DNA from: Selaginella moellendorffii
Lineage: Eukaryota > Plantae > Lycopodiophyta
NCBI RefSeq assembly: GCF_000143415.4
Contig: NW_003314320.1
Coordinates: 881,231-945,230, forward strand
Length of the DNA stretch: 64,000 bases
Direction of reading: 5' to 3'
Of the stretch, positions 1-64,000 are shown one piece after another. Each line of letters opens with the position of its first letter. Positions within the stretch are counted from its first letter, which is position 1. A program made the translations under genes and the position numbers. Under the pieces are notes generated by a model. The model worked only from the letters and a program-made list of their open reading frames with translations. It made no database searches and was not told where the DNA came from.

Positions 1-237
1 TTATTTCCCGGGGGTCGTCACTATGCTATTGAGGAACTAGGACCGATATCACTTGGGCGCACTGCTAATTCTGAAGGATTGGACATACGTTTCGACCCTT
101 GCTTGGCACTATCCTTCCTCGACACTAAAGGCTAGAGTTTGTATCTTAATTCAACTGAATAATCTCTACTTACCATTTCTTCTGCGACCTACATGGACAA
201 TGTTAGAAATGGTAAAAGGTTAGGAATGGATGTACTA

Positions 238-3200
238 TTATTTACCTGATGGTTTGTCTTGTATGACCTTCCTCCGCTGCTCTTTGGCCACCTCAGGCTG
301 GCCATCGTCGTCATCATCGTCATCGTCGTTATTGTGATCGTCACCATTGTGAGGACCATCCAAGTCCTCTTCGTCCTCCTCTTCTTCGTCCTCCTCTTCT
401 TTGTCTTCCTCTTCGTCCTTCTGCTCTTCCTGCTCATTATCTTTCTCTGGCTCCTCATCCCCCTCTTGCATTTCTTCCATAGGCTGCTCAGGCTGGATTG
501 CTTGTTTTTCCAGGACCATCTTGGAAAAATCATCTGGCTGAGTCTCCATCTCAAAATACAAGACATCCATAGCCTGTTTTAGTGCGTGACTTAGGACCGT
601 ATCCTCACCCGACTGTCTTAACATGGTTTCTGCACGTTCTTGCACCCTTCGAAGACGACGAGATGAGAAAAACGTGGCCCTGACTTGAAAAGCATCCCTC
701 ATCCATTGTACCTCTCCATTGAGATTGGGGAAGGGGAGTCCGCCATAGGAATCTGAGTCAGAAGGTGGTGACTGGCTCCTTTCACTCAGCCCTTGATCTG
801 CAATGAATGGCATGAGCACACACGCCATAACCGCGAGGCATTACCTATCATCTTTTCGTTGCCCTTCTTCCTTTTCGAATCAAACGCCTCTGATCCCGAC
901 GACTGTCCAACGTGCTTTCGCTTTTTATGACCACTGTCAGTTTGAGCTTGGCTGGTGCTTGCCTGTTTTGCCTTTGAAGAAGTGTCTCCTGCAAGGAATG
1001 GCATGAGACCACACGTCATTGCAAATATAATTTGTACCTCCTTTTTTCCTATTGCTTGTCTGTTTGTCATTCTTCGATGCGCCACCAGTGCGCTTTTCAG
1101 TCCTCGTGTCTGAATATTCACAACGATCTATAATCAAAATGGCGTGAGGCCTCACGTGACCTTACCTTGTGCAGGTTGTGACCTCGGCCTAACATCAGTA
1201 GCTGTTAACGCCGTTTCAGCATCTGGGGGTGGCCACGCTCCTGCATACAGAGCTTGTGAGATAACATTTAAACTTAAAGTGCGTACTCACCAGGTTTGTA
1301 GAGAAGATACTGTTTTTCTTTGGCAACTATAATTATATGCTCCATTGAAGTCACCTCTTCAATGGAGTTTGTCACCGCAACACACGGGACACCCTTGAGT
1401 AGTGCGGCTCGAAAAAATAGTTCGCCGCAGTTGTACTCGACAACGCATTTGCCCTTGGAGTCACCCGCTATTGCGTTGAAGACACAGCTGAGCATTTCCC
1501 ATGCTGCACCTGGAGCTTTCTTTGGATTCGAAAGCTCCATAGCCGTCTTCAGTTCCTCAGGCACGGGTAAATTGACCTCCCTCAGATCAATTCGATCGGC
1601 TTTGTTGAACGAAGCTGGGAAGTCACTCCAATCCCACTCTGCTGCAGGACCAATAACAAGGGCGACTGTGAAGATGCGGACATTCGTCGGTATCTTCTTC
1701 TTAGCCATTATCCCATGGATCTCCCGCATCTCCTTGCCTTTCAACCGGGCCTTCACCTCGTTCAAGGCCTTCCAGAACTTGTGATAGGATTCGGAGTCGT
1801 AGATCATATAGTGGACTGAAGATTCCACCTCCGCAAGTCCCACCATTAAGTCAATAATGGAGCTGACTTCGTCTGCATGAGTGATCTCCTCGTTTGTGAA
1901 GTCCATCACACAAAAGATGTTCTTGACCTGCTCATCTCCGCGGGAAACGATGCTCCTCCACCTTTGATCCTCATCCGAATTCACGTATACCCGATAAGGT
2001 TCTCGATAGGCCTCTGCTGCGGGGTCGAGCTATTTCTAAAGCCGGCGGTCGACATCCCTCTTAATGAAATTTGGATACTGATCCAACTTCTCAGCTTTAC
2101 TTTTCGTGGCATCCCGCAGCAGATCGATGAACTTGGGGGCCCCCTTCACGTACTCGTCGATGTCTTCATTTGACAAGTCCAGCTCTTCCATCATCTCTTG
2201 CGTGGTGTCGATACTCACCCTCGCCACGGCCACTTGCTCGAAGATCCAATCCTTCAATAGCGCACGAGCTCTCAGAGTCGTGCACAAGTCCTCGTATGTC
2301 ACAATATGGCCGGGAGTCATTTTGGTCTTGTTGAAGACTACCTCACCACGTAGAAGAGCATTAGCCACTGTCAGAAGGTCGTCGTCGTCTAGAGACCGCG
2401 AGAAACGCAAGGCGTTAAGCTTCAAATCATTGGGCTTCCGGCCGTCCTCCACACCCATTGAGTTTAGCAACTCCCCGTCATGGTACCTCCTTAGCACATC
2501 TACCCATTTGTCAAAAACAACTTTTGTCGCGAGTAGAATGTTATGGATGCTGAGTGTGTCATTGACCCCCAGTGTTTTCGAGAGAAGACTCGAGAATTCC
2601 TGCAATGGAAATGGCGTGAGGCCACATGCTATGCCACATGCAACGAGGCTTACCTGCCAGGCGCTAGTTGCTAGTGCACGTCCTTGTCCTGGTTTTTGTG
2701 GCTTCTTCAGTTGAACCCAGAGCTTCCGTGTTCGTGCCAATGTCTCGTGCAGACCCGATTTGTAGCACGTTTCTTGCTTGACATTCTGTGCGTGGGAGAT
2801 GTATATGATAGATCGGAGGGGCGAGTTGCCTTTTATCAGGCGGACAACTCTTGTCTTGAAGACTTTCTTCACCTCCTCGCCCACCATAATATCCACAACT
2901 ATCTGTTGCATCGCCAAGCTAGAATGCTGCCCGGAGACGGCATAGAACCGGATATTCTGATCGTCCAACACCTTCCTATTGATCAAGTCTGGAAACCTCG
3001 TCTCGCCCTTCATTGTTCGGTAGTAGGGGATCACGTCTGCGATGTCGGGTGTTACTGGACTTGCCAGCATCTTCTGCTTCAGTTTCTCCACCCACTCATC
3101 AGATACTAGCCTGTGGTTGTATTTGCTTTGGATCTCGATACGGCTCACGTCGATTGTATATACTTTGTTGGAATAGTAACAAGTACTATTATCTGCGATG

Positions 3201-3853
3201 ATTTTTGCTACCTCTTCTTGCTCTTTCTGCTCTTTGCGGCTCTTCTTTTTGGTGGGTGTAGTGTTCGAACCCGAGGCAATGGCATCACCGAGTAGCTTCT
3301 TTTTTGGAGCAGCAGAGTCGGACGTCGGCTTGAGCTTGACCACCCTTTTCTGCTTCGGGGTAGTTTCCAGATCGACCCCCTTCCCCTTCGCTTCGCAAAC
3401 TGGAGGCACTCTCAACAGCTCAATGTTGGAATATAGTTTTTGAACATCGCCGTAGGTGAGGTCCGTGGATTCCATGTGATCTTCATAGACCCGCAGCGTC
3501 TTTGAAATTGTGGGCCTCCTGGACAACCTCTCCCTAGCTCCCTCTAGGAATTCCTCATAGCCGTTGCCCCCCTCCGGGAAGCCGCTAGGATGTGCAAGGT
3601 GGATCTTGAAGGCGGACGCTGTCTCTACCACAAGTGCCAGTCCATATTCTTGCATGGAACTGCATGGAGTGTCTGTCACTTGGATGAGGATCCCCATGCA
3701 TTCTTTTCTCCCACCATCTGTGTTGTACAGCCTCAGATCCTCGCCTTCCATCCCGAAAGTCCAACTGGTGAGCTCCTCCCCCTTCTCTGCATCCACATTG
3801 ACAGTGGCTGGAAGAAGAACGCAATTCCTCGCCTGTTCAAAAATGCACAACAA
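238..3853 (-). pseudogene. Multi-exon cargo gene of transposon copy A: ParB/Srx-like region, degenerate amino-methyltransferase-like region, basic and acidic low-complexity tail
   Basis: ORFs 2036-3853, 1274-1984, 937-1155, 786-1121 and 238-828 join in frame through GT-AG introns at 2600-2653, ~1241-1290, 1110-1165, 989-1037 and 798-844 (the last four are phase 1). Two TAG stops at 2030-2038 are CAG in copy B. Domain calls rest on motif resemblance only (SGQHS; VVEYNCG...AALLKG). Confidence 0.7.
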
Positions 3854-6800
3854 TTAGAGCTGATAGATGAAAAGCTAGCAGCTGGAAATAACGTGAGGCC
3901 ACACGCCATTCACCACTGCATCAGATGTCTTGAGGCTGCATCCTAAAATGGCGTGAGGCTACACGCCATCTGTAACCGGACTGCACTCGAGAGCCCAATC
4001 GGTGCATGCCAATGTTGCTACTGAATGGCATGTGGCCTCATGCCATTTTCTACTTGGTCTAAAAGACTTACCATTTGAAGCCGAATGGAGGCCGTGACAA
4101 TCGAGGCCGGACTCGCTGGCGAATGTGCACTGTGTGTGCAGCGGATCGTAGCAGCAAGGCTACTCTGCCACTTACAGTTGGAGAGTGGTGCTGAAATCTC
4201 CCGGGACGCCAAGTGGGCTGCGTGTGGGTGGTGGAGTGGGCGGCGGAGTTGGCGGCGAAGTTACAAACTGGGTGTGTCTTGAAGTGGACGCCGATGCACA
4301 CGAGCGCGATGCGAGCGCGAGTGTGATGCAAGCGCGAGTGGACGCCGATGCACACGAGAAACCTGTAGAGAAGTGAGCGTGATCGCGAGTGGGAGCGCGA
4401 TGCGAGCGGGAGCGCGAGTGTGATGCGAGCGCGAGCGCGAGTGTGCGAGCGCGAGTACAAAGCAAAATGCAAAACCTAATCTCACACGCGCGAAATGTCA
4501 CAACGGTTGGTAATCCCGCCACGTCATCATTCCTCGGACTTGGGCGCCACCATTAATTTCTGGATTGCCGCGCGCATGCAAGCACGCAAAATCCAAAAGA
4601 AATCCGCAACGTCATCATTCCTCGGACTGCATGCACGCGAAATCCAAAAGAAAGATCATGATTGGGATATCATTTAATACCCTCGCTATATTTATACCAT
4701 GCATGATTGGATATTCCAAAGCATCTTGTATTTCCAAAAATGGCAGATGTTCAGCTAAATAAAGAAATTCTATCTGTTTCTATTTTTCTCTCAAATCAAT
4801 ATTATAGCGTGTAGGCTCATGCAATTTTGAACCAAAGAAACCCAAAAAACGTTGGACCCAAAATATTTTGAAAAAACCCAAAAAACCCTAAACATTTTAA
4901 ACCCAAAAATCCAGGCGTCCTGTGGCGTTATTCCTTCAATGGCGTGTGGGCGCATGCCATTTTCAGGGCCAAATGCTGAATGGAGAAAAATTCCCTTTCA
5001 GTGCAAATGCTGCAAGAGGCAGATGCCGAGCACAAAGGACTGTAACTACCTTACATGACACAGATAAACTTTTCTCTATTTGGCAAAGATAAACTTTATA
5101 GCGTGTGGGCTCATGCAATTTTGAACCCAAAAAATGCACCAAAAAATTCTCGGCGTCATCTGGCATTATCTCTTGAATGGCGTGGGGCCGCATGCCATTT
5201 TCAGGGGCACATAGGAGTATATTCCTAGGATATTCTGACACGCGTGAGATTTTTTTGAGTTTTCTGAAGATCCAACCGTTAGATCGCAACTAGATTTTAC
5301 AAAATGGTATACAATGTCTTTCTTGATGACCCTGCAAAGAAGCATCTTGATCGGACACCACATGAGACCACACGAGCCTTACAATGTTTCAGGGGCATTT
5401 GCCATAGATCCGACCGTTATTTTGCTCCAAGATTTTACAGTTTGGTGTGCATTGACCTTTCCATCGAAACTGCAAAGGGACATCACAATCAGATGCGGGA
5501 TCACAAGAAACTAACTTCACAACCTCTGGTTTCACCAAGATCTACGTAAGGAGTTATGAAATGAAAGGACCCTCTCTATTGAAATGTGTTTATTGTCCTA
5601 GGGGCATTGTGACATATCAAAGGATTTTGCATCAAGTTTTGTATTTGCATGTTTATCAAGCTACTGAATTGCTAAACCCTAAACCCTAAACATGTGGCAA
5701 ATGCTGCGTGAAGAAAGATGCCCTTTCTAGGCAAATGCTGTAAGAGGCAGATGCCGAGCAGATGTATCTCAGGCTAGCGAAGGGGACAAACGAAAGCTAG
5801 CTATAAACATGACGGGATGCAAATAGATTACTAGGCTGGTCCTACGAAAATCAAAAACCATAATTGAAAACATTGAAAATGCAAAAAAAAAGGTTTATAA
5901 TATTTTTGAATTTTAGGCAACCAAAGGAATGTAAGTAGGGCATGTGTTTGTAAGTTTAAAAATGCCTCAACCACTTAAATTCCCAAGTAAATAAAGCTGT
6001 TTCTATTTTTGGTACAGGTAAACTTTATAGCGTGTGGGCTCATGCAATTTTGAACCCAAAAATGCACCAAAAAATGCTCGACTAGCATTATTCTTTGAAT
6101 GGCATATGGCCTTATGTCGAGCATTATTCTTTGAATGGCGTGTGGCCTTATATTGCCATAAATGGACGTACACACACAGCATAATTATTCCTTTACACGG
6201 CGAATAATCTTCGCGCGGATCGCTGACATGGCATGGCAAAGTTCGAATCACTGACATGGCACAGCTGGATCGAGGCAAGGACATGATGTGACAAAGTTCA
6301 ACCTCCGACAGCAAAGTCTAGAAGCTACTCAGTTTGAAATTTGTCAGAGGAATCATAAGATCTGGTTTGTCAGAGGATTTGATGTGACGTTCAAGCGTGT
6401 GTTATTTTTGAATTCTCGAACTCATTCCTAGGTCTATCATTTTTGTGCGCCGTGTTCTTGGTTCCGCTGAGCGCAGTGAGCGCTGCTTGTGTAAGCGGCG
6501 TTGTGGGCTGTGGTTTATGCGTCTACGAGCGGTTGCCGCATTGCGAGCGCCATTGCGAGCGGCAGTTTATGCGAGTGGCAGTTTGTGCAAGCGGCGCTAC
6601 GAGCAGTTGCGGTGTTGCGAGCGGCGCTATGAGTAGTTGCGGTGTTGCGAGCGGCACTGTCTTTGGTGTGGCTACCGCTTCCTCTTGATATTCGGCACTT
6701 GTGCTTCCTGGTATGTTCACCATGGAATGGCTTAGGACCACATTTAGAAATGGCATGAGGCCACATGCCATCTTGGGCCCTTGCAATTTCATGGCTAGCG

Positions 6801-7021
6801 TATTGTCATGTATGTTTTTACTTGCCTGCAGCTGTGTGTATATCAAGATGGCATGAGGCCTCATGCCAATTTTGTGAATGCGAAATTTCACGTGGGTGTC
6901 AATAGCATGTTTGAATAATGGCATGTGGCCTCATGCTATTGAGGTTGTTTGGTATGTTATGATTTAGGCCATTCTCCAATCATTTTTTGTATGGTCTTAA
7001 CTTCTTTTCTGCACTTTCAGA

Positions 7022-10000
7022 ATGGCCTTCAGGGTTGGGGAAAAGGTTTACATTTTGAATGGTGGGAAGAGAGTTGCAAAAGGGACCCTTGTGTCTATGG
7101 ATCGGAACTTTGTTATACACTGTTAAAGGCTTGGGGAAGGCAATGCTGCTGTATCAGTAGAGACTGTCTTCGATGGGAATGTGGTCGCTATTGAACGAGG
7201 AGAGATGGTCGTCGGGGTAAATGTTGTTGTTGCCTTGAAAAATCTTCAGAAGAAAGCAGATGTTGGGGACAGCGCAAGTGCGACGCATGTTCCCTCCGTG
7301 GATTTTAAGAACCGTGCTACATGGATTCAGGCAAAAGTGTTTCTAAACAACCCCGAGGGGGAGGTGGTAGCTGAGGGCTTAGCCACAGTTGTCGATCCAA
7401 GAGATGCGGTTGCTAATCAAGAATTGGGCTGGGATGATATTGGAGTTGCGATTTTAGAGGTTGTTGACACAGAAGAAAACAGTCTGACTATTGGAAGCAT
7501 TGTGCGGTGGAAATTGAGGCACTTAGTGTTTGAGAATGTGAAGGATTCACAATCAAACACCACTACAACTGATGACAAAACATCTCTTCATGGGAAAAGA
7601 AAGTACACCTTCCTAAAGCGCAGCCAAAGGGATCTGAGCAACGAACCGAAAAGGCAGAAAATGGCGATGGAGGTTCAAATGGTCTCGACAGTTGCTTGTT
7701 GCAAGAGGAGGTGCTGTCAACATGCTGATTGGGATGCTATTGAAGAGGAGAGAGCAAGATACAAGACATTGTCCTGGAAGGCAGCTCGCAATTTTGTGTA
7801 TGAGGCATTACGGTCATCTGTTGATGCTTCAGAACATTAGGTGGGGGGCATGGTCTTCCAGAGGGGTTTGGTCTGCATGAAGGCATGGAGAATCATTTAT
7901 GGAGTCCCTCAAACCACATTCTACAGAATCAAAACTGAGTTCGAGGAACAAAGGGTTCAACAGGCAGTCCATGGGAACGACGGTACGCACAAAACCAGGG
8001 GTCATGTTGTATATGGAGAGGCAATCTTCAAGAGGTTTGTCGAGACATGTAGCGAGCAGCAACCACATAAAACCCGCCTCTTGGAAGATGGAACACGAGA
8101 CACCCAACGAGTTCTCCCTTCCATGTATACCAAGGGGGCCATATTGGAAGATGTGAATCGGGAACTCCAGAGTAATGGCTACAGGAAGCTGAGCCAATCT
8201 AGATTTAGTAGATTGTGGAGCAACAGGTTCAGGGATGTGAGTATAGGAAAGTACTCCAGCTTTTCAAAGTGTGACGAGTGCACTGCTATCAAAATGGCTT
8301 TGTCGAAGAATTCTTGCAGCGCTCAAGAGCGAGAGACGTTGATTAGAAGGCGGCTCGACCACAACATCGAGCAGAGAAGCTGCAGGACTGCATATTATCA
8401 TAACAGGATTCTCTCCATGGAGAGACCTGACTCTTACCTCTGCATCATCCACGACAAAATGGACTAGAAAAAGACGTGCTTACCTCGACTCAATCCTGCC
8501 CCTAAGGCAATCTCTTCATCCATACAGCTGCCTGTGTCTCTGTTTGGCATAATTGCTCATGGGCATGGTGCCCAGAACTATGGGAACTTCTTTGTACCTC
8601 TATGGGGTGGCGGGGGTGCAAACATGATGATTGCGTCCCTAGCAAAACACTTAAGGTCTCTGCAAAGTGCGCAGACTGAGCTGAACGGCCAACCCTTGCA
8701 TAAGGCCCTTGTCGATCGAACCCCATACAAGGTTCAGCTGGAGGAGGAGCAAAGGCTTGCAGTATCGCGTGGGGCCCCATGCCATCCCAGTGAATATGTT
8801 GGCCGTCAGATTGTAGGGTTATCACGTGAGGTCTCATGCCATTCCGACGAGGCTGGTCGCCCGGTGAATGCACAGCCTCATCTAAACGAAGCAGAATCTC
8901 AAGGAAGTTCTTGCGGCCGATATGGCCTTCCACCCCATCTTCTGCTCCAAACAGACAATGCTGGCAGTGAGAACAAAAACATGTACGTCTTCGCGTACTT
9001 GGCGATGCTTGTTGCCAAAGGCATATTTGAAACGGTTACACTTGGCTTTCTCATGGTTGGGCACACTCATGAAGACGTCGATGCCATGTTCAGTCACCTG
9101 GCAGAGTCCCTCCGGCGATCCAATGTCCTCACCCTCCCACAACTCTACGATGAATTCCAAAATTGCATCAAAGGCACTGTTGAAGCTGCACTTCTGACAG
9201 AGGTTCCAGACTTTAAGGGGTTTGTAAGAGGCTACATCAGGGATGGATCCGAAACGCTGATTGGCCACTCCAAGCCTCTTCAGTTTCATTTCAGCATGTG
9301 TGACGGTGCTCCAGTGATGAGGTACAAGATGAGAGAATGGGACATAGTGTGGCTGCCAGTGGACGGCATTGAACTCTTCAAGAGAGATCCCATAACTGGG
9401 GAACCTATGATTCCTCAGGGTTCCCCACGGCCGATGCACCTGGATGGACTCAAAGACCAGGAAAGTATAGTGGCCGGGATTAGACAGCATATTGCCTTCT
9501 AGAAGAGGGGGCTGGTGTTTGGTGGAGAATCCTATTTTCAGAGGTGCAAGCCTTTGCTCGAATACTGGGAGAAGATTATATCTGCTATCCAAAATGGGCC
9601 GGTTGTATATGAAGAATTGGAAGAGTCCTTTTGGCCAGAACCCAGAGCACCAGATAGTAGCGGAACAATGTCCTCTGGAAATGCAGTGACAGATAACGAT
9701 GTTGAGGATCACTATTGTGGGCCGAGGAACAAGAAGCCGGATTCAGCATTCAATCCAGTACAGGTCTGCAAAGGAATGGTCGTGCTTGTCAGACCCAGTA
9801 ATAAAAAACAAATGATATGGGTGGGGCGCTGCATCACTGATGCAGAGGAGGACGCGGAAACTAACTCCTTCAATGTAACTGTGGAGTGGTTCAAACCAAG
9901 TTCCAGATATACGAACGATTGCCTAGAAAAGAGATGGGTGCTGAATCCAAGGGATCCCAGCATGAGCATATCGGTGGATAATGTTGTGCATGGTTGGATG

Positions 10001-10090
10001 CGGAAGCAGAGTGCCACCATCACTTTGCCAGACCATGCAAGAGATGCAACAAGAGCATTCATAACCCGGGTTCAAGGTGAGATTCATTAA
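7022..10090 (+). pseudogene. Sola-type DDD transposase (DUF7869-like core), 1022 codons with 4 in-frame stops
   Basis: Motifs CCKRRCC, VCMKAWRIIYG, HGN, FSKCDEC, IIHDKMD, QTDNAGSENKN and FLMVGHTHEDVD. Stops at 7124, 7838, 8465 and 9500 are sense codons in copy B. Confidence 0.85.
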
Positions 10091-10801
10091 TATTCCTTTA
10101 CTAAGTTTCTAATGTATTTTATTTCAAGGTGAACAATCCGAATCTGAATCAGAGGAGGCGTGATGGCATGTGGCCTTACGCCATTCCTAGGTGAGATGAT
10201 ACAAATAACAAGTATAAATTCTTAGTTGTTCTAGCAAATCTTACTTAAAGTTCAAGGTGAACAAGCCGAATATGAATTCATCGGATTGTTATAACAAATT
10301 GCGAGGTGATGGCATGAGGCGATACGCCATTTGAGAGTGGTAGCCATTCCTATATGAGGTGAGTGAAGTATTTATTAGAAATACCTCATTCAATTGTGCA
10401 CTTCTAAGTCTTGGTCCACTTAGTACTGTTTGCATGTTTTTATTTTAATTCTTTCTCTAAAATGTTATTTAGCATGTGGCTTCATGCCATTGCTCTCCAC
10501 AATCATGCATTGAATTTCTATCCTTGCATAATACTTCTCCATATATATAGCATGTGCGCACATGTGATATGGTTCATTAGGCCTGATATAGTGTGTGAGG
10601 TAAAACAAAGATGATGTGACATATGCATTTACCAATCACACGTGCATAAATCTAATAATATGGCGTGTGGCCCATATTAATGGCACATAAACCCATATTG
10701 TGGGCTTACGTGCTTTATGTACCATCATTCCCTTGCAGCGTGTGTGTTGGTTTCCTTTTATAACACAACGAACTCCATATTTTAGGGTGAAGAGCGTTCT
10801 C

Positions 10802-11059
10802 ATGGCAAGCACAAAATCTGTAAGTGAGGCAGAAAAGGAGACGGAGAAGGAGATAGGTGAAGATGTAGAATATATAAGTCTTCCAAACTCCCCATACTAT
10901 ACTCCAGGTGATCATTTTTCTGAACAAACGGCAACATTAACAACTATCGAGAACGCCCCAGTAACGTCAGAGACAACAATCCAAAGCAAAACAACTAACC
11001 CGGAGAAGGATGATAGTACCGCTGAGAGTACCAAAAAGGAGGTGTCCACTAGCGCTTAG
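10802..11059 (+). CDS. Small acidic Ser/Thr-rich ORF (85 aa) near the right end of the transposon; unknown function
   Basis: ATG at 10802 with TTTTATAA about 45 nt upstream. Open in both copies (36333-36590). Confidence 0.35.
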   Translation: MASTKSVSEAEKETEKEIGEDVEYISLPNSPYYTPGDHFSEQTATLTTIENAPVTSETTIQSKTTNPEKDDSTAESTKKEVSTSA

Positions 11060-11719
11060 GCTTATAATGGCGTGTGCCCTCATGCCATTTACTTGATCAC
11101 CAAATACCTTTTTCCCTTTGCACTAGTATATCTTAATACCGGTCTGAGAAATAGAATGGCATGTGCCCTCAGGCCTTTTACTAAATCACCTTTGAAAGAA
11201 ATGCAAGCCTCTATGTCGTAAAAAAAAGGTACTAGAGAAATTCCTTAATAATATGAATGTTATTTAGTTTCATGAAAATACACTAAGGGTCAAATGAGTT
11301 AAATGACTTCTCCAGACTAGCAATGCCTCTTGCTACACCTTCACAATTAGATTCGTTAGAAAAAGATAACATTGAATAATATCTAAATGTTCTCACCATT
11401 AAGTTATATGTTTGGCTAATAGGAATGATGTTCATCTTGGAAAGCTCACCACACGCTCAATGAACAAACAAATAGTGTGTGCGCGCATGCCATCGCTCTT
11501 CTTTAGCTTCAGATTCGGCTTGTTCACCTTGACAATGAGATTTATTATACAACTAGATGGACTCAGTCTGGACATAAGGTCACCGCGCTAGTCACCATGC
11601 CCCAGATATGTCTAGCCCCTGGACAAAAAACATATAATTTCACGTCATTTTCAAATACTTGAAAATTTGTACCTAGTCCCATTTTACTGAATAAATCCCA
11701 CTTTAATGAAATAGAGCAT

Positions 11720-12328
11720 TTTGGGACAATATTTTGGAACACCATGGCCTTACGCGAGCCACCTGGGTACTCTCCCCGCCTTCCGCCCTTGGGTGCTCTA
11801 GCCATGGGCTTAGAGCGAGGTTCCGTTGAGCCACGCCTGATATCCAAGTAGGTAGTGCCACCCACACTTGGACTGGGAGCATTGGCCAGTCGATCTCCCA
11901 GGGGAACTAGAGCCGGCTCTTGAACACTTCACCAAGCTACCCCGGTTGTCGGTCCGTGTTCACTCTAGTCTTGGACTTCCCAATGGTCAGCTCATAACCC
12001 AACACTGGGTCTGGCCTTCCTGGGCCAAACTGGCCTTTCCTGGCCAAACTGGCTCCACTGGGCTCCAACCCCCACACTCTCCCTACTATACTTTTGGAAC
12101 CCCCCGCAGCCCCTCCGCCCCCCTGGGGGACGATCGCTTTGGGCTTTCACCCAACTGCCTGTATTAGTATTCGGACTCGGACTCGGGCTCGAACTCGGAC
12201 TCAGACTTGGTCTTGGTCCCGGTTTCAGACTCGGACTCGGACTTGGTCTCGGTCTCGGCCTCGGTCTCGGTTCCATCTCGCACTCCATCTCGGGTCCATC
12301 TTGGACTCCATCTCGGACTCCATCTCGG
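11720..12328 (-). mobile_element. Family C 3' LTR, fragment between transposon copy A and the family A insertion
   Basis: Matches 42357-42596 of the family C 5' LTR and continues at 37670-38254. Confidence 0.85.
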
Positions 12329-12819
12329 TGTCAGGAATCCCCCAATTCTTGCCACATTCCTAACTCTCACCGGATTCCTGACCTGCAGACCACATTCCTA
12401 ACTCTTGAGACACTTCCCTATTCCTGACTCTCGAGACACTTCCCTATTCCTGACTCTCGAGACACTTCCCTATTCGTGACTCTCGAGACACTTCTCTATT
12501 CCTGACTCTCGAGACACTTCCCTATTCGTGACTCTCGAGACACTTCTCTATTCCTGACTCTCGAGACACTTCCCTATTCCTGACTCTCGAGCCACATTTC
12601 TGATGATGATGTGGCACCTCCTCGACCTCAGCTATATTTAGGCTATCCTCGATCCAAGAGTGGTGGAGCTTCATCAACCTATAGTATATATAGGTTAGCC
12701 TTGTTCCATTTCTCCACAATCTGAATCAACGCCAGTCTAAGGCTTCTTCTTTGTTTCCACTAGCTTTTCTCTTTGTCTTTTTGCATTTTCCAGTCTTGAT
12801 CTTGTCAGGGGTCTTGACA
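12329..12819 (+). repeat. Family A 5' LTR with a 26-bp tandem array (TTCCTGACTCTCGAGACACTTCCCTA, about 7 units)
   Basis: Starts TGTCAGG and ends CTTGACA. Array at ~12395-12590; TATA-like run at 12685-12692. Confidence 0.92.
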
Positions 12820-12821
12820 GT

Positions 12822-12836
12822 TTGATTCAGATTGTG
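12822..12836 (+). promoter_or_regulatory. Self-priming PBS of family A
   Basis: TTGATTCAGATTGTG, 2 nt after the LTR, is the exact reverse complement of LTR 12715-12729. No tRNA-type TGG PBS is present. Confidence 0.85.
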
Positions 12837-13239
12837 TTTTTTCATTTTCTGATTTTCGTTTTGATTGTTTGATTACCTTTGCCTTTTTTTCCCCCTTTTT
12901 TCTTTCTTTTTGCCAATGGAGTCTCCAAGCCATCCTGATTTCTTTGCTGAAGTCCTTGCAAAAATCCAGTCTGAGAATACCGAGCTGAAGGCGACCCTTC
13001 TTCGCATGCAGTAGGAGCTTGCTTCACTTTCGGCTCAAGGATCCAGCAAAGTTCCTGAACCGAAGGTGAGCTTCCCGGCGAAATTTTTAGGCAAGCGTTC
13101 GGAGCTTCGCGGATTCCTGAACCAGATGGAGTTGATCTTCGCACTTCAACATCGGCGGTACCCTACTCCCGAGTCTCAAATCGGCGCGATTGGGACGTTG
13201 CTCGAAGGTGCAGCTTTGTCATGGTTTTCTCCTCTTCTG

Positions 13240-16200
13240 TGTAAGCCACAAATTTTTCCTTTCCAATTTGCCAGCTTACCTCGTCTATCCGTCCAACACT
13301 GCCTTGGCTTTTGCTAAGTTCCCTTGCCAAGGTTCTCGCCTATGGTACCAGCTCCTACTTGGTTTCAGCTACTCACTGCACGAGCAACGGAGAGTTAGCC
13401 ATCCTTCCACGGATTCCCAAATCACTCCCAATCCCCCTCCCCGGGTTAGACTGGACTTAAGGTTCGGCTACACTCCCCGCAAGCACAAGCAGCCAAGCAC
13501 ACCAAGCTTCCAGATTCCTAACATCCCTTGGTACCACAAGACTTGATCATGGGACCCTCTAAATCCCAAGTCTTGAGTGCAACACTTGCTTCGGGACGCC
13601 GGGGCGAAACACCGTGGCCTAACGGCCCAGTATGGGTACCCCTCGCCCCCCACATCCATCCCGAAGGAAGGCCCAAGCCCCTAGGAAGGGCGAGGACCAA
13701 TGAGCCGCATGGTACTCAAGTGGGGCACCACTCCACATGAGCCGGGAGCACCGCAATCGGTTTCCCTTTCGGGAGTGGGAGCTGCTCTTGAGCACTTCCT
13801 TGGATGGCCCCTCCGGCACCAGCCAAGTCCATGCTCACTCCCACCCAAGGCCCCTTAGTCCCAGTCCCAACCTCAAGTCGGTTTGGAAGCCCAACTGGAG
13901 AGTCCCTTCAAAACTGGTTCCTGGACCTCACTATCCCTACTATACTTTTGGAACCCCCTGCAGCCCCCCCCCCCTGGGGGACGCACGCTTTGGGCTTTCA
14001 CCCCTTGACCCGTATTAGTATTTGGACTTAGTCTCTGGCTCGATCTCGGATCCGATTTCGGATCCGACTTCGGATTCGGTCTCGGACTCGATCGCGGACT
14101 CGATCTCGGACCCGATCTCAGGCCCGACCTCGGACTCGACTTCGGACTCGGTCTCGGACCCAATTTCGGATCTCGGACTCCGTCTCGAACTCGGTCTCGA
14201 ACTCGGACTCGAACTCGGTCCCCGAGTCGGTCTTGGACTCGATTCCGGACTCTATCTCGAACTCGGTCCTAGAGTCGGTCTTGGACTCGATCTTTGACTT
14301 GGTCCCATCCGATGAACTCTTTGTCATTTTGGTCATGCTTTCGGGGTTCCCTTAGCCTACGACAACTCGGCGAGTTGGTTCCTTACAACTCCACCACCCA
14401 TAGAAGAAGTTCGATGCCCACATCGAACGTCTCTTTTTTATCCTACGACTTGTTGACCATGTCTCCGGGGGCATCCCCCCACTTAGCGGTGTGCCTAAGT
14501 TAGCCTCCCCGGCCAAGAGCTCATGACAACGGAATATAGGTGTCCCTATACTCCACCCCTCACCACGCCCTAGTATGGGGTCGGGACTTGAACCCAGCCT
14601 TGCTTTACTAGGGGGTTGGGACTCAAACCCAACCTCCGTAGAATACGTCTACGGATTCGACATCCCCGCAGGGAGTCGGGCGTAGCTCCCTACGCCTGGT
14701 CGACCTAGCTAACCCATGCTAATTAGCTCACCTTTGGCGCGCCTTCGGGTCCCAACATATGCCACTTGCTCAACTTTGCAAATTGATATTTTTAATTGAA
14801 CTTTGCATAAGTACATAGAGTTCTGCCTTGCAGAAATTCCTCCACTAGATCTCGCGCGTTCGCTAGGTTCTCCTCCGGTTCCCATGTTGCTTCGCAGTGT
14901 GGAAATCCTTTCCACTTCACATGGAACTCTCTCACCTCGCGTCCTTGTCGCTTGCTCTTGCGCGCATTGAGGATGGCCTCGACTTCGTATTCCTCTTCCC
15001 CTTGGATAACCTCAGGTAAAGGTCTTACTTGGTCTTTGCGAAGCGGATCCTCAAAGTACGGCTTGAGTAAGTTCACATGGAACACTGGGTGCATCTTCCC
15101 CATCTCTCGAGGAAGTCGGAGTCGGTAAGCCACTTTACCGATTCGTGCCTCAATCTCGTAAGGCCCCGCGAACCTGCTTAAGGAACTCAAGATCAATTCA
15201 TTTTACAGGAATACATGCATTTTTACCTTTGGGTCAACTTTCGGCTGATCCCACTTGGTAGCCTAAGGTTCTTGGTGTTCAGCCACACCTTCTCCCCAGC
15301 TTGGAACTCTACGTCCCGGCGCTTTAGGTTCGCGTACTTGGTTTGCCTTTGTTGAGCCCGTTCCAAGGAATCCCTCACTAGATTCCAAATGTTGAGTCTT
15401 TCCGCCGTGAATGCCTCCACTGTGGGTAACTCTCCATGATACTCGGCCACGCCGAGTTCCACAGGACCTTCAATAGCTCGCCCATTGATGACTTCCCATG
15501 GACTCACCCCGATACTCGAATGTGGTGAGTTGTTATAACACATTTCCGCAAGTCCCAAATGACTTACCCAATCGGTCTGGTCTCCCGAGACATAGCATCG
15601 CAAATAATCCTCCAGCTGCCTATTCACCCTTTCCGTTTGTCCGTCTGTCAAGAAGTGTTAGGACCACCAAACTTGACTTAATACCCCATACCTGTCTGTG
15701 GGTGATAGGCTGTGCTGAATTTCAACTTGGTGCGATACTGTTCCAGGAGGGTCCTCCAGAACCTACTAGTGAAGATCTTATCTCGATCTGAGATAATCTC
15801 CTCTGGCCTTCCCCGCACTCGAACCACTTGTTCGAAGAACAATTTCGCCACACCTTCCGCATCCACCTCTGTTGTGGTGGGTATGAAAGGTGCCATCTTC
15901 GAAAATCGGTCCACCACCACGAATATCGCATCGAACCCCTCGCTTGGGGGTAGTCCCGTGATGAAGTCCATCGTGAGACATTTCCACGGACGATCTGGAA
16001 TTGGGATGCTTTGCAACAAGCCCCCACTAGCCTTAGTCACGGCTTTGACCTGCTGACATGTTGGACATGTCTTTACATAGTCTTGGACGTCCTTAGCCAT
16101 ATCTGGCCAATGGTACTTCCTCTTGAGTAAGCCCATCGTCTTGGGCACTCCGCCGTGTCCCGCAAGAGGTCCGTCATGACACTCTTCTAAGGCTACCTTC

Positions 16201-19200
16201 CTTAGTCCACCTTCTGGAACATACACCCTCGTTTGCTTGTAATAAATGAGTCCATTGCGTTCCGCATAGCCCGTTTTCTCTTCCGTTGGCGGCTCACCTC
16301 TCTGGTGAGCTTCCCGTGCCTCCAGATTCCTCAACAACACTTCTTGTGCTAGACCATCGTTCTCATATGCTGTCCGCACCTCGTCCCAGAAGGTTGCTGT
16401 TGCGCTGGAGATCGCCAACCTCAAGCTCGCTTTTCGACTTAGCGCATCTGCCACGATGTTGCTCTTCCCAGGCTTGTACAGAATCTCGCAATCAAACTCG
16501 GCCAAGGCATTGGCCCACCGACCTTGTTTCCCTCTCAGGTCGGGTTGTGACAAGAAGTGTTTCGTTGCCACATTGTCCGTGTAAACCTTGAAGTGTCTCC
16601 CAAGGTAGTGTCGCCACTCCTTGAGCGCCTTGACCACCGCAAACAATTCCTTCTCGTGGGCAGGCCACTTCCGTTGAGCCTTGTCCAGCTTCTTCGAGAA
16701 GAACGCTACTGGATGGTTGTCTTGCTTCAAAACTGCGCCTAACGCAAAGTCCGAAGCATCCGTGTCTACCTCAAAGTCCTTACCAAAGTCCGGTAATGCC
16801 AACACCGGAGCCTTCCTCAACTTCCCTTTGAGGTGGACGAATGCCGCCTCGCATTCCGCTGTCCATACCATCTTCCCTTTTCCCGTTTGATCCGTTAAGG
16901 GCAGGGCTACTCTCGAATAGTGTCTGATAAACTTTCGATAGTAGTTGCATAGCCCCAAGAACGCCCTCAACTCATGTACATTCGATGGTCGCTCCCATTC
17001 CTGGATCGCTTGGACCTTCTCCGGGTCCACCTTGAGCCCATCCTGGCCCACCACATGCCCGAGAAACTTTACCTCTTGCTGAGCAAAGTCACATTTGCTC
17101 TCTTTAGCATACAGTTTATGTTCCCTTAGTTTCTCAAACACCTTCGCCAAGTGTTCGGCATGCTCCTCTAGCGTCTCGCTATAGATCAGGATGTCGTCAA
17201 TATAGACGACCACAAAGTGATCCAGATAGGGTACAAAGATGTGGTTCATCAACGCCGAAAACGTTGCCGGCGCATTGCACAGCCCAAAGGGCATCACCAA
17301 AAACTCAAAGCTCCCATACCTCGTTCGACAGGTTGTCTTCTCGACATCTTCCTCGGCTACCCTAATCTGGTAGTATCCTGACCTTAGGTCAATCCTCGAG
17401 AAGTATTTTGCCTTTCCCAACCTATCGAACAGGTCCTCAATCCTTGGCAACGGGTACTTGTTCTTCTTGGTATACTTGTTGAGCAACCGGTAATCTATGC
17501 ACATGCGCATAGATCCATCTTTCTTTTTCACAAATAATACCGGCGCCCCATACGGCGACTTGCTCAACCTAACATACCCTTTGCCCACCAACTCCTCTAG
17601 TTGGCACTTGAGCTCCTTGAGTTCTTTTTCGTTCAAACGATAGGGGGGACGAACCACCGCCTCAGCGCCCTCGACAAGCTCAATCTTATGTTCTATCGGT
17701 CGTGCGGGGGGCAACCCCGCCGGTAGCTCCTCCGGCATGGTATCCTGGAATTGGTCCAACACTCGCTGGATCACTAAAGGCACTTCTTCCGTTCTTGTCT
17801 TTTTGTCACTCTTCACCGAGAGTAAGCACAAAAAGGCTGCCTTAGTTCCTTTAGTGAGTTGTCCTCTCGTGGACACCAGGTTCAAGCATGACTCTTTGGC
17901 CTTGCTTTGCCCTACCTTTAGATCCTGGGCCTCCACCCTAGATCTTCTTCCTTGGGCATTCGCCAATACCACAAGGTTCCTACCTTGTCCATGCAGGGCT
18001 ACCACGAACCGATTAAACCAATCCATTCCGAAGATCACGTCAAATCCCGCCATATCCAAGACGGTGAAATCCATGTCCACTTTCCATGTCCCCACTTCGA
18101 CTCTCGCTTGTCGAAGTACCTCATCGGTGCTTTGGCTACCCTGAACAAACTCTATAGTCCTTGGTTCGCCTAGCCGCTGCACCGTTAGTCCGGCTTGCCG
18201 GACTATGTCTGCAGCCACAAAATTATCCGAAGCACCCGTGTCAATAAGGATCTTAACAAAGCTACCTCCGAGCTTCCCTCGGAGGGCTAGTAGATGTCGC
18301 GAACGACTCTCTACCAAAGTTGCTCGTGTAATGAGTAACTTTGAGTTAGGGACTGGATCACATACCTCAGTTTGGACTTCACCCCACTTGATGGCCATAT
18401 TGGCTCTGGCCTTCTTCGGGTAGGGACATTCCCTCGAGAAGTGTCCCGCTTCGCCGCAGTTGTAGCATACGTTGTTTCCCACGCTGCTATACGACTTGAC
18501 CTTCTTATCCGTGGGTTTGTCCTTTTTCGCTTGACTCCCCCACGTACTCGCTCGCTGGCCACCGGATTTGCCTTTCCGGAACCCCGAGGACTCATTCTTA
18601 GAGAAACTCCTTTTGAATTTCCCCTTGCTATACGTTCCCCTTGGTTTGGCCCCTTTGCTAAATGTGGATCCCGACCCCGTCGTGTTCCCCTTTCGCAGGT
18701 TATCGTTGAAATGCACCTTGATGGCCGCATCCAACGCTTCCTTGTAGTTGGTCGGGTTCCACCTCATCACCTCGCCGCGAGCCCAGGTTTGCAAACCTGA
18801 TATGAAGGCATGGAACGCATCCATATCCCCCATGTCCGTGACAAGTATCCTCTTTGCCATGAACCCATTCACATATTCCTGGATGGTTCCTGTCTGTTTC
18901 AGCCTACTCAGTTCATCCCTCAGATGCAGAGTGGCATTCGGAGGAACATATGTTGCGCGGATCCTCGCCTTCATCATGTCCCAAGTGACCACCGGTCCTT
19001 CGTTGGCCTCCGTTGTTCTCCACCAAGACTTGGCATTATCTGCCAAGTATGGTTTTGCACATGGGACCTTCTCCGAGCTTGGTAACCGCAACGCTCGGAA
19101 GTAGTCCTCCATATCGTAAAACCAATCCTCCACCACCTTATAGTCATTCACTCCCTTGAAGACCGGTGGGGGCTTTGGTTTGTACTTGGGAACTGCCTGA

Positions 19201-20772
19201 GGGACTGATTCCACTTCGGTCTGTTCGACCTTGTCTGGTTTTGCCTCAGTCCCGGCCGAAAGATCCGCACCTTCTGCGCTGCCAGCATCCGCAGTCTTTT
19301 TCTTTTTCTTCCGCCTCTCGTCACGCTTTAGCTTGTGTACGAGAGTTTCCAGCAGGGCATTGGTCTGTGCCAACTGTCCTTCTAGCACGTCCAATCGAGC
19401 CTTGGACGACCGAACCTCGCCACCGGACTCCTGTTTGGAAGTTTCCTCACTGGAGTCCTCCTCATGCAAGGATTCCTCATCCATAGCCTCTTGTTCGACC
19501 CGAGGCTCCAGCTCCGGCGGAGGTTCCGTCTCCGCCTGGGTTCGCTTACGCCCTGCCCTTGCCATCTCCCAGCAATCCGCCTCTATCCTTCGCTAGAACT
19601 GAGATAAAGGCTCCGATACCAAATTGTAAGCCACAAATTTTTCCTTTCCAATTTGCCAGCTTACCTCGTCTATCCGTCCAACACTGCCTTGGCTTTTGCT
19701 AAGTTCCCTTGCCAAGGTTCTCGCCTATGGTACCAGCTCCTACTTGGTTTCAGCTACTCACTGCACGAGCAACGGAGAGTTAGCCATCCTTCCACGGATT
19801 CCCAAATCACTCCCAATCCCCCTCCCCGGGTTAGACTGGACTTAAGGTTCGGCTACACTCCCCGCAAGCACAAGCAGCCAAGCACACCAAGCTTCCAGAT
19901 TCCTAACATCCCTTGGTACCACAAGACTTGATCATGGGACCCTCTAAATCCCAAGTCTTGAGTGCAACACTTGCTTCGGGACGCCGGGGCGAAACACCGT
20001 GGCCTAACGGCCCGGTATGGGTACCCCTCGCCCCCCACATCCATCCCGAAGGAAGGCCCAAGCCCCTAGGAAGGGTGAGGACCAATGAGCCGCATGGTAC
20101 TCAAGTGGGGCACCACTCCACATGAGCCGGGAGCACCGCAATCGGTTTCCCTTTCGGGAGTGGGAGCTGCTCTTGAGCACTTCCTTGGATGGCCCCTCCG
20201 GCACCAGCCAAGTCCATGCTCACTCCCACCCAAGGCCCCTTAGTCCCAGTCCCAACCTCAAGTCGGTTTGGAAGCCCAACTGGAGAGTCCCTTCAAAACT
20301 GGTTCCTGGACCTCACTATCCCTACTATACTTTTGGAACCCCCTGCAGCCCCCCCCCCCTGGGGGACGCACGCTTTGGGCTTTCACCCCTTGACCCGTAT
20401 TAGTATTTGGACTTAGTCTCTGGCTCGATCTCGGATCCGATTTCGGATCCGACTTCGGATTCGGTCTCGGACTCGATCGCGGACTCGATCTCGGACCCGA
20501 TCTCAGGCCCGACCTCGGACTCGACTTCGGACTCGGTCTCGGACCCAATTTCGGATCTCGGACTCCGTCTCGAACTCGGTCTCGAACTCGGACTCGAACT
20601 CGGTCCCCGAGTCGGTCTTGGACTCGATTCCGGACTCTATCTCGAACTCGGTCCTAGAGTCGGTCTTGGACTCGATCTTTGACTTGGTCCCATCCGATGA
20701 ACTCTTTGTCATTTTGGTCATGCTTTCGGGGTTCCCTTAGCCTACGACAACTCGGCGAGTTGGTTCCTTACA
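13240..20772 (-). mobile_element. Ty3/Gypsy chromovirus family B, full-length and young, inserted in the family A gag
   Basis: 1148-bp LTRs at 13240-14387 and 19625-20772 (only 2 differences seen by eye). TSD TTCTG at 13235-13239 and 20773-20777. Met-type PBS TGGTATCGGAGCC on the minus strand at ~19609-19621. PPT at 14388-14399. Confidence 0.97.
14792..19565 (-). CDS. Family B Gag-Pol polyprotein (Gag-CCHC, PR, RT, RNase H, integrase, chromodomain); 1557 aa after removal of two introns
   Basis: Motifs [37 protein letters not shown] and YEVEAIL...VKWKGF...TWEP. Joining 19565-15692, 15644-15227 and 15173-14792 gives 4674 nt in one frame. Confidence 0.9.
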
Positions 20773-20777
20773 TTCTG

Positions 20778-23700
20778 GAGAAGAGCATGAAAGGGGTCGT
20801 GGTTCCAAAGCTGATGGATCTTCAATTGTTCAAAGAGAAGCTCAAAGCATGTTTTGGCGAGACGGATCGGGTTCGGGCTGCTACCACAAAGATGAGACGT
20901 CTCTCTCAGGGGTCTCGTCCTGCCTCGATCTATGCTGCAGAGTTCTAACTCCTTGCTTTGGACACTCAGTGGGATGAGCAGGCCCTGATTGACCAATTTC
21001 GTTTCGGCCTCAACAACGGTGTCAAGGATTTGTTGCTCACCATGGAGGATCCCAAGGACCTGTTGGATGCCATCAACAAAGCTGTTCGATGTGACAATCG
21101 TCTCTTTGAACATCGTCAGGAAAGTCGCCGTGCCGTTGTTTTTCCATCCCAGACTCAGGAATCCCAGCTTGAGTCTTCAGGGCATACTCCTGAACCTACT
21201 GCTCCGGTTCCGATGGATATTTTTTGTACTCCCCGACTCATTAGAGGGAAGTTGAGTCCTGCTGAGAAGCAACGTCGAATATCTCATAATCTTTGCCTCT
21301 ATTGTGCTGATCCTAATCACAAAGCAGCTGTATGTCCCAAGAAGCCTCCTCGACTGCTCGAGTTCACTCTGCCTCAAAGTCCACCTCTATTGCAGTCGGG
21401 AAACGACCCTGTCCAAACAGAGTAGGAGCTGTCTGTTTGGACTCCCCGAATAAAAATCACTTTTCTTCTTTATCAAGCTCCTCACCACCTTTCATCAAAG
21501 CCACCACTAATTCCCGCAACTTCCGCGTCCCATGTCTCCTTTCTTTCACCGGACAATCAGGACTCAAGGCTCTGGCGTTACTGGACTCGGGTGCAACTTC
21601 CTGCTTCATGGACACGGACTTTGCTGCCCGACATCATGTTCCTCTTTCTCCTACCATACGGGATTTGAGGGTTGAAGGCATCGGCGGGCATTTTGTGTCT
21701 CCATCTTCTGGACTTAGGGAAATGTTGCCCGTTCGAGTACACATCGGGTCCACTGTCACCGATATCGCCTTCAACATCATCAACAGCAAGTCCTCCTCTG
21801 TGGTGCTCGGTCTTCCTTGGTTCCAACTACATCAGTCTCAGATCTGTTGGAAGGAATTACAGCTCATCTCTCCCACGGCTTTCCCTGCTGTTCATCGAGT
21901 CTGAATTAGGAAAAGTTCCCTAAACTCAAATCAGGGTTCTGTTCCTGACTCTATAAAGTTTTCACCCTCTTCTTTTTCCTCTCTTCCATCTTACACTGGA
22001 TTGTATCCTTGTCTCATCATTCCATTTAGTCGTACGCCTCCTCCTATCTCTACAATCACTATGAAATAACTCCTTCATGAAGAACCTCTTTTTCTTTTTG
22101 CTTTGCATGTTTCTCCTGTCAGTCTTCCTGAGAAGTATCATGATTTTGGGGATGTGTTTGACAAGAAAAAAGCTAGTGTACTGCCTGTTCATCGGCCTTA
22201 TGATTGTCCCATTGATTTACAGGAAGGAGCGTCACCTCCATGGGGGCCTATCTATGGGTTATCCTCGTCCGAGCTTAAGGCCCTCAAAGAGTACGTGGAT
22301 GAGAACCTTGCCTCAGGCTACATTCAGCATTCGCAGTCCCCGGCTGGAGCACCTGTCTTCTTTGTCAAGAAGAAGGATGGGAGCTTGCGGCTAGTCATCG
22401 ACTACCGAGGTTTGAACAAGGTGACTGTTCGGAACCGTTATCCGCTGCCCCTGATCTCGGACCTGTTAGAACGCCTCGGCAGTGCCCGCTTCTTCACCAA
22501 GATCGACCTCCGTGGAGCATACAACCTGATCCGGATCCGGCCTAGTGATGAATGGAAGATTGCGTTCCGAACCCGCTATGGCCACTTCGAGTACACTGTC
22601 ATGCCATTTGGCTTGACAAATGCTCCAGCAGTTTTCCAACACATGGCGAACGACGTCTTTCGGGAGTTTCTTGATTAGATGGTGATCGTCTACCTCGATG
22701 ACATCCTCATCTACTCAAAAACTCAGGAGGAGCATGACGAACATGTACGCAAGGTGCTAGCGAAGCTGCGAGAACACGGCCTATATGCGAAGCTTGAGAA
22801 ATGTTCTTTTGATCAGCAGTCTGTGGAGTTCCTTGGGTACTTTGTCACTCCTGAGGGTATCACGATGGATCCTGCCAAAGTCAAGACTATTCTCAAATGG
22901 GAGCCTCCACAATCAATGTCGGACGTTCAGGTTTTCCTTGGCTTTGCCAACTTCTACCGCAAATTCATTGATCACTACTCTGACATTGTCCTTCCTCTCA
23001 CACATCTCACTCGCAAGGATGTTCCCTTCTCTTGGTTTGCTGCTGCCCAGTAGGCCTTCGACACACTCAAGGCGGCTTTCAGTTCTGCTCCTGTCTTGAT
23101 CCATGCTGATTCCTCACAACCTTTCTTCATTGAGGCTGACACCTCCGACTTTGCCATTGGTGCTGTGCTGTCTCAACTCGGAGTGGATCACGAACTTCAT
23201 CCGATCGCTTTCCATTCTCGGAAATTCCAGCCTGCGGAGATCAATTACGAAATCCACGACAAGGAGCTCCTTGCCATCGTGGATTCCTTTGGAGAGTGGC
23301 GTCGTTTCTTGGAGGGGGCGAGCCATCAAACAACAGTCTGGACGGATCACAAAAATCTCGAGTACTTTGCCACTTCCCGAGTTTTAAGCCGTCGTCAAGC
23401 AAGGTGGGCACAATTCCTAAGTCGGTTTGACTTTGTTATCAAGTACAGACCTGGAAAGTTTCAAGGCCTTCCTGATGCTCTTTCAAGGCGCTCCTATCTC
23501 AGTCTCAGGCCTGGTAATCCTGCCTTTGATCAACAGGATCAAGTTATCCTCGGTCCTGATCGGCTTCAAGTTATGGCAATTTCCCTGGCCCCTCAGGACT
23601 CCTCCTTGATGGATGCAATCAGAAACGATCTTCAATCTAATGATCTCGCTAGCGACATCTTCCCCCATCTTCAGGCTGGATACCCAGTGACTCCCGACTG

Positions 23701-25156
23701 CCGGCGATTTGACGAGTTCAAGTTCTTATATAGCTTATTGTACTGTGGGGAGCAGCTTTACGTTCCTGAAGGTGATGCTCGAAGGTTGGTCCTGATGGCG
23801 TGCCACGATAGCCCGACTACTGGTCACTTCGACATTGCGAAAACCTATGAGCTAGTTGCATGGGACTTTTGGTGGCCTCACATGGACGACTACATCAAAG
23901 CTTTTGTTACCTCCTGTGACACTTGTGCCCGGAATAAGGTACCTCGCCACCTTCCTTCAGGTTTGCTTCGTTCCCTTCCGGTCCCTTCAGGTCCTTGGGA
24001 ATCCATCTCCATGGATTTCTTGAGTGATCTTCCGAGTTCTGGAGGCTTCAACAGCATTTTAGTCGTGGTGGATCGCTTCACAAAGATGGCGCACTTCTTG
24101 CCATGTACCAAGGAGTTTTCAGGCAAGGACATGGCAAAACTGGTATTCAGGGAAATTTTCCGACTTCATGGGATTCCTACAGATGTGGTTTCGGATCGGG
24201 GGCCTCAGTTCATCTCTCATTTCTAGCAACGGTTTTTGCAGCTGCTTGGAGTGAAGGCCAACCTCTCTTCGGCATATCATCCTCAAACTGATGGGCAGTC
24301 CGAGCGAACGATTCAGACGTTGGAACAATTCCTGAAGTGCTTCATCAACTATCATCAGGATAACTGGTTCAATATCCTTCCCCTTGCTGAGTTCTCCTAT
24401 AACAACTTTGTTCACTCCTCTCTTCGAGTTTTCCCCTTCTTTGTGAACTCTGGCCGAAATCCCCGATTCAATCTCTCACTTCCTTCTCCATCTGAATCCT
24501 CTCGTTCAAATCCCCGCTCTGAGGCATTTATCTCCAACCTCCAGGAAATCCACAACTCCATCTCCTTCCACCTCCATCGTGCTCAGGAATCTCATAAAAC
24601 ATTTGCCAATGTCCATCGTCAGGATTGTCCCCCTTACAATATCGGGGATAAAGTCTGGCTCCTCAGGCAAAATATCTCCACCACCAGGCCCTGTCCAAAA
24701 CTCGATTTCAAACGCCTTGGTCCTTTCCCTATCACTGCCATCATTAATCCTGTGACTTATCGCCTTGCACTTCCCTCCTCATATCAAATTCACCCCGTTT
24801 TTCACTCCTCTCTCCTTGAGCCTTATATTCCCAGTCCTATTCCAAATCGGGTCATTCCTCCACCTCCACTAGTGCAGCTCGAGGATGGGTCTGAGTACGA
24901 GGTTCAGGACATCCTTGATTCCAAGATTTCACGGTCTAAACTCTACTATCTGGTGGACTGGAAGGGTTACGGACCTGAGGAACACACTTGGGAACCTGCG
25001 GACAACCTGATTCATTCTTCTGACCTTGTTCAGGACTTCCACTGCCGTTATCCTTCTCGTCCCAGTCCTCATTCTTTTTCTCCATCTCCCATCCCTCGCC
25101 GCTCATCTCATCTTCCTCTTCGTTCTCGTTCACATCCTCGTTCCACTCGTTATTGA
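20778..25156 (+). pseudogene. Family A gag (3' part) and pol (PR, RT, RH, IN, chromodomain) with several stop codons
   Basis: Motifs CLYCADPNHKAAVC, LLDSGA, YLDD, SDRGPQF and YEVQDIL...YLVDWKGY. Stops at 20946, 22676, 23051 and 24224. The gag 5' part lies at ~12916-13239. Confidence 0.92.
21398..21442 (+). promoter_or_regulatory. -1 ribosomal frameshift signal (G GGA AAC plus downstream stem) at the gag/pol overlap
   Basis: The heptamer is in the gag reading phase. A 6-nt spacer is followed by an 11-bp stem (21411-21421 with 21432-21442). The protease ORF is in the -1 frame. Confidence 0.8.
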
Positions 25157-25846
25157 GAAGGGGGTGCTGTCAGGAATCAAGCTCTATTTCGTTAAAGTGG
25201 GAATTGTCATTATCCCACTTGTAAAATAAGGTTTCCAAACCTTTATATAGTATATAAATATAACAAAATTCAACTGCATTGAGGCACATGCCATTTTATT
25301 TTAAATAAGGAAATGTTTACTCAATCACTTCTCCTCCCCCTGCCACTGCTTCACCTCTCTCTTCTCCTTGTCATCGTCGTCCAATTTCTTTCCATCCTTT
25401 TAATATTGGCTCAGTTGCTCTGAGTCTAGGTGGAGCCCAAGTCCCCATTCAATCTTTACTTTCCCCTTATTAATAAAACAACTTCGTAGACTTCCAATAA
25501 CATGCTATAACACTTCTAGTATAATGCAAATCCTCTCAAAGAATTGTCTTTTAATATTAATACAATGGCATGGAACCCCATGCCATAATAAGTTACATTT
25601 TTAAATAAATATATGCCATCTCAGACTGTTATTTTTTGCCTCCAACGCTTATACAATAATCTTGGAATTTCATCACTCTCCACACTATCAGGATTTAAAC
25701 CCAATAGTAATGCCATCTCTTCTCTAATACGTCCACGCTTATGTTCAGTGGTCGAAAAACCCATCCGGTTGAGCAGATTATGGAGATGCGGATAGTGCTT
25801 GGCTAGACAATATACATGCCATAAATGATGACTGGTGTCTATCCGA

Positions 25847-26506
25847 TCAAATGGCTTCTGATATACCGTTCCATCTGCCATTTGGTTGATTTTCTACAGC
25901 CACCTCCTGGACTGGCCGGTTCTCTATCACCATCGCTCCAAGCCGTTTTGCAAGGTCCCCCAGAACATACAGTTTCTTCTCCCTAGTTTCCATACTGTAA
26001 GAGATGGGGTGCACTGCATATGTGTGCGTGTTCGCTGCAGTTTTAATCAGCGAGTCATCGATGATGAGGATTTCACTTGACCTAGCAGTCCGGTTCATCA
26101 CTACAGCCTCTGGCTTGACGAAGATGGGTTTGCTACCCCTCACATGGACCATAGTCAAGCAATCCTCCTGTGTTAGGAGAAAGTCAAATGGTAATATTAC
26201 TCGTGTCTGATCGTGCATCATTTGTAGCAACGTTAATGCATTGTGGCGCATCATGGATGTCCAAACTCCCAATTGCAAATTGAACCCAGCCCTCTGTTTT
26301 AAGTGTCGCATGGTCATTATTAGATCCCGCAGTTTTTCCCGTGTGATTAATGTGAATCTGTCTCTTTTGACCAACTTGCGACCGCAGGCTTTGGAGGGTG
26401 CAGTGACATTTGAGGACGAGCCACGCTCATGGGAGAAAAGGACACCGTTCAGATCAAAAACGATACAGTACCTTCGCCGTGACTCTGAAATGAAATGCGT
26501 CAGCAT
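25847..26506 (-). CDS. FCP1/NIF-like HAD-superfamily phosphatase domain; probably a 3' exon of the cargo gene
   Basis: IVFDLNGVL (motif I, with N in place of the second D), GVWTS (motif II) and LIIDDS..K (motif IV). A TTTCAG splice acceptor lies at ~26485-26490. Confidence 0.7.
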   Translation of the reverse strand: MLTHFISESRRRYCIVFDLNGVLFSHERGSSSNVTAPSKACGRKLVKRDRFTLITREKLRDLIMTMRHLKQRAGFNLQLGVWTSMMRHNALTLLQMMHDQTRVILPFDFLLTQEDCLTMVHVRGSKPIFVKPEAVVMNRTARSSEILIIDDSLIKTAANTHTYAVHPISYSMETREKKLYVLGDLAKRLGAMVIENRPVQEVAVENQPNGRWNGISEAI

Positions 26507-26565
26507 AAAAAATGGTACAAGTCAATTTTACCATCTACAATATTAGCGAATGGTGCTCCCGATGG

Positions 26566-29500
26566 TCATTGAGAGGGTTTTGGTCGAGGAAACGTGAAGG
26601 GCGGAAATACTCTCCTCTGTAATGTGGGGTCAATCGCATCCGATGGCGTGTGGGCACATGCTATTTCAGCTGTAGACTCTGGTACAACTGGCTCAATAGT
26701 GGCATGGGGTGGTTCCGATGGCGTGTGATCACACGCCATTTCAGCTGGTGCCTCCGTTGGCAAAGTGGACATGACCGAACAGGCAGCAGGGGCGGTGTAA
26801 GGAGGTTCCAACGGCGCGTAGTCAGACGATTGGGCACACGTTGAGTCCGTTGGAAATGAGGATACGACCGGCTCGGCGGCTGGGGCGGCCTCATGCGGGT
26901 CCAATGGCGCCTGGTCACCGTCAGTTGGATACGTGGACAAGATTGACTCAGTGGTATGGGTAGCATCAAGTGGAGCGTGGTCAGCTTGCTTGGCGTTGAT
27001 ATGGATAGTAGCCTCCACCGGCTCTGATGACTCTTGCAGGCAAGTAGAGTCCACTGGCGGATCCATATGCATGTCCAAATATCTCCCTTCGATTAAGATG
27101 GTATCCTCCCGTGCTACTAAAAACAAACTCATTAGCACATTGAATCGACTATACTGTATTTACCATCAACTGCTATTGAGGAACTAGGACCGATATCACT
27201 TGGGCGCACTGCTGATTCTGAAGGATTGGACATACGTTTCGACCCTTGCTTAGCACTATCCTTCCTCGACACTAAAGGCTAGAGTTTGTAAATTCAACTG
27301 AATAATCTCTACTTACCATTTGCTCTGCGACCTACATGGACAATGTTAGAAATGGTAAAAGGTTAGGAATGGATGTACTATTATTTACCTGATGGTTTGT
27401 CTTGTATGACCTTCCTCCGCTGCTCTTTGGCCACCTCAGGCTGGCCATTGTCGTCATCATCGTCGTCGTCGTTATTGTGATCGTCACCATTGTGAGGACC
27501 ATCCAAGTCCTCTTCGTCCTCCTCTTCTTCGTCCTCCTCTTCGTCCTTCTGCTCTTCCTGCTCATTATCTTTCTCTGGCTCCTCATCCCCCTCCTGCATT
27601 TCTTCCATAGGCTGCTCAGGCTGGATGGCTTGTTCTTCCAGGACCATCTTGGGAAAATCATCTGGCCGAGTCTCCATCTCAAAATACAAGACATCCATAG
27701 CTTGTTTTAGTGCGTGACCTAGGACCGTATCCTCACCCAACTGTCTTAACATGGTTTCTACACGTTCTTGCACCCTTCGAAGACGACGAGATGAGAAAAA
27801 CGTGGCCCTGACTTGAAAAACATCCCTCATCCATTGTACCTCTCCATTGAGATTGGGGAAGGGGAGTCCGCCATAGGAATCTGAGTCAGGAGGTGGTGAC
27901 TGGCTCCTTTCACTCAGCCCTTGATCTGCAATGAATGGCATGAGCACACACGCCATAACCGCGAGGCATTACCTATCATCTTTTCGTTGCCCTTCTTCCT
28001 TTTTGAATCAAACGCCTCTGATCCCGATGACTGTCCAACGTGCTTTCGCTTTTTATGACCACTGTCAGTTTGAGTTTGGCTGGTGCTTGCCTGTTTTGCC
28101 TTTGAAGAAGTGTTTCCTGCAAGGAATGGCATGAGACCACACGCCATTGCAAATATAATTTGTACCTCCTTTTTTCCTATTTCTTGTCTGTTTGTCCTTC
28201 TTCGACGCGCCACCAGTGCGCTTTTCAGTCCTCGTGTCTGAATATTCACAACGATCTATAATCAAAATGGCGTGAGGCCTCACGTGACCTTACCTTGTGC
28301 AGGTTGTGAGCTCGGCCCAACATGGGTATCTTCAACAGTAGCTGTTAACGCCGTTTCAGCATCTGGGGGTGGCCACGCTCCTGCATACAGAGCTTGTGAG
28401 ATAACATTTAAACTTAAAGTGCGTACTCACCAGGTTTACAGAGAAGATACTGTTTTTCTTTGGCAACTATAATTATATGCTCCATTGAAGTCACCTCTTC
28501 AATGGAGTTTGTCACCGCAACACACGGGACACCCTTGAGTAGTGCGGCTCAAAAGAATAGTCCGCCGCAGTTGTACTCGACAACGCATTTGCCCTTGGAG
28601 TCGGAAGTAGGTGACCCACCCGCTATTGCGTTGAAGACCCAGCTGAGCATTTCCCATGCTGCACCTGGAGCTTTCTTTGGATTCGAAAGCTCCATAGCCG
28701 TCTTCAGTTCCTCAGGCACGGGTAAATTGACCTCCCTCAGATCAATTCGATCGGCCTTGTCGAATGAAGTTGGGAAGTCACTCCAGTCCCACTCTGCTGC
28801 AGGACCAATAACAAGGGCGAGTGTGAAGATGCAGACATTCGTCGGTATCTTCTTTTTAGCCATTATCCCATGGATCTCCTGCATTTCCTTGCCTTTCAAC
28901 CAAGCCTTCACCTCGATCAAGGCCTTCCAGAACTTGTGATAGGATTCGGAGTCGTAGATCATATAGTGGACTAAAGATTCCACCTCCGCAAGTCCCACAA
29001 TTAAGTCAATGATGGAGCTGACTTCGTCTGCATGAGTGATCTCCTCGTTTGTGAAGTCCATCACACAAAAGATGTTCTTGACCTGCTCATCTCCGCGGGA
29101 AATGATGTTCCTCCACCTTTGATCCTCATCCGAATTCATGTATACCCGGTAAGGTTCTCGATAGGCCTCTGCTGCGGGGTTGAGCTGTTTCTGAAGCCGG
29201 CAGTCGACATCCCTTTTAATGAAATTTGGATACTGATCCAACTTCTCAGCTTTACTTTTCGTGGCATCCCGCAGCAGATCGATGAACTTGGGGGCCCCCT
29301 TCACGTACTCGTCGATGTCTTCATTTGACAACTCCAGCACTTCCATCATCTCTTGTGTGGTGTCGATGCTCACCCTCTCCACGGCCACTTGCTCGAAGAT
29401 CCAATCCTTCAATAGCGCACGAGCTCTCAGAGTCGTGCACAAGTCCTCGTATGTCACAATATGGCCGGGAGTCATTTTGGTCTTGTTGAAGACTACCTCA

Positions 29501-29842
29501 CCACGTAGAAGAGCATTAGCCACTGTCAGAAGGTCGTTGTCGTCTAGAGACCGCGAGAAACGCAAGGAAGCTGCTAGGATGTGCAAGGTGGATCTTGAAG
29601 GCGGACGTTGTCTCTACCACAAGTGCCAGTCCATATTCTTGCATGGAATTGCATGGAGTGTCTGTCACTTGGATGAGGATCCCCATGCATTCTTTTCTCC
29701 CACCATCTGTGTTGTATAGCCTCAGATCCTCGCCTTCCATCCCGAAAGTCCAACTGGTGAGCTCCTCCCCCTTCTCTGCATCCACATTGACAGTGGCTGG
29801 AAGAAGAACGCAATTCCTTGCCTGTTCAGAAATGCACAACAA
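26566..29842 (-). pseudogene. Cargo gene of copy B (Pro/Ala-rich, acidic and MTase-like exons) with a 1166-bp internal deletion
   Basis: Homologous to copy A 24-3853. The junction at ~29567 removes copy A 2413-3578. Confidence 0.72.
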
Positions 29843-32552
29843 TTAGAGCTGACAGATGAAAAGCTAGCAGCTGGAAATAACGTGAGGCCACACGCCATTC
29901 AGCACTGCATCAGATGTCTTGAGGCTGCATCCTAAGATGGCGTGAGGCTACACGCCATCTGTAACCGGACTGCACTCGAGAGCCCAATCGATGCATGCCA
30001 ATGTTGCTACTGAATGGCATGTGGCCTCATGCCATTTTCTACTAGGCCTAAAAGACTTACCATTTGAAGCCGAATGGAGGCGTGACAATCGAGGCTGAAC
30101 TCGCTGGCGAATGTGCACTGTGTGTGCAGCAGATCGTAGCAGCAAGGCTACTCTGCCACTTACAGTTGGAGAGTGGCGCTGAAATCTCCCGGGACGCCAA
30201 GTGGGCTGCGTGTGGGTGGTGGAGTGGGCGGCGGAGTTGGCGGCGAAGTTACAAACTGGGTGTGTCTTGAAGTGGACGCCGATGCACACGAGCGCGATGC
30301 GAGCGCGTGTGATGCAAGCGCGAGTGGACGCCGATGCATACGAGAAACCTGTAGAGAAGGTAGATGAGTGCGAATGTGAGCGTGATCGCGAGTGGGAGCG
30401 CGATGCGAGCGCGAGTACGAAGCAAAATGCAAAACCTAACCTCACATGCGCGAAATATCACGACGGTTGGTAATCCTGCCACGTCATCATTCCTCGGATT
30501 TGGGCGCCACCATTAATTTCTGGATCGCCGTGCGCATGCATGCATGTGAAATCCAAAAGAAATCCGCGACGTCATCATTCCTCGGACTGCATGCACGCGA
30601 AATCCAAAAGAAAGATCATGATTGGGATATCATTTAATACCCTCGCTATATTTATACCATGCATGATTGGATATTCCAAAGCATCTTGTATTTCCAAAAA
30701 TGCCAGATGTTCAGCTAAATAAAGAATGGTATACAAAAAATCCCAAAAAATGCACCAAAAAATGTTCAGCGTCATCTGGCGTTATCTCTTGAATGGCGTG
30801 GGGCCGCATGCCATTTTCAGGGGCACATAGGAGTATATTCCTAGGATATTCTGACACGCGCGAGATTTTTTTGAGTTTTCTGGAGATCCAACCGTTAGAT
30901 CGCAACTAGATTTTACAAAATGGTATACAATGTCTTTCTTGATGACCCTGCAAAGAAGCATCTTGATCGGACACCACATGAGACCACACGAGCCTTACAA
31001 TGTTTCAGGGGCATTTGCCATAGATCCGACCGTTATTTTGCTCCAAGATTTTACAGTTTGGTGTGCATTGACCTTTCCATCGACATTGCAAAGGGACATC
31101 ACAATCAGATGCGGGATCACAAGAAACTAACTTCACTAACTCTGGTTTCACCAAGATCTACGTAAGGAGTTATGAAATGAAAGGACCCTCTCTATTGAAA
31201 TGTGTTTATGGTCCTAGGGGCATTGTGACATATCAAAGGATTTTGCATCAAGTTCTGTATTTGCATGTTTATCAAGCTACTGAATTGCTAAACCCTAAAC
31301 CCTAAACATGTGGCAAATGCTGCATGAAGAAAGATGCCCTTTCTGGGTAAATGCTGTAAGAGGCAAATGCCGAGCAAATGTATCTCAGGCTAGCGAAGGG
31401 GACAAACGAAAGCTAGCTATAAACATGACGGGATGCAAATAGATTACTAAGCTGGTCCTACGAAAATCAAAAACCATAATTGAAAACATTGAAAATACAA
31501 AAAGACAGGTTTATAATATTTTTGAATTTTAAGCAACCAAAGGAATGTAAGTAGGGCATGTGTTTGTAAGTTTAAAAATGCCTCAACCACTTAAATTCCC
31601 AAGTAAATAAAGTTGTTTCTATTTTTGGTATAGGTAAACTTTATAGCGTGTGGGCTCATGCAATTTTGAACCCAAAAATGCACCAAAAAATGTTCGACTA
31701 ACATTATTCTTTGAATGGCGTGTGGCCTTATATTGCCATAAATGGGTGTACACACACAGCATAATTATTCCTTTACACGGCGAATAATCTTGGCACGGAT
31801 CGCTGATATGGCATGGCAAAGTTCGAATCACTGACATGGCACAGCTGGATCGAGGCAAGGACATGATGTGACAAAGTTCAACCTCCAACAGCAAAGTTTA
31901 GAAGCTACTCAGTTTGAAATTTGTCAAAGGAATCATAAGATCTAGTTTGTCAGAGGATTTGATATGATGTTCAAGCGTGTGTTATTTTTGAATTCTCAAA
32001 CTCATTCCTAGGTCTATCATTTTTGTGCGCCGTGTTCTTGGTTCCGCTGAGCGCAGTGAGCGCTGCTTGTGTAAGCGGCGTTGTGAGCTGTGGTTTATGC
32101 GTCTACGAGCGGTTGCGGCATTGCGAGCGCCATTGCGAGTGGCAGTTTATGCGAGTGGCAGTTTGTGCGAGTAGCAGTTTGTGCGAGCGGCGCTACGAGC
32201 AGTTGCGGTGTTGCGAGCGGCACTACGAGTAGTTGCGGTGTTGTGAGCGGCACTGTCTTTGGTGTGGCTACTGCTTCCTCTTGATATTTGGCACTTGTGC
32301 TTCCTGGTATGTTCACCATGGAATGGCTTAGGACCACATTTAGAAATGGCATGAGGCCACATGCCATCTTGGGCCCTTGCAATTTCATGGCTGTCATGTA
32401 TGTTTTTACTTGCCTGCAGCTGTATGTATATCAAGATGGCATGAGGCCTCATACCATTGTTGGCCCCTGCTAGCCTATTGCCATATTCCTTTTGCCTTGC
32501 TGCAACTGTACATATTTTTGTATGGTCTTAACTTCTTTTCTGCACTTTCAAA

Positions 32553-35500
32553 ATGGCCTTCAGGGTTGGGGAAAAGGTTTACATTTTGAATGGTGGGAAA
32601 AGAGTTGCAAAAGGGACCCTTGTGTCTATGGATCGGAACTTTGTTATACACTGTCAAGGGCTTGGGGAAGGCAATGCTGCTGTATCAGTAGAGACTGTCT
32701 TCGATGGGAATGTGGTCGCTATTGAACGAGGAGAGATGGTCGTCGGGGTAAATGTTGTTGTTGCCTTGAAAAATCTTTAGAAGAAAGCAGATGTTGGGGA
32801 TAGCGCAAGTGCGACGCATGTTCCCTCCATGGATCTTAAGAACCGTGCTACATGGATTCAGGCAAAGGTGTTTCTAAACAACCCTGAGGGGGAGGTGGTA
32901 GCTGAGGGCTTAGCCACAGTTGTCGATCCAAGAGATGCGGTTGCTAATCAAGAATTGGGCTGGGATGATATTGGAGTTGCGATTTTAGAGGTTGTTGACA
33001 CAGAAGAAAACAGTCTGACTATTGGAAGCATTGTGCGGTGGAAATTAAGGCACTTAGTGTTTGAGAATGTGAAGGATTCACAATCAAACACCACTACAAC
33101 TAATGACAGAACATCTCTTCATGGGAAAAGAAAGTACACCTTCCTAAAGCGCAGCCAAAGGGATCTGAGCAACGAACCAAAAAGGCAGAAAATGGCGATG
33201 GAGGTTCGAATGGTCTCAACAGTTGCTTGTTGCAAAAGGAGGTGCTGTCAACATGCTGATTGGGATGCTATTGAAGAGGAGAGAGCAAGATACAAGACAT
33301 TGTCCTGGAAGGCAGCTCGCAATTTTGTGTATGAGGCATTACGGTCATCTGTTGATGCTTCAGAACATCAGGTGGGGGGCATGGTCTTCTAGAGGGGTTT
33401 GGTCTGCATGAAGGCATAGAGAATCATTTATGGAGTCCCTCAAACCACATTCTACAGAATCAAAACTGAGTTCGAGGAACAAAGGGTTCAACAGGCAGTC
33501 CATGGGAACGATGGTACGCACAAAACCAGGGGTCATGTTGTATATGGAGAGGTAATCTTCAAGAGGTTTGTCGAGACATGTAGCGAGCAGCAACCACATA
33601 AAACCCGCCTCTTGGAAGATGGAACACGAGACACCCAACGAGTTCTCCCTTCCATGTATACCAAGGGGGCCATATTGGAATATGTGAATCGGGAACTCTA
33701 GAGTAATGGCTACAGGAAGTTGAGCCAATCTAGATTTAGTAGATTGTGGAGCAACAGGTTCAGGGATGTGAGTATAGGAAAGTACTCCAGCTTTTCAAAG
33801 TGTGACGAGTGCACTGCTATCAAAATGGCTTTGTCGAAGAATTCTTGCAGCGCTCAAGAGCGAGAGACGTTGATTAGAAGGCGGCTCGACCACAACATCG
33901 AGCAGAGAAGCTGCAGGACTGCATATTATCATAACAGGATTCTCTCCATGGAGAGACCTGACTCTTACCTCTGCATCATCCACGACAAAATGGACCAGAA
34001 AAATATGTGCTTACCTCGACTCAATCCTGCCCCCAAGGCAATCTCTTCATCCATGCAGCTGCCTGTGTCTCTGTTTGGCATAATTGCTCATGGGCATGGT
34101 GCCCAGAACTATGGGAACTTCTTTGTACCTCTATGGGGTGGCGGGGGTGCAAACATGATGATTGCATCCCTAGCAAAACACTTAAGGTCTCTGCAAAGTG
34201 CACAGACTGAGCTGAACGGCCAACCCTTGCATAAGGCCCTTGTCGATCGAACCCCATACAGGGTTCAGCTGGAGGAGGAGCAAAGGCTTGTAGTATCATT
34301 TGGGGCCCCATGCCATCCCAGTGAGTATGTTGGCCGTCAGATTGTAGGGTTATCACGTGAGGCCTCATGCCATTCTGACGAGGCTGGTCGCCCGGTGAAT
34401 GCACAGCCTCATCCAAACGAAGCAGAATCTCAAGGAAGTTCTTGCGGCCGATATGGCCTTCCACCCCATCTTCTGCTCCAAACAGACAATGCTGGCAGTG
34501 AGAACAAAAACATGTACGTCTTCGCGTACTTGGCGATGCTTGTTGCCAAAGGCATATTTGAAACGGTTACACTTGGCTTTCTCATGGTTGGGCACACTCA
34601 TGAAGACGTCGATGCCATGTTCAGTCACCTGGCAGAGTCCCTCCGGCGATCCAATGTCCTCACCCTCCCACAACTCTACGATGAACTCCAAAATTGCATC
34701 AAAGGCACTGTTGAAGCTGCACTTGTGACAGAGGTTCCAGACTTTAAGGGGTTTGTAAGAGGCTACATTAGGGACGGATCCGAAACATTGATTGGCCACT
34801 CGAAGCCTCTTCAGTTTCATTTCAGCATGCATGACGGTGCTCCAGTGATGAGGTACAAGATGAGAGAATGGGACATAGTGTGGCTGCCAGTGGACGGCAT
34901 TGAACTCTTCAAGAGAGATCCCATAACTGGGGAACCTATGATTCCTCAGGGTTCCCCACAGCCGATGCACCCGGATGGACTCAAAGACCAGGAAAGTATA
35001 GTGGCCGGGATTAGACAGCATATTGCCTTCTGGAAGAGGGGGTTGGTGTTTGGTGGAGAATCCTATTTTAAGAGGTGCAAGCCTTTGCTCGAATACTGGG
35101 AGAAGATTATATCTGCTATCCAAAATGGGCTGGTTGTATATGAAGAATTGGAAGAGTCCTTTTGGCCAGAACCCAGAGCACCAGATAGTAGCGGAACAAT
35201 GTCCTCTGGAAATGCAGTGACAGATAACGATGTTGAGGATCACTATTGTGGGCCGAGGAACAAGAAGCCGGATTCAGCATTCAATCCAGTACAAGTCTGC
35301 AAAGGAATGGTCGTGCTTGTCAGACCCAGTAATAAAAAACAAATGATATGGGTGGGGCGCTGCATCATTGATGCAGAGGAGGACGCGGAAACTAACTCCT
35401 TCAATGTAACTGTGGAGTGGTTCAAGCCAAGTTCCGGATATACGAAGGATTGCCTAGAAAAGAGATGGGTGCTGAATCCAAGGGATCCCAACATGAGCAT

Positions 35501-35621
35501 ATCGGTGGATAATGTTGTGCATGGTTGGATGTGGAAGCAGAGTGCCACCATCACCTTGCCAGACCATGCAAGAGATGCAGCAAGAGCATTCATAACCCGG
35601 GTTCAAGGTGAGATTCATTAA
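32553..35621 (+). pseudogene. Sola-type DDD transposase of copy B, 1022 codons with 4 in-frame stops
   Basis: Same motifs as copy A. Stops at 32778, 33390, 33417 and 33699; the 633-codon C-terminal part is open. Confidence 0.87.
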
Positions 35622-37669
35622 TATTCCTTTATTAAGTTTCTAATGTATTTTATTTCAAGGTGAACAATCCGAATCTGAATCAGAGGAGGCGTGATGGCAT
35701 GTGGCCTTACGCCATTCCTAGGTGAGATGATACAAATAACAAGTATAAATTCTTAGTTGTTCTAGCAAATCTTACTTAAAGTTCAAGGTGAACAAGCCGA
35801 ATATGAATTCATCGGATTTTTATAATAAATTGCGAGGTGATGGCATGAGGCGGTACGCCATTTGAGAGTGGTAGCCATTCCTATATGAGGTGAGTGAAAT
35901 ATTTATTAGAAATACCTCATTCAATTGTGCACTTCTAAGTCTTGGTCCACTTAGTACTGTTTGCATGTTTTTATTTTAATTCTTTCTCTAAAATGTTATT
36001 TAGCATGTGGCTTCATGCCATTGCTCTCCACAATCATGCATTGAATTTCTATCCTTGCATAATACTTCTCCATATATATAGCATGTGCGCACATGTGATA
36101 TGGTTCATTAGGCCTGATATAGTGTGTGAGGTAAAACAAAGATGATGTGACATATGCATTTACCAATCACACGTGCATAAATCTAATAATATGGCGTGTG
36201 ACCCATATTAATGGCACATAAACCCATATTGTGGGCTTACGTGCTTTATGTACCATCATTCCCTTACAGCGTGTGTGTTGGTTTCCTTTTATAACACAAC
36301 GAACTCCATATTTTAGGGTGAAGAGCGTTCTCATGGCAAGCACAAAATCTGTAAGTGAGGCAGAAAAGGAGACGGAGAAGGAGATAGGTGAAGATGTAGA
36401 ATATATAAGTCTTCCAAACTCCCCATACTATACTCCAGATGATCATTTTTCTGAACAAATGGCAACATTAACAACTATCGAGAACGCCCCAGTAATGTCA
36501 GAGACAACAATCCAAAGCAAAACAACTGACCCGGAGAAGGATGATAGTACCGCTGAGAGTACCAAAAAGGAGGTGTCCACTAGCGCTTAGGCTTATAATG
36601 GCGTGTGCCCTCATGCCATTTACTTGATCACCAAATACCTTTTTCTTTTTGCACTAGTATATCTTAATACTGGTCTGAGAAATAGAATGGCATGTGCCCT
36701 CAGGCCTTTTACTAAATCACCTTTGAAAGAAATGCAAGCCTCTATGTCGTAAAAAAAAGGTACTAGAGAAATTCCTTAATAATATGAATGTTATTTAGTT
36801 TCATGAAAATACACTAAGGGTCAAATGAGTTAAATGACTTCTCCAGACTAGCAATGCCTCTTGCTACACCTTCACAATTAGATTCGTTAGAAAAAGATAA
36901 CATTGAATAATATCTAAATGTTCTCACCATTAAGTTATATGTCTGGCTAATAGGAATGACGTTCATCTTGGAAAGCTCACCACACGCTCAATGAACAAAC
37001 AAATAGTGTGTGCGCGCATGCCATCGCTCTTCTTTAGCTTCAGATTCGGCTTGTTCACCTTGACAATGAGATTTATTATATAACCAGATGGACTCAGTCT
37101 GGACACAAAGTCACTGCGCTAGTCACCATGCCCCAGATATGTCTAGCCCCTGGACAAAAAACATATAATTTCACGTCATTTTCAAATACTTGAAAATTTG
37201 TACCTAGTCCCATTTTACTGAATAAATCCCACTTTAACGAAATAGAGCTTAATCCCCCAATTCTTGCCACATTCCTAACTCTCACCGGATTCCTGACCTG
37301 CAGACCACATTCCTGACTCTCGAGACACTTCCCTATTCCTGACTCTCGAGACACTTCCCAATTCCTGAGTCTTGAGCCACATTCCTGATGATGATGTGGT
37401 GCCTCCTCGACCTCAGCTATATTTAGGCCGTCCTCGATCCAAGAGTGGTGGAGCTTCATCAACCTATAGTATATATAGGTTAGCTTTGTTCCATTTCTCC
37501 ACAATCTGAATCAACGCTAGTCTAAGACCTTTTCTTTGTTTCCACTAGTTTTTCTCTTTGTCTTTTTGCATTTTCCAGTCTTGATCTTGTCAGGGGTCTT
37601 GACAGTAGCTTTTCTCTTTGTCTTTTTGCATTTTCCAGTCTTGATCTTGTTAGGGGTCTTGACACTCGG

Positions 37670-40600
37670 GTCCATCTCGGACTCCATCTCGGGTCCATTT
37701 CGGACTCCATCTCGAACTCCATATCGGACTCCACTTCGGGTCCATCTCGGACTCCATCTCGGACTCCATATCGGACTCCACTTTGGGTCCATCTCAGACT
37801 CCATATCGGACCCCATATTGGACTCCACTTCGGGTCCATATCGGACTCCATATCGGACTCCACTTTGGGTCCATCTCGGACTCCATATCGGACTCCATCT
37901 CGGACTCCACTTCGGACTCCATATCGGACTCCATATCGGACTCCACTTCAGGTCCATCTCGGACTCCACTTTGGGTCCATCTTGGACTCCAACTCGGGTC
38001 CGCCTCGGACTCCATCTCGGACACTTCCACGTGTCATGTGTTGTCCTTTTTGGGTCCCTTTTTGGAGCCTTGCTTATTAGTTGCCTCGTGCTTGCTCCTC
38101 GAGCACTTTGTTAGGAGTTCCACTCCCGCTCCCAACCTTCCAAGTCGGAACTTTTAGTCCAAACGTGTTATGCTCGTTTGGCTTTCGCTTCGGCCACTAC
38201 CACGTGGCACCCTTTCCGGCTCCACTTTGGGGCCTAGGGATTTTGTGTCTCACAACTCCACCACCTATAGACGAAGTTCGATATCCTCATCGAACAATAA
38301 ACTATTTTATAGAGTAACACCCACATGTGTTACCATTTCCATCCTTAGCACCTAGCCAATATTTGTCAATAGTTTGACATTGAAGGCTCACCATGCCTTC
38401 TCTATATTCGTTAATGGTTTGACACCAAAGGCTCACTATGCCTTGCCCATCCTCTAAGGAGCATAGTCTTTCCAACATAGAGACTTATTCGACCACCTGG
38501 GGTGGTTTGCTCCATTTTATTGGTTCAGTTCTCACTAAACCTGTTAGAGACATCTTCTCTAACTCAATTCCCACTACTCATTCTCGAGTGGTCTTAGTTC
38601 CCATCGATATAACCTTTGCACTTTGGAACTTTGTATTTTGACTTCTTGGAGTCAATTTCCTAAGTGTCTCCGACACCTTGCTTTGCACCTTTTGTGCAAC
38701 TCCACTTCCCATCCTAAGAAGTTCTCTACTCGAGGGCACCATCATCCTCTCTTCTATTTCGTGCCACCCTGGGGCACTAAGTTCCAGTTATCATACTTTG
38801 TGTTAGGGCTGTTCATGGCCCTATCATTTGGCTACCTTACCGCTCCCTCCCTTGGAGCTTCCTTTTTCGCCAAATCGGAGCAATTCGGAATCCATCCTTG
38901 GAAACACACTTCCTTTCCCGCAATTTGTTAGCGTCCAACACATTAGTGTTCCTCACCTAACTTTGCCACTTGGATTCCTTCCAAGGGATTCCACGGCCCT
39001 ATCTTGGCCACTCATCTTTTGCTCCTATCCGTTGATTGTTGCACCAAACAACACCGAATCTCTACCCCCCTCCTTGAGGTATTTTTTTGATTCCATAGCA
39101 AAGGCTCTGCTTTGCCAAGACTAGGGTGTTCACCCCTAGTAAGTCTCTTTAGCATCTTCTGCTGTGGGCTCTATCCATGGCCCAACTTTGTGACCCTCCC
39201 ATGGGTCTCTTTAGAGATTACTTTCCTTGGACACACTATGCCATCGCAAGGACATAGCTCATTTCCCTAAGGTGCTTTTCCCACTTGGTCATCTTGACCA
39301 AGCCACACCATCATCAATAGTTCAAATCAACATTTTGAACTAGGAACCTTATTCCTTAGCCCAAACAAGGACCTTGTCCTTATTTAGCTACAAGATCACC
39401 TAGTGATCTCACCTCGGCACCTTAACAGGTTTGCCAATAGGTATTAGGTCTTCCAGACCTTTAATTTGTTGGGGGCATCCCCCACACTTGGCGGTGCGCC
39501 CAAGCCAGCCCTTCTGGCCAAGGGTCCATAGCAACTGAGACTGGGTGTCCCCATCTCATTCACCACGTCCTTGGTATCACTTGCACCAAAGTGTTCAAGT
39601 TAGATATGCTGAGCCACACTAAGCAATCTAACCGTGCATCACGACTCCGAGGCATCCCTCACTTGGCGGTGTGCCCAAGCCAGTCTCCACACTGAGAGTC
39701 CATGACCACCGAAAAATGAGTGTCCTCATATTCCAAACCATCACCACGCCCTAGTGAGTTGGGACTCGAACCCAAGCACTAGAGGGTCGGGACTCGAACC
39801 CAACCTCCGTATATGCATCTACGGACGGCATCACCCAGGATGCCTGGCGTGACTCCCCACGCCGGTGCACCAACTTATACTCAAAGCGCGCCATAGATCA
39901 CAGCTTAGGAACCTAGTTCCTCCACACTGCCAAGTCCTCTCACTTGACAAGTCTGTGATCATGCATGGACTCCTCCATGCTTGGCCCCATGGCCCACCCT
40001 TTTTGAAGTTATCACCTTCAACTAGGGTATTTGTTCCCCTGACTTGCCAATCTCACTTTGGCAAGTCCTCCGACCACTGTAACATGGTTCCTGCACAAGC
40101 GTGAAAGCCCTTGGTCATCGACTTTCGTTCAAAGCCCTCTCTTTGAACACTCAGGAACTTCTTCCCTAACCTTGATAGCCTTGCCTCATGGCAAGCTTCA
40201 AAACCACGCTTCTGCTGCGCCACTCTGATTTCGTGCGTTCCTTGAACCATTTACACTTGGCCTTTCTAGGTACTAAGTTACCTAGAATCATTTTTGGGAA
40301 CCTTGAAGAAACTCTGTCCCTTATCTTGCTAATGCCTCCCTTTTTGCAAGCTTTCAAATTACCATATAATATAACATGGACAATTCCATATTTTAGACTC
40401 TCTATGGCATCACGGTTGCTAACGGCAACACCCTCGAGCCCCCACTTGATTCTCCACTCCCAGCTGGCATAACCAACCTTGGTTATGCCCTTCGATTCCT
40501 ATGGTTCAGTTTTATCCCCTTACTTCTTGCTTTTGGCTTCACACCTTTCCTTCGCTCATTCTCCTCCAGACCAGGAGGATAGCTTTGCACTTTCTATCAT

Positions 40601-43301
40601 GCCTTAGCAAGTATTCTTAGGGATGAACCTACCTAATAGCCTAGGGAGTGGTTCCTCAATCCAGGTATGCTCACCCTATAATCCCACACAACAAGATTAC
40701 GTTGTTGCTTATGGGCCTTTACATGCCCATCACTAACCTTGCCAAAATTCCATTTTTAGCTTTGTCTAACTTGAATAGACAGTCTTCTCCTGTCTCTGCC
40801 ACCTTTGGACATTTGGATAGCACTTTCTATCCATCATTCGCTAGGGACTTAGTCCCTTGGGCCTATCAAAGTTGATTTCTTTTTGGGAACACCTTTCCCA
40901 CGACTTTAGCATAGCATATTTTGCCATCGATGAGATACCCTCTATTCTCATCCTTGGATCCTATGATCCCCCCCCCCCCCATCCTTCGTGGGGTACAACA
41001 CACCTTAGTCCAAATGCTTTCATTAGTCCTTTTAGGACCATTCCTTGACTCTACTTGAGTCATCTAGTAGTTTTGGACTTGGTTAATCCACAGACCCGTA
41101 AGGTCCCACTTGTGAGGCACTAGCTCACTGAAATACACTTCCTGCATTCTTGTCCTACTTAGAAGGACTATTTTCACAAGTATTACTCTGACACTTGTTT
41201 TTGTTCTCTGGGGCAAACTCTGGTTAGGACTATTTGTCCATGTGATGAGAATACCAACTCATCTCTAAGTACACCCCCCAACTCCTTGGGTTGTTCCAGT
41301 ATTTATTAAAGGTAGCCTCAGCTACCATTTCAAGGACTTCAGTCCTCTTCCATATTTGACCTCCCACGGTCATTACTTCTGGTCTCACATTCATGAGCAC
41401 CAACCTCAACTATATGAGGATAATCTTGTGACTCCCTTATTGCTTTGGAGTCTTTATCTTTTTTGTGATCCCAACTTTAGTTGTTTACCACAACTACATT
41501 GACCATTTACTGAGTCAAACGCTCATCTGGATCACATCCTCAACTCTCTGAGGAAAACCATATACTGTTCCCAAGATCCCAAAGTCATTCCCTTACCAGC
41601 CCCTTTTCTATCCACCACATCGCGCCCAAGTCACGCATGAACTTGAGTGGAGAGCCATGTCCTCTCGGCATGCTACTCCTCAAGGATAGGCCCACTCCTA
41701 GGACCTTCCAATGCCAATATCAATGGTGATATACTTGAGCACCAATAAAAGTCGGACTAAGGAACAGCTCTGATACCAAATTGTAAGCGACTAAATTTTC
41801 CATTCTACTTTAGTCACTTAACCACACCTCCGACCACTTGGAGGAGTCTCAATCACAACCTCCATAAGTCCATTTCAAGACTTGGGACTTGCTAACCCCG
41901 AGAATGGCATCCATGCCACTCAACATTTGCACTTGGTCCAAGTGCCCCACGTGTCCGATCCCATGACCAACACTCAAAAGTACCACCGACATGGCAGCCT
42001 GTTACGCTAAGGCCATGCCTAATCACCTTTGCCACACTGGTAGTCCAATACCACTTGTATCACAGTCTTGGCTCTCCAAGACTAGGCAAACCATCCGTGA
42101 GTGGTCATCTCAGATCCACTCCTTAGCATCCTTAGGATGCCCACCGACAAGGAGAATAGCCTTCCCCAATATCCCTCTGTCAGTCCCCACTAAGTCCCTT
42201 TCTGCCCCTGGCCGTGTTTGCCAACACTACCACTAGATCGAGGCCCACAGGCCCGACCACTAAGTCCCACGGTCCTCTGGGACTTCCTCACCACACGACT
42301 GTGTCCTTGGTCACTACCCCAGAGGACTGCTCCTCTTCCTTTCCTCAGTCTGGGCCTTTGGGACAACATTTTGGAACACCATGGCCTTACGCGAACCACC
42401 TGGGTACTCTCCCCGCCTTCCGCCCTTGGGTGCTCTAGCCATGGGCTTAGAGCGAGGTTCCATTGAGCCACGCCTGGTATCCAAATAGGTAGTGCCACCC
42501 ACACTTGGACTGGGAGCATCAGCCAGTCGATCTCCTGGGGGAACTAGAGCCGGCTCTTGAACACTTCACCAAGCTACCCCGGTTGTCGGTCCGTGTGGAC
42601 TCCATCTCGGACTCCATCTCGGGCTCATCTCGGGTCCATCTCGAACTCCGTCTCGGGCCCATCTCGGACCCCATCTTGGGTCCATCTCGGACTCCATCTC
42701 GGACTCCATCTCGGACTCCAAACCGGACTCCACTTCGGGTCCATCTCGAACTCCATCTCGGACTCCATATCGGACTCCACTTCGGGTCCATCTCGGACTC
42801 CATATCGGACCCCATATCGGACTCCACTTCGGGTCCATCTCGGACTCCATATCGGACCCCATATCGGACTCCACTTCGGGTCCATATCGGACTCCATATC
42901 GGACTCTACTTCGGGTCCATCTCGGACTCCATATCGAACTCCATCTCGGACTCCACTTCGGACTCCATATCGGACTCCATATCGGACTCCACTTCGGATC
43001 CATCTCGGACTCCACTTCGGGTCCATCTCGGACTCCAACTCAGGTCCGCCTCGGACTCCATCTCGGACACTTCCACGTGTCATGTGTTGGTCCTTTTTGG
43101 GTCCCTTTTTGGAGCCTTGCTTATTGGTTGCCTCGTGCTTGCTCCTCGAGCACTTTGTTGGGAGTTCCACTCCCACTCCCAACTTTCCAAGTCGGAGCTT
43201 TTAGTCCAAACGTGTTATGCTCGTTTGGCTTTTGCTTCGGCCACTACCACGTGGCACCCTTTCCGGCCCCACTTTGGGGCCTAGGGATTTTGTGTCTCAC
43301 A
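37670..43301 (-). mobile_element. Family C non-autonomous LTR retroelement (rest of 3' LTR 37670-38254, degenerate internal region, 5' LTR 41782-43301)
   Basis: Both LTRs end ...TGTGTCTCACA. PBS TGGTATCAGAGC on the minus strand at 41767-41778. PPT at 38255-38265. No RT or IN ORF in the 3.5-kb interior. 12-bp GGACTCCATCTC arrays in the LTRs. Confidence 0.85.
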
Positions 43302-44783
43302 CTAAACCTTACCGATGGGTTTGGTTTCTTTGCTTAGGAGGGTTGGGGCCTCTAGCTTCTCTCTCTATGTTCCTGCAAGCAGGGGCATATCACACTTTTG
43401 TAAGCTGGGTGACTCCTAGAGTAGCAAGGGTGGCTGACTCCGTGGGTCATTTCCTTGTCGGCGACAGCCGGAAGGTGTCTGAGCTGGTAGCGCATCCGCG
43501 TTAGACAAAGAGGTTGCCTCCTAACTCATTTAAGTTGGTGCATTTCTCACATAGTGTGAATATTGTGAACTTTTTCTGGAGTTGTTTCCTTGGCGGTATT
43601 CTAGACTCGAGTGTGCATCGATAAGGACGTCGATCTTCTCTAGGGGGGGAGAGTGTTGCGAATATGACTTTGGGTATCGAAAGTTACCTGTCGACTAATC
43701 CTTACGGACACTCTTACCTTACTGCCACGATGGCAGGAGGTCGGTATTGCTCGACCCGTTATTAGTCTCCGCCTAAGCTAGTTGAGAAACTGGTCATCAC
43801 ATGTGCACTTAGACCGGAAGGGCACTAAGGAAGGAAATCCTAAGTTGTCTTTTAGTCAAGCAGATTTGACACGGTGATGAGAAACTCATGATGTTGACTT
43901 GCACTTGCTAGTGTTGGGAACCCCTGCGATATTGAGTTTGGTCCCTCAATATCGCTAGATGATAGCTTACCGTGTCTGCCCCTCGTTATCATGCCCTTAG
44001 TGTTAGTCTGAATTCGGTCCCAAATGCTATTTATGGAAAGTGTCCAGATTTGCTCATTTGGTATATCTACGGAATGTAGAGATTGGCTTGAACACGATGG
44101 TGTTTATCCCGTGTCCAAATTCGCAATCTAAGGACATTCCATATTTAATAAGTTTCAAGCTTGTCCCAGAGACTAACTCCTAATACTAAGGGAGGCTTGG
44201 GTGAAAGCCCAAAGCGTGTGTTCCTCAAGGGGGGGGGGGGCTGTGGGGGGTTCCAAATGTATAGTAGGGATAGTGGGTAGGTTGGGCATAGCCGACCAAC
44301 CTGAGGCATAGTCTAGCTCCCGCTTGTGTGCCTGTCCTTGTTCTGCGTCCGGCTTGGGTCTAAGCCCAAGTTCCATTCCATGCTAGCTGGTGGAGTACCC
44401 ATATCCTCGCGTTAGGCCACCAGTATGCCGAAATAGTGCCAGACTCTGTTTGGCTCCGTTTTGCGTGCTGGTCCTGGCATTGGGATGCTGGTTGCTCCAG
44501 GACTGTTCCAAGTCGCTCCGAGCTCATGTCCCTTCGCTCCTTGGGCTTTATGCTCGGGAGTTGCTCCGTGGTTCGGTTCCATCACTCTTTGGCTTCACGC
44601 TTGGGAGTTTGGCACCGTTCCTTCGTTCAGTGGCCCAAGGCCCTGAACCTCGGGTTCCTATGGACACGTGGCATGGACACATGGCATCTGTCACGTGGCA
44701 CAAAAAGGGTTTAAGTTCCGCTTCGTGGTGTTATCCTATGGTAAATCACCATAGGATAAAGGGTCAAAACCACGTGCGCTACA
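43302..44783 (+). mobile_element. 3' end of an older Gypsy element (family E): decayed tail, PPT and 3' LTR 43654-44783
   Basis: AGGGGGGGAGAG is followed by TGTTGCG...CGCTACA. The LTR contains the promoter-like module shared with families B and C. Confidence 0.7.
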
Positions 44784-45807
44784 CATATCAATCATTTTTT
44801 ACTTTTATGATTCTCATTCTAAATTTGGTATTGAGTTGAAAGTTTTTTTATCCTTTTCATACTAATATAGATGTTGAGTATATACATGAAGTTGAGAATC
44901 TTATTTTTATTTCTTTGGTGGAGTCTTTGATTAATTATAGTATCCTTTATTCCAAAAGTTAAGTTATTTTAGCCAAAGTTTCAGATTGAATGCATATCCT
45001 TATTTGTGAGTTTTATTGAAAGCTTTTGCTTTACACTTGTTGCTAAGGAGTTTATGTGTTTTCTTGAGAGTGTAGACATTTCTATTGATTTTCTTATCTC
45101 AAATGTTAAGTTAAATATTAAGGAGGTTGAGTAATATAAATCTTTTTATTGTGATCGAAGTATTTTATGATAGGAAGTCCTTTATTTTTCAACACATGTT
45201 CTTCTTTTGATTTCCCCATTTTTGCATTGTTAGCTACAACAAATTCCTCTTCTAATGCTTCTTTATCCATTTTTTCTTTGTCTATAATATTTCTTCCTCA
45301 ATTTTTCTCATTTTCACTTTTTTAGAAGCAAGGATGAATGTCATGAATTGTAAAATGAGGATGAGTATAATGGGTCTAAACAGAATACCTCACCTCAACA
45401 TAATAAGGCCAAATGGATATGATAGTAGAGTGAAGTTGAACATAGATGGCAAAGTGAGAGCAAGCATAACAAATCTTGATACTTTAGAACTTTTTGTCCT
45501 TTAAGGAGGAGGATGTGGAATACGAATGAAGTGAGTCTAATTTCTTATATGTGTTGTTGAAGGAGGATGACAATTCTTAGACGTTGACCAAAGGGAAAAT
45601 GCAAAAGCAAGTTTTGTTTATGGTAATAAATCTGAATTAATAGTGGTTCTGGAAGTTTGTTGACAGGTAGACTTAGTTAAGTAATACATTGATTGTAATA
45701 CTATAACATATGGACTATCCATTTGGGACTGAATTTGGTCCATTCATTCTTATATATAAGTCGTGATCTAAACCTTAATTAATATATATATTCTCATATT
45801 TCAAGCA

Positions 45808-46256
45808 CTCTCTCTCTCTCTCTCTCTCTCTTTCACACACACACAGATACACATATATACATATACACATACATACATATATACATACATACATATACAC
45901 ATATACACATATACACATACATACATATACACATATATACATATACACATACATATACATATACATATATATACATATACACATACATATACATATACAT
46001 ATATATACATATATATACATACATATACATATATACATATACATTTATACATATATACATATACACATATATACATATATACATATACACATATATATAT
46101 ACATATATATATACACATACACATATATACATATATACATATATACATATACACATATATATATACATATATATATACACATACACATATATACATATAT
46201 ACATATATACATATACACATATATATATACATATATATATATACACATAGACATAT

Positions 46257-46291
<35 letters not shown>

Positions 46292-46294
46292 TAT

Positions 46295-46329
<35 letters not shown>

Positions 46330-46454
46330 TATATATATACACATACACATACACATACACATATACATATACACATACACATACACATATACACATACAT
46401 ACACATACACATATACATATACACATACATATACATACACATATACATATACAC

Positions 46455-46487
<33 letters not shown>

Positions 46488-46507
46488 TACAGATACATAT
46501 ACATATC

Positions 46508-46551
<44 letters not shown>

Positions 46552-46590
46552 CATATACATATACATATATACATATACATATATATGTAT
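45808..46590. repeat. Compound microsatellite (CT)n-(CA)n-(CATATA/CATACA)n, about 780 bp
   Basis: Directly visible. It produces the spurious YMYV/CIC ORFs. Confidence 0.97.
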
Positions 46591-49500
46591 GTTGTGAGTG
46601 CATGGAATATGGAAAGGGAATACAAAAAATGTATATATTAATTAGCCCAAAACCCTAGCTTATATACAGGAGCGAGTGGTCCGGATTGAAACCAATCTGA
46701 TAGTTACTAAAATCCCACTATATTAATATTAGTATATGGCATTGTAGCTGTACACTTGGACCTCACATCATCCTCTCTTTTTGGAATAATGGAAGACCAT
46801 TAGAGTTCTTTTGTAAATGGGCTGGGATTTGGAGGAATGTTAGGAGGAGGCATTAGTGGATTTGTAGGTGGTATTAACTGTTCTTGATCCCTTTGTACAA
46901 AGCGCTTTAATTGTTGCATATGCCATTTCAACTGTTGCATAATTTCTGGAGGATTGGCATGTTGGACGTCATATCGAACCTCATAAACTTGTGGTCCAAC
47001 TTGCCTCAATACCTGATATGGTCCTTTCCATTGAGCAAGGATTCCCTTAAATAAACCATGTACCATAAGATGGGGAAAATGGACTAACACTAAGTCATCC
47101 ACTTTGTACTTTACAGGTGGACAATGATGGGAGTTGTAGTGCCATTGTTGTCCCAATTGTATGCGACCTAAGTGTTTGGTAGACTCTGCTTAGAAAAGTG
47201 GAAGGATGCTCGTCAAATACTAATCCCACGACTTAGCATTGGCAGTTCATGGCAATCGTCAAAGGTAAACCTAGCTCCATTAGTAATATTAAATCATGAT
47301 TATATAGGATTTTATATGGTGAAACACCATTAGAACTCTGCATCCCTGTAACATATGCATACCAAAAAGATGGCAAATAACCATCCCAATTTGAATGCTA
47401 AAAGTTCATGTACTTCGTGATCATCCTTTTGAATGTCTGACCGAGCCATTCCACCAAACTGTCTGATTGTGGGTAATAAGCACTTGTGAAAGTGTGGCGT
47501 ATCCCCAACTAAGACATCAAAACATGAAATGCCTTAGCTATAAATGTGGGATTATTATCCGAAAGAATCTGCTCTAGACAAGAATGCTGGAACACCACTC
47601 GATTGAAGAGGAAATATCCAACAGTAGTTGTAGAGGTGCTAGCAAAAACACCAACTTCCACCCAAAGAATCAAGTAATCAGAAGCAATAATAACATGCTT
47701 ATTGCTAGCAATCGATCATGGAAACGGTCCTATAAAATCAAACGCCACAAACTCAAACAAACAGGAAACTGCAATTGACTCCAACCGTCCTTCCACAATG
47801 TGAGAGGAATATTATAAGTTTGGCACCAAACGCAGTTACGCATATATCGAATAACATCAGGTCGCATATCCGGCTAATAGAAAGACCTGCACAACTTCTC
47901 AGTCACATGATAATGTTCTATATGCCCACCTAGAATAGGAGAATCATAGTAGGCATGGAGAAACCATGGACTAAAAATTGAAGGTACAATCAGCCGTAAA
48001 TGATTATTAAGATCCATCCCCACAAAATAAAGAAGGCCATCTTTAAGGCGATATTGAGAATGTAAATGTTATAATGGTAAGTTATTAGTACGTGATATAG
48101 GATTCTCAAACCCTTCTCGAAGTTTTCAAATCCACAGTGTGAGACACAAAATCCCTAGGCCCCAAAGTGGAGCCAGAAGGGCGCAACGTGGTAGTGGCCG
48201 AAGCGAAAGCCAAACGAGCGAAACACGTTTGGACTAAAAGCTCCGACTTGGAAGGTCAAGAGCGGGAGTGGAACTCCCAACAAAAGTGCTCGAGGAGCGA
48301 GCACGAGGCAACCAATAAGCAAGGCTCCAAAAAGGGACCCAAAAAGGACCAACACATGACGTGTGGAAGAGTCCGAGATGGACCGAGACGGAGTCCGAGA
48401 TGGAGTCCGAGATGGACCGAGACGGAGTCTGAGATGGACCGAGACGGAGTCCGAGATGGAGTCCGAGATGGAGTTCGAGATGGACTGAGACGGAGTCCGA
48501 GATGGAGTCCGAGATGGAGTCCGAGATGGAGTCTGAGATGGAGTCCGAGGTGGACCGAGACGGAGTCTGAGATGGAGTCCGAGATGGACCGAGACGGAGT
48601 CTGAGATGGACCGAGACGGAGTCCGAGATGGAGTCTGAGATGGAGTCCGAGGTGGACCGAGACGGAGTCCGAGATGGAGTCCGAGATGGAGTCTGAGATG
48701 GACCCGAGATGGAATCCGAGATGGAGTCCGAGAAGGACCCGAGATGGAGTCCGAGGTCGAGACCAAGACCGGGACCGAGATCGAGACCGAGACCGAGATC
48801 GGGACCGAGACCGAGGCCGAGGCCAAGGCCGAGTCCGAGCCTAAGTCTGAGTCCGAGTCCGAGTCCAAGTCTGAGTCCGAGTCCGAGTTCGAGTCTGAGA
48901 GGGTGAAAGCCCAAAGCGTTCGTCTCCTAGACCCTAGGGGGTTTGGTGAGCTCCAAAAGTATAGTAAGGGGGAGGTCTGCAGTGGAGCCAGTTTGGCACA
49001 GAGAGGCTGCACCTAGTGTTGGGTGATGAGCTGACCACTGGGAAGTCCAAGACTAGAGTGAACATGGACCGACAAGCGGGGTAGCTTAGTGAAGTGTTCA
49101 AAAGCTGGCTCTAGTTCCCCCGGGAGATCGACTGGCCGATGCTCCCAGTCCAAGTGTGGGTGGCACTACCTACTTGGATACCTGGTGTGGCTCAATGGAA
49201 CCTCGCTCTAAGCCCATGGCTAGAGCACCTAAAGGCGAAAGGTAGGGAGAGTACCCATGAGGCCTGCATAGGGCCACGGTGTTCCGAAATGTCATCCCAA
49301 AGTCCCAGACTGTGAAAAGGAAGAGGAGTAGCCCTCTGGTGTGGTGACGAAGGACACAGTCACACAGGGAGGAAGTCCTAGAGGACAGTGGGACTTAGTG
49401 GTCGGGCCCATGAGCCTTGATCTAGTGGCAGTGTTGGTGACCACGGCTAAGGACGGAAAGGGACTTGGTGGGGACTGGAACGGAGATATTGGGGAAGGTT

Positions 49501-49804
49501 AATCCCCATGTCTATGGGCATCCTAAGGATGCTAAGGAGTGGATCTGGGATGATCACTCATGGATGGATGGCCGAGTCTTTGAGTGACGGGACTGGGGTG
49601 CAAATGGTGTCAGACCATCGGTGTGACCAAGGTGAATAGGCTTAGCATAACAGGCTGATATGTTGGTGGTACCTTGGGGTGTCGGCTGTGGGATCGGACA
49701 CGTGGAGCACTTGGACCAAGTGCAAAGGTTGAGTGGTGGGGATGCCATTCTCGGGGCTAGTAAGCCCAAGTCCAAAATAAGACTTACGGAGGTTGTGAGT
49801 GAGA

Positions 49805-52800
49805 TGTCAAGACCCCTGACAAGATCAAGACTGGAAAATGCAAAAAGACAAAGAGAAAAACTACTGTCAAAACCCCTGACAAGATCAAGACTGGAAAATG
49901 CAAAAAGACAAAGAGAAAAGCTACTGTCAAGACCCCTGACAAGATCAAGACTGGAAAATGCAAAAAGAGAAAGAGAAAAGCTAGTGGAAACAAAGGCTAT
50001 TATACAACTAGATGGACTCAGTCTGGACATAAGGTCACCGCGCTAGTCACCATGCCCCAGATATGTCTAGCCCCTGGACAAAAAACATATAATTTCACGT
50101 CATTTTCAAATACTTGAAAATTTGTACCTAGTCCCATTTTACTGAATAAATCCCACTTTAACGAAATAGAGCTTAGAAGAGGCCTTAGACTGGCGTTGAT
50201 TCAGATTGTGGAGAAATGGAACAAGGCTAACCTATATATACTATAGGTTGATGAAGCTCCACCACTCTTGGATCGAGGACGGCCTAAATATAGCTGAGGT
50301 CGAGGAGGCACCACATCATCATCAGGAATGTGGCTCGAGACTCAGGAATCGGGAAGTGTCTCGAGAGTCAGGAATAGGGAAGTGTCTCGAGAGTCAGGAA
50401 TGTGGTCTGCAGGTCAGGAATATGGTGAGAGTTAGGAATGTGGCAAGAATTGGGGGATTCCTGACAGCACCCCCTCCTCAAGAACAAGTGGAACAAGGAT
50501 GTGAATGAGAACGAAGAGGAGGATGAGATGAGCGGCGAGGGATGGGAGATGGAGAAAAAGAATGAGGACTGGGACGAGAAGGATAGCAGCGGTGGAAGTC
50601 CTAAACAAGGTCAGGAGAATGAATCAAGTTGTCCGCAAGTTCCCAAGTGCGTTCCTCAGGTCCGTAACCCTTCCAGTCCACCAGATAGTAGAGTTTAGAC
50701 CGTGAAATCTTGGAATCAAGGATGTCCTGAACCTCGTACTCATACCCATCCTCGAGCTGCACTGGTGGAGGCGGAGGAATGACCCGATTTGGAATAGGAC
50801 TGGGAATATAAGGCTCAAGGAGAGAGGAGTGAAAAACGGGGTGAATTTGATATGAGGAGGGAAGTGCAAGGCGATAAGTCACAGGATTAATGATGGCAAT
50901 GATAGGGAAAGGACCAAGGCATTTGAAATCGAGTTTTGGACAGGGCCTGGTGGTGGAGATATTTCGCCTGAGGAGCCAGACTTTATCCCCGATATTGTAA
51001 GGGGGACAATCCTGACGATGGACATTGGCAAATGTTTTATGAGATTCCTGAGCACGATGGAGGTGGAAGGAGATGGAGTTGTGGATTTCCTGGAGGTTGG
51101 AGATAAATGCCTCAGAGCGGGGATTTGAACGAGAGGATTCAGATGGAGAAGGAAGTGAGAGATTGAATCGGGGATTTCGGCCAGAGTTCGCAAAGAAGGG
51201 GAAAACTCGAAGAGAGGAGTGAACAAAGTTGTTATAGGAGAACTCAGCAAGGGGAAGGATATTGAACCAGTTATCCTGATGATAGTTGATGAAGCACTTC
51301 AGGAATTGTTCCAACGTCTGAATCGTTCGCTCGGACTGCCCATCAGTTTGAGGATGATATGCCGAAGAGAGGTTGGCCTTCACTCCAAGCAGCTGCAAAA
51401 CCCGTTGCCAGAAATGAGAGATGAATTGAGGCCCCCGATCCGAAACCACATCTGTAAGAATCCCATGAAGTCGGAAAATTTCCCTGAATACCAGTTTTGC
51501 CATGTCCTCGCCCGAAAACTCTTTGGTACATGGCAAGAAGTGCACCATCTTTGTGAAGCGATCCACCACGACTAAAATGCTGTTGAAGCCTCCAGAACTC
51601 GGAAGATCACTCAAGAAATCCATGGAGATGGATTCCCAAGGACCTGAAGGGACCGGAAGGGAACGAAGCAAACCTGAAGGAAGGTGGCGAGGTACCTTAT
51701 TCTGGGCACAAGTGTCACAGGAGGTAACAAAAGCTTTGATGTAGTCGTCCATGTGAGGCCACCAAAAGTCCTGTGCAACTAGCTCATAGGTTTTCGCAAT
51801 GCCGAAGTGACCAGCAGTCGAGCTATCGTGGCACGCCATCAGGACCAACCTTCGAGCATCACCTTCAGGAACGTAAAGCTGCTCCCCACGGTACAATAAG
51901 CCATCTAAGAACTCAAACTTGTCAAATCGCCGGCAAGCGGGAGTCACTGGGTGTCCAGCCTGAAGATGGGGGAAGATGTCACTAGCGAGATCATCAGATT
52001 GAAGATCGTTTCTGATTGCATCCATCAAGGAGGAGTCCTGAGGGGCCAGGGAAATTGCCATAACTTGAAGCCGATCAGGACCGAGGATAACTTGATCCTG
52101 TTGATCGAAGGCAGGATTACCAGGCCTGAGACTGAGATAGGAGCGCCTTGAAAGAGCATCAGGAAGGCCTTGAAACTTTCCAGGTCTGTACTTGATAACA
52201 AAGTCAAACCGACTCAGGAATTGTGCCCACCTTGCTTGACGACGGCTTAAAACTCGGGAAGTGGCAAAGTACTCGAGATTTTTGTGATCCGTCCAGACTG
52301 TTGTTTGATGGCTCGCCCCCTCCAAGAAACGATGCCACTCTCCAAAGGAATCCACGATGGCAAGGAGCTCCTTGTCGTGGATTTCGTAATTGATCTCCGC
52401 AGGCTGGAATTTCCAAGAATGGAAAGCGACCGGATGAAGTTCGTGATCCGCTCTGAGTTGAGACAGCACAGCACCAATGGCAAAGTTGGAGGCGTCAGCC
52501 TCGATGAAGAAAAGTTGTGAGGAATCAGCATGGATCAAGACAAGAGTAGAACTGAAAGCCACCTTGAGTGTGTCGAAGGCCTGCTGGGCAGCAGCAAACC
52601 AAGAGAAGGGAACATCCTTGCGAGTGAGATGTGTGAGAGGAAGGACAATGTCAAAGTAGTGATCAATGAATTTGCGGTAGAAGTTGGCGAAGCTAAGGAA
52701 AACCTGAACGTCCGACATTGATTGTGGAGGCTCCCATTCGAGAATAGTCTTGACTTTGGCAGGATCCATCATGATACCCTCAGGAGTGACAAAGTACCCA

Positions 52801-53443
52801 AGAAACTCCACAGACTGCTGATCAAAGGAACATTTCTCAAGCTTTGGATATAGGCCGTATTCTCGCAGCTTCGCTAGCACCTTGCGTACATGTTCGTCAT
52901 GCTCCTCCTGAGTTTTTGAGTAGATGAGGATGTCATTGAGGTAGACGATCACCATCTGATCAAGAAACTCCCGAAAGATGTCGTTCGCCATGTGTTGGAA
53001 AACTGCTGGAGCATTTGTCAAGCCAAATGGCATGACAGTGTACTCGAAGCATACAACCTGATCCGGATCCGGCCTCGTGATGAATGGAAGACTGCGTTCC
53101 GAACCCGCTATGGCCGGATCCGGATCAAGTTGTATGCTCCACAGAGGTCGATCTTGGTGAAGAAGCGGGCACCGCCGAGGCGTTCCAACAGGTCCGAGAT
53201 CAGGGGCAGCGGATAACGGTTCCGAACAGTCACCTTGTTCAAACCTCGGTAGTCGATGACTAGCCGCAAGCTCCCATCCTTCTTCTTGACAAAGAAGATA
53301 GGTGCTCCAGCCGGGGACTGTGAATGCTGAATGTAGCCCGAGGCAAGGTTCTCATCCACGTACTCTTTGAGGGCCTTAAGCTCGGACAGGGATAACCCGT
53401 AGATAGAGTTAGGAATGTGGCAAGAATTGGGGGATTCCTGACA
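49805..53443 (-). mobile_element. Internally deleted family A chromovirus (38-bp 5' LTR stub, RT-RH-IN-CHD, 3' LTR 49805-50466)
   Basis: TSD TGAGA at 49800-49804 and 53444-53448. The 810-aa ORF 50601-53033 has YLND in place of YLDD. Most of the 5' LTR, gag and PR are deleted. Confidence 0.92.
49998..50174 (+). mobile_element. 177-bp right-terminal fragment of the Sola-like transposon inside a family A LTR
   Basis: Near-identical to 11544-11719 and 37075-37250, with an intact TIR. Confidence 0.9.
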
Positions 53444-56400
53444 TGAGACTCCTCCAAGTGGTTGGAGGTGTGGTTAAGTGACTAAAGTAAAATGGAAAAA
53501 TTAGTCACTTACACACAATCTTTTGAGCCTCATTATTCTCATCAAGATAAGATAAGTCTTGCTCTACACCTTATGGACACTAAACGTCAAATATAGCAAC
53601 TGCCAATGGCATAGAATCCTCGTTTAGAAAATCCACAGATGCTGGAACAATAGGCTCATTAGAAACATCAAAAGAGAGCGAAGAAGGAAGAGGAACTCGA
53701 GAAAGAGCATTAGCATCAGCCATAGAACTCCCCGGGTAATGAACAACATCAAATATTTGAAGCTTCAAAACCCATCGAGCAGTATGCTTTTTCCACTTCA
53801 ATAATGAAGTAATGGTAGTAGGATCACCTTTTAGTAACGTCCAAGAACCATGTAGATATGCATGAAATTTCTCGAAACCCCAAACTATTGCTAAACACTT
53901 ATTCTCTATCGTTGAGTAGTTCACCTCTACTAATTATAATGTACGGCTGATATATGTAATAGGATGGTGTTGACCAGGCACACTCGGGCTCTCTTGCACT
54001 AACACACTTCCAAGATCAATATCAAAAACATCCACGTGCAAAATGAAATATTGAGTGTAGTCAGGATATGCCAAAACTAGAGGAGTCATTAATAGCCTTT
54101 TGAGATCCATGAATGCCTGCTCACAGTCCATAGACCAAATAAAAGACAACATTGATGACTTCAACAATGCTCGTAACAGTGCAATGTAATCAAAAAGATG
54201 ATCCACAAAATGACCAAGATATTGCACCTTGCCTAGGAAGTGCTGCACATTATTCATACACTTGGGAGTGGGAAACTTTAGAACAGTCACAAGTTTGTCA
54301 AAATCAACTTGCAAACCCTCACAAAAAATATAGTACCCAAAATAAGTTGTGTCCTTGGATCCAAACACGCACTTCGACTACTTTAGCTTTAAACCAATGT
54401 CCCGTAGCCAATCCAATAGTTTACAAACATCACAGATGTATTCTTCCCATGTCCCCTCCGAGTGGATCAAAATATCATCAATGAAGTTAGCAATCACCTC
54501 CGGCATATCGCAAAGAATCTCGTTTATCATCTGCTGGAAAGTCACTAAAGTATAGTTCAAACCAAATAGCATCACCAAGAACTCGTACAAACCAAATAGT
54601 GTACGAAAAGTAGTCTTAGGAATATCTTCTTTGGCCATCGGTACTTACCAGTACCCAAAAGCAAGATCTAACTTGGTGAACTAATGACTTCTTCTCAGAC
54701 GATCCAAGAAATCAACAGTGTGAAGAAGAGGGTACACATCTGGAATCGTCACTTTGTTTAACAGATGATAGTCGATGCAGAAACAAATACTCCCATTAGG
54801 CTTTATCACAAGATGAGGTTCATATACCCAAGGACTCCACAACTTTCAAATAACACGTTTTTCTAACATCTCTTTGACGTTTGTATGTAAAATTTTGATT
54901 TCTTTGGGTGACCAACAACGAATAAGAATCTTGATTGGACAAGCATCCCCAGTTGGAATCAGATGATATGTGGCAATCTTGGCTTCAAATGATAGGTTAA
55001 ATTCAAAGAGATCAGCATACTCCTTCATGAGCCGATCAACCGCTGCAATTCAAAGATTGTCAGAGGGATCGGAAAAAAAAAGATCAGAACAAGACAAAAA
55101 TATAGAAGGAAATAGTCGGGAGACAAAAGTAATTGAAGAAAAGGTAGAAGCAGAAAGACAAAAAAGTACGAAAATGAGAGGAATGGATGAAATATAAGAA
55201 AGTATGAGATAAGGGGGAGAAGCCTCAAAGTCATATTTGGCATGATTGCATTGCAACCAATCCATACCAACGTTGAGATCAAAAGTTTGACTCGGCACCA
55301 CCTGCAATAACTGCAACCCAAGCTTGAGATTTCCTACACGCACAACCAGATCCACCTCATCCTCATCCCGTACACATGCATAAAGAATGAAAACTGGTTC
55401 TGCCACACAACGCAAGTGTAGACGGCAATGTGTGGCAACAGGTTGAACAATAGAAGATAAACTCAAACCTATATCAACTAACACGGAGAGAATACTAGAA
55501 GAAGTCTTGTTATAAAAATGAATTTAGAAAGTAAACATTAAATGAATTGGTGCTGAGTGAACCCCTTAATGATATTCCCGAAAGAAATATGAAAGGGTCA
55601 CTAACTTATTTGCGTAAGGTCCCTCCATTACTCGTGCGACTCTTCATTTCCCGAATGCATCTTGGTGTCAAGACCTTTCACTGCAACAGCACCAATAGGA
55701 TGTTGTTGATGCCAAGGTCTCCACCCAGGAAATGGAGGTCGCCAATCTAGAAAATGCTGACAACGCTGATAAGTATGACCAACTTCATCACATGCCCAAC
55801 TGTGAACATCACAGCCATAGCCACGTCTTTGCCCTTGTCCTTGGACTCAAGCAGCAGTAGCATCAACCTCCATTGAAATAAGACCATTGCCCACAGAAAG
55901 TGGAGCGGAAGGATGTATAGCGAGAAGTGAAAGAGGCAACATCTTATAATATTATGCCAAGTGAAAAGCATCGTCAAGGGTGGCTGGAGTAAATGCATGC
56001 ACAAGTTCGATAAGATCTTGATGAAGTGCTGGCCACAACATTTCTAGCTTGATCCACTCAGACATATTTGGCTCCGTACAAAGCAAGAGGCTTTGGAAAC
56101 GATGCCAAATTGCATCACCGACTTACCCTTGACGAAGACAATACAATTGTTAGAAAACATCATCACAATCATCAGCATGTCTGAATGCACATTTGAAGAT
56201 GTTCGAGAGAACACTTCAATCCCCATAAGTGGCTACACTCAAACCATTGTACCATTAAAGCACCGTCCCTTGGAAACACGTGGGAAACTCATGCAAATGC
56301 CAAACATCATCCCAAGAATGATATGTAGCAATCATCGTGAAGTGATCGAACCACTGGTATATATCATCCCAGGATTCCCATAAAAGAACTTCAGCTGAAC

Positions 56401-56964
56401 GTGAAGATTGGCACCAAGAGCAAGAGGAGTTGTACCATGTGCCATGAATGCCACTATCAATTGAGTTTGGTTGTTCAATTGTAATCATATAGCATCAAGC
56501 AATTACACCAACTGCTGCTCCAGAGTCAAAGGAGGAAGAGACTATTGCTCTGCCATGAAGATGAATGAAAAGGAAAGAGCAAAAAAAGAGAGATAAAAAA
56601 AAAAACGAGAAGGAAAGGGAGATCTAGACAATGGAAAAGCTAGATCTAAATCAAAATTCTGAAAGGAAAGAACAAAAGAAAGGAAATAGAAAGAGCTAGA
56701 TCTAGACGATGCAAAAGCTAAATCTAAACCAAAATCCTAAATCCACCAAAATCCCAAATCTAATCACTCTTCAGAGACGATGAAAAGTGCCCCTTATTTT
56801 CACCATGGAATATTGAAAGGGAATACAAAAAATATACTATCAATTAGCCCAAAAACCCTAGCTTATATACAAAAGTGAGTGGTCTAGATTGAAACCAATC
56901 TGACAGTTACCAAAATTCCAGTATGCTAATATTAGTATATGGTATTGTAACCATACACTTGGTA

Positions 56965-57040
<76 letters not shown>

Positions 57041-58900
57041 TACCATGCCTAGATAATACACTAATTATAGTACTATAGCACATTTGAGACTAAATTTGAT
57101 CCATTTATTTTATATATAAATAGGTGGTCTAAACCCTAATTAATATACTTATTTCTATGCTGAAGATGAATATCATTGCAATTTATTCCTAGAGGCCAAA
57201 GCTAAAGCTTTTTGATAATGTATTACATTAATATTTAGGATTGTATTTTTGTTTTTATTCATTTTCTATTTTAGATCTAAATCTATATTAGCTTTTACTA
57301 GATATAAAAATTTAGCTATTGTTGTGGTTAGATTTGCTCTTCTTTTTGAGCTTTATTGTATCCCTTTCTTCTGCTATGCCACACTGACTTTAATTAAAGA
57401 GTATATCATTTAAGGTTATAGATGATATTTCATTGGATTGAGTTTTAGGTGCGATCATATTAGTGTTGTGCCCATCCTTAATATGTTATTGTATTTAGTT
57501 TGTGTGTCTTTTATTTCTAGTGTCTTACCATCTCTTGTTACTATCACATATGATCTTGATGTCAATTGAAAAGTTATAGATAATGTTTAAGGATCAAGTT
57601 TATAGAAAGACAATGTACGTCAGCTCAAGTGGGTTTTATATTGTGATCAGAAAGTTAATTGTTAAAAAGATAACTTTGGAGATGAGTGTCAATCCGTAGT
57701 GTCAATCCTTCAATCTACTATTTGATCCTTTCTTTTTTTAAAAATTTTTTTTCAGCCTGAATTACCCTCTTTTGTTCTTAGTATTTCTTTCTTATTTGCA
57801 ATATTTCCTTCTTCTAACACATCAATCATTTATGACTTTTATGATTTTCATTCTCTATTCAATATTGAGTTGATTATTTTTTGTCATTCTCAAAATGATC
57901 TAGAAGTTAAGAGTGGTTGAGAATTTTATTTTTATCACATTAACAGTTTTTTAAAATTATTTTTGGTGTTGAGTATTCCCCTTTTCTAAGAGTTTAGTCA
58001 ATTTTATCAGAGTTTTAAGTTTAAGTATATTTTTATATCATAAATGTTATTGAGAGCCTTTGTTTTACTATTGTTACAAAAGATTTTATATATTCCCTTG
58101 AGAGTATACACTTTTCTAATTTACACATTTCAAGTGTTAAGTTATGTGTTATGAGTAGTTTGAATTTTTTATTTATCTTATGGTGCTTAAAGTATTTTAT
58201 AACAATAGGTTCTTTATTTACCAAGTTTTAAGTATTTTTTTTTTCTATTGCTTTATTTCCATGTTAACTACTAAAAATTCTTCTTTTAATATTTTTTATC
58301 CATTTTTTTTTTCTTTGACAATGTTTCTTTGTTCCCTAACACTTTAAAGAAGAAAAGGTAAAGGAGATGGACAAGAGTTTGGCTCTAATAATGGAGTAAG
58401 GAGGAATATATATAGTAGTGGAATAGAGACAAACTACATAAATTGTAAAGTGAGGATAAGCATAGTGAGTTTGAATGAAACATTTAACCCAAACATACTG
58501 AGGCTAAATGGATATAATAGTGGAATGAGGTCGAAAATAAATAGAAAAGTAAGGATAAGTGCAATAATTCCAAACAAAACAAATGCTTTAAAACTTTTTT
58601 TTCTTTCCAAAAGATGATAAAAAGGATGTAAAGGATGAATGAAATGAGTCTAACCTACCATGTATAGAGTTGAATGTGCAAAGATCATGAGTCTGAGTTA
58701 ATATAGGTCTTAAATATTGATAGAAGAGAAAATAGAAAGGTAAACTTTAATCATTAGTTTGAGTTAATAGAGGATGCCTACCAGGTAAAAAGGTAGGTTT
58801 TATTATTTGCTTTAATAGCAATTCTTTTACTACAATAGCTCTTAAAACCTCTTTTTCTTTGGTTCAAAGTTATAGCTTTGAGCATTTGGCAATTGTATAT

Positions 58901-59574
58901 TGTAGCGCATCTTATCTCTCTCCCCTTAAGCCAACTAGAAAAGGGGCAATTGCTTAATAAAAGAGCCCTTAGTGGCTATTTTATCCCCATTTATCCCCCA
59001 AGGTTCCAAGGATCCACGGTAACAGTATATCCAAATCTCATCCCATAATCACATGCGCTACACTCACCCCCTTTTCAGAAATGTCAATGTCTTCATTGAC
59101 TATTGACTAACAACCCCAACTGAGCCAAGGGGAACTAGCACCTTCATTTTCGCACTCAATTTACCAATCCTTCCATTGTATAGACCAACTATTCTATGTG
59201 AAGCAACTAGTCATCCACCTGTACTGCAGTCCACGGTGGATACCTTCGTCCGTGGATATTCCACACAAGAGGAAGGACGTACGCATAGATGCCCAATACA
59301 TACGATTTCAAATTTAGGGGTAGGAATATACCTTGCTCAAGGGTATATTATATTTTTTAAGTAGCCACTAATCAATGGGAATCAAACCCGTGCCATTTTC
59401 TCTGATACCAACTGTAGCACACTTTATCTCTCTCCCCTTAAGCCAACTGGAAAAAGGGCAATTGCTTGATGAAAAAGCCCTTAGTGGCTATTTTATCCCC
59501 ATTTATCCCCCAAGGTTCCAAGGATCCACGGTGATAGTATATCCAAATCTCATCCCATGATCACATACGCTACA
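58901..59574 (-). mobile_element. TRIM (terminal-repeat retrotransposon in miniature), 674 bp
   Basis: 162-bp TGTAGC...GCTACA direct repeats at 58901-59062 and 59413-59574. PBS TGGTATCAGA on the minus strand at 59401-59410. PPT next to the other LTR. No ORF; TSD imperfect. Confidence 0.9.
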
Positions 59575-59751
59575 CTATATAAAGTTATAGTTGGTTTATC
59601 AAGATTCTATATTAACTATTTATGCCATGGATTTGTGCTTTGTTTCTATCATGGTTATTAGCAATTACATTAATGGTTTTATACGAGCTTCAGGCTTTTG
59701 TAGCTGTCTATAATTACCCAATGAAACTCTAAATATTTTATATGACTATGT

Positions 59752-59795
<44 letters not shown>

Positions 59796-61323
59796 GACAT
59801 TTGCCAAGTGTTAGTCTATTTTTAAAAACTTATTTATCAATTGTTTTATGCTTGTTCCTCAATACTTCTTTGAAATTTTCTTTCTTACTCTTAATTTTTT
59901 GCATTGAAGTTTTTGGTCAAAATATATTACACTTGTTGGACTTTAACTTCAACCACTATTAGGTGAATGGAACAGCTTAGGTATTTGTGTATTATTAGTG
60001 TATAAATAATAATACATCTTTTTCATATATAAAGTTATACATCTTTAGATTTTAATAGTAATATGATGAGTGATGTCCAGATTAAGGAATTTAGATGACG
60101 TATTTTTATATATAAAAAATTAAAAGAAAATATTGGTACTCTACTAGTATTCTATTTTGATAGAATATTTACCTTTCACTCTCATTTTTTTTATTGCTTA
60201 TTAAGTTGTAGCATTTATTGAAAATTATGAACTCTAAAAGGATGTTATAGAATAATGTTATTCTACTTTAAATTTACTATAATTAAATAATTTTTTATAT
60301 AGCATTGTGCCACATGTGCTATCTAAATAAAACTGCAAGTAAATTGTTTTCAAGATATTTATAAAATTGAAGACTGAGTTATTTTATCAGAAAAGGAATA
60401 AATTAGTAAATATGAATATTTAATATATTTATTTAAATTATAATCACTTTAGAGAATTTTTTTAAATGTGGGAATGATGATAAATTTATTACAATATCTT
60501 TTATACAAGTTAAAACTTTAATCAAAATGAGTAAACTTATATATTTGATTAACTTCTAAACAGTAATCTAAACTTTGTAATGTATGTATGATCCATTTTC
60601 ACACTGACCAAGCATGACAATGACGATATATTTTATTATTGATCTTTGAATTTCACAAAAAAAAACATGACACTTTATAAAATCTATTCTACATAAAGAA
60701 CTAATACTACATTTAAGAATGAATAACAATATTTCAATTAAATTGTAGAAAAGGTCTTCTTTTATGTGTGATTTATTTAGGTATTAAAGTATACAGCTAG
60801 ATGGTAAATATAAAGACTTTATGGATACATAATACTGAAGTAGTGGCAATGGTAGCTTTTTTTAATTAAGGTATGAGACTCTTGGCCATATTTATGTGTG
60901 AATTAATAAAACAATTAATCATAATATTTATCATAAACTCTTTACTTCATAAGGAGAGTATGCAATTGAGCTTCATGTATTTTCATTCCAAAGAAGACCA
61001 ATTTCAACACTATCCAGCAGAAATCTTCCAAGAGGCTTAATAATTATACACCTTATGGAAAACAATTTATAATTCTAAATATGAATATAGTTTATAACTG
61101 TTCTAGTATGGGCGTAAGCCCAAGCAAGGTCCACTCGGGTCTACCCATGGATCAAGCCCACCTTGACTGGATCTTAACCAGTGCTTGCTCGCAAATTTGC
61201 CTTTGCTTCCTTTTTATCCTCCAGCCGTCCCCTTGACGTGCCACTTATGTCCACGTCATCCACCACGTGTCCTACAGACTCTAACTATAAAAAAACAAAT
61301 CATAGAGAAACAGAGAGGAAAAA

Positions 61324-62825
61324 ATGGGCTCTCAAGGTCCTCACGTAGTTGCCATTCCATACGTAATGCCTGGGCATATCACTCCACTCCTCCATCTTTG
61401 CCAGCACTTGGCAGCGTCGGGGTGTCTCGTCACTCTCCTCAAGGCCCCCAAGAATTCACAGAGCTCTGGCGTCGAGAAGTGGGACAATGGCGTGCGAATC
61501 AGGTCGTGCCTCCCGCTCGAACCAACCAAGCCCAGGCCAGCAGTTCACAAGGACGATCATGGAGCGAGGTTGGAGGAGGTCCTTTGTTACTTCAATCGAT
61601 TCCAGGCTCTCAATGACGACGATTCGATGCTAGCCATCGCGGAGGAGCTCAGCCAGAGCTCCGGCGTCCCAATCTCTTGCGTGATCTCGGATGTTTACGT
61701 TGGATGGGCTCGCGATCTCGCCGCTCAGCTCGAGGTGCCGTGGATCGCGCTGTGGACGTCGACCGTGGCGGAGCTCCTCGTGTATCACCATATGCCACGT
61801 CTCATCGAGCGCGGCATCTTTCCATTCGCAGGTAAAAGCCCCTAGAAACTTTTCTCTGTCAAAATCTTCGACCTCTGTTTCGTTTTCCAGGCGATCCATC
61901 CGACGAGGAGTTCTCGATTCCTGGGCTTCCACCGCTGCTGCCAAAGAATTATCCCACTTTTGGGTTCATTCCATACGAGTCTCTCCACAAAGTCCTCCAC
62001 ACTTACAAGGAACTCGTTCACAAGATTCCCCAGGCTGACAGAGTGTTAGTGAATTCGATCGAGGGGATTGAAGAGCCAGCAGTCGATTCCCTGATCGGCA
62101 GCGGGATAAACATCAAGCCCATCGGGCCATTGCATCTCCTCTCCGACAAATTGGGCACCAGCGCCCCGCAAGGAGAAGATTGCAAAAAGGAGCCGAGCGC
62201 GATCATCCAGTGGCTGGGCGCGAGGCCAGATTCCAGTGTGATCTACGTCGCATTTGGCACTACGATGTCAGTAGCCAATGGGCAATTCGAGGAGCTCGCG
62301 TCGGCTCTGGAAGAATCGAGGCAGGAATTCGTGTGGGCAATTAGAGACTCGTCGTTAATTCCTCCCGGATTTCAGGAAAGAATGTCCAAACTAGATCAAG
62401 GGCTGGTAGTGTCCTGGGCGCCTCAGCTGGAGATTCTGGGACACAGATCTGTCGGTGGATTTCTCACTCACTGCGGCTGGAATTCCGTGGTGGAATCCAT
62501 GTCGTTTGGAATGCCCATGGTGGCTAGGCCCATTACCGGCGATCAAGTTCTTACGGCGAAGTTTGTGATCGACGAATGGGGCATTGGAGTTGGAGTGCGA
62601 GGGATTGAATTGGGGCGAGAGCTGGCGCGCAAGGATGATCTCAAGAACTCGATCAAAGCTCTTATGGAAGCCGACCCAAAAACTAGCGAGATTTGGAAGA
62701 ATGCCAGGCGCGTCAAAGAAGTGGTAAGAGCTGCCATGAAGAACAAAGGATCTTCACGGAATAATCTCGACTCTTTGGTTTGTGATTTACATGAGCGGGT
62801 AAAAGCTAAGCGTGTTTTTATCTAA
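61324..62825 (+). CDS. Family-1 UDP-glycosyltransferase, 480 aa, one intron (61832-61890)
   Basis: N-terminal PHVVAIPY..PGHITP, then CVISD, and the PSPG box WAPQLEILGHRSVGGFLTHCGWNS...GDQ. Exons join in frame. TATA box at ~61287. Confidence 0.95.
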
Positions 62826-62997
62826 GAAAATTTAAAGGCGGCCCATGCCCTAATTTTAGCAACCTTAAAACACTCTGTTAAAAAAGAGAGGGCGGGAATG
62901 GGAGCTAGGAGCCCTAATCCGCTTGACGATGGCGCGGAGGAGCGCGCAGCGGCGCTAGTGTGAGTTTCTTGTTGATATTTCGGCCTCTCCTCCATCC

Positions 62998-64000
62998 ATG
63001 GGGCCTTTGTCATCTGGAACGAGGAGCGGCAGCCGGATGAAGAACGCAAGGAAAGGGTTGCCGCAATCGGGGCCAGGTAGCTCGTTTGGTAAGCGATTTC
63101 TCGCGATCAGCCGCTCACACTGTGCTCATTTCGTTCGATCAGGCTCTCCAGCGCCTAGCACTTGTAGATACGACAGCTCTCTAGGTACGATTCGTCAGTG
63201 CTGTACACTGATTTGTCTGGTTTTCTGCCAGGACTATTGACAAAGAAGTTTATCAATCTGATCGATCAAGCGGAGGATGGCGTTCTCGATCTCAACAATG
63301 CCGCGGACACCTTACATGTAAGCTTGAAACATTTTTTTCCTTTAGTTTTGTTGAGTTCATTTCTTTCGAGCAGGTCCAAAAGCGGAGGATATATGATATC
63401 ACGAATGTGCTCGAAGGGATTGGCCTGATTGAGAAGAAGCTAAAGAACAGAATAAGATGGAAGTAAGCTAAGCTCGTCTCGTCTTATGATGTTTGCTATT
63501 TTCTTTGTTAATGCTCAGGGGACTGGGGCTGTCCGTGGCAGACTCGGATAGTACTGGTCTTTTATCGAGTCTTCAGGTATCTACAAAAACTTTGGTGATC
63601 TTTTTGCTAAAACCTGTCTCTGTTGTTGACAAGAGTGAAGTTGATGACCTCCATGCTCAAGAAGAGAGTCTGGACGAGAAAATAAGGTAGGCTTTCTGGT
63701 GTATTTGTCTTTCTGATGTACTAAACCCCGATATTGGTACAGGGCGATGAGAGAAAAACTGAAAACCATGTGTGAGGACGTGAGCAACCAGCAGTACGTA
63801 TTATTTTCAGACTTCACAGTTTGAAATGTGCTTTCTGTCAGATGGCTCTATGTTACTGAAGACGATATAAAGGGACTTCCTTGCTTCCAGGTAACTAGTT
63901 TGCTCGCTTGACCGTGTGGCAACTTGTATACGATGAGTTTCAATGAACAGAACGAAACTTTGATCGCAATAAAAGCACCCCAAGGGACAACATTAGAGGT
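62998..64000 (+). CDS. E2F: E2F-family transcription factor, 5' exons; runs off the window end and the start codon is uncertain
   Basis: Spliced translation [18 protein letters not shown]...[42 protein letters not shown], then [16 protein letters not shown] and [17 protein letters not shown]. Multiple ~50-65 nt GT-AG introns. Confidence 0.95.

What the first reader, a model, noticed from the sequence alone, without database searches (positions are those of the whole stretch)
798..4071. Palindromes sit inside the cargo gene's 47-56 nt introns, just upstream of the 3' splice site
Seen: the minus-strand introns 798-844, 989-1037, 1110-1165, 2600-2653 and 4021-4071 each contain one palindrome filling about 40% of the intron, mostly ending 4-11 nt before the intron end. 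Splicing the four inside the coding region keeps one reading frame. Inference: either introns serve as neutral slots that keep binding-site density high across a coding gene, or the RNA hairpin regulates splicing (autoregulation), or the motif is linked to intron creation.
Basis: partly seen in the sequence, partly recalled or inferred. Interest (0 to 1): 0.82.

Follow-up and report, generated by a model that had tools for sequence, protein, structure and literature searches.

The report
Transposon palindromes parked in tiny introns
A jumping gene, likely from a non-seed plant, carries about 28 copies of its own 22-base palindrome, four of them inside tiny predicted introns that likely serve as free slots for DNA docking sites of a protein the element encodes, predicted to have a ParB fold; a similar design has already been proposed, but not tested, for algal transposons.

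Summary
The palindromes are real, but they belong to a 12-13 kb cut-and-paste transposon (24-bp terminal repeats, 4-bp target duplication, DUF7869 transposase, Sola-like), not to introns as such. All 46 copies lie in the two element copies; none lies in 40 kb outside. The fifth (4021-4071) is probably a wrong acceptor of a 239-nt intron. The frame also needs motif-free introns. Only 4 of 9 short introns carry the motif, yet introns are enriched (about 10 per kb, against 2.8 in other non-coding and 0.5 in coding DNA). The arms do not covary, which fits a protein-bound DNA site better than an RNA hairpin. In 3 of 4 short introns the motif's CTCAY sits where motif-free introns keep their branch-point-like sequence, which likely explains the position near the 3' splice site. 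The cargo has a predicted ParB fold. A distant family has its own palindrome, also in an intron. Splicing, binding and function are untested; no junction reads were found. New variant of the ParB-accessory design proposed for algal transposons, with VANC-like logic.

The parts
24..11719 (.). Transposon copy 1; left part interrupted at about base 24; right terminal repeat 11696-11719
   Evidence: 94-98% identical to 27171-37248 in blocks; terminal repeat with 2 changes
25179..37250 (.). Transposon copy 2, both ends present: 24-bp terminal inverted repeats, 4-bp target duplication at 25175-25178 and 37251-37254, inserted in an LTR; lacks the counterpart of 2412-3577
   Evidence: Empty site in the window; empty-site joint 25174-37251 with 4 letters fitting both sides in run X7
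24..4074 (-). Cargo gene, copy 1: predicted 8 introns, 1,149 codons to the break, premature stops at 2038 and 2032; with the copy-2 tail the family gene is about 1,560 codons
   Evidence: Gene model and leave-one-out test; length
2768..3181 (-). ParB/sulfiredoxin-fold domain (model residues 225-362)
   Evidence: AlphaFold2 model on a 20-row alignment; VIA Z 9.8 PadC, 9.0 KorB, 8.6 pNOB8 ParB; Foldseek top hits Noc, ParB, KorB at E 2e-3 to 3e-2
2039..2599 (-). Helical domain after the ParB-fold domain, candidate DNA-binding part
   Evidence: Aligned together with the N-domain to pNOB8 ParB (225-527, Z 8.6, rmsd 4.9, 206 aligned) and Spo0J (Z 4.6); weak
1292..2029 (-). Degenerate N4/N6 DNA-methyltransferase-like domain, probably inactive
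   Evidence: Atlas lead only: N6_N4_Mtase clusters at 0.88; no Pfam hit; model pLDDT 36; catalytic motifs (recalled) not intact
25850..26484 (-). NIF/FCP1-like phosphatase domain, predicted last exon of the cargo gene (copy 2)
   Evidence: Pfam NIF E 6.9e-07; in frame after splicing with one stop at 26568, a stop absent in run X7; NIF also in L010 and L051
7022..10090 (+). DUF7869 transposase gene, 1,022 codons, four internal stops; two palindromes in frame at 8764 and 8821, inside a variable insertion
   Evidence: Pfam DUF7869 E 2.6e-43
6711..7020 (+). Predicted 5' intron of the transposase gene, with three palindromes (6750, 6848, 6918)
   Evidence: GT..AG directly before the ATG; unproven
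3833..4071 (-).
   Evidence: Joins ATG in frame; omitting it gives 61 stops
2600..2653 (-). Intron with palindrome at 2611-2632; CTCAC with A at -18
   Evidence: In-frame insertion against P0075; 12 of 16 homologous ORFs end just past this position
1241..1290 (-). Motif-free intron needed for the frame; CTCAC with A at -17
1110..1165 (-). Intron with palindrome at 1139-1160, near the donor (29 nt from the end)
989..1037 (-). Intron with palindrome at 998-1019; CTCAT with A at -16
798..844 (-). Intron with palindrome at 807-828; CTCAT with A at -16
125..245 (-). Two motif-free predicted introns, 189-245 and 125-173
   Evidence: Omitting either breaks the frame
26485..27163 (-). Copy 2: motif-free introns 27114-27163 and 26485-26531 around an exon with two in-frame palindromes (26643, 26718)
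4804..6120 (.). Six palindromes in the intergenic region between the divergent genes (4804, 4939, 5098, 5177, 6027, 6099)
10163..11493 (.). Seven palindromes between the transposase stop and the right end

Best explanation
The 22-bp palindrome is repeated along a whole DNA transposon and is likely a double-stranded DNA docking site for the element's own cargo protein, predicted to have a ParB fold, with the tiny predicted introns likely acting as slots where a site costs no protein sequence. Shown: the motif is confined to the element, avoids coding DNA, varies independently in its two arms, and is replaced by a different palindrome in a distant family. Predicted: ParB-fold domain followed by a helical domain. 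Inferred: a dimer of the cargo binds the two half-sites, as ParB, Noc and KorB bind palindromes (established knowledge), and marks the element as self, most likely to keep it transcribed against host methylation, as VANC does for VANDAL. Inferred: sites spread by local duplication and persist in introns, intergenic DNA and poorly conserved protein segments. In a 47-54-nt intron a 22-nt site fits best when its CTCAY arm also serves as the branch point, which fixes it 9-11 nt from the 3' splice site.
For: 46 of 46 motifs inside the two element copies, 0 in 40 kb outside. Density per kb: short introns 8.7, long first introns 10.9, other non-coding 2.8, coding 0.5. P(at most 4 of 28 in coding)=5e-6; P(at least 10 of 24 non-coding sites in introns)=0.004; sites are not independent. 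The 4 coding copies lie in a variable transposase insertion and a low-complexity exon. No covariation: score 0.185 against 0.199 shuffled, 390 of 500 shuffles as high; positions 9/14 are mismatched T/T or A/A in 18 of 29 copies; C5 is kept in 56 of 58 half-sites while the next base varies A/G. ParB fold: the three best VIA rows and the ten best Foldseek rows are ParB, Noc, KorB or PadC. A second family has its own 18-20-bp palindrome at 4 or more copies in 15 loci; 9 loci carry 1-2 copies mid-way in a 248-300-nt predicted transposase intron and none in 450 nt upstream or 1,500 nt downstream; L051 also holds a cargo homologue. CTVAY with A at -15 to -19 in 4 of 5 motif-free introns (background 0.027); the motif's own CTCAY at -16, -16, -18 in 3 of 4 motif introns, P about 0.002, post hoc. 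Precedent: Petroll preprint, Ectocarpus paper, VANC papers.
Against: No binding data. No junction reads. A cargo homologue was found in only 1 of 80 related loci; L010/L011/L014 keep 33 motifs and the NIF part but lack the ParB part; in L051 the cargo runs in the same direction as the transposase and may be a separate copy. Foldseek gave no hit at E<=0.001, and Z 8-10 is modest. The family has SGQH where ParB has an arginine motif (recalled), so CTP use is uncertain. Short introns alone are not significantly enriched over other non-coding DNA (P=0.11). Motifs are barely more conserved between the two copies than other DNA (1.9% against 2.4-2.6%). Spacing is not more even than random.
Confidence: 0.55

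Rival explanations
1. The palindromes are binding sites of the transposase (or a TnpA-like domain of it), used for self-activation or synapsis; the cargo is a bystander. Introns are still only slots.
For: A 2026 preprint reports sequence-specific activation by transposases (abstract and passages). L001 has a palindrome cluster upstream of its transposase and no cargo within 5.6 kb. Motif-rich loci without a detectable ParB part exist.
Against: The motif does not resemble the terminal repeat and is spread internally; TnpA effects are described as restricted to termini. L001 is a short contig and the L010 group looks like a deletion derivative. The ParB fold is the natural reader of a palindrome (established knowledge).
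Confidence: 0.17
2. The motif works as an RNA hairpin that hides the branch point and lets the element tune splicing of the cargo transcript.
For: In 3 introns the branch-point-like CTCAY lies in the 3' arm of a predicted stem; intron 798-844 folds at -16.2 kcal/mol, z -1.7.
Against: z-scores of the four credible introns are -1.7, -0.9, -0.2 and +0.45. No compensatory changes; only 2 of 29 copies have a perfect 9-bp stem; G-U pairs 6 on the transcribed strand against 4 on the other. 18 of 28 copies are outside predicted introns. In the second family the sites lie 87-208 nt from the acceptor.
Confidence: 0.1
3. The sites bind a host transcription or chromatin factor, or are a nearly neutral product of local duplication with no element-encoded reader.
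For: Several copies share 60-80 bp of flank, which shows spread by local duplication. Conservation between the two copies is hardly raised.
Against: No copy outside the element in 40 kb; each family has its own palindrome; the core is kept while flanks differ.
Confidence: 0.12
4. The motif creates introns, as a small introner-like insertion.
For: 4 short introns are about 40% motif, and two neighbouring ones are 87% alike over 31 nt.
Against: Most motifs are not in introns and 5 of 9 short introns lack it. The 2600-2653 position appears conserved: 12 of 16 homologous ORFs stop 6-50 residues after the same anchor, 11 of them past a W/F-x-V that fits a GT donor. The matching stretch of L051 has no motif. 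Four homologues read through that position, so intron loss or gain has occurred there.
Confidence: 0.04

Closest known systems
PAG3 of red-algal Plavaka (EnSpm) transposons, Petroll et al., bioRxiv 10.1101/2025.02.11.637652 (passages read)
   Same: Transposon accessory gene with an N-terminal ParB-like domain, inverted repeats in the same element, and a proposal that the protein binds and modifies its own element; untested there too.
   Different: There: tandem arrays next to PAG3, a 2OG-oxygenase partner domain, a Plavaka transposase. Here: dispersed single sites including introns and coding DNA, a degenerate methylase-like domain plus a NIF phosphatase-like domain, a DUF7869 transposase.
Sola1-1_Ec32 of Ectocarpus, PMC12477816 (passages and supplement rows read)
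   Same: Giant Sola element with 4-bp TSD and AA..TT ends; accessory gene on the strand opposite the transposase; ParB-like domain fused to an N4/N6 methylase domain.
   Different: 21.5 kb with 282-bp imperfect TIR against 12-13 kb with 24-bp TIR. The word 'palindrom' does not occur in its main text. Methylase motifs look lost here. No sequence comparison could be run.
VANDAL/VANC anti-silencing system of Arabidopsis, PMC5735166 and PMC10398659 (passages read)
   Same: Family-specific short motifs in introns, intergenic and terminal non-coding DNA of the element, bound by an element-encoded protein; motifs spread by local repeats; the effect spreads into coding DNA.
   Different: VANDAL is Mutator-like (recalled); the VANC motif is a 9-bp asymmetric sequence arrayed in one orientation; no homology to VANC was seen or tested; anti-silencing is not shown here.
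Bacterial ParB-parS, Noc-NBS and KorB-OB
   Same: Predicted ParB N-domain followed by a helical domain; multiple palindromic sites on the same DNA unit.
   Different: Eukaryotic, intron-containing gene; no ParA partner seen; GQH in place of the arginine motif (recalled); 22-bp site against 13-16 bp (recalled).

Membership tests
Sola superfamily DNA transposon | 4-bp target site duplication | tested here: met
   Copy 2 junctions and empty site; feature as given in PMC10741241
Sola superfamily DNA transposon | Terminal inverted repeats, 11-1124 bp | tested here: met
   24-bp perfect repeat in copy 2
Sola superfamily DNA transposon | DDD-type transposase | tested here: inconclusive
   Conserved aspartates in HDKMD, QxDN and GHTHEDxD across the alignment; their assignment as the catalytic triad is recalled
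Sola superfamily DNA transposon | Groups with named Sola1/2/3 transposases | not testable with these tools
   No named Sola sequence was returned; DUF7869 is in no held paper; the founding paper was not held
ParB-accessory transposons (PAG3 / Sola1-1_Ec32 type) | Accessory gene with ParB-like domain | tested here: met
   Fold searches; modest scores, no Pfam hit
ParB-accessory transposons (PAG3 / Sola1-1_Ec32 type) | Repeated inverted repeats in the element | tested here: met
   28 sites per composite element; dispersed rather than tandem
ParB-accessory transposons (PAG3 / Sola1-1_Ec32 type) | Fused DNA-modifying domain | tested here: inconclusive
   N6_N4_Mtase lead at 0.88; model unusable; no relevant PDB sequence hit
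ParB/Noc/KorB CTP clamps | Arginine-rich CTP-binding motif (recalled) | tested here: inconclusive
   GQH in all 16 rows that cover it; an upstream Arg and a downstream Asn are mostly kept
ParB/Noc/KorB CTP clamps | Binds a palindromic site as a dimer and spreads | not testable with these tools
   Needs biochemistry; no dimer prediction was obtained
VANDAL/VANC | Mutator-type transposase (Mutator TSD 7-12 bp) | tested here: not met
   DUF7869 transposase and 4-bp TSD
VANDAL/VANC | Family-specific motifs in non-coding DNA including introns | tested here: met
VANDAL/VANC | Accessory protein induces hypomethylation of its own family | not testable with these tools
   No expression or methylome data
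Introner-like intron-creating element | Element equals the intron and recurs at unrelated new positions (recalled definition) | tested here: not met
   Motif covers 39-47% of the intron, occurs mostly outside introns, and the intron position is conserved without it

The most novel reading that the evidence does not exclude
A land-plant transposon runs a eukaryotic ParB/parS-like system: the cargo loads at family-specific palindromes, spreads along the element and carries a polymerase-tail-type phosphatase-like domain and a dead methylase domain to shield it from silencing.
Probability: 0.2. Interest if true: 0.8.

Novelty: new variant of a known kind. Interest (0 to 1): 0.47.

Why it matters
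[quoted passage not shown] This element gives a defined 22-bp candidate site, a candidate reader and a second family with a different site, so cognate against non-cognate binding can be tested directly. If the site is also the branch point, it is a compact case of one sequence read as DNA by a protein and as RNA by the spliceosome. Without those tests it is a well-mapped extra example.

Tried and rejected
No host genome is held, so copy number and sister families in this genome were not examined. RNA: no RNA holder listed. Three raw RNA runs, about 12 in 100 of each read, had no depth over 798-2653 and no joints; their peak at 4139-4178 comes from reads whose flanks are unrelated. Contig runs X1-X3, RNA only by guess, cross introns unspliced and may be DNA or pre-mRNA. 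I take this as silence of the element in those samples, not as a test. Word-indexed protein searches with the cargo found nothing; the HMMER search gave 21 hits, of which I dropped P0072 and P0082 as repeat-driven chance matches and did not examine P0093; the other 18... rows used are the 19 ids. Pfam found no ParB or DUF3723 in the cargo or those 19 homologues; the Atlas match to DUF3723 clusters (0.96) is a lead only. tblastn of cargo proteins against the 80 loci was empty; only profiles found L051. The viral-contig scan with the cargo alignment could not run. The C-terminal model was too poor to search. Rfam found nothing credible in 1-12000. Even tiling of sites was tested and not found. 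No dimer prediction was obtained. Many top palindromes are AT-rich chance hits and were ignored; only L001, L023 and the family looked specific. Literature: 10 searches showed no paper on such palindromes in bryophyte transposon introns or on a site doubling as branch point; most subscription journals, Repbase and bioRxiv supplements (Petroll Suppl. Fig. 13 may show the repeats) were not visible.
Full report
What the region is. The finding lies in the accessory gene of a DNA transposon present twice in the window. Copy 2 is complete at both ends: 25179-37250, with 24-bp terminal inverted repeats and a 4-bp duplication, confirmed by an empty site in the window and by an empty-site joint in run X7. 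Copy 1 (24-11719) has a different right flank, so it is a separate insertion. The plus-strand gene is a DUF7869 transposase. Its named relatives are from Ceratodon and Riccia at 26-34% identity, so the host is likely a non-seed land plant (inferred). The 4-bp duplication, terminal repeats and conserved aspartates fit Sola as described in PMC10741241 (passage); membership was not tested by phylogeny. Both copies are decayed. Against X7 the listed differences are mostly T>C (76) and A>G (49), with 6 C>T and 5 G>A, which suggests methylcytosine decay in the window's copy (inference).

The observation. The motif, ATGGCRTGWGGCCWCAYGCCAT, occurs 46 times in the window, always inside the two copies, and 0 times in 40,210 other bases. 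The frame claim needs repair. The four coding introns alone leave stops. With eight introns, three of them motif-free, copy 1 reads 1,149 codons with two premature stops; omitting any one of seven introns adds stops, while 2600-2653 is in frame either way. For that intron the support is from homologues: P0075 lacks the insertion, and 12 of 16 homologous gene calls end just past this point, 11 after a W/F-x-V; 4 of 16 read through. The acceptor at 3833 restores the frame and has a branch-point-like CTAAT. Copy 2 adds two more motif-free introns and a NIF-like last exon. So 4 of 9 short introns carry the motif. No junction read was found; the introns are predictions.

Where the motif sits. On a composite element of 13,688 bp there are 28 sites: 4 in short introns, 6 in the two long first introns, 14 in other non-coding DNA, 4 in coding DNA. 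Densities are 8.7, 10.9, 2.8 and 0.5 per kb. Coding DNA is strongly avoided (P=5e-6). Introns as a class are enriched over other non-coding DNA (P=0.004), short introns alone are not (P=0.11), and sites are not independent because several arose by local duplication. The coding copies lie in a variable insertion of the transposase and a low-complexity exon. From the positions, removing the intronic and coding sites would leave about 6.4 kb of the cargo gene without a site, but overall spacing is no more even than random (P=0.56).

DNA site or RNA hairpin. Across the 29 aligned copies (the 28 plus one weaker copy at 6135) the arms do not covary: 83.7% paired against 84.6% shuffled, covariation 0.185 against 0.199. 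Positions 9 and 14 are mismatched in the same way (T/T or A/A) in 18 of 29, so the site is a slightly asymmetric sequence kept in two orientations rather than a stem. The four credible introns fold no better than shuffles. This is the pattern expected of two protein-read half-sites (inference).

Why near the 3' splice site. Four of the five motif-free short introns have CTVAY with the A at -15 to -19, against 2.7% background, which also supports these introns as real. In three of the four motif introns the only such pentamer in that range is the motif's own CTCAY, at -16, -16 and -18; chance about 0.002, computed after seeing the pattern. The fourth has the motif beside the donor and a separate candidate at -25. 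The branch-point consensus is recalled. The simplest reading is packing: a 22-nt site fits a 50-nt intron by doubling as the branch point.

The cargo. A model built on a 20-row alignment (mean pLDDT 66.8; most ten-residue blocks from 200 to 600 above 70) matches PadC, KorB and pNOB8 ParB at Z 9.8, 9.0, 8.6 (rmsd 3.0, 2.8, 4.9; 98, 94, 206 aligned). Foldseek's ten best rows are Noc, ParB and KorB, none at E<=0.001. Sulfiredoxin and kinases with the same fold follow closely, so the fold does not prove DNA binding. The next domain resembles N4/N6 methylases only as a lead and its catalytic motifs (recalled) look lost. The last domain is NIF-like.

Relatives. One scan of metagenomes kept the best 80 of 446 relatives found in 22 of 64 parts of the collection. 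L001 has a palindrome cluster of its own. Fifteen loci share a second palindrome at 4 or more copies. In 9 loci a 248-300-nt predicted intron of the transposase gene holds 1-2 copies, 87-208 nt from the acceptor, with none in the flanking 450 and 1,500 nt; these are related, decayed copies, some with damaged splice signals, and count as one example. So intronic placement recurs, but nearness to the 3' splice site does not. Only L051, 1 of 80, has a detectable cargo homologue. It has motif arrays before the gene and before its NIF part, and no motif at the stretch matching 2600-2653. L010, L011 and L014 keep motifs and NIF but lack the ParB part.

Known systems. Petroll et al. (passages) describe ParB-domain PAG3 beside arrays of inverted repeats and propose self-binding. 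The Ectocarpus paper (passages and supplement rows) describes a ParB-methylase gene opposite the transposase in Sola1-1_Ec32. Hosaka 2017 and Sasaki 2023 (passages) show VANC binding family-specific motifs in introns and other non-coding DNA, with spreading. Iyer 2015 (passages) mentions ParB-type HTH fused to methylases in chlorophytes and chytrids. The 2026 transposase preprint was seen as abstract and passages. Two earlier AI notes report similar elements in other genomes; they are not independent evidence.

Verdict. Real motif, four credible motif introns, one mis-called. Most likely a DNA site for an element-encoded ParB-fold reader (0.55), with introns as slots and probable double use as branch point. 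It works like VANC/VANDAL in layout but is not a member. It is a new variant of the ParB-accessory transposons proposed for algae. Interest 0.47.

Noticed in passing
window 4139-4178 (and 30127-30166): A 40-nt patch upstream of the cargo start is matched by hundreds of RNA reads whose flanks are unrelated to the element and look like large-subunit rRNA (recalled); possibly a captured rRNA fragment.
   Followed up: partly
window 49998-50172: A 175-bp copy of the element's right end (99% identical to 11543-11717) sits alone inside an LTR.
   Followed up: partly
window 11720-25178 and 37251-53406: All element copies and fragments are inserted in Ty3/Gypsy-type retrotransposon sequence, some with a chromodomain; possible targeting or survival bias.
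   Followed up: no
L010 5870-7088; L051 5646-6050: In the second family the palindrome forms tandem arrays of 24-nt and about 50-nt period next to the NIF-like exon; the 24-nt array is open in one frame for 90 codons.
   Followed up: partly
window 2039-3283: Language-model features place the cargo's ParB part next to fungal DUF3723 clusters (0.96), a family recalled as Starship cargo; no held paper contains both DUF3723 and ParB.
   Followed up: partly
window 4296-4465 and 6523-6659: Short GC-rich tandem repeats just inside the start of each of the two divergent genes.
   Followed up: no
window 45772-46760 and 56800-57150: AT-rich satellite-like repeats with inverted copies, unrelated to the element.
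   Followed up: no
L023 7430-8085; L047 11473-12160; L052 7733-8355; L055 13238-13790: Other DUF7869 loci show other clustered palindromes, possibly further family-specific sites.
   Followed up: no
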